Shown: positions 1 through 64,000 of the stretch, in pieces
Layout of the letters: each line of letters starts with the position of its first letter
How positions within the stretch are numbered: the first letter of the stretch is position 1
Source of the DNA: Candidatus Bathyarchaeota archaeon
Lineage (GTDB): Archaea; Thermoproteota; Bathyarchaeia; Bathyarchaeales; Bathycorpusculaceae
Length of the DNA: 64,000 nt
Direction of reading: 5' to 3'
Assembly (NCBI GenBank): GCA_963811105.1
Contig: CAWEPZ010000011.1
Location: 992,001-1,056,000 of the forward strand
Notes under the pieces: generated by a model
The model's database searches: none
What the model was told of the DNA's origin: nothing
Seen by the model: only the letters and a program-made list of their open reading frames with translations
Position numbers and translations under genes: made by a program

Positions 1-182
1 AATTCGTCCTCAAGCCGTTTGGCTGATTTCAATTTAGCCTCAACAACTGTTTTAGGATTTCGATGTTGCAACTGCTTTTGAATTTCCGTTTCCGATTTTT
101 TAGAAGAAAAGAACGGATAAGAGGCGTGGTTGATTTCGCCAATCAATTTCTATTCAAACGGAAACTGAGCTTAGCGGCATCG

Positions 183-884
183 CTAAGGCGTAACTGTGAC
201 GGTTCCCCACATGCCTGCAGCAAAGTGACCAACCACTTGGCAGATGTAATAGTAGTTTCCAGCTTGGGTGGGCGTGAAAGTAACTGTACTGTTCCCAAGC
301 CCTAATATTATGTTGACACGAGCGCCAAAGACAACGTTTGCTGTAGCTGATTTGGCATCAACCATAGCCCAGTTGTGTTCAGTGGTGGGCATGGTGTTGA
401 TGAATGTTAGGGTGACGTTGTCGCCGACTTTGAACGTAAACGTTGGTCCGGGGCTTTGAATGGTATCTGCACTATTTCCAAATCCGAAAGCCCCTTGGCT
501 GTTGACACCCGCATAAATCGTTGCGGTAACTTGTGAAACTGCGGGAGTTGGCGTTGGTGTGGGTGGAATAGTTGGTGTTGATGTGGGAGTTGATGTTGGT
601 GTTGATATTGGAGTTGGGCTGAATGTAGTAATAGGAGTAGGCGTTGGGGTGAACAAGGTAGTTGAAGTTGGCGATGAAGTTGGAGTGGGATTGATTGTTG
701 CAGTAGGCGTTGAGACAACTGGTGGAGTTGGAGACGGAGTTGATGAAGGTAGAGGCGGCTGAATCAAGACGTAAATACCGATGATAATAACCACTAAGAC
801 GATAATCCCTAACAAAATTGCCAGCATTTTTGCTATGCCTGATTTTGAAGACAAAAAATACATTTTCTTGCTTAAACGCTTCAA
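183..884 (-). CDS. Membrane-anchored cupredoxin (type-1 blue copper, sulfocyanin/rusticyanin-like) with Pro/Thr-rich stalk
   Basis: N-terminal hydrophobic helix ([21 protein letters not shown]), long P/T/S linker, and a C-terminal domain with HNW and [17 protein letters not shown] (C-x4-H-x4-M copper-ligand pattern). Start codon uncertain. Confidence 0.8.
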
Positions 885-950
885 TTAGCTGCCCCCTAAA
901 GTTGTTGAACGAAGAGATTGTTAACAAAAAAAAAGAGGATTTAAAAAAGA

Positions 951-2303
951 CTAAGAAGATTTTCTTCTTCTCAAAAGTAGAACTAATCCTGCGACCACAA
1001 CAATCACGATGACAATGCCTAATGCAAGTGCCACAAAGGTTGTATTTGAGCTCGAGACATTCGGAGTTGGAGAAGGAATTACGGATTCGGTTGGTGTTGG
1101 CGAAACAATTGGGCTAAGTGTAGGTGTTGGAGTTGGGGTTGATGTGGGTTTTGGAGTTGGACTTGGAGTTACCGTGTGAGTGGAACTTGGAGAAGGTGAA
1201 GGACTTGGCGTTGGAGAAGGAGTTGGTCGTTGGTAGTTGGCAGTTAGGCGTTGGAGTTGGCGTTGGAGTTGGCGTTGGAGTTGGCGTAGAAGTGATTGGT
1301 TAGCGATTTGTCCTCTGATTTCTCCCCCTGGAAACTGAGTTGTATGCACGTTAACATAGCTCGTTCCATTAATCATCATAGCTATAAGAGTACTAAGAGG
1401 CTGCCCAGCTAAAGACCCGGTGAAGTTGGCTGCATTGAAGTCACCTTCAGCCAGAATTCCTGTGAATGACCCAACTTTTGCCGTAGCTGGAGGAACTGGA
1501 AACAGCAAAACCACGATACCACCATTGACTCCAGCCGCTCCCGCGTGAATATGAGACATAGTTGCATTGACGATGTTTGTAACCTGAACCACATAATGCA
1601 TGGAAAGACCATCTGCGCTAAGTGTAAAGGTAGCTTGACCTGTAGCCGAACTATTCGACGGGGGAACCTCATTATTACCAAGTTGAGCAGTAAAAGTAAT
1701 CGGTGTAACAGCATTACCAATTTGTCCTCTGATTTCTCCCCCTGGAAACTGAGTTGTATGCACATTAACATAGCTCGTTCCATTAATCATCATAGCTATA
1801 AGAGTGCTAAGAGGCTGCCCAGCTAAAGACCCGGTGAAGTTGGCTGCATTGAAGTCACCTTCAGCAAGAATTCCTGTGAATGACCCAACTTTTGCCGTAG
1901 CTGGAGGAACTGGAAACAGCAAAACCACGATACCACCATTGACTCCAGCCGCTCCCGCGTGAATATGAGACATAGTTGCATTGACGATGTTTGTAACCTG
2001 AACCACATAATGCATAGAAAGACCATCTGCGCTAAGCGTAAAGGTAGCTTGACCTGTAGCCGAACTATTCGACGGGGGAACCTCATTATTACCAAGTTGA
2101 GCAGTAAAAGTAATCGGTGCAGCATTAGCGAAGGTTTGGGAAGCAAAATTAATGCTTATAAAAATGCCTGCAAATAAGCCTATCAAAAGCACCATAATCG
2201 ACACTTTTGCCAAGGTTTGCCTTTTGTTTTGTCTGGACAATTCTATATCTTTTTTCCTGAGAGCCAAAAATAAGCTATTAACTGTTTTCATTGAAAAATT
2301 CAC
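951..2303 (-). CDS. Surface protein with two tandem CHRD domains, P/T/S linker and C-terminal TM anchor
   Basis: Two identical ~135-aa domains with CHRD-like motifs ([35 protein letters not shown]), an N-terminal signal/TM segment, and a C-terminal TM helix followed by RRRK. Confidence 0.85.
1306..2119. repeat. Near-perfect 400-bp direct repeat (1306-1705 and 1720-2119; period 414 bp) encoding the two CHRD domains
   Basis: Comparison by eye shows about five substitutions, and the translated domains are identical. Confidence 0.9.
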
Positions 2304-2746
2304 CAGAATTTTGTTCTTGTTTATGAACTTTCTTTGTCTTTAAAAGAATTGTGTGTAGGCATGACGCTACACTCTTTTTGAATAGCTAAGAACCCGGACC
2401 ATACATTAATATAGCGTTAAGGCTTTCCGCGATATATGCCGCTTCAAGAAATGACTTTGACTCATGGAATATGTTACACCTGAGAGAAGAGTACATGAAA
2501 CAGGCTATTGAAGACCTGGGAATTTTTTGAGAAAAGAGGACCAAATTTTAATCTAACCAACCCAAAGAGTTCACTTACAACTAATACGTACTAAACATCC
2601 AAGTCCTAAGCTAAGCATGCAGGCTACAACTAAAACAACCGGAAAAAGCTCTGATCTTAAATATTCGCTTGTTAGTATGGTCGCTTTCGGCAGCCAATCC
2701 ATAAGAAAAATAAAAAAGAAGAGGAGATAGCGGTCTTTTCCAGACG

Positions 2747-5326
2747 CTATGCTTTTTTCCGTATCGCCATCATTATTAAAGCGCCGATTATAATGACTAT
2801 TATTGCTATTGCGATAACGCCTGCAACTATTGTCAGTGTATAGTCCGGTACTGTTATTGCTGGTCCTGTTGAGGTTGTTGCTGTGGGTGTTGTTTCTGCG
2901 CCAACTGAAACAGCAGTTGCTGCTGATGAGCTGCCGTAGGAGTCGTCCCCTGCAAATGTGGCAATTATCCTGTATGTGCCTTCAGTAGGCGGCGTCCAAG
3001 GCATTTCAAAGGTGCCGTAGTATGCACTTGTAGTTACGGTGCCGATTGTGATGGCGTTGTTGTTAGAGTCTATAGCTGTGAGTACAATTGGCACACCAGT
3101 CATCGTAGCATTGTGGTCAACACCGTCGATTGGATGCTGCATATGCAGATATTCCATCTCAGTAGCCATCGAATCCTTAGAGACGCATGGTGTGTTAGGC
3201 TGAGCAGGAGACAAATCAAGCACTGTGCCCTTTATCAAAACGCCTGTTCCTCGCGCAACCACTGTATCGGGTGCTGTCACTGTTGTAGCGGTTTTTCCTC
3301 TGCCGAAGACATACATGTATCCGTCATAAGAGTTTCCTGCAGTCATGTAGCCATCCGCAGTCGCGCCTGGAGCCATGCTGCCAGTAATGTTCCATATGCC
3401 CTGGCCTGTGGTTATGTTGATCGCGTGTAGCTTGTAGCCTCTGTAAATAGGTTGGTTTGGACTGTGCTCAGTGTTATAGGTGTATAGGACTCCGTCTGCG
3501 ATGACAGAAGTTCCGGTAAACCATGCATAGGAATCAACACCTGTTGCATCATTTGCATACGGTTGTTCATACGGGTATTCTGGCACGTATTGATACAGCC
3601 AGGCTACTTTTCCGTTGGTCCAGTTGTAAGCAGCGACTCCATCGTATTGATTTGCAATTATCATTCCTCCGTAGGATTGTACACCGTAGCAGCCGAAGCT
3701 TCCCCATGGCCAACTTGTCAAATCGCTTACCCATAGCTGTTTTCCAGTGTGGAGGTCCCAGCAATACCAATGTCCATCATTTAAGCGCACAGCGAATTTG
3801 CCGTGATCTGCGACTGAGGTGCTTGCACTGAAGAAGCCCCCTTCCCCCGTCGTTGTATCGGTTGTGATGTTGAATAGTAGTTGTCCTGTCGTCATGCTTG
3901 CTGCCATTATGCCTTGACCATATGCCACAACAAAGCCTGAGCCAACTCCTCCTGTACCCGGAGTAGTTATCGCATATGTGTTAACAGCAATAGCTGATTC
4001 ATAGTCAACAGTGCCTAAACTGCTGAATGGCCATGTAACGTTGCCCAGAACTTGAGGCCGCAGGTTGGTAGCACCTCCGAATCCAACGTCTCCTGTTATA
4101 GTCCAGTTGATAAGTCTATATTGAGTGCCAATAGTCTGTACTGTAAAGAATACAGGCCAACCGTCGGGTGTTTGCGCGTAGAATGTGCCGCTCGTGAATG
4201 GAGAAATTGAGATGTTGGCGATTACTGTTCCAAGCCACGGGTCATACCATATCAGTCGACTACTTCCCACGTACATAAGTCTCACAGACAATCCTGAATC
4301 TTCGGCGCTAGCGCCCGCGACAGTCACAGAAGTCCTTGTAATATAATTAATCATTGTTGGCACCTGGGTGACATTTAATTGGTCCCAATAAACTTGCCCA
4401 GTTTGAAGGTCGTAGCATTCCCAAACAGATTGTGCGTGGCCGTCTATCATTTTAGTCATGGTTTGATAGCATCTTCCGTCATAAATTATCGATGGTGTTG
4501 CTCCCCTGCCCGACAAGGATGTCAGCCCCATTGTTCCACCAATTACACCAGCTATAGCGTCTTGCCGCATCCAAACTACGTGTGCAGTTTTAGGTCCTTG
4601 AACATAAGGAGTGAACAAATAGTTGCTCATGTAGGTGTTTGTGTCTGCTGGCCAGCTTGGGCCGCCTCCAACAATGCCTGTAGCAGGATAGTTGCCCAAT
4701 ATCGACCACCATTCCCTGTTTTCAGGTGACACCGGTCTTGTCCAGTAGTCCGTCGGAAGAGGTGAACCTGGCCAACTTTGAGCAAGCGTATTGGTTACAG
4801 TTATAGTATATGGTCCGTCACTGCTTGGTTTGTAGTATACTGAATTGGTAAAGGTCGTGTTGGTTCCAAACTGGAATGATGCTTCGGTCGTGTTGTAAAC
4901 TCCTGCAGGGAAGTAGGCACCGAGGAAGTCAAATTTGATTGTCCAATTGCCAAGCTGATCCGGTACGTAATTGAACCATGCTGATACATCTCCAGGATAG
5001 GAGTTCAGTGGACCGATAGTATCTTTGGTACCGTCTGGCTTTGTGAATGTCACTACGTAAGCATTTTTCATGTATCTGACGACGTGAACTGGAGGTTGAA
5101 GCCAAAGGTTAACAATTACATTTTGTCCAAGCCCAATGGCATGCGGGTTGAAACTCAAGTGAGCGATTGTCTGGAATGATTCATCTGGAGTAACGCCTGT
5201 TGGTAATGGTATTGATCCGTTATCCTGTAGTGGTAAGCTTTGAGCTTGAATAATAGATGGTGTTGTCAACGCAAATAAAGATATCAAGAAAATAGCAATT
5301 ATAGTTTTCTTTGCTTTTCCAAACAT
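2747..5326 (-). CDS. PQQ-like beta-propeller surface protein (paralogue 1), signal peptide plus C-terminal TM anchor
   Basis: Signal peptide, repeated D/N-x-x-TG-x-x-x-W motifs, conserved LPTDYWTRP and GTVLDLSPAQPNTPC blocks, and a C-terminal TM with basic tail. Confidence 0.8.
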   Translation of the reverse strand: MFGKAKKTIIAIFLISLFALTTPSIIQAQSLPLQDNGSIPLPTGVTPDESFQTIAHLSFNPHAIGLGQNVIVNLWLQPPVHVVRYMKNAYVVTFTKPDGTKDTIGPLNSYPGDVSAWFNYVPDQLGNWTIKFDFLGAYFPAGVYNTTEASFQFGTNTTFTNSVYYKPSSDGPYTITVTNTLAQSWPGSPLPTDYWTRPVSPENREWWSILGNYPATGIVGGGPSWPADTNTYMSNYLFTPYVQGPKTAHVVWMRQDAIAGVIGGTMGLTSLSGRGATPSIIYDGRCYQTMTKMIDGHAQSVWECYDLQTGQVYWDQLNVTQVPTMINYITRTSVTVAGASAEDSGLSVRLMYVGSSRLIWYDPWLGTVIANISISPFTSGTFYAQTPDGWPVFFTVQTIGTQYRLINWTITGDVGFGGATNLRPQVLGNVTWPFSSLGTVDYESAIAVNTYAITTPGTGGVGSGFVVAYGQGIMAASMTTGQLLFNITTDTTTGEGGFFSASTSVADHGKFAVRLNDGHWYCWDLHTGKQLWVSDLTSWPWGSFGCYGVQSYGGMIIANQYDGVAAYNWTNGKVAWLYQYVPEYPYEQPYANDATGVDSYAWFTGTSVIADGVLYTYNTEHSPNQPIYRGYKLHAINITTGQGIWNITGSMAPGATADGYMTAGNSYDGYMYVFGRGKTATTVTAPDTVVARGTGVLIKGTVLDLSPAQPNTPCVSKDSMATEMEYLHMQHPIDGVDHNATMTGVPIVLTAIDSNNNAITIGTVTTSAYYGTFEMPWTPPTEGTYRIIATFAGDDSYGSSSAATAVSVGAETTPTATTSTGPAITVPDYTLTIVAGVIAIAIIVIIIGALIMMAIRKKA

Positions 5327-5469
5327 GTTGTTCTTTCTTCTCTTAAGTTTATGTACAAAGCCGTTAAAGCCTTGTCAAAACGAGTGGTATGCATTCAACT
5401 TGTATTTAAGTTTAGTCCAATCAACCTATTGTCTGGTAATCGACTTGAACATAGGCGATGAAGAAACAG

Positions 5470-5699
5470 TCGCCAGTTCCCGATGGAATCTACACCCAAA
5501 TCGACCGAATCGAAACACTGTGTTAAATCAACCCGACGCTTAGGAACCAACTTCAAGTAACCCTTCCGCTTAATAAATATGGATTTCTCTGCTTTCACCG
5601 ATTTCCCTGCTTTCACCGATTTCCGCTTCACGCCAATCCACAGGGCAGGATAAGACGACCCTTAGAATCCACTTTCCTTAATTCAAAGCCGGTTTCCAA
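5470..5699 (-). pseudogene. Degenerate AbrB/MazE/SpoVT-family DNA-binding (antitoxin-like) gene
   Basis: Joining frames gives LETGFELRKVDSKGRLILP-VDWREAEIGESREIGESREI..IKRKGYLKLVPKRRVDL. KVDSKGRLILP is the AbrB-type swapped-hairpin motif. Contains two frameshifts and an 18-bp tandem duplication. Confidence 0.6.
5589..5624. repeat. Perfect 18-bp tandem duplication (ctgctttcaccgatttcc x2)
   Basis: Directly visible at 5589-5606 and 5607-5624. Confidence 0.9.
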
Positions 5700-6030
5700 C
5701 TAATCCATCATAAATAAATTACACACCATTCCATAAAGTTCCACCAAAAACATAATAATTAACAACACCCCGCAAAAGATAACCCCCCGAATATTGCAAA
5801 ATGAACAACATGGTACAAATGCAATAAGCGTGCCCCCTATTACTACTAACAATGGAGTAATCCCACGCCAAATTTACCGTCAAGCGCTAATACAGTCGAA
5901 AACTTAGTTACCGACGTTCAATTTGCGCTGCCGCTACCAGTAACCAAATATTTTACTTTTAAATTCCTACTATTTGCAGAATAAAACGAATAATAGAATT
6001 CAAAAATCCTCGGTAAGAAGGATGCTATAT

Positions 6031-8625
6031 ATGAATTTGAACAATTTTACCATTAAATCGCAGGAAGCCATTCAGAAAGCCACAGAAATTGCTATAGCAA
6101 AACAGAACCAATCAATTGAAACCTCACATTTGTTGAAAGGCATATTGATGGTGGACGAAAATGTGGTTCCCTATTTATTGAAGAAACTAAATGTAAACTT
6201 TGATGCTTTTTCAAAGGCGCTTGATAAGTTAATTGATTCCTTACCTAAGGTAGAGGGCGGACAACAATACCTCTCATCAAATTCAAATCGAGCCCTCCAG
6301 AAAGCGTCAGAAATAGCTTCAGAATTCAAAGATGAATTCATCTCCATCGAACATCTATTGCTATCAATCTTAACGGTAAAAGATGCAGCATCAAGACTAC
6401 TTGAGAACAACGGAGTCAACGAAAAAGATCTGCAGGCAGCAATCAAACAATTACGTAAAGGATCAACCGTTAATTCTCAAACTGCAGAAGAAACCTACAA
6501 TGCATTAAACAAATACGCATTCAACCTAAATGAATTGGCCAGAAAAGGAAAACTTGACCCAGTCATTGGACGCGACGAGGAAATCCGAAGAGTCCTTCAA
6601 ATCCTATCCCGAAGAACGAAAAACAATCCAATTCTAATCGGAGAGCCAGGCGTTGGCAAAACCGCAATCGCAGAAGGACTAGCTCACCGCATAATCGATG
6701 GAGACGTACCCGAGAACCTGAAATCAAAACAAGTTTATTCACTTGACATGAGTGCTCTTATCGCCGGTGCAAAATTCAAGGGCGAATTCGAAGAACGATT
6801 GAAAAGCGTAGTCAAAGAAGTTGTTTCAGCTGAAGGCGATATAGTCCTATTCATAGACGAGATTCATACTCTCGTCGGAGCTGGCGGCGGCGAAGGAGCA
6901 ATGGACGCAGCAAACATCCTAAAACCCGCACTAGCTAGAGGAGAATTACGTGCCATCGGCGCCACAACATTAAACGAATACCAGAAATATTTTGAAAAAG
7001 ACAAAGCCCTTGAAAGACGGTTCCAACCAGTCATGGTCAATGAACCAGACACACTGGACGCTATCTCTATTCTTCGAGGTCTAAAAGAACGTTACGAAAC
7101 ATATCACCATGTAAGAATCAAAGATGAAGCAATAATAGCCGCTGTGGAACTCTCACAAAGATACATTTCAGACCGATTTCTCCCAGATAAAGCAATAGAC
7201 TTGATTGATGAAGCCGCATCAAAACTTCGACTCGAAATCAATTCAGAACCTGAAGAGCTCGAAGTAAAAGACCGCCGAATCCGTCAACTAGAAATTGAAC
7301 GCGAAGCTATCAAACGTGAAAAAGATCAAGCGAAACTTAAGTCACTCAATGAAGAAATCGCGAACCTAAGCGAAGAACGCAATCAACTACGTGCCAAATG
7401 GCAATCTGAAAAAGACATAGTTGAACAAATTCAGAACAAAAAGAACGACATTGAACAACTAAAGTTTGAAGATGAGAAGGCAAACCGCAATGGCGATCTT
7501 GGACGCGTCGCAGAAATTCGCTACGGCAAAATTCCAGAAGCAGAAAAAATAATTGAAACTCTAAAGAAGAAACTCTCAGAGTTGCAGAAAGATTCAACCA
7601 TGGTAAATGAAGAAGTTGGCGCCGAAGAAATCGCTGAAATAGTTTCTCGCTGGACAGGTATCCCGGTTAGCAGAATGCTTCAAAGTGAACGGCAGAAACT
7701 GCTTAATTTAGAAACAGAACTTCACATGCGGGTTGTTGGACAAGATGAAGCAGTCAATGCAGTGGCAGATGCTATTAGAAGAAACCGCGCAGGGTTGCAG
7801 GATCCCAAACGACCAATCGGATCGTTCATCTTCTTGGGCACCACAGGGGTAGGAAAAACCGAATTAGCAAAAGCCTTAGCAGAATTCCTATTCAACAACG
7901 AAAACAGCATGATCAGAATAGACATGTCTGAATATCAAGAACGACACACTGTTTCAAGACTCATAGGCGCACCCCCCGGCTACGTAGGCTACGAAGAAAG
8001 CGGACAACTAACCGAAGCAGTCCGAAGAAAACCATACTCTGTCTTACTTCTTGACGAAATTGAAAAAGCCCACCCTGACGTTTTCAACATACTGCTCCAA
8101 GTACTCGACGACGGCAGACTAACAGACAACAAAGGCCGAACTGTAGATTTCAAAAACACCATAATCATAATGACCTCAAACATTGGCTCTCACATAATTC
8201 AAGAAAACCTAGAAAAAGTAAATGACCTAAACCGCGAAGAAATCATAAATCAAACACGAAAACAAGTCTTCGATTTACTCAAAAAAAGCATAAAACCAGA
8301 ATTCCTAAATCGCATCGACGAAATAATCATGTTCCAATCATTAACCCGAGAAGAAGTCCGAAGAATAGTAGAACTCCAACTAAAAAACATCCAGAAAATG
8401 CTAGAAAAAAGCTGCATCAAACTCACAATCACCAAAAAAGCCGTAGACTTCATTGCCATCATCGGATTTGACCCCCAGTTCGGAGCGAGACCAATAAAAC
8501 GCGTTATCCAGAAAAACTTGCTGAACGAATTATCAAAGATGATCCTAGAAGAAAAAGTCAACAAAAACTCGGAAATTATTGTCGATGAGAAAAACGGCAA
8601 GCTGGTGTTCAAAAACAAATTATAG
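6031..8625 (+). CDS. clpB: ATP-dependent chaperone ClpB
   Basis: Two AAA+ modules (GEPGVGKT; GTTGVGKT), [20 protein letters not shown] and GAPPGYVGY motifs, and a coiled-coil M domain. Likely ATG start at 6031 ([13 protein letters not shown]). Confidence 0.97.
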
Positions 8626-8861
8626 ATACTATTTCAATACCCCGCAAGTTCTCAAAAACCATCTTTTTTTGTTTCAAAGATTACTTAGTTTTCTATTTGA
8701 TAAAATCTAATCAATGTTCAACAAGTTCTAAGCTCTGTTAGGTGAAATCAGACAACATGTAAGATTTTAAACCGCTGCAATGTATTCTGGTAAACAAAGC
8801 AGTGTCTCTATGCTAAGAGTTAATATAGCGCCTCGATGATTTTCTCGGCTGCCATTAGAGA

Positions 8862-10361
8862 ATGACCGCCAACAAAATTCTAGGAAAAACTTTAATAATT
8901 TATCAGTTTAAGACATTCAAGGTGGTTTCTTTTTCAGTGCGTAAAATGAGCAAAAAACAACCTAATCAACTTAATCCACTTGCATTTAAAAAACACCCCT
9001 CTGAGCAATTGGACCACCAAAAAATTGCCCAATTAATACTTTCTCCGTTCATCCACTTGTTCAACATTAATGAATCGACGAAGTGTCTTTTCAATTCTTT
9101 AACTCTAAAGAAAGTGTACTTAACCAATGATAATTACACTAAGCTTTTAATAGATCTAAGTATGGGAAAACGTAGTAGAGACGTCAAAAGTTTAATCGAC
9201 TTGAAGTTTATAGTGCCTCTAGGCTTTGATGCGGAAAAAGTGTTTGACAGCGTCGCAAACAGCTTGCTTAGAAAGAAACCTTCGACCAACCTTGCGTACA
9301 TTTTGGTAACTGACTTCTGCAACTTCAGATGCGGTTACTGCTTCATAGAAAACTCTCTAAAGGGTCCTAGCATAGCAATGTCCAAGGATTTGGCAGATAA
9401 AGTCATTAACGTTTTGATCAACGAAGCAAAGCAAGTCCCAGAATATAGAGTTACATTTTATGGAGGAGAACCCCTAAGCATCAGCGAAATAGTCTTCTAC
9501 ATCATCAAAAAACTTGAGCAAGCATCTAAGGACAAATTCAAATTTTCTTGCGTTACAAACGGAAGTCTAGTAACCGAAGATTTAGCTAGAAAACTTAAAC
9601 AACACAACGTTACCGTAGGATTATCGCTAGACGGATGGGCCAACATTGACAAAAACCGTGTTTTTACCAATGGAAAAGAAACCTTTTACTCAGCACTTAA
9701 AGCGTTAGCTCTCCTAAAAGAAGCCGAGGTAAATGTTGGAATATCATGCACAATTACAAAACAGAACTACAAATACGCAGAGGAAATAGTTGAATTTATC
9801 CAAAAATTGGGAATCAGAACCATTGGTTTTAATTTGTTAACTAGACTCCAAGAGCCAAGTGAATTTGAGGTGCCAGACCCAAAACAACTCGCGCACCACC
9901 TCTTTGAAGCGTACTTAAAAGCAAACGAATTGCAAATGTTTGAAGATCGCATAGGCAATAGACGAGCAAACTATTTTTTCAAAGAAATATTTCATTTGTA
10001 CGATTGCCCCGCGTTTGGTCAACTAATATTCTTTTCGCCAGCTGGAACAGTGGGACCTTGCCATGCGTTCTATCCTTCAGGAAAACATCAAATTCCAATC
10101 AAAGATAATCTGAAAGTCCAAGAAGAACCATTGTTTTACAAATGGCTGGAAATTGGCACACTAAAGAATAAAGATTGCATGAGGTGTCCGGCCCTTGGAA
10201 TCTGCGGCGGAGGCTGCGCTTACGATATTTACGTTAAGACCGGTCAGCTTGGCATTAAAGAAGACTACTTCTGCGCTTTCCAGAATGAAATACTCAAGCT
10301 CCTGCTATCTTACAATTTCCTGATAAAACCTCAAAATAAACTTGGAAAAACGAAAAGTTGA
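8862..10361 (+). CDS. Radical SAM/SPASM domain protein, probable peptide maturase
   Basis: CNFRCGYC (CxxxCxxC), FYGGEP, TNG and SLDG motifs, plus SPASM cysteines (CPA...GPC; CMRCPALGICGGGC...FC). An N-terminal extension of more than 100 aa could be an RRE-like domain. The start may be the ATG at 8946. Confidence 0.9.
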   Translation: MTANKILGKTLIIYQFKTFKVVSFSVRKMSKKQPNQLNPLAFKKHPSEQLDHQKIAQLILSPFIHLFNINESTKCLFNSLTLKKVYLTNDNYTKLLIDLSMGKRSRDVKSLIDLKFIVPLGFDAEKVFDSVANSLLRKKPSTNLAYILVTDFCNFRCGYCFIENSLKGPSIAMSKDLADKVINVLINEAKQVPEYRVTFYGGEPLSISEIVFYIIKKLEQASKDKFKFSCVTNGSLVTEDLARKLKQHNVTVGLSLDGWANIDKNRVFTNGKETFYSALKALALLKEAEVNVGISCTITKQNYKYAEEIVEFIQKLGIRTIGFNLLTRLQEPSEFEVPDPKQLAHHLFEAYLKANELQMFEDRIGNRRANYFFKEIFHLYDCPAFGQLIFFSPAGTVGPCHAFYPSGKHQIPIKDNLKVQEEPLFYKWLEIGTLKNKDCMRCPALGICGGGCAYDIYVKTGQLGIKEDYFCAFQNEILKLLLSYNFLIKPQNKLGKTKS

Positions 10362-10508
10362 AAGATTCACCCGTCTAAACACCAAAAAGCCCATAAAAAG
10401 CCCTTAGCCAAAAGAATCTAAGCAAACAATTGCTAATCAACAATTCAATAAATGAAAAAAAGATACAGACACATCTGACAGTTAACTTCACCCCAGATTG
10501 CCTGTACA

Positions 10509-10555
10509 ATAAATATAAATAATTGACACTTCATACAACAATGTAGTGATTATTT
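10509..10555 (+). promoter_or_regulatory. Putative archaeal promoter/5' leader of the precursor gene, duplicated upstream of the 13099 gene
   Basis: TATA-like aatataaata about 35-45 bp upstream of the TTG. The block 'ataaata...acttcata...gattatttttgtcaaaa' recurs at about 13055-13107. Confidence 0.5.
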
Positions 10556-11014
10556 TTGTCAAAAAATAAATCAAATCCTATAGCGCCCTCCAAAAACCCA
10601 TCTATCGCTCTATCAACAAAAAAATTGACCACAGCACAAAGCAAACGTTTACCAACAATCTTGGCACAAATACCACCTATCGAAAAACTGAATCCGGCCA
10701 TGTATGCAAAGCTGCAGTCAACTATACATGATACCGTAGCAAAAGCTTTGCCGGAATATCAGCAATGGATAAGCAAAACTATTGCATCGGATGGCCAGAC
10801 TCCGACTCCAGTGTGTAGCTCATGCGGAAACGACTGCCCAACACCACTTTGCAGTTCATGTGGAAACGATTGCCCCACACCTCTATGTAGCTCATGCGGA
10901 AACGACTGCCCAACACCATCAGCAACTAGAAAAATTGAAGACATGGTCAATGTGGCTGTCAACCAGGCAATGACCACGGCAATTCGTCAAGCTTTGGAAC
11001 AACAATTCAAATAA
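10556..11014 (+). CDS. Putative multi-core RiPP precursor (leader, 3x CSSCGNDCPTP, follower)
   Basis: All 9 Cys lie in three tandem 12-aa repeats, flanked by an 86-aa Cys-free leader and a ~30-aa helical follower. The gene sits between two radical SAM genes. Confidence 0.75.
   Translation: MSKNKSNPIAPSKNPSIALSTKKLTTAQSKRLPTILAQIPPIEKLNPAMYAKLQSTIHDTVAKALPEYQQWISKTIASDGQTPTPVCSSCGNDCPTPLCSSCGNDCPTPLCSSCGNDCPTPSATRKIEDMVNVAVNQAMTTAIRQALEQQFK
10814..10921 (+). repeat. Three tandem 36-bp units encoding CSSCGNDCPTP(L/S)
   Basis: Units at 10814-10849, 10850-10885 and 10886-10921. Unit 2 differs from unit 1 at 7 positions, all synonymous third positions. Confidence 0.95.
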
Positions 11015-11124
11015 GAAGCTGTTTTCCAATTGAGAAACGTAAACGCTCAAATGAAGAACAAGCAACAAAAATAGTCTACTGATTTGCACGATAAAAATCA
11101 GCAGCTATTCCAAAAAACAACATC

Positions 11125-11163
11125 AGGTAAGACCAGTTAGGCTGGTCTATTACCTCAGTTTTT
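11125..11163 (+). terminator. Hairpin plus T-tract downstream of the precursor gene
   Basis: aggtaa-gaccag [ttagg] ctggtc-ta-ttacct forms a 12-bp stem with a 2-nt bulge, followed by cagttttt. Confidence 0.5.
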
Positions 11164-11328
11164 ATAAAATTAAAAAACGCTTCTCGTTAAATCTAACATA
11201 AAACTTTGGTTGTCCAATCGTTTAATATAGACACTATGATCCATGTTTCGTAATAATAAAGAACTTTAAATCATCCATGAGTGGCTTATTAGGAAGTCTT
11301 CCAAAAAAATATCTTAAAAGGGTTACAA

Positions 11329-12918
11329 ATGCCTGTATTTCTTTGCATCCCTCCAGTTTCTTCGTTGGTTCCTTATCCAGCAATTCCATACTTAACAAGT
11401 AGCCTGAAAGCAAATAATCAAAAGGTAAGTACCTTTGATCTAAACATAAACGCTTTTAATTTAACTCTTTTCCACCAAGGCGTTGATATTAAACCCGGGG
11501 AAATTTTACGTAAGAATAATCATGGAATAAAGGCGAAATGCGCAAGAGTTCCTGAGGCAAATCTTTACTCGACCATGCGAGAAAGCAAAGAAATTTTTGA
11601 ACAAATTATGTTCGAAGAGGCTTCTGATCAATTAAGTTATCCCTATTCGAGTCTACAGTCCAGATATATTATTAGCAAAGAATTAAAGCAGGCAATAATT
11701 TCGGATGTTTGGAAAATTTGTAATAATTGGTTTTTGGAAGTTGCCAATGATTCCAAAGAACAAAGTATTGTAGGATTTCATGTAATAAGTCAAACTGGAT
11801 TGATGTGGAGCATACTTCTTGCACGAAAATTAAAGAAAATTCTGCCCAAAATTTTGACAGTCTTGGGGGGTCCAGCATTCCTCGCATGGGAAGAAGTTCT
11901 CTCAGCCAATCCAGAAATTGACGTAATAGTTCGAGGGGAGGGTGAGGTCACAATTTCTGAGATAGCTAATTTGTATGACGGCAGTTTGGAATCAATAAAA
12001 GGAATCAAGGGAATTTATTACAGAAACGAGAAAGATAAAATTGAAACCAATGCGGATCGCCCATTAATAAAATCTCTTGACGCTTTGCCTTTTCCATATT
12101 ATGGTGATTTACCGTTAAAAGAATATCCTCAGAATAAGTTTGGAATGCCTATAATACCCGTTGTTGGTTCTAGAGGATGTATAGGAAATTGTGTTTTTTG
12201 CGTTGAAAAACGTTTATGGGGTAACACTTATCGGATGCGCTCACCAGAAAACATCGTTTCCGAGTTCAAAAACATTAAAGAAAAATATGGAACTTCTGTT
12301 ATTCGCTTCAATGACAGTTTGATAAATTGTAATATCAAATCTCTAGAAACATTCTGCAATTTATTGATTGAAGATAACATCAGAATGCAATGGATGGGTA
12401 ATGCTCGAATCCGACCTGAAATGACTGATAAATTGCTTGGGAAAATGGGCCAAGCAGGTTGCATAGGATTATGGTATGGCATAGAATCTGGGTCTCAAAG
12501 AATATTGCATAAAATGAAAAAAGGATATAATTTGGAAACCGCTAAAAATGTAATCCACGATACTGCTAGAAACGGCATTCGAGTTCTAATATTTATGATA
12601 GTAGATTTTCCAGGAGAAACACCAAACGATTTTAGACAGTCCGTTGATTTCTTAAAGCAGAATCAAGATTACATTGATCAAGTCAGCATTTCACGCTTTG
12701 GCGTCTTGCATGATTCAGAAATAGCTCTCAGCCCAAAAAAATATGGAATTGAAGTTATTAGAAGAAAAATGGGCGTTAATTACAGTTACATCTATTCACC
12801 TAGACCAGAGAGCAATCGATATGAAATCTTAGATTCAGCCTGGAAGCAATTAAGTATGCTAAAAAAAGCAAACCCAGCTAGAAATAATCGCGCAAAAATA
12901 ATCGTCCCATATTACTAA
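11329..12918 (+). CDS. Cobalamin (B12)-binding radical SAM protein (class B methyltransferase-like)
   Basis: B12-binding domain motifs (VLGGP, RGEGE), SRGCIGNCVFC (CxxxCxxC), RSPENIV.E, GIESGS and FPGET. Confidence 0.9.
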   Translation: MPVFLCIPPVSSLVPYPAIPYLTSSLKANNQKVSTFDLNINAFNLTLFHQGVDIKPGEILRKNNHGIKAKCARVPEANLYSTMRESKEIFEQIMFEEASDQLSYPYSSLQSRYIISKELKQAIISDVWKICNNWFLEVANDSKEQSIVGFHVISQTGLMWSILLARKLKKILPKILTVLGGPAFLAWEEVLSANPEIDVIVRGEGEVTISEIANLYDGSLESIKGIKGIYYRNEKDKIETNADRPLIKSLDALPFPYYGDLPLKEYPQNKFGMPIIPVVGSRGCIGNCVFCVEKRLWGNTYRMRSPENIVSEFKNIKEKYGTSVIRFNDSLINCNIKSLETFCNLLIEDNIRMQWMGNARIRPEMTDKLLGKMGQAGCIGLWYGIESGSQRILHKMKKGYNLETAKNVIHDTARNGIRVLIFMIVDFPGETPNDFRQSVDFLKQNQDYIDQVSISRFGVLHDSEIALSPKKYGIEVIRRKMGVNYSYIYSPRPESNRYEILDSAWKQLSMLKKANPARNNRAKIIVPYY

Positions 12919-13098
12919 ACGAAGTTTCTTGTAAAGAGAATTTCTCCTTTTGCTTTTTTGTCGCTAAAGATGGTGATAGTTAAGGCAAAACGTACAGGAG
13001 ATTTCTGTTAACCACGTTTTTCAAGAGTCTATTAACAATTTTGCAAATCCTCATAAACATAAATAGCGGTACTTCATAAAAATAGAGTGCGATTATTT

Positions 13099-13434
13099 TT
13101 GTCAAAAGATAAATCCGTAAACAAAGCCCTCTCTAAAAAGTCTACAAGAACTGTTCCTAAGAAAAAATCAGATTCAGCTGGTTCAAAAAAAAGATTAACC
13201 AAGAAACAAAATGAACGCCCACATACACTTTTTGAAAAAAATCAACATTTTGAAAAATTGGATCCCGAATCTTATGCGAAACTGCAATCAACAATACATG
13301 AAGTCGTTGAAAAAACGATGCCCGAATACAAAGAATGGCTAAATTCTGCATTTGGCGAAAAAATTATTCCCGATGATTGTTCCAATGCCCGCCCAACACT
13401 TATCCAAAGGTGCCGCGTCTGTCCAAAAAATTGA
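13099..13434 (+). CDS. Paralogue of the RiPP precursor leader, probably the N-terminal part of a frameshifted fusion with the downstream methyltransferase
   Basis: EKLDPESYAKLQSTIHEVVEKTMPEYKEW aligns with EKLNPAMYAKLQSTIHDTVAKALPEYQQW of the 10556 protein. The TTG at 13099 has the same context as the TTG at 10556. Confidence 0.7.
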   Translation: MSKDKSVNKALSKKSTRTVPKKKSDSAGSKKRLTKKQNERPHTLFEKNQHFEKLDPESYAKLQSTIHEVVEKTMPEYKEWLNSAFGEKIIPDDCSNARPTLIQRCRVCPKN

Positions 13435-14272
13435 CGATATTGTAGTTGCTGCTTTCAACAAAGCTATGAAAGCAGTACGTCAAGCTTCGGAAGAAACTGA
13501 GCAAACGGAAATTATGGAAAAATGGTTCAAAAAAAAATTTTTTGACGACGTTTCTGACATACGACCTGAAAGCAGAAACTATTACAAACATTGCGTACAC
13601 AATTTCGTTACTCAATTTTTCTCCAAAGAAAAAATAGCTGGAAAAAGAATCCTCGACTTCGGATGTGGACCAGGATACTATTCCACGATTTTGGCCCAAC
13701 GCGGAGCAGACGTAACTGGAATTGACAGAAGTGCATTTCTTATTTACAAAGCAAACGAACTCAAACAAAAACTAGGACTTAAGAATATAGAGTTTTTTCA
13801 AGAAGATTTTCTTGATTTTGAGACAAATGCAAGGCCCAAAGAGTTTGATTATATCATAGCGATAGACACAATTGTGAGTTTTGACTTTTCCAGACAGAAG
13901 CATAACCATGAGGATTTCACTAAGGCATTGAGCAAAATCAGCAGAATTCTGAAAGATCAAGGTAGATTTTTTATAATTGAGGCGCATCCTTTTTTCGGTC
14001 AATTTGCTAAAGGAATAAAATTCTCAAGCGAAGGACATTTTCATGGTCGTTTATCTCATTATAAAATAGAATATAAGCGTAAAGATAATCCTAATCATTG
14101 GTTTACCCTTGACGAAATGACGAAGGCTCTTAATGAGAACTGTTTGGCAATTTGCAGGATTTATGAGCCTGATCCAAGTGTTGAATTGGAAAAAGAAAAC
14201 GCCCAATTATTCAAGTTTTTCCTGAAGTATCCACACATGATTGTATATGAAATATGCAAAGTGAGAAACTAA
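13352..14272 (+). CDS. Class I SAM-dependent methyltransferase carrying the precursor-like follower at its N-terminus
   Basis: Motif I ILDFGCGPGY, VTGID, FDYI and LKDQGRF. The N-terminal KIDDIVVAAFNKAMKAVRQASE matches the precursor follower KIEDMVNVAVNQAMTTAIRQALE. Confidence 0.85.
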   Translation: MAKKLFPMIVPMPAQHLSKGAASVQKIDDIVVAAFNKAMKAVRQASEETEQTEIMEKWFKKKFFDDVSDIRPESRNYYKHCVHNFVTQFFSKEKIAGKRILDFGCGPGYYSTILAQRGADVTGIDRSAFLIYKANELKQKLGLKNIEFFQEDFLDFETNARPKEFDYIIAIDTIVSFDFSRQKHNHEDFTKALSKISRILKDQGRFFIIEAHPFFGQFAKGIKFSSEGHFHGRLSHYKIEYKRKDNPNHWFTLDEMTKALNENCLAICRIYEPDPSVELEKENAQLFKFFLKYPHMIVYEICKVRN

Positions 14273-14535
14273 TTAATGTGCCATGTACTAACCATAGTGA
14301 GTTTTTCCTTTTTTTGCCGAGCAAACCTTTTTGATTTAAGCGGTCTGAATCTCGGAGACACTTCTACAACCGGTTTGAACGTTGCCATCTTAAACATGGT
14401 TCGTGGAAAAATCTTTTTTTAATGCGGAAAAAATGCATAATACCTATTACAGTATCGTGGCGTCGAATGTGATGAATGCAAAAGTTGTAGTTACTCAGAT
14501 GTCTGCGCCCGTGAATGCATAGGAAAACAGACTAA

Positions 14536-15484
14536 TTAGACTATTTTATCAGCCGCCATTTTCATTTTTTCCAAAATGAATCTCACTTTTTCGAGTGATG
14601 TCATTCCAAAGCCGCAATCCGGATGGATATACCTGATATTTTCTCTTCCGGCAGATTTCCTCAATTCTGTTATATCGCTCCATAATTATTCTCTCATCTT
14701 CAACATTGACGTTTGAGATGAACCCTACTCCAAGTTTCTTACCGTGCTCTTCCAGTGATGTCTTTGAGATGATATCCAAATTCTCTTTTTCTTCTTCTCC
14801 GCTAAATCCTAAACTTAAGATTGGAATATCAGAATCTAATAAGACATCATATAGATTCGGAACACTTTTTATTGATCCACAGACGTGACAGCTAACTTTT
14901 TCCTCTTTAATCGAAAAAGGTGGAAGATGCAAAGTAAAATCTTCCAAGATCTTTTTAGCAGACTCAAGAGAAACTCGCCCAGTTGAAAGCAAAGGTTCGT
15001 CAATCTGCACGTAAGCTCCAATATTAAGCGCTTCCTGCACTAGAGGTAAAAGGGCACGAGAAAAATCAGAAAACAAAGATTCTTCTTCGTCTAAATTATA
15101 ATGCTTCATTGTACTTTCCATATCCGCTAAAGCACAAGTAGTACCTAACGTCATTGGACCTGTAATTGTAATTTTGACTTTCACACTCTCTTTTCCTAGG
15201 CTTTCCAGGATTGATTTGACTCTTCTATAATCGTTAATCTTGTAGAACTCATCTATCTTGTCTCGTTTTATGGGTTCAATTTTTCCCACAATCTTCAAGC
15301 CATCGTCGAGTCTTTCTAGACCTGGAATTTGCTCAAAGTACTGAATCATGTTTCTTCGCAGTTCACCATCAGTTATCAGATCGATGCCGTAGTATAATTG
15401 CAAATCAACGATTTCTCTAATCGCATTTTCAAGAGGACGATCTGATTTAGGAAAACTTCCGACAACAGTTGTTTCTATTGGCAT
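14536..15484 (-). CDS. MetE C-terminal-domain ('core') methionine synthase-like protein, frameshifted near the 3' end
   Basis: TTVVGSFP, ITDGELRR, ITGPMTL, VQIDEP and Zn-ligand HVC motifs. Shifting frame near 14650 restores AGRENIRYIHPDCGFG...KMAADKIV* ending at 14536. Confidence 0.8.
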
Positions 15485-16055
15485 GAAAATAGTTAAATAA
15501 ACATAAATATTTAAACCGCTTGTGAGCAACTGTTCAGAACTGCTTCAACGTACAGTTTCAAGCTAAATTACACCTTTTGCTCCGTAAGTAGCTCCTGAAC
15601 TTGGCGCTCAATTTGGCATCTGATTTCTCGAACTTGTCTATGGGTTTCCTTTTGGGTCTTCAAGCTTCCATTCGATTGTTGGCCTGAAGAGCATTTTTGA
15701 CCCTCAATTCAAAACCGGCTGCCTAATTGATTATTGCTATCTGAACCTTTTTGACACATGATTGAATTTGTCGCTGACTTCAAAAAACCGGAAATAAAGA
15801 AAAGATCGGGCTTTGTTTTCGATAGATATTGGAAAGTAAGGAACGGGTGTTTGCAAGATTAGAAAAACACATAGCACATCTATCCTAAGATTTCGTTGGC
15901 ACTTATTGATTCCGTTGTCAAAGGCAAAATTATGCAAAGGTAGAAAGAAAGTTGCAGCTATCTATTTCTTAAAGAATACTTGAAAACCTAAGCCTTTTGC
16001 TAAAATTATCTTTGAACAAGAAAAAGAGGGAGATGTAATTTTATTGTTTGGGTGG

Positions 16056-18698
16056 TTATCGTTTTCTGAGTATCAGAATGGCTGTTGCGACTGAGAGGAT
16101 AACTACGATTATTATTGCGATTACTCCGGCGACTATGGTCATTGTGTAGTCTGGTGTTACGGATTGTGAAGCTGCTTGAGAAGGTGCCAATGTTGCTGCT
16201 GGACTAACTGCTATTGCTGTTGCTGCTCCTGAACTGCCATATGAGTCGTCTCCTGCAAATGAGGCAACAATTTTGTATGTGCCTTCTGTTGGTGGGGTCC
16301 AAGCCATCTCAAATGTGCCGTAGTATGCGCTTGAAGTTACTGTTCCGATGTTGATGACTTTGCCAGATGAGTCTATAGCTGTTAGTGTTACTGGTATGCC
16401 AGTCATGGTAACGTTGTGGTACATTCCATCTATTGGAATTTGCATGTGTAGGTATTCCATTTGAGTCGACATTGAGTCTGCGGAAACGCATGGCGTACCT
16501 GGTTGGGCTGGTGATTGATCCATAACTGTTCCTCGTATTAGCACTTGGGTTCCCAATGGTGTAGCGGTGTCGGGTGCCGTCACTGTGGTTTGTGTTAAGC
16601 CTTTGCCAAAGACGTCTAGGTAGCCGTCGTATTCATCGAGGAATGCGAGGTAGCCGTCTGATATTGCGCCTTCGAAGTAGCGTGAGCCTGGTACTCCTTG
16701 ACCCATGGTTATATTCCATATGCCTGCGCCTGTGGTAGCGTTAATGCAGAAGAGTCTCCAGCCTCTTGTAATTGGCTCGCTTGGCGTATGTTCACAGTTG
16801 AAGGTGAAGAGTTTTCCATCAGCCACGTAGCCTGAGCTGTGCCAGGAATAGTTTCCGCCATATGGTGTTTCAAATGGAGGTGCGGGTGCTGTGAAGGTCC
16901 AATCGATCTTGCCTGTGATCCAGTTGATCGCGTGGACTCCTGCGTAGTCATTGTCGAATATGTATCCGTAAGCTGATTGCACATCGTAAGCTCCGAAGAC
17001 TCCCCATGGCCATTCTGACAGCGGGCTCGTCCAAACCAGGTTCCCAGTCTTTAAGTCCCAGCAATCCCAGTCGCCGCCTAACAAGCGGACAGCTGCTTTG
17101 CCGTGATCGACAACCATTGGGGTTCCAAAGGTTTGTCCCCAGCCTGAACTAGTGTCTGTGGTTTTGTTCCAGAGGAGTTGTCCAGTGTATATGTTTGCTG
17201 CTTGTATGAATATGCCAACGTTTACTCCTAAGCCGGCTGAACTGATTGCGCCTGTGGTGACAGCGATTCCTGATTCATAATCAACTGTTCCCAGACTGCT
17301 AAATGGCCAAGAAATGTTGCCCCATATTCTTGCGGTGAAATTGTCAACAACTGTTTGCGCGCCTCCGCCGTGAACTTGCTCAGAGCCTGCGTTATTTGCT
17401 ATGGTCCAGTTGATTAAACGGTAGGTGACAGATGATCCTGAGCCGATTGTTTGTATGCTCAAGACCCATGGGTCTGCGTAGAATGTGCCGGTAGATACTC
17501 CGGAGGGGACTCCTGTGAAGTTTGAAACAACTGTGCCAGTTAAGGGGTCGTACTTGATTACTCGACCTGAATTTGAGCCTGACGCTCCAGTTATCGCTAC
17601 AAAGTATACTGATTCGCCTACTCTTGCTTCTGCGCCTGGAACTTCTGCGCCGCCTCGCTCATAGGTGATTATGGTGGGTATTGTTTCTCCAGTGGCTACT
17701 GGGCGTTCCCAGTATATCTTGCCTGTTTGCAGATCATAGCATCTCCATTCGTTGACTGCGCTAACTGTAGTAGGGTATTGCCATGTGCCGTTGATGTATA
17801 CTGGTTGTGTGGGTTCGCTTATGACTTCATAGCATCTTCCTGAGTAGATGATGGTTGGGTATCCACTTCCCGTTAATCCTCCGGCTGTCCAAGAGAGTTG
17901 TCCTGCTGGTCCACCGATGAGTCCGGCGATGAATGTTGGTCTTTGCCAGACTATGTGTGCTGTGTTTGGTGCTTGGACGTAGGGTGTGAATCTGTAGTTG
18001 CTCATGTATTTGTTGGTGTTTGCTGGCCAGTAGGTGCTTCCTCCAACAACGCCTGTTGGAGGCCAATTGCCTAATATTGGCCACCATTCTCTGTTGAAGG
18101 ATTCAGCTGGTCGTGACCAGTAATCTGTTGGTAATGCTGCTGGAGGCCAAGATGCTACCGCGTTTTGTTGCACTGTTACTGATACTTGAGGTGTTGTTGC
18201 TGGTTTGTAGTAGGCTGAGTCTAGAAATGCAGAACCGGATGTTCCGTTTTCGACGACACTTCCTTGGAGGTAGTATCCTGCGGGGTAGTATTGACCTAGG
18301 AAGTTAAATTGGAATTTGTAGGTACCGGCTGTGTCTGGGGTGTAGGGGAACCATGCTGTTGAGTCGCCTGCGTAGGATGATATTGGGCCTACAGTGGTGG
18401 TTGTTCCATCTGGTTTAGTGATTGTGACTGTGAATGCGTTTACTAAGTCTCTGTTTATGTTGATTGGAGGTTGAAGCCAGATGTTTACAAGTAACTCTTG
18501 CCCAACTCCGATTGGGTTTGGAGTGACATCAAGATAAGCAGTAGGAGTCACAGTAATGCTTGCAGTTACTCCGGCTGGTAAAGGTCCTGCTACTGGTTGG
18601 CTTAATGCTTTTACTGTCATTTTTGTCGTGGTTGCTATTACAGAAGCCATCAAAATGATTATGATAATTGCAGTTATCTTTTCACGATTTATTTTCAT
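16056..18698 (-). CDS. PQQ-like beta-propeller surface protein (paralogue 2)
   Basis: Same architecture and conserved blocks as 2747-5326 (LPTDYWSRP, NREWW, GTVMDQSPAQPGTPC, MEYLHMQ, C-terminal TM). Confidence 0.8.
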   Translation of the reverse strand: MKINREKITAIIIIILMASVIATTTKMTVKALSQPVAGPLPAGVTASITVTPTAYLDVTPNPIGVGQELLVNIWLQPPININRDLVNAFTVTITKPDGTTTTVGPISSYAGDSTAWFPYTPDTAGTYKFQFNFLGQYYPAGYYLQGSVVENGTSGSAFLDSAYYKPATTPQVSVTVQQNAVASWPPAALPTDYWSRPAESFNREWWPILGNWPPTGVVGGSTYWPANTNKYMSNYRFTPYVQAPNTAHIVWQRPTFIAGLIGGPAGQLSWTAGGLTGSGYPTIIYSGRCYEVISEPTQPVYINGTWQYPTTVSAVNEWRCYDLQTGKIYWERPVATGETIPTIITYERGGAEVPGAEARVGESVYFVAITGASGSNSGRVIKYDPLTGTVVSNFTGVPSGVSTGTFYADPWVLSIQTIGSGSSVTYRLINWTIANNAGSEQVHGGGAQTVVDNFTARIWGNISWPFSSLGTVDYESGIAVTTGAISSAGLGVNVGIFIQAANIYTGQLLWNKTTDTSSGWGQTFGTPMVVDHGKAAVRLLGGDWDCWDLKTGNLVWTSPLSEWPWGVFGAYDVQSAYGYIFDNDYAGVHAINWITGKIDWTFTAPAPPFETPYGGNYSWHSSGYVADGKLFTFNCEHTPSEPITRGWRLFCINATTGAGIWNITMGQGVPGSRYFEGAISDGYLAFLDEYDGYLDVFGKGLTQTTVTAPDTATPLGTQVLIRGTVMDQSPAQPGTPCVSADSMSTQMEYLHMQIPIDGMYHNVTMTGIPVTLTAIDSSGKVINIGTVTSSAYYGTFEMAWTPPTEGTYKIVASFAGDDSYGSSGAATAIAVSPAATLAPSQAASQSVTPDYTMTIVAGVIAIIIVVILSVATAILILRKR

Positions 18699-18934
18699 TT
18701 TTTCTTTGCTCCTTAATTCTTTGCAGAGCTAACAAAATGCTCTGCAAAAATTAGTTATCTACTCTGAGCGCTTTTAAGGTTTTAGATAACGCTTTTATAA
18801 AGACAAGATGCTCGAGTTAAAATGCGCTTACATAAACATGAGAAGTCTCGTTCGGAGATAGCCACTCTGGTATGTCACGGTACACAATTTTCCTTAACAA
18901 AGAAAAAGGATTAAGGAGCTTTATTGCTCTGCCT

Positions 18935-19669
18935 TCACTGGATAGAGTCTCTTTGATTAAGCAGTTTTTGAATTTGCTGCAATATATCTTCAGACGAAGA
19001 AGCCTTGAAATGTGCAGGTTCGCGAACTCCCGGTCCGACTTTGGCGTACTTTGCTCCGATTTGTGTCATTCTCTGCGTTAGGCGTAGCTCGGGATATACT
19101 TCGTCTATTACTGACAGCAAGACGGCTTGCTCGGAAGATATGATCTGCCCACCTTCGAAAAACTGAGCAGGCTCGATTGCCGACCATATCATCTCTATCG
19201 TTTTCGCTGAAAGAGCCCCTTGCAACGGTTGATCAATTAGACTTGCAGCTTGATGCGCGGGTTCAATCCATTCATTTGAGAGTTTTAGTTTGAGCGCACT
19301 TAACCACAGCAGATAAATATTGAAAGTTCCTGCAACAACTGTAATCAGTTTCTCTTCATTGATGCCTTTGAGGACTGGCATGAGTTCACTCTCAAACACG
19401 GTACCTTTAAGGTTTTCAGCACCCAAGCTAACTGATTTGACCATTCCGCCATCTACTTCGATTTTGCAAGGCAAGGTGGAGGCAACAACAAAGCCAATTT
19501 GTTTGGATGCACGGTCAAAGGCTGCGTCTATCTTTGTCTGGTATTTCTCTTTAATCAACTGGTAAATCGCAAGCAGGTCTTCTCTGTATTTGATAATCTT
19601 CGGATGCGCGGGTTCCACCCAAGGTCTCTGCTTTCTCAGCATTGTTTCATCTATTCTTTTTTCATCCAA
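18935..19669 (-). CDS. Hypothetical protein with four EPA(H/Q) motifs; candidate substrate of the adjacent B12 radical SAM
   Basis: PWVEPAHP, EWIEPAHQ, AIEPAQFF and GVREPAHF. Starts 13 bp after the rSAM stop, with a ggggtg RBS-like sequence. Confidence 0.7.
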   Translation of the reverse strand: MDEKRIDETMLRKQRPWVEPAHPKIIKYREDLLAIYQLIKEKYQTKIDAAFDRASKQIGFVVASTLPCKIEVDGGMVKSVSLGAENLKGTVFESELMPVLKGINEEKLITVVAGTFNIYLLWLSALKLKLSNEWIEPAHQAASLIDQPLQGALSAKTIEMIWSAIEPAQFFEGGQIISSEQAVLLSVIDEVYPELRLTQRMTQIGAKYAKVGPGVREPAHFKASSSEDILQQIQKLLNQRDSIQ

Positions 19670-19682
19670 TTTTTCACCCCCT

Positions 19683-21428
19683 TCACAAATTTCTTATTCT
19701 CTTCTTGAATTCGTCATATGGAAGGTAGTTTTGTCCAATTGCAATCATGTTTAGTATCTCGTCAGGGTTCCTTCCTTGAAAAGAATATGAAGTTTCTAAT
19801 CCCACATTGGAACCAGCCGTTATCAAATTCGACGATTCCATAACATCTTCGTCATTCAGAATAGCCTGTGTATCTAATCCCCCGTTTCTATAAGCTTTTT
19901 CAAGGTAGTTGATTATCCGATCGCCTTTCACAAGCAGAACCGCACTTCTTCTGTCGATTCTCTGTCTCATTTCTCTTGCAAAACGATGAATTTTTAGCTC
20001 ATCCTCAACGTTGACCTCAGAGACAAAATCAAAAATACCAGACAATTCTTCAAATGTGTCCAGATTAGTCTCTTTTATGAAATTTCGAACCGCTGCCCTC
20101 AGGCTCTGCGAGAGAATTTCAGGATGGAAACGCCGAAGAATTTGATAGTAAAAATCAACCTGCATGTTAAAGTAGTGCAGACCATTGTCATTGAAATTCC
20201 TGTCGAAAAAGGCATAATTCGCGATCTTGTGGAATACTTCGACCTTTGGGTCTTTTATGCGGTAGTCAAATCCGAAATAGTCGCCGAGCAAGCGTCCCTG
20301 CGTGCGTAGTTTCTCTTCGAGCCCTGTTCCTGCGTAAGCTTCTGCCCGGCAGAAATTAAAGGGATTTTCTATATGGCGTTCCATAAAACGAAGGTTGATG
20401 AGTAAATCGTTCATGGTTGCATCGAGTTCAAACATCAAGAAGTTGAAAGCAACATGAACATCGAAGTCATTGAGAATCTGCAGCGCATTAAGAATGTCCC
20501 CGATTGTTTGTTTGCGGTTTAGGTTTCTCAAGCCGTTCTCAGAAGCATTTTCAACACCCAAGAATACTCGGAAAAGGCCAAGCTCATCAAGAACGGATAT
20601 AGATTCGCGGGTAATGCTGTCAGGTCGAGCCTTCACGGCGATTGCGATTTTTTCAACTCCATTTCTTTTCAGCTCGTCCCGTAATTCCTTGAAGCGTTGC
20701 AGGGTTTGCTGGTTGTCGGCAAGAAAGAAGTTGTCATCGTGGAAGTTGAAAATTCGAATGCCGTATTCAAAATAAAGTTGCTTCATCTCGGCAACGATGT
20801 TTTTTATGCTGCGGACTCTGAACTTCTTGCCTCCTTGGTGTTCATACCATGCGTTTATGCTACAGAAAGCACAGTTCCGCCAGCATCCCCTACTGCTCAG
20901 TATGCCCGCAATCGGCTTGTCGAAGTACTTGTTGAATGTTGTTCTTTTCGGAAATGGCAGTGCGTCCAGGTTTTCCTGCTTAATGCCAGGTGAACATCTT
21001 ATTGTTCCTTCAGTCCCCCTAAAAGCTAAGCCGGGAACATCTTCCAGTCTGTCCAAACTCTGAGCCAGCTTACAAAGCAGCAGTTCGCCTTCGCCCAGGC
21101 CGACCGAACTAAAAGCAGGAAAGTCCTTTAGCAGTCTTTCGTAGTTGAAAGAAGCAAAATGCCCTCCAGCAACTATATGTCCCTTGTAACCTGCGTCCCT
21201 TAGCCTCTGTGCCAGGCTGCAAAATTCTCTTGCTCTGCCTGTAAACACCATGGACAATGCCGTTATTTGCGGGTCTGTCTGAATGATTTTTTCTACTACT
21301 GAGGAAATCTCGGCTTGAGAGTTGAAAGGTACGATTTGTGTCTCTATGCCGACTTGCTCTAATGAAGATGCCATGTACCGAATGCCGATGTTTTCCTCTA
21401 ATTCTGCGCCAACAAGGGCAACTTTCAC
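19683..21428 (-). CDS. Cobalamin-binding radical SAM protein
   Basis: B12-binding domain (ENIGIRY, AGGHF, GEGE), SSRGCWRNCAFC, FHDDNF and LGVEN. Likely GTG start at 21428 after a G-rich RBS-like sequence (the ORF track starts at 21461). Confidence 0.9.
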   Translation of the reverse strand: MKVALVGAELEENIGIRYMASSLEQVGIETQIVPFNSQAEISSVVEKIIQTDPQITALSMVFTGRAREFCSLAQRLRDAGYKGHIVAGGHFASFNYERLLKDFPAFSSVGLGEGELLLCKLAQSLDRLEDVPGLAFRGTEGTIRCSPGIKQENLDALPFPKRTTFNKYFDKPIAGILSSRGCWRNCAFCSINAWYEHQGGKKFRVRSIKNIVAEMKQLYFEYGIRIFNFHDDNFFLADNQQTLQRFKELRDELKRNGVEKIAIAVKARPDSITRESISVLDELGLFRVFLGVENASENGLRNLNRKQTIGDILNALQILNDFDVHVAFNFLMFELDATMNDLLINLRFMERHIENPFNFCRAEAYAGTGLEEKLRTQGRLLGDYFGFDYRIKDPKVEVFHKIANYAFFDRNFNDNGLHYFNMQVDFYYQILRRFHPEILSQSLRAAVRNFIKETNLDTFEELSGIFDFVSEVNVEDELKIHRFAREMRQRIDRRSAVLLVKGDRIINYLEKAYRNGGLDTQAILNDEDVMESSNLITAGSNVGLETSYSFQGRNPDEILNMIAIGQNYLPYDEFKKRIRNL

Positions 21429-21757
21429 CTTATCCCCCCAATCAAAGTGTCTAAAGTGCAAGGGACAAATGACAGTTCCTCGAGAACAAAGATTGCGTTA
21501 TAAGAATTTTCCGCCGGGTTATTTGTAGATCTCGCGATATTCGACTTTCTGCACATCAACAGGTCTCTCCACAGATAGTAAACATTAGAAATTTCGCCAA
21601 ATCAAAAACCTCACATAAATGAGTGACCGCAAATTGCTTTTCCATATTATCTCTTATTTCATTAGTCATTTGATTAAGGCGTCTCCGAAAATCATCTTTG
21701 CCTCATCGCGTATTTAATAATATGTTGTTGCATTTGCACTGCAACTAACTTCAGTTC

Positions 21758-22123
21758 TTGGTTGAAAAACCTAATATTCGTTTGACATCAAAGAATAAAC
21801 AGGAAACACCTATGTTTGAACCCCATCAAGGAAATGTAAGAATAGATTGCGACTTTGATAAAGTATGGGATTCTTTGAAGATTAAAGGTGAGCTTTCTTT
21901 GCAGACTGAGATAGAAGGGAAACCATTTATTGCAAAGGCAACCGTCGCTACAAAAGGACTTCATTCAGGTGAAAAAGTAATAGTTTTTCTTCACGAAAAG
22001 AATGGAAAACGAATTGAATCTGCAAGAGGGTACGAATGCTGCTGGGGACATTATTATAACTGTTATGGAACCAGAATTGGAATGTACTTTAAAGCATTGG
22101 TTCACTCAATGAGATTTTCATAG
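21758..22123 (+). CDS. Hypothetical protein
   Basis: Open 121-aa ORF with a Cys/His/Tyr-rich C-terminus (ECCWGHYYNC). The start may be the ATG at 21812. Confidence 0.55.
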   Translation: MVEKPNIRLTSKNKQETPMFEPHQGNVRIDCDFDKVWDSLKIKGELSLQTEIEGKPFIAKATVATKGLHSGEKVIVFLHEKNGKRIESARGYECCWGHYYNCYGTRIGMYFKALVHSMRFS

Positions 22124-22367
22124 TTTGTTTTCTGCTGTTCCGTGCTGTTCCATGTTTGAAATAGCTAAGGAGAAGCAAATTGCCGAAGCCCACAAATGGC
22201 CGATAGAACTATTTTTTAATCAGTGAACTATATGGAGAAAACAAAGCACCTCTATATAGAGGAGTATTATATTCCGAATGGTTCGTGTCCACGGATTAAA
22301 GTACGTAAAACCAGCCATTACTGCAATGACGGATACGATAAGACAACTGTGTTCTGATTAGATTATA

Positions 22368-23279
22368 GTGCCTTCCCAACAAAAATTGGCGATGACGCTG
22401 TTTTTTGGAAAAAGTCCTGCCTGCCGGTTAGAAAAAATTTATAAATATTTTGCCATAAATAGGGAGCGGTTGGCTGATAATTTGGGGAAGGTTACACGAA
22501 CTGTTTCACCCTCAATATTCTTTTTGCTCACATTCATTCTTTCATGGTCTATTTGGATTTCCTTGATTCTTGCTTCTTCCCAGATTTCTGAGGGCTTAAG
22601 CAATATTGTGAGGCTATTTGGCGTTTTGATGCCTGCTATATCTGCTATCATTCTTACAGCTTACTGCGCTGGTCGGTCTGGAATTGGGCATTTATTTTCT
22701 CGGTTGAAGATTTGGAAAGTTGGAGCTAAATGGTGGATAGCTGTCATTTTTGTCTATCCCGTTTTGCTTGTTATAGCTGGTTTGCTTTACAACTTGTCTA
22801 ATCCACCGTCAATGGTAAACCTTCTCCCTATAACCGCCGGCAGTCTCATAGCAAACGGCATTTTCCTTACAATAGCTGCGTTAGGAGAAGAAATCGGTTG
22901 GCGTGGTGTCGCTTTGCCTGCACTGATGAAAAAGCTCTCGCCTCTCATGTCAAGTTTGGTGTTGGGTCTTTTGTGGGCGGCATGGCACTTGCCGTTTTGG
23001 CTTCTTATCGGCACTCTTAGTCAATACGGATGGGCGTATTTCGTGATGAATTTCTTGTTCATTGTTCCAACTACATTCTTCATTACTTGGTTTTTCAATA
23101 ATACCAAGGGAAGTATTCTTCTTCCAGTTATTTTTCACGTTGTTTTTAATGTAGTAAATGTTGCAATCTATCCTGTCACAGGATCAGCTGAGGCTTTCGG
23201 AATCTTTATAATACTTCAGTTTGCAATTATGTTTGCAATTATTCCCTCCCTTAGAAAATCCAAAGCCTCTGACGTTTGA
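22368..23279 (+). CDS. CPBP (CAAX/Abi) family intramembrane glutamic metalloprotease
   Basis: LGEEIGWRG (EExxxR), WAAWH and FHVVFN motifs with multiple TM helices. The true start is probably further downstream (e.g. TTG at 22482). Confidence 0.9.
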   Translation: MPSQQKLAMTLFFGKSPACRLEKIYKYFAINRERLADNLGKVTRTVSPSIFFLLTFILSWSIWISLILASSQISEGLSNIVRLFGVLMPAISAIILTAYCAGRSGIGHLFSRLKIWKVGAKWWIAVIFVYPVLLVIAGLLYNLSNPPSMVNLLPITAGSLIANGIFLTIAALGEEIGWRGVALPALMKKLSPLMSSLVLGLLWAAWHLPFWLLIGTLSQYGWAYFVMNFLFIVPTTFFITWFFNNTKGSILLPVIFHVVFNVVNVAIYPVTGSAEAFGIFIILQFAIMFAIIPSLRKSKASDV

Positions 23280-23345
23280 TTGTTAATATGCGGCAACATA
23301 AAAGGAGCGCTTGAGGTTCGGTTTAGTGTCGTCTGTTGCCACTTT

Positions 23346-24775
23346 CAGTAGATGGAAAAGTAGTTTTTGGATATTGATGCTTTGTTTATCCTGTCGTAAC
23401 CGATTATCAAGCGGCAGGGTCTGAGGATTGCTCTTTCATTGCACAGTTTTATATCTTCAGACTTCTATAGCAAATTAACTGGCGGAGTTTAGGGTTCGAT
23501 CTACCCGGATCGGCTTCCTCGAATGCATCCAAGAATGCTTTAGTGTCGAGGTGGCCCTAACCCGCCAATGATAAAGCCTTCAAAGTGCACAGCCAAACGA
23601 GTCAACGTCAAAAGTGGTTTACCAAACTGTTTCTTTAGAGCTCTGCAGAGCAAAAAATTAGCGTAGTGCCAAACATTGTACAGTACCACAGAAGTCATTT
23701 GGTAAATTAGTCTAAGCTTATAGTTGGTGCTTGTAGTTTTAGCCTGGGCATTATCTTGCACACGATAACCCGTTTCTATACCCCACCTGCGCCTGTACTC
23801 AGAAGGAATAAACAATGGCAACTTAATTGCTAATGACCTTGGAAGGTTTGTTGCAAAACCAAAATAGAGGTCAGAAACATTCAGCTTCTTCTTTTTCGGC
23901 AACTGCTCAACTGACCGCTTGTAAAGATACAGGGTAAAGCAGATGCTTTTCCTTTTGTTGCCTAAAATGAAACGTTTAGCTGACTGCTTGTCATCATAAT
24001 TTAGCATCGCTTCTTTGACCGTATCATGCTTAACTGCTGGAATAATAAAATAGACCTCTAACCTCTTGAGCGTAGCTATGACGTCTATTGTGAAGAATGC
24101 TCGGTCAAGCAGTACAATGCTAATGTGTATGCCGCGTGCCCTCGCTTCAAAGATTAGTTTCTCAACGACCTCTGCTTTCTCACTGAACTGGTTAACAGTA
24201 CTAGAATAGACTGTAAGTCTTCTTCCCGCTTCAACAATGTCAATGCTAGCATATGTATAGCCCCAGGTCGTTCCATTCTCCTGTTTGCCACCTATCACGT
24301 TTTTAGCGTCGGGATCACCATAGAAGGGCTGCCTTGTATAGTCGATTGCAACCACCGCTTTTCTTCTAAAGAGGCAGTGGCTTCTTAGGATAAGGAGAAT
24401 CTGGTCGTTGGCTTGGATTAATGCATTGCGAATTTGCTTCTCCGCTAAGCGCTCTATTCTTCCTCTGAAGGTTCTTCCCGTGGGAACCTTGTTTGGTGTG
24501 TTGCATTTTTCTGAGAGGTCAGCTAAGCCACTTTCAGCGTAGCTTTGAGAAAGTGAGAGCTGGATTAGACATTGATTTATGTCGCTGCTGATGTAGAGGC
24601 TGTTTTTAGCTACTGGAAATTGAAGATATTCGTTAAGCAAGTTGGCTGTGAACTTGAAGACTTTGCTGGAAACCTTTCGCTCTTTTGATTTACGTTTTGC
24701 CGTCTGAACACAATATCTCAATTATACGCACTAAGATAATATTATCAAACGTTTAAGGTACTTTTCCATCTACTG
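23346..24775 (-). mobile_element. Complete insertion sequence, ISH3/IS4-like, 1430 bp
   Basis: Perfect 17-bp terminal inverted repeats (cagtagatggaaaagta 23346-23362 / tacttttccatctactg 24759-24775) flanked by the 5-bp direct repeat acttt (23341-23345, 24776-24780). Contains a DDE transposase. Confidence 0.93.
23540..24721 (-). CDS. DDE transposase (ISH3/IS4 family)
   Basis: VAIDYT, LLDRAF and the YRRRWGIETGYR (YREK-like) signature. Confidence 0.9.
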   Translation of the reverse strand: MRYCVQTAKRKSKERKVSSKVFKFTANLLNEYLQFPVAKNSLYISSDINQCLIQLSLSQSYAESGLADLSEKCNTPNKVPTGRTFRGRIERLAEKQIRNALIQANDQILLILRSHCLFRRKAVVAIDYTRQPFYGDPDAKNVIGGKQENGTTWGYTYASIDIVEAGRRLTVYSSTVNQFSEKAEVVEKLIFEARARGIHISIVLLDRAFFTIDVIATLKRLEVYFIIPAVKHDTVKEAMLNYDDKQSAKRFILGNKRKSICFTLYLYKRSVEQLPKKKKLNVSDLYFGFATNLPRSLAIKLPLFIPSEYRRRWGIETGYRVQDNAQAKTTSTNYKLRLIYQMTSVVLYNVWHYANFLLCRALKKQFGKPLLTLTRLAVHFEGFIIGGLGPPRH

Positions 24776-24878
24776 ACTTTTCACTCACATTTATTAACTG
24801 TTAAAGCATACTATTTAACACGGAAAGATGATTTAAACGAAACATCTTTTCAAAAAGTACTTTTGAAGGAAACTAAAA

Positions 24879-27497
24879 ATGAAAAACAAATTTTCGACAA
24901 AACTGACAACAATCACTCTGATTCTATTGATGGCTTCAATTGCAGTATCAACAATTCCAATCCATCCAGTTCAAGCTCAAGAAGCATCGCACGGTGGTTC
25001 ACCTGGAGGAGGATATGAAGGACCAACAACAGTTCCAGCCGGTCAGACTGCTGACTACACGATTCAACCCATTGCTTTCCTGAGCGTTTCACCCGCCACA
25101 ATCGGTATCGGTCAAACGCTCCTGGTCAACGTGTGGATTACCTTCCCCTCAGGTGAGGGCAAATATATGGTAGGCTACACGGTGCACATCACTAAGCCAG
25201 ACGGTTCAACAGACGATGTTCCTCTGAAATCGTACGTCGCGGACGGTACAGCCTATTTCACCTACGTGCCTGATCAAACGGGTCAATGGACGTTCTTGTT
25301 CACTTTCGCAGGCGAATATTTCCCAGCAGGATACTATGTAAGCGGACAATACTCCACCAGCCGAACAGGCCAGTTTGCAAACGCGATTTTTAACCCTTCT
25401 GACTACGTTGCACCAGCCACTTCCCAAGTGAGAACTTTAACAGTGCAGAGCGATCTTGTTTCATCTTGGCAGTCACCGCTTCCAACAGACTACTGGACGC
25501 GCCCAATTGAACCGAACAACAGAGAGTGGTCTGCTATCGCAGGAAACTTCCCATTCACCGAAGATATAGGCAGTGCAGAAAGTTGGAGTGATGAATGGTA
25601 CGGTCCCTTCATCACGGCTCCAAATACACCACACATTGTCTGGTTCAACCAAGTAAACGTAGCAGGCATAACTGGAGGAGAAACCGGTCTACAATCCACG
25701 CTTAGTGGTCCCGGAACTCCCAGCGTTATCTATCAGGGAAGATGCTACCAGACCATGACCATTTCCATCAACGGCGTTCCAACGAGTTGCGCAGTATGCT
25801 ATAACCTGCAAACAGGAAAACAATACTACGCCATACCGGGCGGAATCACACCAACACGCATAGCCTACTGGCCACCTGCTGTTGCAGGCGCTACAGGAAC
25901 TGTTCCAGGCGAGGCAGCAGACATTGGTTGGACAATTGACCTCTTCACAATAAGCGGCAGCTTCCTAATCAAAATCAACCCAAACACAGGGGCAGTAAGC
26001 TCGAACATTACACTTCCATCTGGCTTAGGCACCGCTGACATGTTCTACAGGGACGGCTACTACTTGAGCTACCGATCAGTCAGCACCGATAACATGACCC
26101 CCGCCGCCAACGTAACGGTCGCTAGGTCTACAACAGGATACCTAGTAAACTGGACAGAACAAGGCACTTCAACCAACTTCACAACAAGGATACGGAGCAA
26201 CATAACCGTAACAATACCAAACAGCTTGCGAACACTCTATGAAGTTGGTGCCTACGGAGCATTAGGCGCATATGACCCAGACACAGGCATAACCGTCATC
26301 CAGTCCAGGTTCATCTACGGAGGCTTCTACGGATCAAACTTCTGGGCAGTAAACCTAGTAACGGGACAAACGATATGGAACGTAACGACACCTGTTTCCG
26401 CGATCGAAGACGCTTACAGACCTACCAACGCATGGTGCAGACATGGAAGATACATAGCTGAAATGGAGCGAGGATACTTACAAGCATACGATGAATTCAC
26501 CGGTAAATTGCTCTGGACATCATCACCTGGAATTGACGCCTCGATGGGTGATTACCCATGGGGAGAATTTTACCAATACGATGAAGCAGCATACCAGGGC
26601 GTAATCTACGATGTGCAATACACAGGCATCTTCGCTTTCGATGAAACCAACGGCAACATACTCTGGCACTACGTTGATCCAGCCATCCCATTCGAAACTC
26701 CATATAACAGCGCTAATGGTTCAATCCCTTGCTATTCAATCTCAAGCATCAGAATTGCTGACGGAAAAATCTACGCGATGAACAGTGAACACTCACCCTC
26801 ACTACCAGCAACTCGAGGCTGGGGATTAATCTGCCTTAACGTCACCACCGGGGAGAAACTTTGGAAAATTAGCGGTACACAAATGAGCGCAGGTCCTGCA
26901 TCAGATGGCTACATGGTAACCAGCAGCAGCTATGACGGAACACAATACGTGCTAGGCAAAGGTCAAAGCCAAACAACAGTAACAGCACCAGTAAACACAG
27001 TAGCAAAAGACGGTAGCGTGCTAATCCAAGGCACAGTCTTAGACATGTCTCCCGCCCAGCCAAACACAGCATGCATCTCAGACAACACAATTGATACATG
27101 GATGGATTACCTGCATATGCAAATGCCAGTAGATGGACTATACCACAACATAACCGTCACAGGCGTACCAGTACTACTCGTAGCAACAGACTCTAACAAC
27201 AACAACATCAACGTAGGCACAGCAACAAGCGACACAACCGGCAGCTACCAAATCGCATGGACACCACCACACGAAGGCCTATACAAGATCACAGCAATCT
27301 TTTCAGGTACAAACTCATACGGAAGCTCTATTGCAGCAACAGGCCTATTAGTCGGACCAGCACCAACACCTATATCAACCCCAGTGGCAGCGTTACCGAT
27401 TGATACCACAAATACTATTGTAGGCATGGGCATCGCCATAATCATAGTAATAGTGATTATTGGCGCGTTAATCCTCATTCTCATGCGACGAAAGTAA
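24879..27497 (+). CDS. PQQ-like beta-propeller surface protein (paralogue 3)
   Basis: LPTDYWTRP, NNREW, GTVLDMSPAQPNTAC and DYLHMQ blocks, with signal peptide and C-terminal TM. Confidence 0.8.
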   Translation: MKNKFSTKLTTITLILLMASIAVSTIPIHPVQAQEASHGGSPGGGYEGPTTVPAGQTADYTIQPIAFLSVSPATIGIGQTLLVNVWITFPSGEGKYMVGYTVHITKPDGSTDDVPLKSYVADGTAYFTYVPDQTGQWTFLFTFAGEYFPAGYYVSGQYSTSRTGQFANAIFNPSDYVAPATSQVRTLTVQSDLVSSWQSPLPTDYWTRPIEPNNREWSAIAGNFPFTEDIGSAESWSDEWYGPFITAPNTPHIVWFNQVNVAGITGGETGLQSTLSGPGTPSVIYQGRCYQTMTISINGVPTSCAVCYNLQTGKQYYAIPGGITPTRIAYWPPAVAGATGTVPGEAADIGWTIDLFTISGSFLIKINPNTGAVSSNITLPSGLGTADMFYRDGYYLSYRSVSTDNMTPAANVTVARSTTGYLVNWTEQGTSTNFTTRIRSNITVTIPNSLRTLYEVGAYGALGAYDPDTGITVIQSRFIYGGFYGSNFWAVNLVTGQTIWNVTTPVSAIEDAYRPTNAWCRHGRYIAEMERGYLQAYDEFTGKLLWTSSPGIDASMGDYPWGEFYQYDEAAYQGVIYDVQYTGIFAFDETNGNILWHYVDPAIPFETPYNSANGSIPCYSISSIRIADGKIYAMNSEHSPSLPATRGWGLICLNVTTGEKLWKISGTQMSAGPASDGYMVTSSSYDGTQYVLGKGQSQTTVTAPVNTVAKDGSVLIQGTVLDMSPAQPNTACISDNTIDTWMDYLHMQMPVDGLYHNITVTGVPVLLVATDSNNNNINVGTATSDTTGSYQIAWTPPHEGLYKITAIFSGTNSYGSSIAATGLLVGPAPTPISTPVAALPIDTTNTIVGMGIAIIIVIVIIGALILILMRRK

Positions 27498-28284
27498 ATA
27501 AAACACAAATAGCCCAAAACTCTATTCTCCTTTTTCTTTTTGTAGTCAATTTCTGTTAATTGACTCTGAGAAATAACTTCTGTTAAACATCTCTGCAAGT
27601 AATTGAACCCAATGAATATCTTCAACGTTTGGTGTGTTTTGGACTTTGAATGCTGCAATTGTGCTGTTGTGGAATTTCACTGGCTTTTTCTAAGCCCTTA
27701 ATCCAGCTCGGTGTTTTCTACGGCTGTTTCGCGACTTTTCCTGAAGGCATTATTCCTCACACAAGTCAAACAAACGCCTCCAACAATAGCAGTCCTGTAA
27801 AATCAAAACTCAAAAAGGATAAAAACTTTCGCTCTTTCGGTTAAAAAAAAAGAGGTAGTGTTGTGCGGGGTGATTTTCCCATTTTAACTTCATAAAGGCC
27901 AAAAAAGATTTACTTGGTTTCCGAAGAATGGTTCCCAATGGCTTATTGGAACTGCGAAATCAAACTAATATTTTATGAAAAAAAGGATTGTCGCGAGGGT
28001 GACATCACCAAAAGTTGTGAAACCAAACAATTTTAGATAAATTCTAACCTAACTTTCTTTTACCCAATTCATCAACAGCTTGTTCAACCCAAGCAGCACT
28101 GTATGTTCCCTACTTAAGCCTTCCAAAAGCAGAATCCAAGTACTCAAACCTTAAGCTAATACATTTTAGCAAGATCTGAAACCAACTTTTTATCAACCAA
28201 CAACGCACCAATTCTTTCTCAATAACCAACAAAAACGCCTCAGCATCTGCCATAGAAATATTTTCACTCGAAGCAAGCTTCACA

Positions 28285-29617
28285 CTATGTGTCTTGTGGT
28301 ATGTATACTGCGTATCCTCTTGGGGGTGCATAGAATTCGCCCCGCCCATCTGGTTGTGTCCACTTTTCAATTGGGGCTTCAACATTGTTTTGATGGCTTC
28401 CCCAAGTAACAGCTTTGAACTTCACATTTTTCCATTTTGTTTTGACCCATTTTCCACTCCAAGCGTTTCCAAAGTTGTTGAGGACAAAAATTAAGCCAGT
28501 TTGAGTTGGTGTGCCATTTCTTTGCATGATGTAGACGTTGTCATCAGCATATAGTATTGTGGTTGTGCCTCCAGCGTTTTGCTCATGCATTTTTACTGGG
28601 CCGCTATTCCGTTTTCGCTGTTTTCTTTGCCCAGTTGAAAGTTGAAGAAATCTTGCCAAAAAACACAAGGGTAGCCTTCATGGGTTAGAATAAAAGCGTA
28701 GGCGAGCATTTTATCGTTGACAATGGGATTGCTGAGTGCTATGTCGTGATTTTCTACAAATGTAACAGCTTCTGAAGGTCTGTCTTTTACGAGGGTTCCA
28801 GATATTGCAAGGTTTGTTAAACTGTAACCATAAGAATCACAAACACCTTTCAATCTGTCTCGCAGCGGAAAATCGAAGGCGCCTACAGGGTTATCTGACC
28901 ACTCGTTAGTCGCATTAAGCCAATCATTGATAACGCGGTCACTATCCCAACATTCCCCGACCCCATAAAGCTTAAAATACTGTCCATTCCGTTTTATTCT
29001 TAACTCCTGGATTGAGGTAGCTGTCCAACTTCCATAACCTTTGACAAAGTCGAAGCGAAAACCATCAAAACCTATTGTCTCTACAAGCCAACGGACAATT
29101 TTTAATATGGGTCCATAAACGTAGGGGTTTCGGTGGCACAGATCAGGCATGTCTCCGAACGTTTCACCATCCCATGTTTCATAACTTGAAGGGTGGAAGC
29201 ATTCCCAGTTATGCTTGAACTCTTGACTTTTAGGGTTGAATTTTGTCCACCGCACCATTTGGTCTATTGGGTTAGTCTCTTCTTTGTCGCCGCCGCTGTT
29301 ATGGTTAATGACAAGGTCAGCGTATGCTTGCAAGCCAGCTTCATGAGCAGCTGCGATTAATGAAACTAACTCATCTTTTGAACCAAACCACGTGCGTATT
29401 GAGCCCTTTTGATCAAACTCACCCAAGTCGTAATAATCATACGTCATATCCCATTGAAGGATTGTTAGCTGCTTTACTCGTCAGGAGGCAACCAAAGACC
29501 TGTAAACCCAACCTCTTTCAATGTTGGAATTTTACTCTTAACATGTTCCCACCAATCATAATCTCTTTTTTCCAACTTGGGACAATTCCAATAGAATGCT
29601 TGAAACATTACGCCCAT
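28285..29617 (-). pseudogene. GH13 alpha-amylase, broken by at least three frameshifts (pseudogene or sequencing errors)
   Basis: MGVMFQAFYW...GFTGLWLPP, MGYD/YDYYDLGEFDQKG, ADLVINH, DGFRFDFVKG, VGECW and FVENHD motifs. Breaks near 29480, 29443 and 28597. Confidence 0.85.
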
Positions 29618-29827
29618 AATTTTCCACATCCATTAACCAATTTCTTCTAACTTACAAAAACATGATCGAGAAAACGCTGATGCACACTTTAGAAAACTTC
29701 ATAAGCTAAATTCTTACTTAAACCTCAACAAAATTGGATTTGCTTCCTTGATCGATAACACTTTCTTTTCAAGTAATCATCTGATAATTGGCAAGGTTTC
29801 CTATCCTGCCATTTCCACTAGCCATTC

Positions 29828-30100
29828 TTAACGTAAAATGAGATTGCTTTTTTCTCTCTCGCCTTCCAGCGATGCTAGATCCAAAAGCTGCTCTATCAAA
29901 GAGTCTTGGATGCGCTCAAAAGTGGAATTCCTTTTATCAGGAATCCTTTCTTTTTCTCTATGTTTTTCAGCATGAGATTCGATAGCGTGCCCCATCTCTT
30001 TTACGTCTGGGATAACTAAAATCTTTTGGCCGCACTCGCACCTTATGGTTTGTAGTTTACCCCCAAATGATAAATTAGAGAACGTTTCCTTCTTTTGCAT
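29828..30100 (-). CDS. Small hypothetical protein, possible C2H2-type Zn binder
   Basis: CECG ... HAEKH motif in a 90-aa ORF. Confidence 0.6.
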   Translation of the reverse strand: MQKKETFSNLSFGGKLQTIRCECGQKILVIPDVKEMGHAIESHAEKHREKERIPDKRNSTFERIQDSLIEQLLDLASLEGEREKSNLILR

Positions 30101-30205
30101 TGGCTATCAAGGCACACTACGTTGTTTTGTAATATAAGCTTTGCTAGACCTTAGCAACATTGCTCAAAGAGAGCAATATAGAATGACAAGATTTATATCG
30201 CAATA

Positions 30206-30499
30206 TTGGAGTCAGATGTTAGACCTCATATGCAACTTAGCAAACTTGAAGTTTGCGTGGCTATATTGGAAATCCTTAACCAGAAAGGAAAACTACAGTC
30301 ACGCGAGATTGAAGCATCGATTAAAGTAGAAGTTGGCTTGACCAAAAAGTGCATAGACCTCCTCGCACAGCAAGGATTTTTAGAAAAACAGAAAAATCAC
30401 AACAACGACGAAGTCTATTTCAACACTGCACAAGGGCAAAATGTTTTGGAATTCTTCTTCCCTTTTGTTGTAAAATATCAAACGAAACCGCGTTATTAA
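30206..30499 (+). CDS. Winged helix-turn-helix protein
   Basis: SKLEVCVAILEIL...KKCIDLLAQQGFL...YFNTAQG resembles small archaeal wHTH regulators. Confidence 0.6.
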   Translation: MESDVRPHMQLSKLEVCVAILEILNQKGKLQSREIEASIKVEVGLTKKCIDLLAQQGFLEKQKNHNNDEVYFNTAQGQNVLEFFFPFVVKYQTKPRY

Positions 30500-30734
30500 C
30501 AAACTACGAAGGCATAGCTGAGAAGAGATCAATTTTTTCAAAGAAGCTTGGATACCTGTTCAACTCTTCTTGTTCAATGGGTTGAATAAATAGGAAACTA
30601 CGTATGTCGTAAATTAACATGTTCAGTTATCAATTAAACCTTTGAGTTAATTGAAGAGTAGAGTGCGCTTGAAAAGTAGGCAGAGAATATACATTGGGGT
30701 TCGTGATAGTTTATTACCTATTTTAAAAGTCCTG

Positions 30735-31562
30735 TTAACGCATAATTATTCTCATAATGGCAACAATAGGTATCCATTCTCCGTCCACCATAAACTCTGC
30801 ATGAAATCTTCGAAGACGCGCATCTAAAAAACAAAATATAATCACATAACTGTAAAGTAAACCAAAAACAAGCGCAGGCAAATACTCAAGAAACAAACCC
30901 ATAAACATGCAGCCTGCGATCCAAATACCAAGAACACTATTTACCGTTAGCAGCAACATTTTAGTTTTTTTGGTCCCTAAAACTATCGGCATTGTTTTAA
31001 CCCCCGAAGCTCGGTCACCTCGCATATCAAGAAAGTCAAAAAGAATCGTGTTCACCAAGAGCTGAATAAATATGTAAATGAAAACCATAAAAGTTTTCGC
31101 AAAAGTCTCCTGCTGCAAAGAAAGCGGCAAAAGCGCCCCATACATTGCCCAGCTGAACGCAACAAAAACACTTTTTGCTCCCACGATTTCCTTCAATCTT
31201 GGCAGCGACTTCGACAATTTCACGCTGTAAAAAAAACCTATGATTATAGGGGTCAATATAGTGAAGAATGCAAACAAATTAATCGAAGCGCCTATTCCTA
31301 GGCTAAAAATCATCGTCGCCACTGATGGGACTACGTAGTAAATTGCTGACCGAGACGCTATTTCTGGTTTATTCACAGAATCTTCTTTTTTATCTGTTGC
31401 CTTGTTCAAGTTGTAAACTGAAAACACCGCAAGAAACGCTGCCAAAAGGACCTCAGGGTTATTTCGAATGCCATAAAGAAAATCGCCAAAAACAACCACC
31501 AGTGAACTATTCAGAGCCAAAAAAATTGATGTTGAAGTTAACAGCTTCAAAAGCTTCAGCAT
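30735..31562 (-). CDS. UbiA-family prenyltransferase
   Basis: Multi-TM protein with NKATDKKEDSVNKP and FDFLDMRGDRASGVKTMP Asp-rich motifs, YS..LK, and DGE. Confidence 0.85.
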   Translation of the reverse strand: MLKLLKLLTSTSIFLALNSSLVVVFGDFLYGIRNNPEVLLAAFLAVFSVYNLNKATDKKEDSVNKPEIASRSAIYYVVPSVATMIFSLGIGASINLFAFFTILTPIIIGFFYSVKLSKSLPRLKEIVGAKSVFVAFSWAMYGALLPLSLQQETFAKTFMVFIYIFIQLLVNTILFDFLDMRGDRASGVKTMPIVLGTKKTKMLLLTVNSVLGIWIAGCMFMGLFLEYLPALVFGLLYSYVIIFCFLDARLRRFHAEFMVDGEWIPIVAIMRIIMR

Positions 31563-31577
31563 AACCTTTTGGGACCT

Positions 31578-32384
31578 CTACCCTAAATCTTCGGTTCCAA
31601 TCCTTCTACTATCTTTGAGAGAGTCAAGAAACAACTCTTCACCCCAAGCTAGGGCTTCTTGGTTAAGCGATATGAGGTCCACGCTGTAATCGTATGCTCC
31701 ATTAAGATCAAAAAGACCTAAGGAGAAATTTTTTTCAGTAACAGTTAAGGCAACTTTCAAATTCTCTTTTAAATAAATTTTCAACCTTTCATCTTCAAAG
31801 TCCTTTTTCAAGGAATCCAATTTTGCTAAACTCAGAGTCTTTTCCAGAACTGCTTTTGTAAGTATTAATTCAACTTGATTACCTTGGCTGAGTAAATGTT
31901 CGATTACCGGCACGTAGTCTGGGTGAAATATTGGAGAGATTCCCCTTATCCGCTTTGACGTTAGTAGAATCTGCAAAAAGGCTTTGTGAACCTTGCTCAA
32001 CTCAAAGGAGTCTGTCCGAACTAAAGTTGAGTCTTTTAAAGCGCCTAAATTCCGAATTAGATGTGGTGGCATTACGGTTACGTTATGAGATAGCCACAAA
32101 TCTTTGAATTTTTCCATCACTTCTGAAGTGACCAAGCATTCACTGCAGATTTGCGCATCAATGTACCCTAGCGACGTTAGAGAGTAAAATCCGCCTGACT
32201 TTGTGGTGAGCTCTGCCCCTTCAAACTCCTTGAGAACATGCAAAATGGAGGTTTCTCGGGTGTCTATTGCTGACTTTAGCATTTGAAGATTCTTGCTCCC
32301 TTCCAAAAGCTGCAAAAGAATCTTTAATTTAAGCTCAGACCTTATCGGCGCTAAATAAGTAGTCAACCGTGCCCCTTCCCGCAA
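31578..32384 (-). CDS. Winged-helix transcriptional regulator with DUF1724/FilR1-like C-terminal domain
   Basis: N-terminal wHTH (RSELKLKILLQL...YSLTSLG), H.V..MP..L and LTVT....SLGLF...G.YD...ALAWGEELF motifs typical of this archaeal family. Confidence 0.75.
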   Translation of the reverse strand: MREGARLTTYLAPIRSELKLKILLQLLEGSKNLQMLKSAIDTRETSILHVLKEFEGAELTTKSGGFYSLTSLGYIDAQICSECLVTSEVMEKFKDLWLSHNVTVMPPHLIRNLGALKDSTLVRTDSFELSKVHKAFLQILLTSKRIRGISPIFHPDYVPVIEHLLSQGNQVELILTKAVLEKTLSLAKLDSLKKDFEDERLKIYLKENLKVALTVTEKNFSLGLFDLNGAYDYSVDLISLNQEALAWGEELFLDSLKDSRRIGTEDLG

Positions 32385-33008
32385 AGTAATCGTCCTTATA
32401 AATATTTAAGTTTATCCTCTTTCTTAAGTCTTGAATAGGCTTATTTTGATTGATGAACATATTGCCGATTGCTGTTTATCCACCTTTTTGTTGAAGCCCA
32501 AAGCAAAAACGGTTTCAGCAAACTGGAGTTGACAAATTGGCGAAGTGTGCTTCTCAAAAATCTTATAATAAGTTTGGAAAGTAAAAAGTTGACGGAGGAA
32601 AGAGATGTGTCGAAACGGAATAGAGTTCTGACAATCATCATGTTGCCTTTTCTTGTTTTCACTTTTCCTATCGGATGGTGCTTATCATGGGCAGACCAAA
32701 AAAGTAACCTTCCAAACAGAAAGCCCTGACATCGCTTTTTGCTCTACTGTAGAAGTTCTACCTTGCCGAAAGGCGCCCGCTTTCGTAGCATTATTGTTGT
32801 TGTTATATTGTAACACCATTTGTTTAAATAGTCCGTGGTAAGTTATCAATAACAATTGAAAAGAGAGATTCTGTTTAATTGATAATTTGGAACCGATAAC
32901 AGCAGTCAGTTGAACCATTTGCTGCTGATTCTGTTCCATTGACCAAGTATATCACCTCGAACTTCTCGAAGAAAATAGAATGCGCCTAAAAATGTTTGGA
33001 GAAAAAAA

Positions 33009-33707
33009 ATGTTTGGTCAAAGGTATGAACCCACGCAACCCACTAACATATTTATTGCCGCACTCAACGAAGAAGAAGGAATAGGCGCCACAATATCTGA
33101 GCTTTCAGAAAACATAAATGCTAAGCGTATTCTAGTAATTGATGGCTATAGTGACGACCGGACAGTAGAGGTCGCCAAAGATCATGGAGCAGAAATCTTT
33201 TTCCAAGACGGCAGAGGCAAAGGAGATGCTTTAGCCAAAGCTGTGCAGTGCATCAGTGTTGATGTTGAGTATGTGGTTATCACTGATGCAGACTTCACTT
33301 ATCCAGCTGAGCATGTGCCGCAAATGATTCAGATCCTCGAGAATAGACCACGTGTAGGCATGGTTTGTGGAAACAGATTTAGTAAACAAACAGAAGGAAA
33401 CGCTTTTCAAGGTCGGTTTACCTTTGGAAACAAACTATTGGCTTTAGCTCATAGTTTTCTGAACGGAATAAATTTGCAAGATCCATTAACCGGATTGCGC
33501 GTTGTCCGAGCAGAAATACTCCGGAAATGGGCCATTAAGTCCAAAGGTTTTGACATTGAAGTTGAGTTGAATCATCAGGTAGGCAAACAAGGATTTGATA
33601 CAATCGAAATTCCAATTGAGTACCGAGAACGTTTGGGTGAGAAAAAATTGAAAATGAAACATGGCGCAACGATTCTAAAGAGAATTTTATTCGAAAGCTT
33701 CAATTGA
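33009..33707 (+). CDS. GT2 glycosyltransferase (DPM1-like)
   Basis: AALNEEEGI, VIDGYSDDRT, GKG, DAD, D..TG.R, GFDIEVE and EIPIEYRER motifs. Confidence 0.9.
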   Translation: MFGQRYEPTQPTNIFIAALNEEEGIGATISELSENINAKRILVIDGYSDDRTVEVAKDHGAEIFFQDGRGKGDALAKAVQCISVDVEYVVITDADFTYPAEHVPQMIQILENRPRVGMVCGNRFSKQTEGNAFQGRFTFGNKLLALAHSFLNGINLQDPLTGLRVVRAEILRKWAIKSKGFDIEVELNHQVGKQGFDTIEIPIEYRERLGEKKLKMKHGATILKRILFESFN

Positions 33708-34086
33708 AATTCTTGATGGGTGTTATATTTTCAACATTGATGGATTCATGTGGTTTATAAGTAAAAAAGTCCGAGTTATGGAATTATTGCTGTTTTTTTT
33801 AGTTTGATTGAATTTTACCCCCGCGACGCTCTCTGCCTTGTCCCTTTATTGCGCGTTGAATAGGTTGGTAAACATGCTTCGGTTACTCTCCAATATTCTG
33901 AAGTGTGGATACTAATTTCCCATTTTTCGTATTTTCTAAAGTGTAGAATGAGGAGGATTTTTTTTCCTTTCTTAGAGTATAGGGGAATCTGGAGCGAATT
34001 TGGTAGAGATTTGAGTGAAAATCTGGAAAATCAATTAATAGTTTTTCCGCTTAACAGACATTGAAAACTTCAAGCCGAACAAGGTA

Positions 34087-34395
34087 ATGGGAAAAATGAA
34101 ACAAACACAAGTTTACAGATTGGATTTAACCAAGATCGATGGGAGAGGAGACTTTTCATGCCCAGAATGTGGGGCTGTAATATCTCCTGATGATTGTACC
34201 GAAAAGGCATACTCTATTCTGGAAGCGAAGGTCAATAAACAAGGTTTGGTTGAATTGGTGATTTGCTGTAAATCGTGTGGAAGTTCTATTCACTTGACTG
34301 GTTTTTCTCTTTTGCAAAAGGTGCCTGAGATAGGGGGAGAGAAACTGGAGAGTAAGAAGAGAGAAGAATCTCCATGCTACATTACTCACCTTTGA
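34087..34395 (+). CDS. Small zinc-ribbon hypothetical protein
   Basis: CPECG and CKSCG pairs. Confidence 0.65.
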   Translation: MGKMKQTQVYRLDLTKIDGRGDFSCPECGAVISPDDCTEKAYSILEAKVNKQGLVELVICCKSCGSSIHLTGFSLLQKVPEIGGEKLESKKREESPCYITHL

Positions 34396-35004
34396 AATTA
34401 TCTTAGTGCAATCCTCGTCATAATGAGTCGTGTTTATTAAATTATGATCTAACCAGCCAAAACTAAGCCTGCAAGAAACCTGCAAAACCCACGATCTCAA
34501 AAGTACCTAAAACGTAAGAGTTCAGCACACTGAGCCTTGGTTATCGGAAGAAAAGCTTCATCTTAGGCAGGTTTGTTGTCTGTCTAAATCGGTACAAGAA
34601 TTTCTTTTTGCACGCCGGCAAGACGTGCAAATAACTCCAAGAGGAAAAATACACTCTCTGTGGGGACCATTAAAAGGGAAAATGCAAATTCAAGCGAAAA
34701 TCGGTACGAGAAGTTTTGAAAGGGCAATGCTGCCTGAATCATTCCAACGCTATGAGAAGTTTTGGACTCATCCACCTCAGGACTCTACTGTATCTCTTTA
34801 TTACTGTTGAAGTAAACTGGTTAGACTGCTTCGTATAAGTTCAGCGTGACACGCCGTTTCTGCCGCCTCATCAGATCCCAAGAAAACGTTCGTTTCCAAA
34901 GCTTTTCCCTCCTTACACTCTTGTTCAGGCAAAAAACTGCAAAAAAATCGACAAATTTAGCGCTAACTTTTCCATTGTTTGGGATCAGATAAACATTCAT
35001 TAAT

Positions 35005-36276
35005 ATGAATTTTGTCGCCATGAAAAATGCGCGTTTCGATTTTCGGGAAAAAGTTTTAATTCGCCTTTATAGGTGTTCTCTGCCTGTGTGGCGACTAGGA
35101 TTCTTCTTCCACGAGATGGCATTCGGGCTGCTTTCGATTTTTATACCACTCTACGTTGTAAGGACCCTTGGCGGATCACTAGTTGAATTGGGACTTATGG
35201 TTGCCGCAGCCTTGCTCTTCAGCATTCCCGCTTCTTTCTTCTGGGGGTACATCTGCGACAAAACAAGGCGCTACAAAATCTACATTCTTCTTTCCTTCGC
35301 TTCGGCAACAATAATTATTTATCTTTTCACACTCACAGCAAGCATTCTTCTGTTCATCTTCCTTTACGTGACTATGTCCATGCTTCACGTTGCACATGAA
35401 GCTCCCAAAAACGTTTTGATAGCTGAACACTATTCTCGAGATGAATGGGAAAAATCTTTTGCGTCGTATCAACGGCTCACTGAAGTTGGCTGGTTACTGG
35501 GGTTATTACTTGGGCTGATAGCCGCAACTCTTAGTCTCGGCACTCAGTACACATTGTTTTTGTGCAGCGGCCTAAACTTAGCTGCTTTTGTCTTATCCAT
35601 ATTCCTAGTCGCCGACCCTCTGTTGATCTTTGAACGAAGATTGGTAAGCATAGAAAAAAAGATTGACTACGCTTACCGCGGTATCAAAGTTGCCTCGCAG
35701 ATTCTTGACGGATATTCCCCTAATGATAAACTCAAGAAAGAAAGCTTCGTTGCGTTCGGCATCGCCATACTATTCTTCTCTTTAGCATCAAACACATTCT
35801 TCACACCAATGCCCATCTTCTTCGCCCAAAAACTCGCTCTCCCCACAAACATGATTTTTGTAATTTACATGTTAAACTCATTAGGTGCAATCGTTGGATA
35901 TTCCCTAATCAAAAGAAAAACCATGTTCACTGACTCAAAAAAACAGATTCGTAGAATCGTGCTCCTCAGAAGCGCACTAATCTTTCTATTAGTCGCAGCC
36001 ATCCAAATAGCGTTTTCACCAACATTTTTTGCTTCACTTGTCATGGTGCTGCTAAATCTTGCTTACGCAGTCTACTACATCCTCATGATTTCACTCGCAA
36101 TGGAACTTATACCCCAAGGCAAAACCGGAATTTTCGATGTCCTCACAGGCTTAGGCGCCGCAACAGGCTCCTTTTTAGGGCCTTTTCTCGCCCAAATGCT
36201 AGGTTTCCTCCCCCAGTTCCTAATCGCCAGCGCCATCTTCCTATTAGCATTTGCAATTCTAAAGATTTTCACCTAA
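35005..36276 (+). CDS. MFS transporter
   Basis: About 12 TM helices in two bundles and motif A-like WGYICDKTRR. The start may be ~25 codons further downstream. Confidence 0.85.
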   Translation: MNFVAMKNARFDFREKVLIRLYRCSLPVWRLGFFFHEMAFGLLSIFIPLYVVRTLGGSLVELGLMVAAALLFSIPASFFWGYICDKTRRYKIYILLSFASATIIIYLFTLTASILLFIFLYVTMSMLHVAHEAPKNVLIAEHYSRDEWEKSFASYQRLTEVGWLLGLLLGLIAATLSLGTQYTLFLCSGLNLAAFVLSIFLVADPLLIFERRLVSIEKKIDYAYRGIKVASQILDGYSPNDKLKKESFVAFGIAILFFSLASNTFFTPMPIFFAQKLALPTNMIFVIYMLNSLGAIVGYSLIKRKTMFTDSKKQIRRIVLLRSALIFLLVAAIQIAFSPTFFASLVMVLLNLAYAVYYILMISLAMELIPQGKTGIFDVLTGLGAATGSFLGPFLAQMLGFLPQFLIASAIFLLAFAILKIFT

Positions 36277-36370
36277 AAATAAATTCTCACAAAAACGCTA
36301 AAATCTAAGCAGCCTGAAACAAGCTTAACTTGCCTTCTTCGTAACAAACCTGGAAAAATGTGGACGCTAA

Positions 36371-38210
36371 TTAGGTGTCGGCTGTCTCCGTTGGTTCTTC
36401 ACGAGGGTAAGTTCCGGGCTTTTTCTCGATTGAGCCGCCATTTTGCTTACTTCTTATAAACGCTATTGCTTCTCGAAATTTGCGAGGTAAGTACAGCGCC
36501 GCTAAGCCTGGGCCTCGAAGAGTATAACCTGTTCTGGCTTGAACAGCGAAGAAAATTACTGCAATTGCAAACGGGAGAAGAGACAGGAAGTTTATGAACG
36601 CTCCCAGAAAAGACCAATGCAGAAACGCCTGAGGAAAAATGGATCGGACCATGTCGTACTAGACTCCCAACGAATGCTCTTGAAAAAATCTCACTGAAAA
36701 ACGGCAGAGCAAGAAGAAAAATAGAAATTGCCGCGCCCAATACAAGTGTTTTCCACGAGTATCGACGCATGTATTCTATGGATGATATATTTTTGAAGGG
36801 AATTTCCGTGACTTTTCTGGAAAGGACGCCTCTTTTTATAAAGAGCCTCTTTTCCGTCGCAATAACGCCCCAGCTGCCTGAGGACCAACTCTTCAAAACG
36901 TTTTCAGGTGATGAAAGAGTAGAACGGGCTTCGCTGGGGATATTTATTAAACCTCTTTCTTTGATTAATTCAGTTGTCAAAGCCTCGTCAAGGTCAGCCG
37001 CTAAATTGGATACGGCAAGGCTCATTGTCCTTTTCTTGGCGTTTTCTGAAAGCTCCTTCCACAATCCCGGATTGTCCACAAGCTTACAGATCGCCTCCGC
37101 CGCGCCTCCTATGTCTTCTGGGCCATTCACGTGGAGGCCTTCAACGCCGTTATGGATGAGCCATTTCTGTCCCCCAACCCCCGAAGTAACAACGGGAACG
37201 CCGCTAAACATGAACTCCATCTGCGTCAACCCCAAGGCTTCCAGCCTACTCAAAATTATGTTTATATAGGAAGCCTTGATTAGGAGTACTTTTTCCTGCT
37301 CGTTTATCTCACCCAGATAAGTCACATTTGGCATGTCCTTGCTTTCTTGAATGACTTTTTCGGCGTAAGGTGAACCGCCTTTTCCAGCTAAAACAAAATG
37401 AATGTCGCTTCTTTCTTTTAGTATCTCAGCTATTTTTATTATAGCCATCGGGTTTTTGCGTTCCTCAAGACTACCTAAGAAAGATACTATTTTTGAGTCT
37501 TGCTTGATCTTTAGGGCTTCCACGAATCTTCTAACGTCGGCATTCGCATATCGTAGAAATATTTCATCGTCCACTCCGCCCGGGAATAGGAAGAACTTGT
37601 CAGGGTCAGCGCCCATCTTAATTTTGGCTTCTTTCTCAAATGGTGTAACGACGATTATGAGGTTGGCTGTTGAAAATATCTGCGGCAAAGTCAACCTGTT
37701 CCACACGGTCCGAAAAGAACGCTCAGATAAGGAATATCTTTTGGGGGTGGGCTCTTGGAAGTGGGACATTTGGCAGAACACTAGCGGGTCTTGGTATCCA
37801 CCAATGTCTTTCATGTAACGTCTCCACTCTATGAATTTGGCAGTATCTTCAGGTCCATTCCACAAAGTGCTATGGGTTATGAGAACATCAAGTTCAAACT
37901 TGTCCACGATCTTTTCAAGTATAGAAATAAAATCTCGGAAAACAATTCGCCGGGGAGGCCACTTTGCGATGTAGCTTTCAACCCGAATTATCGGTATTTG
38001 CAGTTCCTCGTCGTCGGAATAGACGTACCCACCGATTTTGGTCAGATTCTCTGAGGAGACAACTTTTTCTCCATCATGGAAAACGCTGGTGATAAGGTAT
38101 GCTTCGTTTCCCAGCTTGATGAACTCACGTACCATTCGTTGGGCTACGAGTTCTTGCCCTTTGCTTCTGCTTGTTTGGTACATGATAACTCCAATTCGTT
38201 TCTTCAGCAT
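36371..38210 (-). CDS. GT4 (GT-B) glycosyltransferase with C-terminal PH-like and TM extension; frameshift near 36655
   Basis: GGVD, LGSLEERKN, EALGLTQMEFMFSGVPVV (E-x7-E). The C-terminal membrane part continues in the 36371-36652 frame. Confidence 0.8.
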
Positions 38211-38386
38211 ACCGTTGGCTCACAAAAATTTACCGTCTATTAACTTAAATTGATTTGAAGCTTAAAAAAGTGACTCAACTCCGCCCCATAAAAAGCAAAG
38301 AAAGGGCTGCATAGCCAGGTTATTTGGCGCTTTAGAAGAAAGACTAAAGCAACCAAACCGGTATTATCCTATGGAGGACTTTCAGA

Positions 38387-39172
38387 TTGAAAAATAAAAA
38401 TATTGTAAAAAGAGTTGATGCACTATTCACAGATTATGACGGGACGATAAGTCCCATAAACGTTTCACGGTCAGAATCGCGAGTCCCCCCCGAAATTATG
38501 TTATTGCTCAACAGGATCAAAGATCGGATTCCAGTGGCCGTAATAACTACCAAGTCATTTGAATTTGTGGTCGCAAAGACGCAATTCGCTTGTGCGTGGT
38601 CAACGCTCGGAGGATTGGAGACCAGAATAGGCGAAATCACCTATCGAGCGTCATGTTTGAAAACTACACGGTTCGTTGCAAAAGCTCTACAGTTCGCAAA
38701 GAGCCTGTCTAAAGATGTCTTGGCAGTGGAGGAGAAACGAGATTCTCGAGGAGAAGTCGTCGCGTTTTCAGTTGACTGGCGCTTTGCTGATAACCAGATA
38801 ATAGCAGAAAAGACGGCTATGAAGATTCTTTCTTTTTGCGAAAGTTTGTCCGTGGTAACCTTAAGATATAATGGACAACCGTTTTTTGATGTTTTTCCAT
38901 GTGCCGTTAACAAAGGAAAAGCTCTCTTAGACCTAAAGCAGAAACTCGGAGTACTGGGTAATGTCTTGTTTATGGGTGACTCAACTGTGGATAATCTAGC
39001 GTTTGAGTTGGCTGACATCGCGGTGGGCGTGGTGCATGCCGAGACGCCGAAGAATCTTGCATGTGACTACTTTGTTCGGTTTGAGGATATTGCTGGTTTT
39101 TTCAAGTGCCTAATAGAAAATGATTTTCTTTTTGAGTCGAATTTTCCCATGATTATCCAAAAGAAAGCATAG
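38387..39172 (+). CDS. HAD-IIB phosphatase (trehalose/sucrose-phosphate phosphatase-like)
   Basis: DYDGT motif I, NKG motif III and MGDSTVD motif IV. Confidence 0.8.
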   Translation: MKNKNIVKRVDALFTDYDGTISPINVSRSESRVPPEIMLLLNRIKDRIPVAVITTKSFEFVVAKTQFACAWSTLGGLETRIGEITYRASCLKTTRFVAKALQFAKSLSKDVLAVEEKRDSRGEVVAFSVDWRFADNQIIAEKTAMKILSFCESLSVVTLRYNGQPFFDVFPCAVNKGKALLDLKQKLGVLGNVLFMGDSTVDNLAFELADIAVGVVHAETPKNLACDYFVRFEDIAGFFKCLIENDFLFESNFPMIIQKKA

Positions 39173-39387
39173 CTCTCTCTGGTGAATTTGCCATGAAAGT
39201 TTGGACCGAGTCGCTCGAAGCTAATGGAAAATGCTGAGTTGATTTTTCTTGTGGCTGGCCTATGCTCAAGTGTTGATCGAGCATCAAATTAAGCCCACTC
39301 ATTTACCCTTATTGAGAACCAAATATGTTTCAGTAGCAACCTATTTCTATGTCCTCAGCAAGGAGTACCGCAAGATGATTCCATAAA

Positions 39388-41463
39388 ATGACGCTGCCTT
39401 CAATAAAATTAGATGAAAACCAGCTTGCTGATTTTGATCAGGCCATAAGAAAGGAGTGGCTTGTAACTAACGGTTTAGGAAGCTACGCCGCCTCAACCGC
39501 ATTAAGCATTAACACAAGGAAATACCATGGGTTATTGGTTGCCGCTTTGCACCCTCCGGGTGACCGAACCGTCTGTCTTGCAAAGCTCGACGAAGAAGTA
39601 TTCATCGGCAACGATATTTTCAGCCTTGGAGCAAATGAATTCATTGACGCAATTCAGCCTCAGGGTTACCGTTTTTTGAAAGAATTCAGCATTTCCCCAT
39701 TTCCAACATATCTTTATAAAACTGAAAATATTGAAGTCAGAAAAACTATTTTCATGCCGCATGAAAGAAACGCAGTAGTCGCTGTTTACCATGTGAAAAA
39801 CTCGGGCGATATGGATTCTAAGATGAAGATTTACCCTGTGATGTCTTGTAGGCATTTTCAGTCAGTTGTTGACAGGAGAGCCAAACAGTTAAGTTTCACT
39901 CAAACCTCAAAAGCAAAAGAAGTGGACCTTGTTTTTAGCCAGCCAAACGCGACTATAGTCTCAAGAGCTATCGAAGGCACTTTTTCCGCCAACTTAGAGT
40001 GGATTGATAAGTTGCATTATAGGGAGGAAGAGGAACAAAATGAAAGCAGTTTTGATGATTGTTTCCAGCCTGGATTTTTTGAGTTTACTCTCCCACATAA
40101 ACATGATTCCAATTTTGCGATAGCTACCGCTGTTACTGAAAACAATGGGGAAGCAATTACCATTTTGAATGAAATGGGTAATTGCATCGACGCGATTGAA
40201 TCTCTTCTGACGCGGGAATTGAATCGTAAGAATTGTCTTTTGACTCAATTTTACGATAAGCATGAAGGAGTAACTGTGAAGGATTGGTTAAGCTGGATTC
40301 TTCTGGCTGCGGATTCCTTCATCGTAAAAAGAGGCGAGAGAGAGTTCATCATTGCCGGGTATTATAGGTTCGAGCCCTGGGGAAGGGATTCGTTCATTTC
40401 GTTGCCCGGACTCTTGCTGGTAACTGGTAGATTTGATGATGCAAGAAAAGTTCTTTTGAAGTTCTCGAGTTACAGCAAACGAGGGTTAATACCTGATTAT
40501 ATTGATGAAAAAACTGGAGTACCAGCGTACAATACTGTCGACGCCACTTTATGGTATGTTAACGCTGTCTGGCAGTATTTGAAGTACACAGCCGATTTCG
40601 AATTTGTGAAAGATACTTGCTGGGACGGTTTAAAGGAAATCATTGATACTCATCAGAAAGGCACAAAATATGACATACATGTTAACCGGGATGGGTTGCT
40701 TGAACATGGTTCAAGGCTTACTTGGATGGATGCTGAAAATGACGGGGTGGCTGTAACTTCAAGGGCTGGAAAAGCTGTCGAAATCCAAGCATTATGGTAT
40801 AATGCTCTTCGAATATGCGAGGTATTGGCGAAGAAGTATGGAGAGGGTGCTCTTGCAAATAATTATTCTTCAATGGCGGATAAGGCTAAGTCGAGCTTTA
40901 ATCGGGAGTTTTGGAATAATGAAAGGCAATGTCTTTTTGATGTTGTAGATGAGCATGGTGCTGACCAGTCAGTTAGGCCTAACCAGATCATTGCTGTCGG
41001 ACTTGATTTCACCATGTTGGAAAAGGAAAGGCAAAACCTTGTTGTTGACTTTGTTATGGCAGAGTTTCTTACACCTTACGGGTTGAGAACACTTGCAAAA
41101 AGTGATCCACGTTATAAGGGCAGATATTTTGGTGATTGGAAGATGCGGAACTTGGCTTATCATAATGGTCCTGTTTGGCCCTGGCTGACTGGACCTTTGA
41201 CAAAGGCTTACCTAAGGACGAAAGATCAAGCAAGTCGTCAATTGAAGTTCGCGCAGGAGACTTTTCTGTTTCCTTTGCTTGCCCAGCAGGTTCTTCAGAG
41301 CGGGTTAGGATCGATAAGTGAGCTTTACGATGCCGATTTGCCCTACACGCCAGGCGGCTGCATAAGTCAAGCTTGGAGCGTAGCTGAGCTTCTAAGAGCC
41401 TACGTGGAAGATACTCTGCAATTTAGGCCGCCTCATGAAAAAGAGGTTTTAGCGGAAATCTGA
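39388..41463 (+). CDS. Glycogen debranching enzyme / amylo-alpha-1,6-glucosidase, archaeal type
   Basis: EWLVTNGLG, TRKYHGLL, IAGY..F..WGRD, NTVDATLW, LTWMDA, GKAVEIQALW, RPNQ, YHNG.VWPW and QAWSVAE motifs. Confidence 0.92.
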   Translation: MTLPSIKLDENQLADFDQAIRKEWLVTNGLGSYAASTALSINTRKYHGLLVAALHPPGDRTVCLAKLDEEVFIGNDIFSLGANEFIDAIQPQGYRFLKEFSISPFPTYLYKTENIEVRKTIFMPHERNAVVAVYHVKNSGDMDSKMKIYPVMSCRHFQSVVDRRAKQLSFTQTSKAKEVDLVFSQPNATIVSRAIEGTFSANLEWIDKLHYREEEEQNESSFDDCFQPGFFEFTLPHKHDSNFAIATAVTENNGEAITILNEMGNCIDAIESLLTRELNRKNCLLTQFYDKHEGVTVKDWLSWILLAADSFIVKRGEREFIIAGYYRFEPWGRDSFISLPGLLLVTGRFDDARKVLLKFSSYSKRGLIPDYIDEKTGVPAYNTVDATLWYVNAVWQYLKYTADFEFVKDTCWDGLKEIIDTHQKGTKYDIHVNRDGLLEHGSRLTWMDAENDGVAVTSRAGKAVEIQALWYNALRICEVLAKKYGEGALANNYSSMADKAKSSFNREFWNNERQCLFDVVDEHGADQSVRPNQIIAVGLDFTMLEKERQNLVVDFVMAEFLTPYGLRTLAKSDPRYKGRYFGDWKMRNLAYHNGPVWPWLTGPLTKAYLRTKDQASRQLKFAQETFLFPLLAQQVLQSGLGSISELYDADLPYTPGGCISQAWSVAELLRAYVEDTLQFRPPHEKEVLAEI

Positions 41464-41669
41464 GTTCCTAAATCAATAAAGTGAGTCACCCAAGAAAAGA
41501 AAATGGCCGCGTTGTGTAATCCTAAAGCAAAGTTATTAACAGGGTTAACTCTAAGAATTCTAAGCTGAAAAGTTGGAAAAGGAAAATTGAGTGAATTTTA
41601 TTTGTTTGAACAATCCTCACTGCCAAATTGTCACGTTAATGGAGCCAGTTTTTTTTCCTCACAATAGGA

Positions 41670-43163
41670 GTGATAATCGTCCCATTTGATAATAAAGAAG
41701 AATTTGAGAGCGATGTGATAGTGGTGGGTGCCGGACCAGCAGGCTCCGCTGCTGCATACTACTTTGCATCCGCAGGTTACGATGTAACTTTAGTTGATAA
41801 ACAGAAATTTCCACGCGATAAGGTATGCGGCGACTTTGTTAGTCCTGTAGCACAAAATGAACTCACCAAACTCGGAATTACAAATTTTCCAGAATTCAAA
41901 AATTCAAACGCAATAAGCAGAGCTTCAGTTTATCTGGATGGTAACAAACTAATTTCCAGATCTGTACCAAAGCTTCAAGGTCTCCCTAGATACGGTCGTG
42001 TAATTCCTCGCATCATTTTGGATAAAATGCTTTTAGACTCAGCATGCAAAGAAGGGGCGACTTTCTTAGAGGGACTCAAAGCCGTAAGTATGAAGATAAA
42101 GCGCAAAGGCGTGGAGTTAAGATTAGAGGGGCCTTCAGGGAAAAGAATCTTAAAAGCTCGTCTGTTAATAGGCGCAGACGGCAGCAACTCAACCATCGCC
42201 AAACTAGTCAGAGGTCACGCACCTTCGAGTGCAGATAGAATAATTGCCATACGCGGATATTTCGAAGGTGTAGAAGGACCTGCAAATCAAGCTGACCTGC
42301 ACTTTAATAAAGAAAGTTTTCCGGGTTACTGTTGGCTTTTCCCAACCGGCAAAACTCAAGCTAACGTAGGAGTTGGCATTGTCTTAGACACCATACCTTC
42401 AGGGAATCGCCTAAAAGAGCTTCTTAGCAACCTCATCAAAAACGACCAAGCGTTATATAAACGCCTCAGAAACGCTAAATTAATTGGGCAAATAAAAGGT
42501 TGGCCTCTATCAACGTATAACGCAAACCAGCCATTGGTTGACAATCGAGTTATGCTTGTAGGCGACGCAGCAGGTTTGGTGAATCCTTTGAACGGTGAAG
42601 GAATTCAATATGCACTCCTCAGCGGCAGATGGGCCTCCGAAGTTGCGATCTCTTCGATAATAGTGAACGATTTTTCCAAAGAAGCTTTGTCGGCATACCC
42701 ACATATCGTTGAGAAAGAACTTTTCTACGGCATGTCAGTTGCAAGTCTAATCGTTCAATTAATTCGAAATCGAATCTTCAACCCATTTTGGCTTCGTTCA
42801 TTGGAACTCATGGCAGAACGTTCACGAGTGGACCCCAGCTATGCTGACATAGTTGGAGGCATTCTAATGGGAACCGTTCCCCAAAGCGAATCAACCAACT
42901 TAGAAGTCGCGCGAGGAACAATTGAACAAGCCATGTTATCAACAGGGCTGACAAATCTGCTTGAAACAATTCAGGATCCAAATGCCATGGCAAAAGCCAC
43001 AATAGAAACTCTGCAAACAGGCTTTGAGATTTCACTCCAAGCAATGCAGAATCCATCGGCCTTTATCAATTGGGCCATTAAATCCACGACAAGCGCAATA
43101 AACTTCGCAATCGCATCGTCATTCAATTACTCAGAAAACGCCGAAAAAACGTCATCGAACTAA
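41670..43163 (+). CDS. Geranylgeranyl reductase-family FAD oxidoreductase with C-terminal extension
   Basis: VVGAGPAG, FPRDKVCG, IGADG, GYCWLFP and LVGDAAG..NPLNGEGI motifs. Confidence 0.88.
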   Translation: MIIVPFDNKEEFESDVIVVGAGPAGSAAAYYFASAGYDVTLVDKQKFPRDKVCGDFVSPVAQNELTKLGITNFPEFKNSNAISRASVYLDGNKLISRSVPKLQGLPRYGRVIPRIILDKMLLDSACKEGATFLEGLKAVSMKIKRKGVELRLEGPSGKRILKARLLIGADGSNSTIAKLVRGHAPSSADRIIAIRGYFEGVEGPANQADLHFNKESFPGYCWLFPTGKTQANVGVGIVLDTIPSGNRLKELLSNLIKNDQALYKRLRNAKLIGQIKGWPLSTYNANQPLVDNRVMLVGDAAGLVNPLNGEGIQYALLSGRWASEVAISSIIVNDFSKEALSAYPHIVEKELFYGMSVASLIVQLIRNRIFNPFWLRSLELMAERSRVDPSYADIVGGILMGTVPQSESTNLEVARGTIEQAMLSTGLTNLLETIQDPNAMAKATIETLQTGFEISLQAMQNPSAFINWAIKSTTSAINFAIASSFNYSENAEKTSSN

Positions 43164-43240
43164 CTTATTCTTGCCACAGTAACCCTAACTAGACAAAGGT
43201 TATCTATGAATATTGAGTAACATGAAGGGGATGTCACCGC

Positions 43241-44266
43241 TTGAGCGAATCAGCCCTATCCGCGATGAAGAAAAAAGTCGCCATTCGGATGCAGTATTAC
43301 CTTAAGCGGAACTTTGGATCAAAAACGTTAGCATACGACCTGTTGGCTGACTATCCAACTAGACCAGGAAAAGGTATCCGCCCACTTCTGTGTCTTGCAG
43401 CTGCGGCATCAGTGGGTGGCGACTACAATACTGCAATAGACACAGCGACGGCGATTGAGCTTCTTCATAATTCGTTTCTCATTAAAGATGACATTGTTGA
43501 TCAGTCTATTTACCGAAGAGGTGACCTTACTCTAAACAGAAAGTACGGTCTTGCTTTGGCAGCGAATGCTGGAGACGCGGTAAAAATCCTTGCAATGTCT
43601 CCTCTTGTAGATAACTTGGCTTCGATAGGCGTTAGGAAATCTTTGCAAATCATTATGGAAATACAGGAGACAGCACGTCGAAGCGTGGAAGGACAGATAA
43701 CAGAACTGACTTTTGTCAAAGAAAACCGGATTGATTTGAAGCCCAAAGACTATTATTACATTTGCGAAAACAAAACATGCTGGTACACAATCATTACACC
43801 TTGCAGAACTGGAATAATCATAGGTCTAGATGAAGCAACTCCACAACAATTAGACGCCATCACAAGATATGCTCGCTACACGGGAATAGCATTCCAGATA
43901 ACCGATGACACGCTGAACCTAACTGCAACACAAGCCCTTTACGGCAAAGAAATCGATGGTGATATTTTAGAGGGAAAACGAACCCTCATCCTTATTCACA
44001 CTCTCAACTCATGCAATCCTGAAGAGAAAGAACGAATTCGAAAAATACTGCAAACACCTCGAGAAGACAAAACGGAAGTGGATGTAAATTACATTAAAGA
44101 TCTCATGCAAAAATACGAAGCCATAAAATATGCTAGAAATATAGCAAAGCAATTCGCAACCAAAGCAAGGAACGTTTTGCTAAATGAATGCGACTGGATG
44201 ATTGAGAAAAAATGGAAAAACTTCTTCCTTGAACAAACCAACTACCTTGTTCAGCGGAAAAAATAA
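43241..44266 (+). CDS. Polyprenyl diphosphate synthase family protein
   Basis: GKGIRP, FARM DDIVD..YRRG, GQ..E, KT..Y, AFQITDDTLN (SARM variant) and GKE..GDI.EGK motifs. Confidence 0.9.
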   Translation: MSESALSAMKKKVAIRMQYYLKRNFGSKTLAYDLLADYPTRPGKGIRPLLCLAAAASVGGDYNTAIDTATAIELLHNSFLIKDDIVDQSIYRRGDLTLNRKYGLALAANAGDAVKILAMSPLVDNLASIGVRKSLQIIMEIQETARRSVEGQITELTFVKENRIDLKPKDYYYICENKTCWYTIITPCRTGIIIGLDEATPQQLDAITRYARYTGIAFQITDDTLNLTATQALYGKEIDGDILEGKRTLILIHTLNSCNPEEKERIRKILQTPREDKTEVDVNYIKDLMQKYEAIKYARNIAKQFATKARNVLLNECDWMIEKKWKNFFLEQTNYLVQRKK

Positions 44267-44284
44267 ATACAACTAACAGAGAGA

Positions 44285-44716
44285 ATGGAGGTGGAGATAA
44301 AAGTGAGCCACCAAACAACCCAAAAAACAAGTGAAAAGCCCAAACGTGCGTCAAAGGCAAGCGCCAAAATAGTAATGCCTAACCCAAAAACCGTTCAGAA
44401 AGCTATAGACCAAATCGTTTCCACACTAAACAATCCTGAGACGAAAGACCAACTAACCAAGTTAACCCAGGCTTCAGTTAACAACACCGTTCAGACAGCT
44501 CAAAGACTAGGGAAAGTAACCGCCCGTATGAGCAAACTGGACAACGAAGAAATGACCGAACTTGTAAGCAACTCCGTTGCTGACATGATGCGCCTTTACA
44601 TTCAGTTCAATACAGAGCTCTTGACACTTGTACAAAAAGTTTCCAACAGAGCAGTTGATATTATAGAAAAAGCCGCTCTCAGTACTGAAGAGGCTAATGC
44701 TGAGCAGTCGTCCTAA
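44285..44716 (+). CDS. Hypothetical helical protein
   Basis: 143-aa ORF in the operon; its stop overlaps the next ATG (taatg). Confidence 0.65.
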   Translation: MEVEIKVSHQTTQKTSEKPKRASKASAKIVMPNPKTVQKAIDQIVSTLNNPETKDQLTKLTQASVNNTVQTAQRLGKVTARMSKLDNEEMTELVSNSVADMMRLYIQFNTELLTLVQKVSNRAVDIIEKAALSTEEANAEQSS

Positions 44717-45843
44717 TGACTTTATACCGTGTAGAAGACACGGCTAGCGTCGATGCTTTTACTCTGCCCTCAATCTTCGACACAAAAGCCAGTTTATACC
44801 AGGAATGGCATGACTTCGTATTTTTTGACCGAAAAAAAAGAATATTCTGTCTACTAAACTTTGGATTGCACGGCAACCCTTATGATTCAAAACGAGGTTG
44901 GGGTTCTGTCTTATCATACATCGTTGACCCAACTGGAAAGATATTTGCTGAAATAAAGCTAATACCCATAAGTCACCTCGAGGTTTCATCTTACAACCCA
45001 AACTTTATTGGTGATAAGTTCTCTGTCAATTTGCTAAAAGACAATTCTTTTGAAGTTACAGGGCAAATGCAGCAAACTTCATTTCACCTAAATTTCAAGG
45101 TTGCACAGCCTCCGGTAACGGATCAAGATATCTTTATTGATGTACTCAAAGAGCAAGATCCTAAAGCAAAGATGCTTCTGGCTGCCCAAGAAATGAATCG
45201 CCAATGGGAAAACTGGGTGGAACTACCCAGATTACTTGTCAAAGGAAAACTAGAAATCGACAAAAAAACCTATTCAATTAATACTAACCAAGGATATCAA
45301 GACCACGAAGGCGGTTGTTTCGACTTAGGAACAACTTGGGGTTGGGATACTGGCGTTATCTTTTGTGACCTCAATGCTGTCAACGAGCCGGAGAGAGTGG
45401 ACTTTCTAATTTACCGATATGGTCCCTCAAAGGATCTTTCATACGGTGGCATCTTTCTTGAAACCAAGAGTGGAAAGAAACAATTCTTTGATAACACAGA
45501 TATGCAGATTACTTCAAAAGGGAAGTACGATGGCAATCTGAGCATTATGCCAGCAATTACACAAATACTTTATCCAAATTATCATCCAGCAATACCAAAG
45601 AACACTACGTTTACTGCAACCAAAGGTTCAGATAAACTTGAAATTACCTTCACACCTAAAGCTGTGTGTAGCATAGTCAACGCGAGCCACATCAGTCCTT
45701 CAGAAGTTGTATTCAACGAAATGTTCTGTGAAGTAAACCTCCGTGGAAGAATTGAAGGCAACACATATGATAGTAGTCTTCCCTGTTGGTTTGAATCGGT
45801 TCGACCGCGAAAGAGGGCTTATGACTATGCAATTGACGCTTGA
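44716..45843 (+). CDS. Hypothetical protein, AttH/CrtC/tocopherol-cyclase-like double beta-barrel (inferred)
   Basis: YQEWHDF near the N-terminus, W...PR..VKG.L...GYQDH.G...WGWD. This pattern resembles the EW...GY.DH..G..W.W signature of CrtC/tocopherol-cyclase/AttH folds. Confidence 0.55.
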   Translation: MTLYRVEDTASVDAFTLPSIFDTKASLYQEWHDFVFFDRKKRIFCLLNFGLHGNPYDSKRGWGSVLSYIVDPTGKIFAEIKLIPISHLEVSSYNPNFIGDKFSVNLLKDNSFEVTGQMQQTSFHLNFKVAQPPVTDQDIFIDVLKEQDPKAKMLLAAQEMNRQWENWVELPRLLVKGKLEIDKKTYSINTNQGYQDHEGGCFDLGTTWGWDTGVIFCDLNAVNEPERVDFLIYRYGPSKDLSYGGIFLETKSGKKQFFDNTDMQITSKGKYDGNLSIMPAITQILYPNYHPAIPKNTTFTATKGSDKLEITFTPKAVCSIVNASHISPSEVVFNEMFCEVNLRGRIEGNTYDSSLPCWFESVRPRKRAYDYAIDA

Positions 45844-46225
45844 ACTGTTTCTTAAAGAACTAATAGCATTAATGAAACAAGACTACCCGCAGCATCTTCA
45901 AAAAATGATTATGAATACTCAGGGGTTAACTTGGCATCAAACTCTAGACAATGAAAATACGATAATTCAAGTCACAGCTGATGATATTGTTATCAGCGAA
46001 AAAGTTAAGCCCAAAAAAATTGATGTTCGAGTAAGCCTTTCGAGAAAATGCCTGTTTGATCTTCTTGAAGGTAGAATAACTCTTGACAAAGCACTTCAAA
46101 CAAAGAAAATTGAAGTCTTTGGAGAACCCGCAACATTGCTAAAATGCTACAGAATTTTTGAGCAGATTCTCCTACTTTCAAGAATGTCACCTCGCTTCTA
46201 CTTCTTAACTTACAGACTACGTTAG
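45821..46225 (+). CDS. SCP2 sterol-carrier-like lipid-binding protein
   Basis: DVRVSLS...LFDLLEGRITLDKALQTKKIEVFGE matches the SCP2 C-terminal pattern. Confidence 0.7.
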   Translation: MTMQLTLELFLKELIALMKQDYPQHLQKMIMNTQGLTWHQTLDNENTIIQVTADDIVISEKVKPKKIDVRVSLSRKCLFDLLEGRITLDKALQTKKIEVFGEPATLLKCYRIFEQILLLSRMSPRFYFLTYRLR

Positions 46226-46328
46226 TATCATTAAAGCGACATACAGTTTCCACTGTTCTCTGCAGACCAATCAAACCTACAAAAACGATAAATAACAATA
46301 CATCGTAAATAGAAACGGGGTCAAGTAA

Positions 46329-47516
46329 TTGAGCAAAAGCTCGAGAACCAAAAAAGTTTTAAATGAAAATATTTCCAAAACGACTGCTCCTGCAGTTACA
46401 TCAAAAGACCAAAAAATCTGTATTCCCATTCCAAATATTGAAACCCAAAAAGTCTGTTTAAATTTACCAAAAATAGATGTAGAAACAGAAAAAGTCTGTT
46501 TTGATTTACCTAAAATACCATCAAAAGGCTGCGATTGCCCTCCGCCCGTGATGCGCTGCCGACCCAGAGAAGAAAAAGTTACGACCCGCGCCGTGATACC
46601 AAAATCAGAAATTGCTTCAAGCATCGGCGGGCCTCTCTCTATTGCTGAGATAGAAATTGGGGAAATTTCGATTCCAGATCTTAGATTGAAAAATTTTAGC
46701 GGGAACTTCAAATACGATTCATGTAAAGCAAAAAACGTAGAGTTAGAAATCACCTTATCCATTAGCACAACTTTTTCAGGGAACATTGATCTGCCCTGGC
46801 CGCTCTGCTGGTCTGACTTTTGCTATGGCGTATCAGGCGGAGTGAATTTTGATTCCTACGTTGAGAAACATTCTTTAGGAGATGTTGTATTTGGCGCAGG
46901 CCAATTTTCAATGGTTTCTACCTCAACTACTATTGGTCCATTCTCAATGACACCTAACCCAATAAGAGAAACTAAAATCGACCAAGTTACCGCCGACAAT
47001 ATCCAAATGAAATGCACAAGTATTCCCCTTGAGACTCCTCTGGGAATCAATATCGGACTCTGCCTACCCATACCAAATCCCATGGGTCCAAACGACATCG
47101 CAACGGATCAAACAACTATCGATGAAATGGATTCAACCGGAATATCAAGCCCACAAGCATCAATGAAAAACATAAGTGCCTTAAACGTGACAATTCCATC
47201 AGTCACTACCCAAGCATTCGAGGCGCAATCTAACACCGCATTGCCAATATCAACGTCCAAAAAAATGTATGGATCAGGAGTAACCCTAAACGGCGACGCA
47301 GATAAAGCTCATATTGACGGCAACTTAACTCTTAATATTTCCAAAATAATAATGAGGGTCAAAGGCGGCTTGGAATTTACAAACCTAAACGGTTCAGTTG
47401 CAACCGATTCCGCAATTGCAGATAAACTTGACTTAAGCTTGGTCTTAAAAGGAATCAAAATCAAGGGACTAAATCTATGTGGAATGAAAATTCCAGAGAT
47501 AGAGGTGGTAATGTAG
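46329..47516 (+). CDS. Hypothetical beta-rich protein with N-terminal Cys-containing repeats
   Basis: 395-aa ORF containing KICIPIPNI / KVCLNLPKI / KVCFDLPKI repeats; no recognised family. Confidence 0.7.
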   Translation: MSKSSRTKKVLNENISKTTAPAVTSKDQKICIPIPNIETQKVCLNLPKIDVETEKVCFDLPKIPSKGCDCPPPVMRCRPREEKVTTRAVIPKSEIASSIGGPLSIAEIEIGEISIPDLRLKNFSGNFKYDSCKAKNVELEITLSISTTFSGNIDLPWPLCWSDFCYGVSGGVNFDSYVEKHSLGDVVFGAGQFSMVSTSTTIGPFSMTPNPIRETKIDQVTADNIQMKCTSIPLETPLGINIGLCLPIPNPMGPNDIATDQTTIDEMDSTGISSPQASMKNISALNVTIPSVTTQAFEAQSNTALPISTSKKMYGSGVTLNGDADKAHIDGNLTLNISKIIMRVKGGLEFTNLNGSVATDSAIADKLDLSLVLKGIKIKGLNLCGMKIPEIEVVM

Positions 47517-47801
47517 ATGAGCAGAAGTCTAAGTAGCAGTAAACCTAAGCTCAAGATTGAGGAAATCGCAAAAAGAGAAAGAATAATGAAATCTGTAATG
47601 GACCAGAAAAGAACTGGAAAAATTGATATAAAAGCCACATTCGATTTGATACATCTTAGCGTCTACCCGCTTCTAGAGAACCGAGAGATAGTAGAAGACG
47701 ACATGAAGAAACTCAAAACGACACTTGACGAAGCCGCCTGCCAAATCTGTGAGATAATCGAGAAATCAAAAAGAAAGACTTCAAGCAATACTCCACAATA
47801 G
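47517..47801 (+). CDS. Hypothetical protein
   Basis: Begins immediately after the 47516 stop (tagatg). Confidence 0.6.
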   Translation: MSRSLSSSKPKLKIEEIAKRERIMKSVMDQKRTGKIDIKATFDLIHLSVYPLLENREIVEDDMKKLKTTLDEAACQICEIIEKSKRKTSSNTPQ

Positions 47802-48354
47802 CTTAAAGAAACTCGCGGCAACTTCTTGCCGTGTCATTTTCTTTTGCTCCCAAGAATAGGCCAATTCTATTACCAAAATGACGATGGATCGTTTTAACGC
47901 TAAATTTGAGGGGTTTTCAAAATGCTTCTTGAAACAGGTTTGAGTCTTCAGTTTTAAATTGTCTTAAATGGAACACAAGTAGTGCTATTTGTAACAGAAA
48001 AGTCACAATATTTAAGAATTAGATTCCACAATCCCATATTTACAGGCTGGGGAGCACGCTTTAAGATGTGCGTTGAGGCACGGAGCGTATCAATTAAAAC
48101 AGCTGAAAATTGGTATGCGACTAAGACCTTACCTCCACGGGCTGGCCATAACAAGCGTTGCCGCGAGGCTATGAGCTATATGGTCAAAGCGGTTAAAGAC
48201 CATGTGGTGATTATGACATTGCCTCGATGGACCGTGGACGCATTTAAGGCTTAGACTCAGCCTGCTCTCACTAATTTATAACGAATTTCCAGTCCTTGCA
48301 AGCAAGCCCTAAATCATTTTTCTTTCATAAAAATAGGGATAAAATGAGTTGAGT

Positions 48355-48798
48355 TTATTCTTGTATTATTTCGTAGGATGTTGTGATTTCTGCTGTCTTC
48401 TTTAGCATTGCTCCAACTGAACAATATTTGTAGTGTGAGAGTTGAATTGCTCTTTCAACAGCTTCTTTGCTAATGTTTTTTCCTTTGACGATGTACTTTA
48501 TGTGGATTTTGGTGAAAACTTCCGGCGGCTCCTCGCTCCTTTCAGCTTCAGTCTCAACACTGTAGCCTGTTATGTTTTGTCTTTTCTTTTTCAGAATGGT
48601 AACGACATCAAAACTGGTGCATCCAGCTAAAGAGGCTAAGACTGTTTCCATAGGTGTCGGAGCAGAGTCTTCTCCCCCATATTTTGAAGGCGCATCGAAA
48701 TTTACCGTCAGGCCTCTCTCAGTTTTTGCTTCAAAACGAAAGTTCCCTTTCCAATTCAAAACAATCTTCTTTTTGTTATCAGACATACCTTGTACCAT
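48355..48798 (-). CDS. OsmC family protein
   Basis: PTPME..LASLAGC...SHYKYCSV, with the two conserved Cys. Confidence 0.88.
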   Translation of the reverse strand: MVQGMSDNKKKIVLNWKGNFRFEAKTERGLTVNFDAPSKYGGEDSAPTPMETVLASLAGCTSFDVVTILKKKRQNITGYSVETEAERSEEPPEVFTKIHIKYIVKGKNISKEAVERAIQLSHYKYCSVGAMLKKTAEITTSYEIIQE

Positions 48799-48899
48799 GA
48801 AATTTGGCGCTAAAAAATCTTGCTAAGTTAAAAACTATAGATAAACGCGAGAGACATAATCAATTTGACTCAACCAAAGAAAGAACCCAATTGAGCTTG

Positions 48900-49539
48900 T
48901 TTAATTCTTGACTTGTCCTCGGCTTTTTTGAGTTTCAGATAACAACCAAAGTTTCTCAAGCAAGTACAAATAGTTCTCAGAGGTATAACCGTGAAAGTGA
49001 TAATTAAAGAAAACATAAACCTTCTTCACGGACTTACTCACTTCCTGAACTTTTGGAACCCAATACAGTCTCTATAGTTCCCTCCCTTTCTGCAATGCGC
49101 ATATCATGATAATCCGATGAAACCACAATATTCTCACCTCTGCCATGCCATCACCGAAAATAAGCAAAATCTTCAAATCACAATCACGCTTCGGCGGCAA
49201 CTGAATTAAAAAACAACTCAGTTTCCCACCCAACTGCAGAGGGCGCATCAAATCAAAATAAGCGTTCAAATCAGCCTTAACATCACTCTTCAAACCAAAA
49301 TCCTTATCATGAGTTATCAGTTTGGACAATTTTGCTACAAAAAAAATCGGAAGAAGAATACTTTAACCAGTCCATAACTGCCTTTGGAAGGGAAACGGCA
49401 GAATGTTGAGTTATTTCACTATTTTAAAACACTTGAATATGCTCGAAGCTTCTTCTTTTCACCATTGCGGCAGAACGGGTCATTCCCACTCATTATAGCT
49501 CCAGCCGGAGATACCAAGATGAATGTTGGAGTTGCTCAT
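48900..49539 (-). pseudogene. Degenerate DUF72-family gene
   Basis: MSNSNIHLGISGWSYNEW start, NSTF, KLITH, L..GGKL...LIQLPP and KVYVFFN.HFHGY fragments spread over several frames. The 3' end is approximate. Confidence 0.65.
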
Positions 49540-49583
49540 TGTTGAACCTCAAGGTATTTGGTTGCTTCCAGAGGCAGAGTTTT

Positions 49584-50138
49584 TCATTTGTAAAGTTCTT
49601 TTCCTATGTCCCATGCTTTGGCGATCTTGTTTCCTAGACTCCAGTAACTTCGGTCATTCATGACAAACAAGATAGGCTTCACTTTGCCAAAATCTACGGA
49701 ACCTCCGCTGAGAACTTCGTTATCACAAAAAGTGTTGACTATCTTGCCTACGAATACATCATGGCTTGGGAAATCAACAGTCTTTATTAATTCACATTCC
49801 ATGTTTATTGCGCATTCCTCAATCATCGGGGCAGTTTTCAGTTTTCCAAAAAAAGTCTTAAACAACGATGCCTTATCCTCTGATTTTCCTGAAATCAAGC
49901 CACAGTAATCAGTCTTCTTAATCGTCTTCTCTGAAGGAATATTAACGCTGAAAGTGCCATTTGCCTTTATTCCAGCATTAGTATAATGAATTTTACTCAT
50001 CCCTAGAGAAACTGAACCCATATCCATTATACCTACATGCGCGATTGGAAGGTAGTTAGGTTTGCCATTTACCAAAGCGCCAACCAACGTTGTAGGCATC
50101 GGATAGAGACAATTTTTAGGTCCAATGTCTATTTTCAT
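49584..50138 (-). CDS. Flavin reductase-like (flavoredoxin) protein
   Basis: YPMP..LV, GKPN, FSVNIP, CG..SG...DK, APMI.EC...EC and H..FVG motifs. Confidence 0.88.
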   Translation of the reverse strand: MKIDIGPKNCLYPMPTTLVGALVNGKPNYLPIAHVGIMDMGSVSLGMSKIHYTNAGIKANGTFSVNIPSEKTIKKTDYCGLISGKSEDKASLFKTFFGKLKTAPMIEECAINMECELIKTVDFPSHDVFVGKIVNTFCDNEVLSGGSVDFGKVKPILFVMNDRSYWSLGNKIAKAWDIGKELYK

Positions 50139-50219
50139 TTTTCGAACCCTACCGTTATCAAACTATTACTCTTCGGCATCAATTAAAGTTTCAATAATTG
50201 AATAGCGTGAAACCTATTC

Positions 50220-51146
50220 TCACAACGCAGCTTTCATAGATCCTATAACTTCTTCCACTGAAGAGTAGGTCCTCTCAGGAATCTTCTCTAACAACACTGA
50301 TAGATGCACCCTCTTCTCAGATGTTAAGTCAACAACTTTCCAGCCTTGATCACTAATCAGTGACTGCTTTGAAGAAGGAAAAACGGCATCCTCAGAAAGA
50401 ACCGCCCTGGCAGAATCTAAACCAGTGTAAGCTGTAACTGGAAGGAAATTTCCTGTTTTCTTGTACTGTGCAAACCTAAGCGCGTCAGTGCTCATTCGTA
50501 AGCCGTGATAAGACATAGCAACAACTTTCGCTTTGCTTTCTGAGGCGTTCTTATCGATTTCCCTTAATTCTTCGTCGGTGAATTGGTATATGTTATGTTT
50601 GCCCTTGCCAAAAAGCCTCGAGTACCCAACATCCGACCAGTCAGCGGGCTTAACAGTTGAAATATCTACACAATGAATAATGTTAAAATCCCTCGTCAAA
50701 TCAATAGCTTGCTCAGTTATGGGAGCGCGTATTTCCCAAACAAGCCGAACTCCATTCAGATTGGCAGAAGCAAAAAAATCCCTCGCAGATCTCATTGCGA
50801 TTTCGTCAAGGACATAGCTCGCGGGTGTTTCTAAAACAAGAAAAGGCGAATCCAAAAGCCTGCAGTAAGTCACCATTTGACCGAGCACCCCATAAGCCTC
50901 ATCGATGGGTTTTAAGCCTATTTTGTGGGTTAAGTCTTGGTGGCAACGAACCGAAAAAGTAAAATCTGAAGGCACAGTTTTCCGCCAGTTTTCAACTTGC
51001 CGAATATTTGGATACTCATAAAATGTGTAGTTGACTTCTACAAAATTGAATGCTTCAGAGTAAGCTTTCAATGATGGTTTGTTTGGAACTTTGAAATAAG
51101 CCCAACCGCCAGTGCCAACCAGATAATCAGGCAAATAAATACCCAA
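50220..51146 (-). CDS. DUF72-domain protein with small C-terminal extension
   Basis: VGTGGW.Y, F.FVEVNYTFY..P, W...P..F.FSV, LTH, WEIR and Y.RL.G motifs. Confidence 0.8.
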   Translation of the reverse strand: MGIYLPDYLVGTGGWAYFKVPNKPSLKAYSEAFNFVEVNYTFYEYPNIRQVENWRKTVPSDFTFSVRCHQDLTHKIGLKPIDEAYGVLGQMVTYCRLLDSPFLVLETPASYVLDEIAMRSARDFFASANLNGVRLVWEIRAPITEQAIDLTRDFNIIHCVDISTVKPADWSDVGYSRLFGKGKHNIYQFTDEELREIDKNASESKAKVVAMSYHGLRMSTDALRFAQYKKTGNFLPVTAYTGLDSARAVLSEDAVFPSSKQSLISDQGWKVVDLTSEKRVHLSVLLEKIPERTYSSVEEVIGSMKAAL

Positions 51147-51328
51147 ATTATTATTCTACAACTAAATTAATTAGATTAATCAAAAAAAATAAATCTCCCA
51201 GCTACACCTACTCTTTTCAGCGTTCGAAAGAACTGACAGAACTTTCTTCTCCGCGTTTTCATCTACTTCCAAGTTTTTGATACGCTTCTTAAATTCGCCG
51301 AGCATATGATAATCTTCTGAAAGCAATC

Positions 51329-51670
51329 TTATTCGTCTTTTAGAATTTCAACCATTATCTTCCCATTTTCGATCTTACATCGATAACTATCCAGCTTCAC
51401 TTGGGGAATTTCTTGGTATTGCCCATTTCGCACATCGAATTTCCAACCATGACATGGACACATAACAACGTAGCCTGTAAGGATGCCACCCTGCAATTCG
51501 CAGCTCTGATGAGGACAACGATTTGAAACCCCAAAAATTTCGCCGCCTTGCCGCACTAACAAAATCGACCTACCTTTTACACGAACAGCCTTCATATGAC
51601 TTTCACTGAGATCACTCTCTTTTACGGAGGACACAAAACTATCTTTGCTCGTCATAACATCATCCTTCAT
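51329..51670 (-). CDS. Rieske [2Fe-2S] ferredoxin
   Basis: CPH...CPCHGWKFD (CxH / CxxH). Confidence 0.9.
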   Translation of the reverse strand: MKDDVMTSKDSFVSSVKESDLSESHMKAVRVKGRSILLVRQGGEIFGVSNRCPHQSCELQGGILTGYVVMCPCHGWKFDVRNGQYQEIPQVKLDSYRCKIENGKIMVEILKDE

Positions 51671-51920
51671 TAATTTTATTTCTTATGATCTTCAATACAG
51701 GAGATAGCAACAATTATTTCTTACTCTTATTTCACATTTATCCTAAACTTTTTCTTACCTAAGTATTTATCAACTTCAGGTGTGCTACAAATATTTCCGA
51801 ATAGTCTCTCACGTGACTCTTCGAATGAGCGGCAAAACAAAATGACATAGCGTGTACTGCTTATCTAAATAAGTAAACATTAAATTCTTGAAAAAAATAT
51901 CATATAATAGGCGAATTTTT

Positions 51921-52484
51921 ATGACTGAAAATAAAAAACCAGCCGAAAAAGAAGCAACTTCTAAAAAAACCGAATTATCAATCACAAAAAAGAAAACATC
52001 AGCAATCAATAAGGCCCCAAAGAGACCTATGGTTTTAGCTGCACCCACTCCTTCAGATCTTTATGAGGCTTTTGATGACACTTTTGAAAGGTTCAGAAAT
52101 GATTTTGAAGACCTTCTCTTTCCTTCAACGTGGGCGAGCACATATTCACTCATGCCAGAAACTCGAGTTCCAGCAATGGATCTAGAAGATAATGAAAAAG
52201 AATATCTCTTAAAGGCGGAGATGCCTGGCTTTAAAAAAGAAAATATCGAAATCGATGTACAAGACAACGCTGTAGTAATATCAGGCGAAGTTGGATGGAA
52301 ATACGACAAGAAAGAACATGAATACCTCTGCAAGGAACGGGCATGCAAATCATTCTACAGAACAGTGGACCTGCCAGAAGAGGTAGACGTAAACGGAGTC
52401 ACTGCCAACCTAACCGATGGGGTACTTGAAATCTGTCTTCCAAAAAAAATACCAAAACAAAAAAGAAAAGTCAAAGTCAAATAG
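51921..52484 (+). CDS. Hsp20/alpha-crystallin small heat shock protein
   Basis: DLED..KEY..KAEMPG..KE.I, F.R...LPEEV...A...GVL.I.LPK motifs. Confidence 0.92.
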   Translation: MTENKKPAEKEATSKKTELSITKKKTSAINKAPKRPMVLAAPTPSDLYEAFDDTFERFRNDFEDLLFPSTWASTYSLMPETRVPAMDLEDNEKEYLLKAEMPGFKKENIEIDVQDNAVVISGEVGWKYDKKEHEYLCKERACKSFYRTVDLPEEVDVNGVTANLTDGVLEICLPKKIPKQKRKVKVK

Positions 52485-52724
52485 ACAGACTTTTCCTTAT
52501 TTTTGTCCCAAGATAGGCTTAAATTGAAAAAGGTTGACATTGTGCGGACTTGTTCAGACTATGCGCATTAATGTGTAAAAATTCTTATATAGGTCCCTTT
52601 TGTGGGGTTGAGAAGGTTTGGTAATAAAATTTACAATGCAATATCGATTAGGTCAAACAGAAAAAGGTAGGCTTAATATTTTTTGGGTCATGTAATAAAA
52701 CGCACAATTTACTGATGATTCAAC

Positions 52725-53708
52725 ATGACGGAAGATTTGGTAATTGAGACAAAAGGGCTTCGAAAGATTTTTATCTCTAAAGAGAGGGGTGGGAAAAAAG
52801 AGGTTGAGGCAGTTAAAGGTATAGATCTCACTGTTAGGAAAGGGGAAATCTTCGGTTTTCTAGGTCCAAATGGCGCGGGAAAATCTACCACACAAAAAAT
52901 GCTGTCAACGTTGCTCCGTCCAACTGGCGGAGAAGCAAAGGTTCTTGGTTACGACCTAGCAAAACAACAAGAGCAGATTAGACAAAAGGTTGGATGCGTA
53001 AGTCAAGCAGGCGGAGCGGATCTGGGTTCTACAGGTGTTGAAAACCTGGTCCTACAAGCCCAACTGTATGGCGTGGATGCTTTGACTGCAAAGAAAGCTG
53101 CAGCCAAATTCGCGGAGCGCTTCCAGATGAACTCATTTATAGCTAGACCGGCTTCATCTTATTCTGGTGGCCAAAAACGCCGTTTAGATATTGCGTTAGG
53201 CATGATTCACCATCCTCAGCTACTTCTTCTCGATGAACCGACTACAGGCCTTGACCCACAAAGCAGAGCCTATCTGTGGGGAGAAATAAAAAAACTGAAA
53301 GCCGAGGGCGTCACCATCTTTTTAACTACTCAATACATGGATGAAGCTGACAAACTTTGCGATACAATAGCGATTATAGATAACGGAAAAATCATTGTCA
53401 CTGGAACTTTAGGGGAGTTAAAAAGCTCTGTCGGTGGTGATTCAATAGTTTTTAGTTTTCTGTCAGAAGAAACAGCTCGCAACGCTGAAACTCTGTTAGC
53501 CGAAAAGATTCAGGTTGAAAAAATTCAGACTTCATACAATTCAGTCCATCTGAACATCAAAGATGGAGAAAGGATGATGCCTGAGCTGCTGCGTTCACTT
53601 GACGCCAAAAACTTGGAGACGCAAACCGTAACGTTGTCTAGGCCAAGTTTAGATGACGTATTCCTAAAGTACACTGGCCGTTCTTTGAGGGAGGACATAA
53701 TAAAATGA
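52725..53708 (+). CDS. ABC exporter ATP-binding subunit (DrrA-like)
   Basis: GPNGAGKS, YSGGQKRR, LDEPTTGLDP and LDDVFL motifs. Confidence 0.93.
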   Translation: MTEDLVIETKGLRKIFISKERGGKKEVEAVKGIDLTVRKGEIFGFLGPNGAGKSTTQKMLSTLLRPTGGEAKVLGYDLAKQQEQIRQKVGCVSQAGGADLGSTGVENLVLQAQLYGVDALTAKKAAAKFAERFQMNSFIARPASSYSGGQKRRLDIALGMIHHPQLLLLDEPTTGLDPQSRAYLWGEIKKLKAEGVTIFLTTQYMDEADKLCDTIAIIDNGKIIVTGTLGELKSSVGGDSIVFSFLSEETARNAETLLAEKIQVEKIQTSYNSVHLNIKDGERMMPELLRSLDAKNLETQTVTLSRPSLDDVFLKYTGRSLREDIIK

Positions 53709-54466
53709 AAATCCAAAACGACATAAGATTGATGTTTATTCGCAATATGCAGCATACTTTGAGAAGCCCCGTTTTTGTTTTCGTAAGCATGTTCCAGCCC
53801 CTTATGTACTTGCTCTTGTTTATGCCGCTTCTCAACGGTCTCGGCGGTGTACCTGGATTGCCCTCTGGAAAAACAGTAGATGTTTTCATCCCAGGTTTGT
53901 TGGTTCTGCAAGCACTATTCGGCACAGCCTTCGTTGGATTCTCACTCATCGATGATATTAGAACAGGAGTTATAGAACGATTTTTAGTGTCTCCAGTGAA
54001 TCGCTCAGCAATTCTTTTAGGCAGGGTTTTGAGAGATGCGTTCGTTCTTCTTATTCAATGTGTTTTGATTACATTGGTTGCTATTCCATTTGGTTTGAGC
54101 GTAAATTTAGGCGGATTTTTGCTCTCTCTGTTGCTGTATGCTTTAATTGGAATTACTATGGCGTCTATTTCTTACGGTTTCGCTCTGATTTACAAAATTG
54201 AGGATGCCCTCGCCCCAACGTTGAACACAATAACACTCCCTGTTTCCTTGCTGTCAGGCATTATTCTCCCATTGGCGCTTGCTCCAATCTGGCTTCAAGA
54301 CCTTGCAAAGATTAACCCCTTCTCATACGCGGTTAACGCTACTCGAGCATTGTTCGCTGGAAATTTTCAAAACATCGGAATTGTAGAGGGCTTCGTTGTC
54401 ATCGGTGTACTTGCAGTTCTGGTGTTTCTTTGGGGGTTGAGGTCACTTAAGAAAATGGCGTTATAA
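53705..54466 (+). CDS. ABC-2 type exporter permease (DrrB-like)
   Basis: Six TM helices with QP, PG and NP.SY motifs; overlaps the ATPase gene. Confidence 0.9.
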   Translation: MKIQNDIRLMFIRNMQHTLRSPVFVFVSMFQPLMYLLLFMPLLNGLGGVPGLPSGKTVDVFIPGLLVLQALFGTAFVGFSLIDDIRTGVIERFLVSPVNRSAILLGRVLRDAFVLLIQCVLITLVAIPFGLSVNLGGFLLSLLLYALIGITMASISYGFALIYKIEDALAPTLNTITLPVSLLSGIILPLALAPIWLQDLAKINPFSYAVNATRALFAGNFQNIGIVEGFVVIGVLAVLVFLWGLRSLKKMAL

Positions 54467-54478
54467 CAATGAACCCAC

Positions 54479-55609
54479 TTAACTCGCCTGTTGACTGCCA
54501 TTTTTGTTATGCAACTCTGATAATCGTAGAAGTGTTTCTTTGTAAACCTGTATGGCGTTGAGGTATTCGCTTATTTCGATGTGCTCATCTAAGGTGTGGT
54601 CTAGATGTGAGTCGCCTGGTCCGTAGGTTACTATTGGGAGGTTCATGGCTTTTCCGAGGATGTTCATGTCGCCGGTTCCTGTTTTGTGCAACAGCGTTGC
54701 GGGCTTGTTAAGCACTTTTCTCACGGAAGATGACAGTACATGAACAAGCGGTGAAGCTTTGTTAACTTCGAAAGGTTCGACTGTGTCTAATACGGTTGCT
54801 TTAACTGATACCTTTGGGTTGACAGCTTGGTACTTATTAATTATCTTCTCTATCTGCTCATAAACCTGAGCTGTCGAAAACTGTATTGGCACTCTGACAT
54901 CAAGGTTCATTTCAACCTCAAAGGGAACAACAGAAGTTGCTCTGCCGCCCACAACTTTTACCAAACATGCCGTAACAGCGTTGTATGGGCTTGCCGAAGG
55001 ATCCAGAGACGGATACGAAGAAGCATTCTTAATTTGCTCCCAAACTTCGAACGCTTTCTCCAAGGCATTATCGTACATCCAAGGCGTAGAAGCATGACCA
55101 GTTTCAGTTTTGCAAACAATTTTAAGTTGAATTTGCCCCTTGTAACCTATTGTTACGTTTTCAACGCCGCTGGGTTCACCGAAAATCGCGTAATCCGCCT
55201 TAATTCCCTGTGTTATTAGGTGCTTTACGCCACGGCTAGTAGCTTCTTCTTCCACAACGCTGGCAACCAAAATTTCACCTTTAAACCCAGGCTCCTTATT
55301 GGCAGCAAGTGCGGCTATAATCATAGCAGCAAGCGGGCCCTTCGCATCCACAGCACCCCGAGCGAATATTTTTCCTTCTTCAATCCGAAGAGGCAAATGT
55401 CCCGCCACCGTATCCATATGACCGCATAGCAGAATAACTGGTTCGCCTTCACCGACGACGCCGATTACGTTTCCGATAGCGTCTTTGCCTACTTCAAAAC
55501 CCATTCGTTTCATTTCATACTCTAGGTAATTGGCTGCGTCCCCTTCTTTTCCTGAAGGACTGTAAATACCAAGAAGGTTAGTTAGGAAACGTACTGCTTG
55601 CTCGCTCAT
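54479..55609 (-). CDS. lysK: [LysW]-lysine/ornithine hydrolase (M20)
   Basis: GHMDTV, GAVDAKG, EEE, GEPSG, GYKG, YGPGDS.LDHT..E motifs, within the LysW operon. Confidence 0.88.
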   Translation of the reverse strand: MSEQAVRFLTNLLGIYSPSGKEGDAANYLEYEMKRMGFEVGKDAIGNVIGVVGEGEPVILLCGHMDTVAGHLPLRIEEGKIFARGAVDAKGPLAAMIIAALAANKEPGFKGEILVASVVEEEATSRGVKHLITQGIKADYAIFGEPSGVENVTIGYKGQIQLKIVCKTETGHASTPWMYDNALEKAFEVWEQIKNASSYPSLDPSASPYNAVTACLVKVVGGRATSVVPFEVEMNLDVRVPIQFSTAQVYEQIEKIINKYQAVNPKVSVKATVLDTVEPFEVNKASPLVHVLSSSVRKVLNKPATLLHKTGTGDMNILGKAMNLPIVTYGPGDSHLDHTLDEHIEISEYLNAIQVYKETLLRLSELHNKNGSQQAS

Positions 55610-56789
55610 TCTCTTCTTCTCCCAAAACCTCGTCAAGAACTAAAATTGCCTTGTCAATTTGTTGCTTCTCAATCACCAAAGACGGCAACAGACGAACCAC
55701 GGTTCTTCCAGCATCCAAAACCAAAACGCCCTTCGCTGCTGCTTTCAGAATAATATTATGAACATCAAACCGCAGTTCCATTCCAAGCATTAAACCTAAC
55801 CCTCGCACTTCCTTAACGATTTTATGCTTAGCCATTAAACCTTCCAAACCAGCCTTGAAGTACTTGCCCATCTCCGCGGCGCGATCAACAAGTTTTTCTT
55901 CTACAAGCGCATCTATGGCGGCGCATCCGGCGGCACAAACGAGTGGGCTTCCGCTGAAAGTGGTTGAGTGTTCACCGATTTTTAGAGAGGACATGATATT
56001 TTCTTTGGCGACAGTTATTCCGATGGGTAAGCCTCCTGCAAACGGCTTTGCCAAACATATAATGTCGGGTGTAACATCCCAATTTTGGCAGCCGAAAAAT
56101 TTTCCCGTTCGACCAAAACTTGTTTGCACTTCATCAAAGAGTAACAAGACATTTTTTTCATTGCAAATTTCTCGTACTGCCTGCAAAAAGCCTTCAGGAG
56201 GGACACGAACACCGCCTTCGCCTCGGATTGGCTCTATCAAGACTGCAGCGGTTTTCTCTGTTATTGCCGCACGGATTTTATCAGCGTTGTCTGGAGGCAC
56301 GTGTTTAAACTCGGGAACCAGAGGCATGAAAGGCTCGCGGTATTTCTTGTCCCATGTTGCGGATAGAGCACCCATGGTTTTGCCGTGAAAAGCTCCCATT
56401 AACGCGATAATTTCGGGTTTGCCAGTATATTTGCGGGCTAGTTTTATGGCGCATTCAACTGATTCAGCGCCGCTGTTTGACAGGAACGCTTTGTCTAAGC
56501 CTTTCGGCGTTATCTGAACAAGTTTCTGTATAAATTCTGCGCGTTTATCATTATAGTAGCAACTATGACAGGTAATCAGTTGCTCAGCTTGAGCCTGGAC
56601 CGCAGCAACTATTTTTGGGTGGCAATGTCCTAGCAAAGCGACACCATAGCTGGTTGAGCAGTCCACATATTCTTTCCCGTTTATATCCCAAACTAGCGCG
56701 CCCTTGCCTTTTGTGAGAACCAATGGTTTTTTGCTGAAAACATTCGCTAAATAGCGATTTTCAATATCTGTTATTTCTTTGTCATTCAC
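55578..56789 (-). CDS. lysJ: [LysW]-aminoadipate/glutamate semialdehyde aminotransferase (class III)
   Basis: NSGAES.E, FHGKT, EPIRGEGG, DEVQT.FGRTG and LAK motifs. Confidence 0.9.
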   Translation of the reverse strand: MNDKEITDIENRYLANVFSKKPLVLTKGKGALVWDINGKEYVDCSTSYGVALLGHCHPKIVAAVQAQAEQLITCHSCYYNDKRAEFIQKLVQITPKGLDKAFLSNSGAESVECAIKLARKYTGKPEIIALMGAFHGKTMGALSATWDKKYREPFMPLVPEFKHVPPDNADKIRAAITEKTAAVLIEPIRGEGGVRVPPEGFLQAVREICNEKNVLLLFDEVQTSFGRTGKFFGCQNWDVTPDIICLAKPFAGGLPIGITVAKENIMSSLKIGEHSTTFSGSPLVCAAGCAAIDALVEEKLVDRAAEMGKYFKAGLEGLMAKHKIVKEVRGLGLMLGMELRFDVHNIILKAAAKGVLVLDAGRTVVRLLPSLVIEKQQIDKAILVLDEVLGEEENERASSTFPN

Positions 56790-57600
56790 CAGTTATCACT
56801 GTACCAACCTTATGATCCAACGCCGAGCTAATAGGCTGATTTCCTGTGCCAGCGGTTACTAAGACTTCCTTGACGCCTTGATTCAAGGCTTCCAATGCCG
56901 CATGAACCTTTGTACTCATGCCCGCCCCAATGCCGGACATAATCTCTTTAACCTCAGTTGCACTGATTTTTTTAACGCACTCTCCTTTGAGCATTAAGCC
57001 TGACACGTTAGTGAGCAAGATTAAGCGGTCAGCTTTAAGAGCGCCTGCGATCATGGCTGCTGTTCGGTCGCCGTCAACGTTAAGGGGTTCAGAATCTTGG
57101 CTAAGCGCTATAGGCGTCACAATCGGTACATATCCCTTTTCAAGCAAGAGGTTAAGCAGATCAGAATTTACGTGAGTTATTTTCCCTGTATAGCCCCCAT
57201 CGATGACTTTCTTTCTGCCTCGTTCATCAACATGAATGAGTTTGGCTTTTCGATCACCCGTCAAAGTTGCAGCGTCTAGACCGCTTATACCTACAGCTGG
57301 GATGCCCTGAGTCTGCAGCGCTAGGACGATTTGCTTGTTGATTTTGCCTGCCATAACCATAGTGTAAATCTCAATTGTTTCTTTATCGGTATAGCGGCTT
57401 CGAAAGCCCTCGGGTGAAATTATGAATTTTTGTTCCTTACCAAGCTTAGATGCGATTTCAGTAACTTCTACGCCTCCACCATGTACAAGGATGACTCTGT
57501 TGGTTTTTGCAATTTCTTTCAGATCGGCGACTAAGTCTTGGGACGCGCCTTCTTTGAGTATGCTTCCACCCATCTTAATTACAAACAACATAGTGATCAC
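56782..57600 (-). CDS. lysZ: [LysW]-aminoadipate/glutamate kinase
   Basis: VIKMGGS, VHGGG, SP.G..SRYTD, GGYTG, NVDGDR and GMSTK motifs. Confidence 0.9.
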   Translation of the reverse strand: MITMLFVIKMGGSILKEGASQDLVADLKEIAKTNRVILVHGGGVEVTEIASKLGKEQKFIISPEGFRSRYTDKETIEIYTMVMAGKINKQIVLALQTQGIPAVGISGLDAATLTGDRKAKLIHVDERGRKKVIDGGYTGKITHVNSDLLNLLLEKGYVPIVTPIALSQDSEPLNVDGDRTAAMIAGALKADRLILLTNVSGLMLKGECVKKISATEVKEIMSGIGAGMSTKVHAALEALNQGVKEVLVTAGTGNQPISSALDHKVGTVITGE

Positions 57601-58652
57601 ATCGGATGGAACCCAGTACTCTTCAAGCCGGTGGTTTCATCTATGCCCATAAGAATGTTCATGCATTGCACTCCTTGGCCTGACGCTCCCTTGGTCATGT
57701 TGTCAATGGCTGAGAAAAGCAAAAGCCGATTCGCATGCTCATCAATCTCGAAACCAACGTCACAGAAGTTTGTGCCAACTGTGATTTTTGGGTCAGGCAA
57801 CTGGTAAGGTCCCTTCTGGTATTTCACTAAACGAATGAACGGCTCATTGCCATACATTCCACGAAGAGCTTTCCAAAGGTCTTTGTTCTCCAGCTTCTGT
57901 TTGGGGAAAGTATGTATTGTTGCAAGGATGCCACGTACCATGTTCACGGCGTGGGGGGTAAAGGAGATTTTTACGGGCTCATCTGTTAATGCATTCAGTT
58001 CCTGCTCAACTTCTGCGGTGTGTCGATGACCGACAACTTGGTAAGGTCGCACTCCGCTAAAGCGTTCAGGATGATGTGATGATACTGTGGGTTTGCTGCC
58101 GCCTCCTGAAGAACCAACCTTGAGGTCTACTATAATTTTGTCTTTGTAAACCAATTTGGCCTTCACTACAGGCGCTAAGCCAAGGATTGCGGATGTTGCC
58201 ATGCAGCCTGGGCAAGCAATAAGTTTGGCATTTTTGATTTCTTCCCGGTGAAGCTCAGGCAGCCCGTATGCCGCTTCTTTAAGCATTTCTGGGTGGGCAT
58301 GTTTCCAGCCATAGTAAGTTTCGTAATCAGCAGGGTTTTTGAGACGAAAGTCAGCACTCATGTCGATTACTCTTAAGCCTTCCTCTAAGAGTTTTGGAAC
58401 TAAGTTAACTGAACCTCCATGTGGAGTTGCTGTGAAGATTAAGTCGCATTCTTTCTGAATCTCAGCCATGTCTTGGGGCACAAATTTTAGCTGCGTTAAG
58501 CCTCTTAAGTTTGGGTGGATATTGAAGACGTATTCACCTACGCTTTGACGAGAAGTAACCATAGTTACCTCCACCTGAGGATGCAAAAGCAGCAACCTCA
58601 ACAATTCGCCGCCGACGTATCCTGAACCACCAATAATTCCAATTCTCAACAT
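57597..58652 (-). CDS. lysY: [LysW]-aminoadipyl/glutamyl-phosphate reductase
   Basis: GGSGYVGGELLRLL, DMSADFRL, YGLPEL, PGC, HRH..E and IDNMTKGASGQ motifs. Confidence 0.92.
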   Translation of the reverse strand: MLRIGIIGGSGYVGGELLRLLLLHPQVEVTMVTSRQSVGEYVFNIHPNLRGLTQLKFVPQDMAEIQKECDLIFTATPHGGSVNLVPKLLEEGLRVIDMSADFRLKNPADYETYYGWKHAHPEMLKEAAYGLPELHREEIKNAKLIACPGCMATSAILGLAPVVKAKLVYKDKIIVDLKVGSSGGGSKPTVSSHHPERFSGVRPYQVVGHRHTAEVEQELNALTDEPVKISFTPHAVNMVRGILATIHTFPKQKLENKDLWKALRGMYGNEPFIRLVKYQKGPYQLPDPKITVGTNFCDVGFEIDEHANRLLLFSAIDNMTKGASGQGVQCMNILMGIDETTGLKSTGFHPM

Positions 58653-58676
58653 GTCTCTTTCCTCGTTACTCAATTA

Positions 58677-59858
58677 CTAGTCGATTAGACTTTGGGCACC
58701 TTTCAACAGTGGAACAGCCACATTATAACCTGTTGCCAGCCGAGTATTCTCCCAAAACTCTGGGCAAGAATTCGACTCGTGAAACACCAAAGCACTTTTA
58801 TTTTTTTCTATGCTTTCTTCAATTACCTTTTTAATATTTTCGTAATTCTGATTATTCGCATATCTCTGGAAAGCTTTTTCCAGCTTCGTATTCCACGCTC
58901 TAAAATTGGTTAGGCGAGTTTCATCTTGCTTGACTTTTTGAACAGACGCAAAAGCTTGCGAAGCCTTATCAAGTTCAGCTTTGAGGTAACCATCATCCAC
59001 CTGTTTGTTGTCTTTAACGTTTACCATAGCATCCAACGCGAAAATCCATGCTTCGCTGCCTTTACCAAGAGTTTTGCCGCACTTAACCGAAAGTTGCTGA
59101 ATACTTTTAGGTAATTTGGCGCCGAAAACCAAGTTGCCGAGAAAAGTGTTTGTTCTAAAGTCCTTAAAGCCGGCCCTTGCCATTGCTATAGGATAGCAAA
59201 CTGGTTGTTTGCCTTTCTCTTTTGAAACGATGATTCTTAAATCGTAAAACCACTTCTCAATCAGTTCCTGTGCGACCACACCGACAGGGTTAATTATTGA
59301 GGGTTTTGTTTCCCCTATGTTTGCAATTAGTTCTTCATCGTTTCTTGCAAGCATAATCATTTTGCCATGCGTTCCAGCATCAGCTTTAATCACGATGCCT
59401 TCTGAGAGAGGGATTTCTTGTTGGAACAGTTCTGCAATGTCTTTTTCATTGTGGATTATTTGCCCATTCTTTAGAGTGTCAGTTGAGTCGCACGGAACAT
59501 AAACTGTTTTGGGTATGGGGATGCCTTCTTTCCAAAGGGTAAGCAGCGTGCGTAGCTTACTGTAGCAAACAAATTCGCTTTGAGAAGAGTTTAACGCTTT
59601 TTTTTCGAGTTGCTCTATGATGTATGAGGCTTGGAGGCGACGATTCTTGCTTTGTGCACGATTAAGCACAACAGCAGTATCATTTATTGCGTTTGTGTAG
59701 TCTTTTCCTTTGGTTTTAGCGCTAAAGCCATCTTTGGATACTGATAAAGCGATTTTTCGGAAGGGCAGAAAAGTCAAGTCAATGCCTAATTGCTGGGCAG
59801 TTAGTTTTATTCCGTTTTCATCGTTTTCTGACCGCTCATAAAGAAGTGCAATGCTCAT
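58677..59858 (-). CDS. Divergent RimK/LysX/ArgX-like ATP-grasp ligase
   Basis: IPIPKT, IK...GTHGK, QE.I...YDLR, DFRTN..LG and ESNSCPEF motifs. Lies directly downstream of lysW and is longer than typical LysX. Confidence 0.7.
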   Translation of the reverse strand: MSIALLYERSENDENGIKLTAQQLGIDLTFLPFRKIALSVSKDGFSAKTKGKDYTNAINDTAVVLNRAQSKNRRLQASYIIEQLEKKALNSSQSEFVCYSKLRTLLTLWKEGIPIPKTVYVPCDSTDTLKNGQIIHNEKDIAELFQQEIPLSEGIVIKADAGTHGKMIMLARNDEELIANIGETKPSIINPVGVVAQELIEKWFYDLRIIVSKEKGKQPVCYPIAMARAGFKDFRTNTFLGNLVFGAKLPKSIQQLSVKCGKTLGKGSEAWIFALDAMVNVKDNKQVDDGYLKAELDKASQAFASVQKVKQDETRLTNFRAWNTKLEKAFQRYANNQNYENIKKVIEESIEKNKSALVFHESNSCPEFWENTRLATGYNVAVPLLKGAQSLID

Positions 59859-59928
59859 CGCTTTTCTGCTTCCTGATAAAAAATTAATCAAAAAACTGAT
59901 CTAAATGAAGGATTGTTAGGGGAACCGT

Positions 59929-60147
59929 TTATTCGCCCCAGTCTTCTCCTTCAATGGTTAATTCCTGAAGGTCTACACATCCGCCCTTTACTTGCTTAAC
60001 TTCAAGTTCTAGTCCGCAACCAGGACAGCTCAGGATTTCTCCTTTCTCTGTGTCTGCTGGAACATCAAGCTCCGCTTCGCAGTCTGGGCATTTTGCCTTG
60101 TTGATAGCCTTAACCTCTGAAGGATTTATGTTTACGGGTTTAATCAT
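59929..60147 (-). CDS. lysW: LysW amino-group carrier protein
   Basis: CPDC...CPGCG zinc ribbon and C-terminal EDWGE. Confidence 0.95.
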   Translation of the reverse strand: MIKPVNINPSEVKAINKAKCPDCEAELDVPADTEKGEILSCPGCGLELEVKQVKGGCVDLQELTIEGEDWGE

Positions 60148-60397
60148 TTTTTATTCGTCACTTTTTTATGTTGGGAAATGCTTTCCCAATTAACTCGGCG
60201 TAAATTTAAACATTGTGACTTATTTGTTACAACTTGGACTCATAATGCACCATTTGGTGCAGCAAAAAAGAATTTGCCAAATTGCTTGAGAAAGTGGAAA
60301 CGCATAATAAATCGCAGTCCACAACGAAATTCGCATCACCCTTTAAGCGTTAACAAGGGAAATCGTTAAATTTTTCCTCAAACCAATAACACTCTCG

Positions 60398-60817
60398 GTG
60401 ACAGAAATGGACGAGAAAGACAAAGAAATAATCAAACTTCTGAAAGATGACGCTAGAGCAGGCTACGGCGAAATTGGCGCAAAAATAGGCTTATCTGAAG
60501 GCGCTATAAGAAAAAGAATCAAAACGTTGACCGACGATAACGTAATACGCAAATTCACGGTTAAAATCGGCGTTGAAGAAGGCGCCCAAGCCATAACGCT
60601 ACTTGCAACAAACCCTGCCAATCCAACTCAAGAAGTGTCAAAAGAAATCCAGTCCATCCCGAATGTCGAAACAGTCTACGAAGTCACTGGAGAATATGAC
60701 ATAGTTGCAGTCATTAGCGGCATGAACATAATGGAAGTTAACGAATGTATAGAGAAGATTCGAAGGGTTGAAGGCATAATGAAAACCAACACAATGATAG
60801 TGCTGAGAAGCTCATAA
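60398..60817 (+). CDS. lysM: Lrp/AsnC family regulator (LysM-like), divergent from lysW
   Basis: MDEKDKEII..L..DAR, IGLSEGAIRKRI and YEVTGEYD motifs. Confidence 0.8.
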   Translation: MTEMDEKDKEIIKLLKDDARAGYGEIGAKIGLSEGAIRKRIKTLTDDNVIRKFTVKIGVEEGAQAITLLATNPANPTQEVSKEIQSIPNVETVYEVTGEYDIVAVISGMNIMEVNECIEKIRRVEGIMKTNTMIVLRSS

Positions 60818-61079
60818 ACAAAAAATAAGTAAGAATATGAAGACTATGAACTCCATTGGATTTAGTTCCGACAATAAGGCAGTTATTTGATTAATCATAG
60901 ATGCGCTCAACAAACAAAGCGTCTCATGCAAATTTGGCTAATATCAAGAGCAACAGGTTCCAAAAGATGGAACCAAACCATAATAAATTCTTCACTTTCA
61001 CTTAACCCTCCACTTCTCCACAAAGAAGTTTCTTAGCTTATCTTATAACCCACTCAACAACGATAGAGGTGACTCACGG

Positions 61080-61316
61080 GTGAGTCATATGAAAAAGAGA
61101 ACTGCACTCTTAGCCATGGAAGAAGACCTTTGTGTTGATCTGACGCTTCATAACGTTCCCGCTTCAATGCTCAAGGAGTTTGCAGAAAAAATTGTTCGTC
61201 CCTACTACAATGGCAACTTAAACATAGCCATACAGGACCTAATCAACAAAGCTATAGCAGAACAAGAATTCATTCATGCACACATAACCCATATTAAAAA
61301 CACACTGAAGCAGTGA
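61080..61316 (+). CDS. Small hypothetical protein
   Basis: 78-aa ORF preceded by a gaggtga RBS-like sequence. Confidence 0.55.
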   Translation: MSHMKKRTALLAMEEDLCVDLTLHNVPASMLKEFAEKIVRPYYNGNLNIAIQDLINKAIAEQEFIHAHITHIKNTLKQ

Positions 61317-61332
61317 CTTTGCCATAGCTTGT

Positions 61333-62047
61333 TTACTTTATTACCTTTTCGATTTTCTCAACAGCGGAATTTGTTCCAATGTAGACTATATCGGTTAAGC
61401 CGACAAAGAACCCAGTTTCAACAACGCCAGGAATCATCTTAACAGTCACCTGCAATTCGGCAGGCTTCGGTATTTCACCAAAATACGAATCCAAAATGGC
61501 GTTCCCATTATCAGTGATTATTGGGCCAAGCTTACCTTTGCCTTCCCGCAAAATAGGTTTTCCGCCAACTTCAACTATCTTTCGCTTCAGCTAGCGAAAT
61601 TGCAAAAGGCAGAACTTCAATTGGAACACCTTGATTGTTTTCACCCAAAAGCTTAACTTTTTTCTGTCGGTCAGCAATAATAATATTAAGTTTGGAGGCG
61701 GCGGCAACAATTTTTTCTCTTGCCATTGCTGCACCCATACCCTTGATTAAATACAGTTCAGGAGTTAGCTGGTCAGCACCATCAATGGTCACGTCAATTT
61801 CTGGATACTCATCCAAAGTAGTAATCGGAATACCACATTTGACTGCCAACAAAAATGCCTGATAAGAAGTTGGAATACCAACAATTCGCAGTTTTTCATT
61901 TTTTATTCTTTCACCTAAGGCTTCAATAGCAAACGCAGCCGTAGATCCACTTCCTAAACCAACAACAAATCTGTCTTTAACATGTTTAACTGCTACCAAA
62001 GCTGCTTTCTGTTTTTCTTCTTGGATCGGGTCGAGGTTAGCTTTCAA
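61333..62047 (-). CDS. rpiA: Ribose-5-phosphate isomerase A, split by a frameshift near 61585
   Basis: VGLGSGST, TIDGAD, IKG.G.A..REKI and PIEV in one frame; GPIITDNGN and IPGVVETG in the next. Confidence 0.9.
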
Positions 62048-62784
62048 TTTCCATTTGCCCCAGTTTATCCAAAACCTTCTCAACTTCACTTCTTATAGAT
62101 TCAATCCTCTTTTCTGCCTCAGTTTTAGCCGTAGGTTTCTCCTCTGGCGGCTTACGCTTCTTTTTCTGTTTCTCTTCCCCTCCTGCTTCTTCCGCTTCCT
62201 CTTCCTCAGCTTCCGCATCCTCAATGCGTTTCCATCTGAGAAGTAGGAGTTGGCGAAGGTAATTTTACAGGAATCTCCCTTATCGGTTTAACATCAATCC
62301 TTGTTCTAAGCTCTTCAACCTTTGAGTTCAATTCTCCAAAACGTTCACTGAAAAGCTTCATCAAGTCCTCCTGCATACCCTCAAGGTCATGGAGCGCAAC
62401 TATTGTTTCATCCTTTGATATGGACTCTTTTATTGACATCATTCTTGCCTTGTAAGTTGCAGCAAGCTTTTCTCGTTCTAATTCAGTAATCTTCCCTTCC
62501 GCTTGTGCCTCATACAAATGGCGAATGGCATCACTTAAGATTTCCCGCTCTAAATCGAGCATTCGAAGCTCATCTTTTGCACTGGAAGCTGTTGATGTTT
62601 GAACGCTCTTAGAAATCCTAAACGGTAAGCCAGAATAGTCAAGGTCTGGATCAGCAGTTTTCTGAGATTTTTTCGGCTTCGGTTTTCTTCCCTGTCTTCT
62701 CATGCCATAAATTACTATTCCGACAGCGCTGATTATGACTACCGCTACTGCAATGACTATTAAGGGGTCATCGTACCAAGCCAT
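62037..62784 (-). CDS. Hypothetical N-terminally anchored coiled-coil protein, with frameshifts near the 3' end
   Basis: N-terminal TM and coiled coil. An acidic/charged tail ending ...IRSEVEKVLDKLGQMEIES* (62037) is recovered by shifting frame after about 62225. Confidence 0.55.
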
Positions 62785-62883
62785 TCCAAGCTGTCCTCGG
62801 TTATCTTGATTATGTACAATGCTTATATAAATTAATTTAAGTCCACGGGTTTCCTATTCTAAGCTAAGCGATTGCGTGATGGA

Positions 62884-63477
62884 CTATGCCGTTTTAATCT
62901 TCTTAACCTGCGCTCTTTCAAGAATACGAACAATAGGTAACGCTAAAATAACTCCAATTATTCCACCGGCAACTATCAAACCTACCCAAATAGTTATCGC
63001 AAACGTGGGCGAAACAAGAGTAAAATTTACAATTGCAGCAGCTGATGCAGAAACAATAGTACCTAAAATAGCGATTCCCACGTTTATGATTTTAACGCTT
63101 ATTTTATGATGATTAATCAGGAGAAACAGATCAAAAATTATAGCTGCAACTATAAAGCCTATGACTGGAAGCGGACCTCCAGCAAGCAAAACAATAGTAG
63201 AGCCTATGATACCAACTAAGGTTGCAGCGCCATATTGATTTGTAGCCCAGATAACAAGAAGTAGAATAAAGAAAATTATTATGCTGTGAATAATAGGCAA
63301 TCCAGTAAGCCTAAAGCTAATGGGTGCAACCGTTAGGTTTAGAGCTACCCATAACGCGCTGAAAATGCTAATTACCGCGATGTTGACGCTAAAACGGTTT
63401 TTGACAGTTTGGGCTTTAAACAAATCAGTAACACTTATTTGCACTTTAGTAACACTCACACATAAAAACATTCTCAA
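62884..63477 (-). CDS. Integral membrane protein, ECF S-component-like
   Basis: About six TM helices with an IA.ISIFSAL N-terminal helix and GAATLVG. Confidence 0.6.
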   Translation of the reverse strand: MRMFLCVSVTKVQISVTDLFKAQTVKNRFSVNIAVISIFSALWVALNLTVAPISFRLTGLPIIHSIIIFFILLLVIWATNQYGAATLVGIIGSTIVLLAGGPLPVIGFIVAAIIFDLFLLINHHKISVKIINVGIAILGTIVSASAAAIVNFTLVSPTFAITIWVGLIVAGGIIGVILALPIVRILERAQVKKIKTA

Positions 63478-63588
63478 CGATCATGTTAACGCGCCTAAAC
63501 CATAAATACTTAATCAAACGACTTCAAAACTCTAATAATTCCGCTATAGGACTAAGTTTAAATCCGAAACCACTCACCAAACATAACT

Positions 63589-63957
63589 ATGAAAGCCATA
63601 GCAATACTTGGAGCCATTGCAGCAGCAATAATATTCTTTTTCGCAATAATTTTTGCCCTTGCCTCTTCGTATCAAGGAATCCCAACTCAAACCGCCCAAA
63701 CTAGGCTCGTTAGTAGTGTTTTACTTTTCATTATTGGAATTGCAGTAATTGTGGGCATTTATTTTCTTACTCGCAAACCAAAAACAGTTATCCAGCGTTT
63801 GGAAGTTTCTGGACAAATGAAAGGGGCAGCGATAAAGTGTCCGAACTGTTCAGCTTCAATTAATGCTAACGAAATAAAAATTGTTTCAGGCGTACCCTAT
63901 GTTAAATGCCCCTATTGCGGCACCACGTTTGAGGTTACTGAGGAACCAAAATGGTGA
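63589..63957 (+). CDS. Membrane protein with C-terminal zinc ribbon
   Basis: Two TM helices, CPNC...CPYCG and a C-terminal EEPKW. Confidence 0.7.
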   Translation: MKAIAILGAIAAAIIFFFAIIFALASSYQGIPTQTAQTRLVSSVLLFIIGIAVIVGIYFLTRKPKTVIQRLEVSGQMKGAAIKCPNCSASINANEIKIVSGVPYVKCPYCGTTFEVTEEPKW

Positions 63958-64000
63958 AGCGCACCTATCTTCTAGTAGTTCTTTTAGCGCTATCGGTTAT

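Follow-up and report, generated by a model that had tools for sequence, protein, structure and literature searches.

The window analysed here, a stretch of 64,000 nucleotides from an uncultured archaeon of soil and peat (Candidatus Bathyarchaeota archaeon, GCA_963811105.1, CAWEPZ010000011.1:992001-1056000), contains a putative peptide-modification cluster with the following features:

8862-14272, plus strand: whole cluster, with SPASM enzyme, precursor, B12 radical SAM enzyme, leader-like ORF and methyltransferase
8946..10361, plus strand: radical SAM/SPASM maturase, 471 aa from ATG 8946; ORF open from 8862 (8862-10361, 499 aa)
10508..10523, plus strand: TATA-like A/T-rich box of the precursor, 33-48 nt ahead of its start
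10556..11014, plus strand: precursor/scaffold protein, 152 aa
10790..10921, plus strand: core with three CSSCGNDCPTP units
10922..11005, plus strand: follower helix (KIEDMVNVAVNQAMTTAIRQALEQ), the predicted docking element for the N-terminal domain of the SPASM enzyme
11125..11155, plus strand: stable RNA hairpin with a T5 run after it; 110 nt past the precursor stop
11329..12918, plus strand: B12-binding radical SAM enzyme, 529 aa
13052..13066, plus strand: TATA-like box preceding the leader-like ORF; paralogue of the box at 10508-10523
13099..13434, plus strand: leader-like ORF, 111 aa from TTG 13099, a precursor paralogue
13373..14272, plus strand: class I SAM methyltransferase ORF; frame 2 open from 13343, with TTG 13352 and ATG 13373
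13373..13434, plus strand: overlap of two frames, containing a +1 frameshift

The initial annotation had described co-oriented genes at these positions, and all five reading frames were confirmed on the plus strand. Its description of an A/T-rich block was less well founded, the cluster bins having a GC content of 0.33-0.42 compared with 0.37-0.45 for clpB and 0.37-0.38 for the metE-like gene. The suggested bathyarchaeal origin agrees with the relatives carrying the same set of genes, which are Candidatus Bathyarchaeota.

The upstream regions and 5' ends of the precursor and the leader-like ORF can be aligned with each other (ATAAAyATAAATA ... GATTATTTTTGTCAAAAnATAAATC), and the two TATA-like boxes can be read as candidate promoters. 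The hairpin downstream of the precursor has a folding energy of -16 kcal/mol (z -4.1), with 0 of 200 shuffles equally stable. It is kept in one related locus (L036) with a compensatory change of GGTA/TACC to GGCA/TGCC, is absent in related loci with short spacers, and may act as a terminator or as a transcript-stabilising element.

The probable start of the SPASM enzyme is ATG 8946, since relatives start at residue 29. The protein consists of an N-terminal peptide-binding-like domain of ~115 residues, a radical SAM domain with the motif CNFRCGYC (PF04055, 3e-21) and a SPASM domain with seven cysteines. Both the CX3CX2C cysteines (C125, C129, C132) and those of the SPASM domain (C354, C372, C411, C414, C420, C424, C443) are invariant in 90 homologues. 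The SPASM assignment was verified with TIGR04085, whose profile the C-terminus matches along its full length (positions 1-93 of 93) at 46.4 bits (cut-off 27); the Pfam SPASM model is not among the Pfam matches of the enzyme, and residues 1-115 gave no Pfam match of any kind, PqqD/RRE domains included, even at E values up to 10. The top-scoring families over the whole protein are all peptide maturases. The best is TIGR04136, FibroRumin (179.6 bits, E 9.6e-53; ORF residues 61-478 aligned with profile positions 2-446), followed by PapB (NF047865; 149.8 bits, 1.1e-43), and the best solved structure is that of CteB (5wgg, 3.4e-22). Both families rank ahead of the anaerobic sulfatase maturase (1.1e-30), in line with the peptide substrate that had been claimed for the enzyme. 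The latter family (TIGR03942) was rejected at 106.9 bits against a cut-off of 349, and no sulfatase was found among the neighbours examined. The enzyme likewise falls outside the FibroRumin (cut-off 400), PapB (cut-off 340) and CrpC (TIGR04463; 90 bits, cut-off 525) families. Because no named maturase family is matched at or above its cut-off, it represents a new family, and its reaction is not readable from family membership.

The 152-aa precursor has no match in Pfam or NCBIfam. Its N-terminus is Lys-rich and disordered. Leader helices span residues 26-78, and the Cys-repeat core (79-122), also disordered, leads into a follower helix at 123-150; the AlphaFold2 model has helices at 26-38, 42-45, 47-78 and 123-150, with a pLDDT of about 40 in the core. 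In the register C-P-x-x-L-C-S-S-C-G-N-D, the core contains two full units and a partial one, and Tandem Repeats Finder reported a 36-nt period at 10817-10918 (2.8 copies, 81% DNA matches). The repeat is more than chance. DNA copies 1 and 2 differ at 7 positions, 7 of 7 being synonymous third-position changes, so that the encoded units do not differ. Across the family the consensus reads C-P-[TV]-[EPQ]-[LIV]-C-S-[SA]-C-x-N-[DQE]. In a table of 63 core units the three cysteines of each unit are invariant, position 11 is Asn in 60/63, position 12 is D/Q/E in 60/63, and there are no aromatic residues. No other part of the precursor is as well conserved as the core, on which purifying selection is very strong (dN/dS 0.06, dS 1.31 relative to the related locus L032; the enzymes have 0.13-0.23). 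The number of repeats varies from 1 to 4 between precursor copies. The three Cys cores reported initially are identical as stated. As contiguous units of 12 residues without spacers, they have the look of cross-link motifs repeated within a single product, not of separately released cores.

Complex prediction with the SPASM enzyme and the precursor gave a score of 0.68 (runs 0.73, 0.68 and 0.61), compared with 0.00 for the best of 3 controls. Among solved complexes 58 of 80 scored at least this high, as did 2 of 110 mismatched pairs; these counts are only roughly valid because the alignments were our own. At least 28% of the contacts agreed between runs, with a partner pLDDT of at least 46. 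Part of this result may reflect likeness to the maturase-peptide complexes already solved. The confident contacts lie between precursor residues 128-151 and enzyme residues 28-33, 52-53, 87-107 and 346-351, and the element predicted to be recognised by the enzyme is the C-terminal follower helix, not the N-terminal leader. The model leaves the conserved leader unexplained, and the precursor fold there is uncertain (pLDDT <50 in one run). The leader motif is retained in copies whose loci have neither the methyltransferase nor the B12 enzyme (L051, L043, L054), and for this reason it cannot serve those two enzymes alone.

The B12-binding radical SAM enzyme has a B12-binding domain (PF02310, 34.8 bits, cut-off 32.1) followed by a radical SAM domain (PF04055, 60.7 bits, 2.6e-16). 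It scores below the cut-off against ApyD (NF050148; 159.4 bits, 1.2e-46, cut-off 750) and falls outside the RiPP C-methyltransferase family TIGR03975 (147.6 bits, 4.5e-43, cut-off 281.85). Judging from these similarities, it is a probable C-methyltransferase.

Twenty-six related loci were found with the precursor profile. The SPASM gene lies directly upstream of the precursor in 22 of the 26 (one of the 22 being a remnant), so that the claimed association of precursor and radical SAM genes is retained in these 22. Each of the 4 precursors that lack a radical SAM neighbour is in a MAG with a full cluster at another place. Among the 22 SPASM-precursor loci the methyltransferase is present in 20 and the B12 enzyme in 18; the latter is an accessory gene. 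The flanks are not conserved, no further family occurring in more than 5 loci. The precursor is present in 22 of 120 genomes of the genus. Of 401 genomes sampled across the class, 4 matched, every one from the same Bathyarchaeota genus; the precursor search returned 18 hits among 1.84 billion representative proteins. The cluster is so far restricted to one genus of Bathyarchaeota.

The methyltransferase (PF13847; 83.9 bits, cut-off 27, 1.2e-23) carries the glycine-rich SAM loop DFGCGPGY, in which F188 and C190 are found in at least 90% of 13 fused relatives and the other six residues are invariant. In these relatives the enzyme is a single protein of 367-402 aa, encoded by one ORF in the 13 aligned sequences and also in close relatives of ~390 aa, and its first ~116 residues correspond to the precursor scaffold without the core. 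By profile comparison the two are homologous: hhalign matched the fused N-terminal 116 residues to the precursor scaffold at 99.9% (E 2.4e-34), with the core columns skipped. The scaffold copy retains the N-terminal region, the leader and the follower. The core is lost, and the methyltransferase is therefore probably not its own substrate; the remnant cysteine of the fused proteins is not conserved.

We consider it reasonably probable that these genes form a self-contained RiPP-type cluster that modifies a Cys-repeat scaffold protein in the following way. The 152-aa protein would present its disordered core of 12-residue units (C-P-x-x-hydrophobic-C-S-S-C-x-N-D/Q/E) between helical termini, and the N-terminal domain of the SPASM enzyme would dock the follower helix so that the adjacent core is threaded into the active site. 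By analogy with known maturases, the enzyme would then join Cys sulfur to side-chain carbons and turn each repeat into a small thioether ring. The likeliest acceptor for Cys9 would be the Asp/Gln/Glu three residues on, other links being possible within C-P-x-x-L. The B12-radical SAM enzyme, where present, would methylate unactivated carbons, and the class I methyltransferase would add a further methyl group, its core-less scaffold copy (leader and follower) serving as a built-in docking module that brings it to the substrate's partner surface. The structure model of the fused methyltransferase is poor (pLDDT 47) and lends no structural support to this docking-module idea. As to fate and function, the product may stay an intracellular, modified protein of ~15 kDa, as no protease or exporter is conserved, or it may be trimmed by unlinked enzymes. 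The computational tests support the peptide-maturation reading of the initial annotation; the thioether and methyl chemistry is inferred by analogy.

Both the high conservation of the core and the lack of any conserved protease, exporter/transporter or immunity gene among the neighbours of the related loci are unlike typical secreted antimicrobial RiPPs.

The same substrate and enzymes could instead support other chemistry, such as C-C cross-links, epimerisation or Cys oxidation, with methyl groups possibly placed on sulfur. SPASM enzymes are chemically diverse, as the family names matched here illustrate; the present one lies below the cut-off of all thioether-forming families, and cyclophane-forming and other SPASM maturases match it at 1e-25 to 1e-30. 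However, the top families and the top solved structure are thioether formers, and the core has none of the aromatic residues required for cyclophane formation. For the Crp system (CrpA, CrpB, CrpC) of Methanococcus voltae, Dieter et al. (2026, PMC13692751) mapped -2 Da modifications to CAVD, PCAGD and CPLVL and described a C-x-x-D/Q/E-type motif as hinting at thioether formation by radical SAM enzymes. The core here, in which each unit has three invariant cysteines and a C-x-N-D/Q/E pattern, fits such known thioether motifs, and we regard other chemistry as rather unlikely.

It is improbable, in our estimate, that the pathway is decaying in this genome, the methyltransferase having become a pseudogene through a real frameshift while the SPASM enzyme and the precursor alone still work. 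The methyltransferase described initially as precursor-fused is a single ORF in the relatives; in the window it is split into two overlapping ORFs, and comparison with in-frame relatives places the +1 frameshift, which sits in the linker, most likely near 13402-13409. The leader-like ORF has a Lys-rich N-terminus and the leader motif, followed by a non-conserved tail, and the N-terminus of the methyltransferase ORF is a follower-like helix (KIDDIVVAAFNKAMKAVRQASEE). The linker is likewise out of frame in a second relative (L032), and clusters without the B12 gene (L038, L055) or visibly fragmented (L049, L056) exist. Against decay, both halves are open and under purifying selection relative to L032 (dN/dS 0.13 for the methyltransferase, 0.24 for the leader-motif part), translation from the in-frame ATG 13373 could give a methyltransferase that still includes the follower helix, and the closest relative across the linker (P0141, 88% identical, without the first ~50 residues) is in frame through it. 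Many genes are split in several related MAG assemblies, which suggests assembly indels. The frameshift in the window is either a mutation or an assembly error.

The Cys-repeat protein might also be an unmodified metal or iron-sulfur binder (a metallochaperone or ferredoxin-like carrier), a partner of the radical SAM enzymes and not their substrate, given its highly conserved core, the absence of export and cleavage genes, and the C-x2-C-x3-C-P spacing, which we take to resemble part of a ferredoxin cluster motif. A metal-related role is suspected by the Crp authors for their own protein (PMC13692751), but here the lack of any ferredoxin or metal-binding family match in Pfam and NCBIfam, the predicted disorder of the core, the range of 1 to 4 repeats between copies (unexpected if there were a defined cluster site) and the strict linkage to a SPASM enzyme that is of the peptide-maturase type and is predicted to bind this protein make such a role very improbable, metal binding after modification being compatible with our main explanation.

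In its architecture the enzyme of the favoured RiPP-type cluster resembles PapB and CteB, with a peptide-binding-like domain at the N-terminus, then the radical SAM core and a two-cluster SPASM domain, and its putative substrate is Cys-rich, as theirs are. PapB acts on repeated Cys-x3-Asp units. The differences are a precursor here about three times longer and with a follower helix, predicted recognition by the C-terminal helix instead of an N-terminal leader strand, and the PapB score of 149.8 bits against its cut-off. FibroRumin, a family named after bacterial genera and to our knowledge uncharacterised, scores best over nearly the whole protein, but below its cut-off, so that the enzyme is not a member. 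QhpD, from the QhpD/QhpC system of quinohemoprotein amine dehydrogenase, is a SPASM enzyme that forms Cys-to-Asp/Glu side-chain thioethers in a small protein and not in a short peptide. Its model (TIGR03906) matches the present enzyme at 4.1e-31, with 108 bits where the cut-off is 453, and the neighbours examined include neither dehydrogenase subunits nor a protease or ABC exporter. The B12 enzyme resembles TIGR03975 (PoyB/C type) and ApyD in its order of B12-binding and radical SAM domains and in belonging to a peptide-modification cluster. It differs in falling below both cut-offs, and HpnJ, a non-peptide enzyme, scores about equal (2e-43, also below cut-off). Borosins are precursors fused to their own methyltransferase, which has a different fold and a C-terminal core as its own substrate. 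As in borosins, precursor-derived sequence and a methyltransferase occur in one polypeptide; here, in contrast, the methyltransferase is of the class I Rossmann type and its N-terminal part is the recognition scaffold alone, with the core deleted. The fused proteins, which have no core columns and no conserved remnant cysteine, are not borosins.

The Crp system, as described by Dieter et al. (2026), is similar in being archaeal, in pairing a SPASM enzyme with a Cys-repeat protein larger than the usual RiPP precursor, in having C-x-x-D/Q motifs in the repeats (C-x-x-D/Q/E in the core repeat here), in lacking a linked protease or exporter, and in including a second protein with the N-terminal region of the substrate (CrpB; here the N-terminus of the methyltransferase). 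On the same description it differs in several respects. CrpC belongs to TIGR04463, whose cut-off is far above the score of the present enzyme, and the precursor families are unrelated, with no such hits from the search of the 1.84 billion representatives. CrpA has 17 residues x 10, whereas the units here are of 12 residues x 1-4. A B12-radical SAM enzyme is present here, and the shared module, which takes in the C-terminal follower helix, is part of a methyltransferase fusion. The finding would mean that, in this genus of Bathyarchaeota, a tailoring enzyme carries a copy of its substrate's own docking regions.

The cluster lies between clpB and a metE-like gene on the forward strand. The features of this part of the window are as follows (strand in brackets where assigned).

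5974-8625: clpB, one flank of the cluster
8862-10361 (+): SPASM enzyme, 499 aa; radical SAM model PF04055 at 3e-21, SPASM model TIGR04085 at 46.4 bits (cut-off 27)
10556-11014 (+): precursor, 152 aa, with CSSCGNDCPTP three times
11125-11155: stable hairpin and T-run 3' of the precursor gene, kept in the related locus L036 with a compensatory base-pair change and missing at short spacers
11329-12918 (+): B12 enzyme, 529 aa
13087-13434 (+): leader-like ORF, 115 aa, or 111 aa from TTG 13099
13352-14272 (+): class I methyltransferase, 306 aa; PF13847 at 1.2e-23; overlaps the leader-like ORF in the +1 frame
14549-15529 (-): metE-like gene, the other flank

The initial annotation had proposed an archaeal RiPP cluster here, and its main parts are borne out: the C-terminus of the first enzyme passes the SPASM cut-off, both the B12-binding and radical SAM domains of the second were matched, and the 152-aa protein does carry three identical Cys-rich cores. 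The block was said to be A/T-rich, and its GC content is indeed below that of the flanks, but marginally. The precursor-like segments ascribed to the methyltransferase belong to a single ORF in relatives but are divided between two overlapping ORFs in the window. Neither the 152-aa nor the leader-like ORF has any family match in Pfam or NCBIfam. A scan with a bacterial promoter and terminator model gave 20 sites against 17.2 expected and is uninformative because the host is an archaeon.

The best NCBIfam matches of the SPASM enzyme are peptide maturases (FibroRumin, 9.6e-53; PapB, 1.1e-43), followed by CefB, the nif11-type maturase, QhpD and then the anaerobic sulfatase maturase (1.1e-30), every one of them far under its curated cut-off. 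An anaerobic sulfatase maturase or a cofactor enzyme, which the initial annotation would have counted against its own reading, is discarded since those models score below the peptide maturases and the neighborhood lacks sulfatase and dehydrogenase genes. The best solved structure is CteB (5wgg, 3.4e-22), followed by 8vpo and the sulfatase maturase. The radical SAM cysteines and all seven SPASM cysteines are invariant in 90 homologues, and a search of its N-terminal domain against Pfam gave no relevant match. At 70% identity or more the family comprises about fifty clusters in a large protein database, from environmental assemblies. The nearest relatives outside the family (36–47% identical) include proteins of 560–594 aa with a C-terminal GNAT acetyltransferase (P0075, P0077, P0080, P0083 and P0114), which could mark a sister system with acetylation replacing methylation. 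For the B12 enzyme, the models for ApyD, HpnJ and the RiPP C-methyltransferase subfamily give similar scores, and none of them reaches its cut-off.

A combined pattern and tblastn scan, limited to a single genome for each species, yielded 26 related loci from 18 metagenome-assembled genomes (MAGs), 17 of which are labelled Candidatus Bathyarchaeota. The exception (L051) is a 10.4-kb contig labelled Candidatus Sulfotelmatobacter; its SPASM gene is 75% identical to that of the window and its precursor is a typical member of the type 2 group described below. The contig was probably assigned to the wrong bin, and we do not take it as a sign of transfer to Acidobacteriota. Within the window's genus, 22 of 120 genomes have a match to the precursor profile; a class-wide sample of 401 genomes gave four matches, all in the same genus, and none among its 360 genomes from 130 other genera. 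In another sample, of relatives, the 24 genomes that belong to other families of the order gave at most marginal matches. A search of 1.84 billion representative proteins with the profile returned 18 at E ≤0.001, all of them scaffold variants (precursor regions around the core) or the methyltransferase fusion, and the ESM Atlas gave zero usable matches to the precursor. The narrow and patchy distribution indicates an accessory trait. The window's own genome (3.49 Mb in 15 contigs) is 96.65% complete.

Synteny, for which the initial annotation had proposed a test, is well conserved: the SPASM gene is immediately 5' of the precursor in 22 of the 26 loci (one of these, L053, is a remnant), and among these 22 the methyltransferase is present in 20 and the B12 enzyme in 18. 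In some loci the B12 and methyltransferase genes are separated by an additional copy of the precursor. One locus, L055, shares the window's synteny, with clpB and metE-like genes 93–96% identical, yet has no B12 gene, so the B12 enzyme is an optional tailoring step. Clustering of all flanking ORFs gave no additional family in more than five loci, and no protease, transporter or immunity gene was part of the unit in the flanks of the 26 loci. Four precursors (L039, L040, L043 and L054) do stand without a radical SAM neighbor, a pattern that the initial annotation had counted against its reading, but each of their MAGs holds a full cluster on another contig.

The same orphan-precursor pattern recurs in the window's own genome, where contig C10 and locus L004 have the following features.

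C10, 18438-19838 (+): second SPASM paralogue, 68% identical, intact, with no adjoining precursor
C10, 53253-53723 (-): second precursor, with four CPVEICSSCGND-type units, 34 kb from the SPASM paralogue
L004, 9733-10230 (-): orphan precursor

The C10 paralogue and second precursor appear to form an unlinked pair, here called 'type 2'. Precursors of this type, also found at L043, L051 and L054, have an additional Lys/Glu-rich C-terminal tail, and their loci are without the methyltransferase and B12 genes. Short ORF fragments at C10 20018-20242 and 20963-21235 and at L004 12881-13174 have a common translation, ...LVASANV[RM]FR[LV][PL]K[AG]..., and recur close to toxin-antitoxin genes at both type 2 loci; they are probably a repeated DNA element.

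Among the 63 units of 29 precursor family members, with one to four units per protein, the consensus is C-P-[T/V]-[E/P/Q]-[L/I/V]-C-S-[S/A]-C-x-N-[D/Q/E]; position 11 is Asn in 60 units and position 12 is D, Q or E in 60. The DNA of the core repeat is 81% identical and all seven differences between copies 1 and 2 are synonymous, which indicates that the peptide repeat is held by selection. AlphaFold2, with an alignment of 29 family members, predicts four helices, at 26-38, 42-45, 47-78 and, at the C-terminus, 123-150 (the follower); the Lys-rich N-terminus and the core (79-122, pLDDT about 40) are predicted to be disordered. Between the window and L032, a locus of a different species (dS 0.4–1.3), dN/dS is 0.06 for the core, 0.15 for the leader and 0.70 for the follower, and 0.13, 0.23 and 0.13 for the SPASM enzyme, B12 enzyme and methyltransferase, respectively. 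The core is thus the most constrained region, a pattern that suits a conserved function in the cell better than an antibiotic in an arms race. Its extreme conservation and the absence of export genes speak for a cellular role (metal handling, redox or structural) and against an antibiotic.

How the enzyme may recognize this substrate was addressed by predicting the complex of the SPASM enzyme (90-sequence alignment) with precursor residues 36-152 (29-sequence alignment). The score was 0.68 (runs 0.73, 0.68 and 0.61), against a top value of 0.00 for three controls; in the calibration, 58 of the 80 solved complexes and 2 of the 110 mismatched pairs reached the mark, figures that are approximate for a prediction with custom alignments. 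Contact agreement between runs was at least 28% and partner pLDDT at least 46; the partner's own fold is uncertain. The confident predicted contacts are between follower residues 128-151 and enzyme residues 28-33, 52-53, 87-107 and 346-351, and the contacted residues form the domain immediately before the radical SAM core. The model supports binding of the follower helix by the SPASM enzyme, and it assigns no partner to the conserved N-terminal leader. The prediction, with the contact on a C-terminal helix, differs from the CteB–leader arrangement reported for the solved structure.

The methyltransferase is a single ORF of 367–391 aa in 13 aligned relatives. An hhalign comparison (probability 99.9%, E 2.4e-34) matches its first ~116 residues to the precursor scaffold over its entire length except for the core columns, which are skipped; the matched parts are the Lys-rich N-terminus, leader motif and follower helix. 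The core remnant in the fusions (e.g. NDCSNGS) does not keep the cysteine, which makes the fusion an unlikely substrate. The region upstream of the gene is paralogous to that of the precursor, with a TATA-like box at equal distance. The closest named families are generic small-molecule methylases, almost all database relatives come from the same cluster family, and the structure model of the fusion is poor (mean pLDDT 46.9). We infer that the scaffold copy is a docking module that would take the methyltransferase to the surface bound by the substrate's helices; the only candidate surface with support is the SPASM enzyme domain that is predicted to bind the follower.

In the window the leader-like part ends in frame 1 at the TGA at 13432-13434, and frame 2, open from 13343, encodes the follower helix and the methyltransferase. 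Close relatives read through the junction in one frame (...DDCSN-[D/N]-C-x-T-x-I-K-[G/D]-G-x-S-x-x-K-I-D...); they are the full-length forms (~390 aa, 78–83% identical) and P0141, which is truncated at its N-terminus (338 aa, 88%), and their reading places a single extra base of the window near 13402-13409. This frameshift may be a recent real mutation or an assembly error. Both halves of the gene are under purifying selection, and ATG 13373 could start a follower-tagged methyltransferase. Other genes are also split in several related assemblies; L055 is garbled at the linker, has ClpB in three pieces and is too noisy for this comparison. Reads from four runs are neutral, with no indel listed at 13300-13450, thin cover and no listed piece bridging the site. 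The locus L032, collinear with the window, likewise has a net +1 in the linker, yet joint inheritance is not supported, because the methyltransferase-domain tree groups the in-frame proteins P0141 and P0175 with both of them in one clade, the placement of the untrimmed P0175 being uncertain. An error in the homopolymer run A6 (13424-13429) is dismissed since the in-frame relatives move the likely site upstream; a contig of run X9 (13405-13549) has no gap across the A-run.

In the mechanism that we consider most likely, the SPASM enzyme would dock on the follower helix and then process each 12-residue unit, abstracting hydrogen from a side-chain carbon and joining that carbon to a cysteine sulfur, while its auxiliary clusters would bind the thiol as a ligand and act as electron acceptor. 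The latter roles are established for SPASM thioether synthases (CteB, PapB and QhpD). The B12 enzyme would next methylate unactivated carbons, and the class I enzyme would add a heteroatom or activated-carbon methyl group. The product may stay an intracellular modified protein, because the unit has no protease or exporter and no signal peptide is visible in the sequence. The best-supported cross-link pair would be Cys9 with the D/Q/E at position 12, a spacing equal to the C-x-x-D/Q of CrpA from Methanococcus voltae, of which the CAVD and PCAGD motifs lost 2 Da and one thiol (PMC13692751). The C-P-x-x-L stretch also resembles the modified CPLVL motif described there. CrpB, the nearest precedent for the scaffold copy of the methyltransferase, has its first 47 residues in common with the substrate CrpA and raises the extent of modification (PMC13692751).

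Several other genes of the window and its genome deserve mention. Three paralogous proteins of 859–880 aa with a weak PQQ-like beta-propeller match are encoded at 2747-5326 (-), 16056-18698 (-, with a membrane anchor at its end) and 24879-27497 (+); further paralogues lie at C10 16377-18353 (-) by the second SPASM gene and at L004 9190-9768 (+) by the orphan precursor, and relatives were found at five related loci. The family being multi-copy, this proximity could be chance. A second B12-binding radical SAM protein (19683-21461 (-), 592 aa, 26% identical to that of the cluster) is encoded 5 kb downstream next to an unannotated 244-aa ORF, and its homologue is similarly placed in L055. On contig C2 of the same genome, ~103000-129000, five tblastn matches to the B12 enzyme (31–35%) and two to the SPASM enzyme (24–25%) lie within ~26 kb and may represent a distinct radical SAM gene cluster of larger size. 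In the window, a gene at 22368-23279 (+), 8 kb downstream of the window's cluster, encodes an Rce1-like (CPBP) intramembrane protease. Proteases of this type are sometimes tied to peptide processing or immunity; this one is not among the gene families recurring across the related loci.

To our knowledge, very few archaeal RiPP-type products have been characterized, and Bathyarchaeota are an abundant, uncultured lineage. Thioethers installed by a radical SAM enzyme in an archaeal protein were first reported as recently as 2026 (PMC13692751). The part available of an archaeal RiPP survey mentions ranthipeptide clusters in TACK archaea in general terms (PMC12144867), and that of a peatland survey does not mention Bathyarchaeia (PMC13642348). 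The literature searches turned up no paper that specifically describes such a cluster in Bathyarchaeota, and the supplementary cluster set of the Crp study could include the family. The cluster's proteins miss the membership cut-offs of all named families, and the precursor family has no named relatives. The system would work like the ranthipeptide and Crp-type SPASM pathways, as a second precursor and enzyme family, unrelated to Crp, that follows the same logic in Bathyarchaeota. We tentatively suggest, as a possibility that we consider rather doubtful at present, a new class of archaeal modified proteins in which the SPASM maturase reads the follower and not the leader, and the methyltransferase is recruited by 'substrate-scaffold mimicry'. 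We know of leader-fused enzymes made to date by engineering only; if the suggestion is true, the methyltransferase fusion would be their natural counterpart, and the split form in the window, a leader-like protein and a follower-tagged methyltransferase, would show that the modules can work apart.

As a compact system of three enzymes and one substrate conserved as a unit, the cluster bears on how SPASM enzymes recognize protein-sized substrates, on whether a follower helix can replace a leader, and on the role of a scaffold copy fused to a tailoring enzyme. A cellular, non-antibiotic role would widen the known uses of RiPP-like chemistry.

Follow-up and report, generated by a model that had tools for sequence, protein, structure and literature searches.

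In the window, by which we mean the whole 64,000-nucleotide stretch of DNA that was analysed, the gene of a small cysteine-repeat protein stands in a cassette with genes for a SPASM radical SAM enzyme, a B12-binding radical SAM enzyme and a class I methyltransferase. The minimal unit of this cassette is the SPASM enzyme together with the repeat protein. From the sequences and their conservation we consider it reasonably probable that the repeat protein is the precursor of a thioether-cross-linked (ranthionine-type), methylated, RiPP-like protein: stapling of each unit, guided by an RRE-like domain, would be followed by methylation, and the core would be carried as a loop on a leader–follower hairpin without cutting at Pro-Thr-Pro (PTP). 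The features of the cassette are the following:

8862..10361 (+): SPASM radical SAM enzyme (seven SPASM cysteines) that also has an RRE-like domain at its N-terminus, likely a thioether-forming maturase (Pfam Radical_SAM; profile comparison)
10507-10521 (+): AT-rich promoter-like box 5' of the TTG start of the cysteine-repeat gene
10546-10550 (+): GTGAT, a ribosome-site-like motif 5' of the same start
10556-11014 (+): cysteine-repeat protein of 152 amino acids with a TTG start, likely the substrate; family searches gave no Pfam or NCBIfam match at cut-off
10673..10789 (+): leader, with a conserved motif and a long helix predicted in aa 40-78 (conserved columns; helix model)
10799..10918 (+): core made of three repeat units (aa 82-121) in the register (C/T)-P-T-P-(V/L)-C-S-S-C-G-N-D, with a closing C-P-T-P, predicted to be disordered
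10919..11011 (+): helix of the follower, aa 122-152, in which every fourth residue is Ala
11329..12918 (+): B12-binding radical SAM enzyme, likely a C-methyltransferase, optional in the family (Pfam B12-binding and Radical_SAM)
13087..14272 (+): class I SAM methyltransferase whose N-terminus copies the leader and follower of the precursor around a decayed core (homologous fusions; profile match)

An earlier reading made from the sequence only had described three 36-bp units, the second differing from the first at seven sites, all synonymous, with all nine cysteines inside the repeats. Our comparison of the ORF and its units agrees on both points. The three copies of CSSCGNDCP are encoded at 10814-10849, 10850-10885 and 10886-10921, tandem repeat detection by TRF recovers the array at 10817-10918 (period 36, 2.8 copies), and the cysteines occupy positions 87, 90, 94, 99, 102, 106, 111, 114 and 118. 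Units 2 and 1 differ at six sites in the first 33 nt and in a Leu codon (CTT/CTA); seven synonymous changes out of seven have a P of about 5e-5 under neutrality (8.7 synonymous and 27.3 non-synonymous sites, with transition bias ignored). Over 52 units in 35 genes from the fetched loci, CSSCGNDCP units differ at 3.6 of nine codons within genes and at 3.9-4.3 between genes: synonymous sites are near saturation while the unit peptide is fixed, and the unit peptide is therefore under purifying selection. The sequence-only reading had ascribed the sameness of the cores to such selection, which holds for the peptide. The DNA of units 1 and 3, however, is identical over 33 nt, and this points to recent copying or conversion rather than selection alone. 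Selection for scrambling codons between units is an unneeded explanation, since the differences within genes are no larger than those between genes.

Motifs similar to the AT-rich box and GTGAT, a putative TATA element and a putative Shine-Dalgarno sequence, precede the precursor start in the 25 listed of 29 loci, and similar motifs also stand 5' of the methyltransferase gene. A scan for bacterial promoters gave 20 against 15.6 +/- 3.7 by chance, that is, not above chance.

A protein search recovered 130 homologues of the repeat protein, 120 of them listed, nearly all from Bathyarchaeia where the host is named. Of the 29 genome loci, 28 are titled Bathyarchaeota; one contig sits in a bin classed as bacterial. 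The gene is present in 22 of 120 genomes of the genus and was not found in 400 other genomes drawn from the phylum, 25 of which belong to the same family. An unfiltered HMMER search of 1.84 billion representatives returned 17 matches, all with this leader or core and none from a remote family; the ESM Atlas held no usable match.

The recurrent gene order is SPASM radical SAM enzyme, precursor, B12 radical SAM enzyme, (second precursor), methyltransferase. Of the 29 loci, 25 have the SPASM gene within 7 kb of the precursor, 18 have the B12 enzyme and 21 have the methyltransferase (one a remnant), and the flanking genes differ. The link to the neighbouring radical SAM enzyme, already drawn by the sequence-only reading, proves to be strict: the same 22 of the 120 genus genomes hold both the precursor and an orthologue of the SPASM enzyme, and the other 98 hold neither. 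The B12 enzyme (19 genomes) and the methyltransferase (20) occur within those 22 only. These genomes are kin, so that the counts show linkage and not independent events. No other ORF family of at least 100 aa recurs in more than 4 of 30 loci, and the cassette hence includes neither a protease nor a transporter. No second small conserved substrate gene was seen in these 30 loci, where the clustering covered ORFs of 100 aa and above.

Outside the cassette, the window encodes three paralogous surface proteins of 860-880 aa with a signal peptide and a C-terminal anchor, at 2747-5326 (-), 16056-18698 (-) and 24879-27497 (+); their relatives recur close to several precursor loci. Two near-identical 414-bp copies at 1306-2119 lie inside the ORF 951-2303 (-), which encodes a membrane-anchored protein with a duplicated domain.

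The leader and follower are kept throughout the collected homologues, and the number of units varies from one to five: of the 120 listed proteins, 5 have one CxxC unit, 65 have two, 38 have three, 10 have four and 1 has five (one was unparsed). Mean column conservation over 97 rows is 0.85 in the leader helix (aa 40-72), 0.83 in the last unit and 0.69 in the follower, where A142 is invariant and A138 and A146 are nearly so among the 97 aligned sequences. The family register is C-P-x-x-x-C-S-S-C-G-N-D closed by C-P-T-P; in the window's gene the first Cys of this register is replaced by Thr82. Homologues carry 4-15 cysteines, and their counts follow 3n+1 (7 in 56 of 120, 10 in 29 of 120), so that one Cys is common to neighbouring units. 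Of 278 unit windows, 270 have Asn at position 6 and 275 have Asp or Gln at position 7; position 5 tolerates G, S, D, A and E. The leader frequently closes with an acidic pair ahead of the first Cys, and the precursor has no signal or membrane stretch (maximum hydropathy over 15 residues, 0.73).

The same leader also carries quite different cores. W-type precursors (L053:6920-7501 and L054:6920-7501) join it to 11-residue CWSCGTGP units and a long follower; they adjoin the SPASM gene only, and the enzymes there are 67-69% identical. Two proteins (P0293, P0304) have CxCxxCP units on this leader. In an expanded cluster of genome G488 (L058:5159-11809) it is followed by an irregular Cys-rich core. 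Nearby are two additional radical SAM genes, of which one is broken in the assembly, a pair of methyltransferases and a protein with weak similarity to PqqD (E 0.016). The window's own genome contains a second precursor (G000:C10:53232-53729 (-)) with four units, PVE-type spacers and a long follower that is apparently truncated. The CxxC element is the sole one common to all core types. With one leader carrying different Cys-rich cores, the family has the leader/core modularity of RiPP precursors, and nothing else speaks as strongly against a fixed metalloprotein domain. Since Asn6 and Asp7 are missing from W-type cores, the acceptors proposed below are not universal in the family; only CxxC is.

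The AlphaFold2 model of the precursor alone bears out helices on both sides of the core (residues 26-37, 47-78 and 121-151, pLDDT about 76-93; about 90 for 47-78 and 76-91 for the follower helix). The core itself (aa 83-116) has a pLDDT below 50 and is predicted to be disordered, with no strands anywhere in this metal-free model. Foldseek found no match to the model at E 0.001, and VIA returned generic helical hairpins with a best Z of 5.8. The sequence-only reading had offered, from the likeness to a ferredoxin motif, a metal- or Fe-S-binding protein as its alternative. We reject the ferredoxin identity on its motif: CxxCxxCxxxCP occurs in 0 of the 120 listed homologues, whose actual spacing is C-x4-C-x2-C-x3-CP. 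The varying Cys number and the low-confidence core, modelled metal-free, may point the same way.

The SPASM enzyme resembles maturases of thioether-containing peptides. Its best NCBIfam matches are the FibroRumin maturase (TIGR04136, 180 bits against a cut-off of 400) and PapB (NF047865, 150 against 340), followed by TIGR03974 (99 against 425) and the CrpC model TIGR04463 (90 against 525); none of the NCBIfam maturase families is reached at its curated cut-off. The seven SPASM cysteines (C382, C400, C439, C442, C448, C452 and C471) are invariant among 62 aligned sequences and conserved in 53 of 54 orthologues, a pattern that would leave an open site on auxiliary cluster I. The best single-sequence match in the PDB is CteB (5WGG, E 4e-22). 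The family profile scores slightly higher with 8VPO (192 bits) than with CteB (183 bits) and aligns with 8VPO over its whole length, including N-terminal residues 4-105. The available text of PMC10878394 describes the N-terminal region of 8VPO as an RRE, and the profile match to it suggests an RRE-like domain in the SPASM enzyme. At the six active-site-proximal positions, as defined in the accessible part of PMC10288494, the enzyme reads F-Y-V-S-H-A and CteB F-F-T-S-H-Q, with three of six identical. Ser at position 4 and His at position 5 are as in CteB and unlike the sulfatase maturase or 8VPO; among 54 orthologues, 18 have Q at position 5. The aligned stretch does not contain GYW, the motif of cyclopropyl synthases. 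Taken together, the sequence features make thioether chemistry likely. A second SPASM gene in the same genome (C10:18438-19838 (+), 68% identical) lies 35 kb from the second precursor. More distant relatives of the enzyme (34-47% identical) are fused to GNAT acetyltransferase domains (P0226, P0229, P0230, P0235, P0236 and P0240).

The B12 enzyme likewise scores below the NCBIfam cut-offs (ApyD, 159 against 750 bits; TIGR03975, 148 against 282). Elsewhere in the window, a second B12 radical SAM gene at 19683-21461 (-) has directly downstream of it a gene (18935-19669 (-)) for a 244-aa protein with four spaced EPAH/EPAQ motifs and no Pfam or NCBIfam match, also present at locus L051; these two genes look like a separate peptide-modification pair.

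The N-terminus of the methyltransferase, a feature that the sequence-only reading does not bring up, matches the precursor family with a profile probability of 99.9% (E 6.6e-34). In a design common to 43 homologues, the precursor leader is followed by a short linker, the follower helix and then the class I methyltransferase. The linker holds at most two cysteines in all 44 fusions, and a core remnant is retained in P0156-P0161. Conservation is 0.89 both in the leader copy and in the catalytic domain, an argument that the copy is in use. The upstream motifs that are common to both genes suggest that the whole precursor gene was duplicated and then fused to the methyltransferase. A tree of the core-less scaffold (44 rows, 68 columns) does not separate single from multiple origin of this copy. 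The methyltransferase model has a pLDDT of 54, and its fold search matches are generic class I enzymes only.

In the window the methyltransferase gene is split into ORFs 13087-13434 and 13352-14272. The two are read as one gene because an uninterrupted 394-aa member of its 90% cluster, P0165, shows 92% identity across the initial 107 aa; the split is best described by one surplus base near 13380-13420. Loci L028 and L051 break near the same junction, and this raised the possibility of a programmed frameshift, which we judge unlikely: in P0165 and P0166, both members of that 90% cluster, the frame runs on without a break, two metagenome loci with the junction-side pattern either keep the frame intact (L057) or lie on a contig as long as that of the intact P0156 (L056), no common slippery run was seen, and frame breaks are frequent in these assemblies. 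The surplus base would be either an assembly error or a recent mutation. Further ORFs appear by eye to be split or truncated (28285-29447 (-), amylase-like; 36447-38210 (-), glycosyltransferase-like; 61571-62089 (+), ribose-phosphate-isomerase-like), which suggests more frame errors in the assembly.

These features can be arranged into a working scheme. The leader helix would bind the RRE-like domain of the SPASM enzyme, and the open site of its seven-cysteine SPASM cluster would bind a substrate thiol. The enzyme would then join Cys sulfurs of each 12-residue unit to nearby carbons, forming ranthionine-type thioether staples. The most likely link is from Cys4 to Asp/Gln7 (the C-x-x-D/Q motif), possibly with one from Cys1 to the near-invariant Asn6; Asp or Gln stands at Cys+3 in 275 of 278 units, and Asn and Asp are plausible acceptors. 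The two methyltransferases would subsequently add methyl groups to the stapled precursor, and the class I enzyme would dock through its own core-less copy of the hairpin. The leader and follower helices may fold back on each other as that hairpin, with the core shown as a loop. The units would not be cut at PTP: one stapled segment would stay in the protein or leave it whole. That the leftover thiols bind metal is a guess. Against stapling stand the NCBIfam maturase cut-offs that are not reached, the agreement with CteB at only three of six proximity residues, the higher profile score of 8VPO, the W-type cores, the zinc-knuckle-like CxxCG and the lack of a conserved transporter or protease. 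A bolder version is tentative and rather doubtful. The precursor would be a helical hairpin with a swappable Cys loop, the methyltransferase would have captured a core-less copy of its substrate and would pair like helices with like instead of using an RRE, and the product would be a stapled, methylated, metal-handling protein of the cytoplasm, not a secreted peptide.

A classical multi-cassette RiPP, the reading proposed from the sequence only, would have its units stapled and then cut at PTP into several identical small peptides. Part of that reading stands: leader and follower are kept, the units are identical and vary in number, selection acts on them, and the SPASM enzyme is linked. Repeat precursors of the TigB type are indeed proposed, in the text available of PMC10878394, to yield several identical products. 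The acidic pair before the first Cys and the terminal PTP, conserved in 102 of 106 scored proteins, also suit cutting. The unit sequence, on the other hand, is not hypervariable, being nearly as conserved as the leader. PTP was taken to be a cleavage spacer, including one before the first core, and it is present there; it lies inside the family unit, however, because most homologues have a Cys just before the first PTP. Among 168 internal spacers, PTP accounts for 53, PVE for 48, PTQ for 44, PTE for 12 and others for 11, so that the invariant part is Cys-Pro. This spread, the Cys that adjacent units have in common and the finding that any protease or exporter family recurs in 4 of 30 loci at most argue against cutting at PTP, although a protease encoded elsewhere may exist. 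We therefore regard release of several peptides as unlikely.

Distinctly unlikely, in our view, is an unmodified protein that binds Zn, Cu or Fe-S in the manner of a metallothionein or zinc knuckle and serves as a chaperone or scaffold for neighbouring enzymes that act elsewhere. CxxCG resembles a zinc-knuckle pattern, CxxC recurs in all core types, a metal-free model of such a protein would appear disordered as the core does, and co-occurrence suits a partner as well as a substrate. Weak matches to the Cys-rich region of the DNA polymerase II large subunit were obtained for 13 of 30 members (best E 0.001). Yet Fer4 matches only 1 of 30 (E 0.058), the ferredoxin motif does not occur in the 120, and no zinc-ribbon family is among the listed matches of the 30 members. 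An odd unit number in 44 of the 120 listed homologues suits paired knuckles poorly, and the partner enzyme has an RRE-like domain with no other small conserved substrate gene in sight in the 30 loci. The repeat protein could also be a substrate of SPASM chemistry other than ranthionine formation: it might form a sactionine (sulfur to alpha carbon, for example of Gly/Ser5), join the two Cys of CxxC to each other or involve no sulfur at all. The variable position 5, the proximity residues that differ from CteB, the W-type cores without N/D acceptors and the top profile match in the PDB, 8VPO, a C-C forming enzyme, would fit. His and Ser at proximity positions 5 and 4, the missing GYW motif and the near-constant D/Q at Cys+3 do not, and we consider such chemistry very unlikely.

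Characterised radical-SAM peptide modification is rare in archaea, and with only four genes the cassette is a compact case, open to testing, from an archaeal lineage that is uncultured. Its natural variants (one to five units; D/Q, W-type and irregular cores; presence or absence of each methyltransferase) map the substrate rules directly, and the W-type precursors are a natural test of the acceptor residue. Should the core-less copy be a docking handle, it would be a natural and portable means of directing enzymes to precursors, and stapled loops could be mounted on the leader–follower hairpin as a scaffold. The part of PMC13692751 available to us presents it as unusual for a large protein to be cross-linked by thioethers.

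No description of the Bathyarchaeia cassette was found in the open-access literature; paywalled papers or the compendium tables of PMC10288494 could hold one. Several known systems resemble it in part. The ranthipeptide maturases CteB, PapB and QhpD combine an RRE, a radical SAM domain and a SPASM domain, and CteB is the best single-sequence match in the PDB; their family cut-offs are not reached, and the Bathyarchaeia precursor is larger and helical, with an internal repeat core and two added methyltransferases. The cyclopropyl synthases TigE and TvgB act on repeat precursors with identical units according to the accessible text of PMC10878394, and 8VPO is the top profile match, whereas the Bathyarchaeia enzyme has no GYW motif and its core is Cys-rich. 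For a cyanobactin-like system, the recognition sequence between cores is not conserved (PTP in 53 of 168) and the 30 loci have no conserved protease. The type V split borosin RceM/RceA is loosely similar, with a multi-core precursor and a precursor-type helical domain predicted inside the methyltransferase in the portion seen of 10.1101/2021.12.24.474128. The Bathyarchaeia enzyme, in contrast, is of the class I Rossmann type, its extra domain can be recognised as copied from the precursor in that very cassette, with a remnant of the core, and no borosin-type model is among its listed Pfam, NCBIfam or PDB matches.

The closest parallel is the Crp system (CrpA, CrpB, CrpC) of Methanococcus voltae, in which, according to the available text of PMC13692751, a seven-cysteine SPASM enzyme installs ranthionines in a repeat protein. 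That text calls C-X-X-Q/D suggestive of thioether formation and localises the links to C-x-x-X motifs. The words 'Bathy', 'cobalamin' and 'follower' are absent from its main text, as are 'Bathyarch' and the unit sequence from its text supplements. CrpA ends in ten 17-residue repeats, whereas the Bathyarchaeia protein has one to five units of 12 between two helices, the second copy of the substrate is here fused to a methyltransferase, and the SPASM enzyme falls far below the CrpC model (90 against 525 bits). Both systems are archaeal and place a repeat-rich Cys protein with C-x-x-D/Q motifs beside a radical SAM enzyme with an RRE and a seven-cysteine SPASM domain. Both also have a second gene with the substrate's N-terminus, a protease not identified and a suspicion of metal binding (PMC13692751, in its available text). 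Though not homologous to CrpA/CrpC by the tests applied, the Bathyarchaeia cassette would, by this analogy, work most like it.

Follow-up and report, generated by a model that had tools for sequence, protein, structure and literature searches.

Sequence comparison confirms positions 13099-14272 of the window, the whole stretch of 64,000 nucleotides analysed, as a single gene across two reading frames, a conserved fused gene split by one base. The gene, here named PLD-MT, joins a precursor-like domain (PLD) to a methyltransferase. Comparison with relatives shows that the PLD goes back to a paralogue of the cluster precursor gene, built of leader, core repeats rich in Cys and helical follower. 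Having lost the stop codon, this paralogue turned into the N-terminal part of the class I SAM methyltransferase of the cluster; the core later decayed to at most one unit with loss of its cysteines, with the central leader helix remaining under purifying selection. The best overall explanation, which we consider probable, is a PLD-MT copy broken by one base, with a single origin of the fusion and a PLD that would serve as a non-substrate leader mimic. The gene is composed of the following parts:

13099 to 13248, + strand: basic N-terminal tail of the PLD; frame 1, TTG start, as in orthologues
13249 to 13368, + strand: conserved leader-like helix of the PLD; frame 1, with a motif common to the leader of the free precursor
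13369 to 13423, + strand: core remnant, one decayed unit, with the frame break inside
13404 to 13405, + strand: surplus base; CC against one C or one T in relatives, shifting frame 1 to frame 2
13424 to 13513, + strand: follower-like helix; frame 2, joined to the enzyme without a stop
13514 to 14272, + strand: class I SAM-dependent methyltransferase domain, opening at the point equivalent to the start of the shortest stand-alone homologue

Frame 1 covers 13099-13404 and frame 2 covers 13406-14269. The frame-1 ORF extends from TTG 13099 to TGA 13432-13434, with the ORF list placing its start at GTG 13087. The initial annotation described this ORF as matching the precursor leader, followed by a single degenerate core and, in the +1 frame, by the precursor follower running into the methyltransferase, and each of these parts was recovered. 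The leader match comprises 39 identities over 100 residues by BLASTP (39%, E 5e-20) and 119 of 181 bases at the DNA level. The single degenerate core behind it contains one Cys against three in a true unit, and the DNA coding for N-A-R-P-T is identical in 13 of 16 bases to that coding for N-D-C-P-T of the true core. The +1-frame follower gave 13/28 identities (E 1e-4) and 52/73 DNA bases, and the frame is open from 13352 to 14272, connecting follower and methyltransferase without a stop. Removing one base yields a protein of 390 aa, as had been anticipated, with intact long-type relatives measuring 389-392 aa; the 13099 to 13248 tail holds a 48-nt in-frame insert typical of this long type. In an AlphaFold2 model of a relative, the N-terminal tail is disordered, the leader-like helix spans residues 56-84, at a pLDDT of about 55-62, and the follower-like helix residues 110-133. 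The core remnant between them is the most variable segment of the fused protein.

The proposal that the enzyme carries its own precursor-like module is borne out by intact fused homologues, which are present in related MAGs. Among 120 genomes searched (same genus, Ca. Bathyarchaeota), PLD-MT occurs in 20, with 24 copies; 17 of these, in 14 of the 20 gene-bearing genomes, are intact, each an uninterrupted frame coding for 364-410 aa. Likewise, 42 of 91 database matches are fused full-length proteins, each covering at least 96% of the 374-aa fused query. The pattern expected of a chance read-through, a stand-alone enzyme with a stop after the follower, is absent from the genus: neither frame 2 of the window nor any of the 17 intact copies has a stop between follower and enzyme, and stand-alone enzymes exist only as distant homologues at 45-62% identity, which lack a follower and differ at the N-terminus. 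PLD-MT is accompanied at all 24 loci by one or more free precursors and a radical SAM (rSAM)/SPASM gene, and the 20 PLD-MT genomes all fall within the 22 having a precursor match; the fused protein never replaces the free precursor. The remaining 7/24 copies are broken, with many lesions in G121, G114 and the second copy of G001, and loss of PLD-MT therefore does happen. The fused family is currently annotated as 'SAM-dependent methyltransferase' only, and the window copy is called from an internal start, at 299 aa (P0047).

The window enzyme domain belongs to the class I SAM methyltransferases with a Rossmann-like fold. It scores 83.9 bits against Methyltransf_31 in Pfam (cut-off 27, E 1.2e-23), and Methyltransf_25, _23, _11 and _12 likewise exceed their Pfam cut-offs. 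The glycine-rich SAM loop D-F-G-C-G-P-G is invariant, the methyltransferase core of the modeled relative reaches pLDDT 80-95, and Foldseek matched the fold to MitM, TleD, RebM, CypM and LahSB with E values of about 1e-12 to 1e-10. The shortest stand-alone homologue, P0057, begins at a Met equivalent to 13514.

The source organism is a soil archaeon, and the surrounding cluster is of the peptide natural product type. Three genes precede PLD-MT in it:

8862 to 10361, + strand: radical SAM/SPASM peptide maturase, cluster gene no. 1; ATG 8946 is the probable true start
10556 to 11014, + strand: true precursor; TTG start, leader, three 12-residue Cys-rich core repeats and helical follower
11329 to 12918, + strand: B12-binding radical SAM enzyme (Pfam B12-binding and Radical_SAM)

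The maturase matches Pfam Radical_SAM (E 3e-21), and its top NCBIfam models are the FibroRumin, PapB and Cys-every-fifth maturases, each under the curated cut-off (FibroRumin 179.6 bits against 400, PapB 149.8 bits against 340). The nearest solved structure is 5wgg (E 3.9e-22), which we take to be CteB. Set against characterised thioether-forming enzymes, as would suit a ranthipeptide/SCIFF-like cluster, the maturase is a relative that stays under every equivalog cut-off. Neither Pfam nor the alignment to 5wgg, which begins at residue 131, revealed a RiPP recognition element (RRE) in the N-terminus of this enzyme. The B12-binding enzyme (B12-rSAM) is likely a C-methyltransferase, judging from its match to the NCBIfam subfamily of RiPP maturation rSAM C-methyltransferases (E 4.5e-43, under the cut-off). 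The cysteine positions of the precursor are invariant among 23 aligned free precursors (C108, C111, C115). The 10556 precursor and the frame-1 ORF match no Pfam or NCBIfam family, a search of the ESM Atlas with the precursor yielded no usable match, and Pfam returned only sub-threshold helical-bundle noise on the intact PLD. Collectively, the genes point to an uncharacterised, putative cluster type, a Bathyarchaeota Cys-repeat RiPP cluster. A search of largely open-access literature found nothing on RiPPs in Bathyarchaeota, on the precursor family or on a precursor-methyltransferase fusion; one candidate for a similar fusion, PMC5141572, proved to concern a peptidase-LanM fusion and is irrelevant.

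Examining the relationship between fused and free copies clarifies the origin of the PLD. In the tree, the 42 PLDs and P0100 form one clade (support 100/98), apart from the 23 free precursors (99/88), and since all 42 fused N-domains form a single clade, the fusion arose once. A precursor profile retrieves the fused protein P0021 with an E value of 1.7e-12, and PLD-MT and precursor genes have the start region in common, TTG codon included. P0100, a 130-aa PLD-type protein with an apparent end after the follower, is taken for a truncated call, since it is nested within the long-type fused clade; a scan of metagenome contigs produced no relatives of it. Fused proteins contain 0-2 Cys and at most one core unit, with 0-1 Cys in the remnant of most members. 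Some long-type proteins, such as P0032, P0039 and P0041, retain most of a core unit, with two Cys and the P-T-P end; in the short type, which is the commonest, the core remnant is shorter by a further 9 codons. Pooled Nei-Gojobori dN/dS values, from non-independent pairs of 15 intact copies (two of the 17, L059 and L070, being left out), were 0.195 for the leader helix (40 codons), 0.142 for the methyltransferase, 0.34 for the core remnant, 0.45 for the N-terminal tail and 0.52 for the follower. The leader helix of the PLD keeps residues common to the true leader in both subtypes. An upstream leader motif without variation among free precursors (T35, Q38, R41, L42, L46 and P50 in alignment A3) is missing from the PLD, which may thus fail to bind some of the true leader's partners.

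The initial annotation placed a one-base excess between about 13398 and the A6 run at 13425-13430. The interval was right and the A6 run was not the site, the surplus base being one of the two Cs at 13404-13405. Metagenome contig X2 (record 18) aligns to 13405-13739 without gaps and with 8 differences, the 19 letters before this piece being one base short of the window, and contig X3 (record 29) displays the identical pattern, one base short at the site. Of the sequencing data sets screened, none contained more than 0.33 of the words sampled, no RNA set was listed as a match, and the four that were aligned all consist of contigs. The DNA of G132 has a single C at the equivalent position. P0038, with 88% identity across the enzyme part and otherwise rare substitutions in common with the window, reads through the junction, following frame 1 until its residues 48-50 and frame 2 onward. 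A pattern scan of metagenome contigs, with one or two bases allowed, detected no independent copies of the break. The frame-1 tail, with its C-x-x-C and CPKN end, had been a candidate for a second core and was ruled out, frame 2 being the conserved one in relatives; given the surplus base at 13404-13405, the tail ending CPKN is therefore out-of-frame sequence.

An assembly error is the somewhat favored source of the surplus C. A recent mutation of the window strain is a serious candidate that we rate a little short of an even call; the extra C would then be genuine and the gene a recent pseudogene or one split secondarily, giving a peptide of 111 aa, made up of the leader alone and a junk tail, and either no enzyme or a PLD-less one from ATG 13373 or ATG 13514. 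Such a mutation is consistent with the 7/24 broken copies in the genus, some with many lesions, with an enzyme from 13514 that constitutes a complete catalytic domain, and with the intact state of the other window genes compared (ClpB, rSAM, precursor, B12-rSAM, a MetE-like gene and a PQQ-like protein), which does not suggest a noisy assembly. However, every near relative seen has one base at the site, and the methyltransferase part exhibits no relaxed constraint: private changes number one at columns that are invariant elsewhere (median 1) and six at columns at least 90% conserved, a mid-range value without excess. Moreover, frame breaks occur even in ClpB of a relative's assembly (G132), and indel errors therefore do occur in such assemblies. 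The breaks in G000, G106 and G132, all of the long type, lie at three different positions within one stretch of about 40 nt, more than we would expect from random error; strain-level length polymorphism at the site, as seen in metagenome contigs, might conceivably confuse consensus calling. A programmed +1 frameshift or transcriptional slippage at the A-rich 13425-13434, giving a short peptide and a fusion protein as the initial annotation had envisaged, would suit both this clustering in three related genomes and the slippery appearance of frame 1, A-AAA-AAT followed by TGA. It is nevertheless extremely improbable. By homology, the change of frame lies some 20 nt before the A run, which occurs alike and in frame in the free precursor and in intact relatives; 17/24 copies need no shift, the three breaks fall at three positions, and neither the shift site nor the two-frame arrangement is conserved in relatives. 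PLD-MT also breaks as often as its neighbors, at 7/24 against 6/24 for rSAM and 6/22 for B12-rSAM, the rSAM count leaving out L069, whose second piece already covers the entire protein as counted from its true start, and the stops at query position 28, which in the maturase genes of relatives lie upstream of the likely true start.

The proposed mechanism, in which the PLD is a non-substrate leader mimic tethering the methyltransferase, is a plausible reading that we put just below an even call. By displaying the recognition helix of the true precursor, the PLD would tether the methyltransferase to the partner of that helix, whether this is the precursor, paired helix to helix, or the maturation enzymes of the radical SAM type, and tailoring methylation would then take place on cross-linked cores inside the maturation complex. 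More tentatively, this would constitute natural substrate-mimic docking, a dead copy of the helical scaffold of the substrate replacing recognition by an RRE or an active-site motif. The route of recognition in that case is put forward equally tentatively: the copy could pair with the true precursor or take the place of the leader on the maturation enzymes. Co-folding of an intact fusion (residues 40-391) with the free precursor of the same genome (30-147) scored 0.43 (runs 0.43, 0.43 and 0.52), a pass with a verdict of weak support, while the best of 3 controls was 0.00. The runs share at least 35% of contacts, with a partner pLDDT of at least 55 and own alignments used. The pass mark was calibrated on 80 solved complexes, of which 58 pass, and 110 mismatched pairs, of which 2 pass; scores of 0.60 or lower among the passes belong to 7 of those 80 complexes and to both passing mismatches. 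As the partner is a paralogue of the N-domain, the helices may be laid together by likeness alone.

This co-fold pass does not separate docking from a cis-acting leader, in which the fused helix permanently fills the leader site of the methyltransferase, making the enzyme constitutively active on any core regardless of its leader. That alternative, which we regard as unlikely, draws on the leader helix being the best conserved part of the PLD, on stand-alone homologues carrying their own, different N-terminal extension of about 30-70 aa where the PLD sits, and on engineered leader fusions that are constitutively active on leaderless cores (PMC10604976). Against it, the methyltransferase family gives no sign of leader dependence, and the model of the relative, with PLD helices at pLDDT 50-62, lacks confident packing of these helices on the enzyme. 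The same absence of packing would suit a functionless relic of a stop-loss accident, kept as a spacer or for its 5' start signals, as would the fast evolution of the follower (0.52) and the N-terminal tail (0.45) and the start region shared with precursor genes, TTG included. A relic is still less likely, since the dN/dS of the leader helix (0.195) approximates that of the enzyme (0.142) and the helix keeps true-leader residues across both subtypes. RiPP precursors are typically variable cores beside conserved leaders, and a variable core beside a conserved leader is also what the PLD presents. This pattern, together with the near-full core units of P0032, P0039 and P0041, is what could favor self-modification in the manner of borosins, as the initial annotation had suggested, the enzyme methylating its own N-terminal core remnant or the PLD being processed to a peptide product. 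It is disfavored, and we judge it quite improbable: the core remnant is the least conserved segment, most remnants retain 0-1 Cys, the commonest type is 9 codons shorter, free precursors with invariant Cys always stand beside the fusion, and a class I Rossmann fold with an N-terminal peptide is unlike borosins.

Comparison with known systems places PLD-MT beside several partial counterparts. The borosin methyltransferase fold differs from class I, and the borosin core is C-terminal. PLD-MT resembles borosins in combining a SAM-dependent methyltransferase and a RiPP precursor element in one polypeptide; it differs in its class I Rossmann fold, in an N-terminal peptide part with a decayed, Cys-poor core, and in the separate true precursor that is always there. 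Pfam and the fold search of PLD-MT returned class I families only, with no borosin-type fold among them. Two borosin papers describe a family with many architectures and peptide fusions (10.1101/2021.12.24.474128; 10.1101/2024.01.09.574750). Engineered leader-enzyme fusions are similar in that a leader is covalently joined to a RiPP tailoring or maturation enzyme; with a leader fused to them, ThurKC, LctM and the cyanobactin YcaO heterocyclases act on leaderless substrates (PMC10604976). Those are laboratory constructs, whereas PLD-MT is natural, is found in 14 genomes, and retains a follower and a core remnant.

The CrpA/CrpB/CrpC system of Methanococcus voltae includes an rSAM/SPASM enzyme that makes ranthionine cross-links on Cys-rich proteins, two cluster proteins with a common 47-residue N-terminal leader-like region, and proposed domain-domain contacts beyond RRE-leader binding (PMC13692751). 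Its likeness to the present cluster is an archaeal rSAM/SPASM enzyme acting on long, repeat-bearing, Cys-rich substrates; in contrast, no methyltransferase fusion is described there, and the repeats and leaders are unrelated in sequence, with no family-level match found. Further counterparts are stand-alone homologues in Bacillota MAGs (L081), 53-54% identical enzymes adjoining an rSAM/SPASM maturase and a 162-aa precursor with eight-residue Cys repeats between leader and follower. Enzymes of this type differ in having a short, unrelated N-terminal extension and no precursor-like domain.

RiPP biosynthesis and engineering share a central question, namely how a tailoring enzyme finds its peptide substrate, and chemists have built leader-enzyme fusions with the aim of freeing the enzyme from leader dependence. 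A natural, conserved fusion of leader and follower to a methyltransferase would mean that evolution arrived at this solution too, or at a version of it based on docking, and the PLD would, if this is true, offer a portable recognition module. The available sequences form a series from substrate gene to enzyme domain, leading from P0094, a free precursor with a PLD-like leader, through the long type with one core unit to the short type with the core almost gone. If the reading holds, this enzyme family would have gained recognition by swallowing a precursor gene, providing a natural counterpart of engineered leader-fused RiPP enzymes.

The window carries a RiPP-type cluster of four genes, all on the forward strand, listed here with the two frames of the fourth gene and the neighbouring genes.

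2747-5326 and 16056-18698, reverse strand: paralogous proteins of ~860-880 aa, 50% identical to each other, flanking the cluster
8862-10361, forward strand: radical SAM/SPASM (rSAM/SPASM) maturase, as listed ORF
10556-11014, forward strand: free precursor, 152 aa, TTG start, with long leader, three 12-residue Cys-rich repeats and helical follower
11329-12918, forward strand: B12-binding radical SAM enzyme (B12-rSAM)
13099-14272, forward strand: precursor-like domain (PLD) fused to methyltransferase (PLD-MT), in two frames
TTG 13099 to TGA 13432-13434, forward strand: frame 1 of PLD-MT
13352 to 14272 (open), forward strand: frame 2 of PLD-MT, class I SAM methyltransferase (Methyltransf_31, E 1.2e-23)
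14549-15529, reverse strand: MetE-like gene with cobalamin-independent methionine synthase catalytic domain (E 4.5e-12), directly downstream of PLD-MT

The rSAM/SPASM ORF probably starts at ATG 8946 (residue 29 of the listed ORF) rather than at 8862, since 13 of 23 related loci have a stop in the aligned frame at query position 28 or next to it, immediately before that methionine. The MetE-like gene was found only in the relative G132 among the loci compared and is therefore probably outside the cluster. Each flanking paralogue has a PQQ/beta-propeller part and Ig-like repeats; its N-terminus is signal-like and its C-terminus bears a membrane anchor.

The initial annotation described a leader match, a single degenerate core and a follower in the +1 frame running without a stop into the methyltransferase, and all of these are present. 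Over 100 residues, frame 1 is 39% identical to the precursor leader (E 5e-20). Frame 2 agrees with the follower at 13 of 28 residues (E 1e-4) and stays open from 13352 to 14272, and one degenerate core unit lies between the two matches. Alignment of the DNA to the precursor gene gives 119/181 for the leader and 52/73 for the follower.

The PLD-MT fusion is real and conserved. The gene is present in 20 of 120 genomes of the same genus; 14 of these hold the 17 copies that read as one uninterrupted frame of 364-410 aa, beginning at a TTG equivalent to window 13099. Among matches in a large protein collection, 42 of 91 span at least 96% of the 374-aa fused query. The intact fused homologues that the initial annotation proposed to seek in related MAGs thus exist, and its claim that the enzyme carries a precursor-like module holds. 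Two subtypes occur, a short type of ~367 aa and a long type of 384-402 aa, the latter extended by 16 inserted codons in the basic tail and by 9 additional codons in the core remnant; the copy in the window is of the long type. Gene order (rSAM/SPASM, precursor, B12-rSAM, PLD-MT) is kept across loci, except that B12-rSAM is absent in L067 (G001) and L071 (G132), where PLD-MT directly follows the precursor. A free precursor accompanies PLD-MT at every locus, and in 8 of 24 loci (L058, L060, L062, L064, L065, L072, L073, L075) an extra one stands between B12-rSAM and PLD-MT; given this, the ancestral cluster would have held three precursor-derived genes.

Precursor paralogues also occur apart from the cluster. 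On another contig of the window's genome, an orphan precursor (G000:C10:53253-53723, reverse strand; L076 9733-10230) encodes 165 aa, is 50% identical, and has four core repeats and a longer tail past the follower. A PQQ-like surface protein, present as a 192-aa fragment, lies next to it, and no rSAM or methyltransferase was found within ~10 kb. Other genomes have extra paralogues at further loci.

Phylogenetic analysis of 42 PLDs together with 23 free precursors and 7 database representatives unites all PLDs and the fragment P0100 in one clade (support 100/98), with the free precursors grouping separately (99/88), so the fusion arose once, from a precursor paralogue. The weakly supported sister of the PLD clade (81/32) is P0094, a free precursor whose leader is PLD-like and whose cores are real. 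A search of 1.84 billion proteins with the precursor profile matched only 17 representative clusters, one of them a fusion, this PLD-MT; the scaffold family is therefore narrow and found on no other enzyme.

Compared with five short-type orthologues, the window is 28 nt longer at the core position, a surplus of 27 + 1. The extra base was located with contigs from two public metagenome runs of different studies. One contig (X2 record 18) spans 13405-13739 with 8 differences and no gap, the 19 letters before it aligning one base short of the window; the other (X3 record 29) spans 13415-13722 with 14 differences and no gap, and behaves likewise upstream. Both retain the A6 run (13425-13430) and read in frame across the junction. 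The protein P0038, which shares 88% identity as well as rare substitutions with the enzyme part of the window, follows frame 1 as far as its residues 48-50 and frame 2 from residue 48 onward; G132, a close but error-laden relative, has a single C at the site. The extra base is therefore one C of the pair at 13404-13405, and the frame-1 tail beyond is out-of-frame sequence. Removal of one base between about 13398 and the A6 run, as earlier suggested, therefore holds for the interval and fails for the A run itself.

The programmed shift once entertained is not supported, as relatives read through without one, the break lies away from the A run, and other broken copies break elsewhere. Breaks are not in excess in PLD-MT (7/24, against a corrected 6/24 for rSAM/SPASM and 6/22 for B12-rSAM). 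The surplus C may be an assembly error: frame breaks affect even ClpB in relatives' assemblies (G132), and constraint on the window's enzyme part is not relaxed (1 private change at invariant columns, median 1). It may instead be a recent mutation and real lesion, as all other window genes compared are intact and truly decayed PLD-MT copies occur in the genus (G121, G114, second cluster of G001). The core-remnant breaks of G000 (the window's genome), G106 and G132 all fall in one stretch of ~40 nt, each at a different position. Short- and long-type variants co-occur in single metagenomes, as loose contig ends, and we guess that such length polymorphism might mislead consensus calling there. 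G132 is the window's closest relative among these loci (ClpB 93-96% identical), with ClpB in three pieces (L071); rSAM or B12-rSAM is split in other relatives' assemblies. Frame breaks in conserved genes (L071, L057, L063, L055, L060, L068) point to indel noise in MAG assemblies or to decaying clusters.

The PLD is a copy of the precursor scaffold that is conserved, is probably not a substrate and has its recognition helix maintained. Pooled Nei-Gojobori dN/dS over 15 intact copies is 0.195 for the leader helix and 0.142 for the methyltransferase, and 0.34, 0.45 and 0.52 for core remnant, basic tail and follower. Cysteines are invariant in free precursors and number 0-2 in fused proteins. An AlphaFold2 model of a long-type member (42-row alignment; mean pLDDT 59.9) has a disordered tail (1-55), helices at 56-84 and 110-133 joined by a loop, these PLD helices at pLDDT of only 50-62, and a confident Rossmann core C-terminal to them. 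The enzyme is similar to generic class I methyltransferases of natural-product biosynthesis, among them, at a distance, the RiPP enzymes CypM and LahSB.

The best available reading is a putative docking or leader-mimic role, in which the PLD would bring the methyltransferase to whatever partner that helix has. Co-folding an intact fusion with the same genome's free precursor gave weak support, scoring 0.43 against 0.00 for the best of 3 controls, with at least 35% of contacts common to the runs and a partner pLDDT of 55 or more. In calibration, 58 of 80 solved complexes and 2 of 110 mismatched pairs passed; only 7 of those 80 did so with a score of 0.60 or lower, a range that also held both passing mismatches. 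As no interface was returned and the partner is a paralogue of the N-domain, the result is only a hint. A rival reading is a cis-activating leader, analogous to the engineered leader fusions of ThurKC, LctM and YcaO in excerpts of PMC10604976; another is a functionless relic. The borosin-like self-substrate raised by the initial annotation is not supported. Borosins likewise join a methyltransferase to a precursor, but the fold, the orientation and the live core are not shared.

In excerpts of PMC13692751, CrpABC of M. voltae resembles the present system in that archaeal rSAM/SPASM chemistry acts on long substrates rich in Cys and that two proteins have a leader-like region in common. A literature search of incomplete coverage returned no published description of a PLD-methyltransferase fusion. 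Distant enzyme homologues (45-62% identity) are stand-alone with a different short N-terminus, and the PLD is an addition specific to this archaeal genus. One distant homologue, the 412-aa metagenome protein P0066, is called as a single protein linking a radical SAM enzyme's C-terminal SPASM part with the methyltransferase, which could be a genuine fusion or a prediction spanning two genes. In a Bacillota MAG (L081 7899-10796), a stand-alone homologue adjoins an rSAM/SPASM maturase and a 162-aa precursor with ~nine eight-residue Cys repeats between leader and helical follower, which looks like the bacterial counterpart of the archaeal cluster. The RiPP association of the enzyme family thus extends beyond the archaeal cluster.
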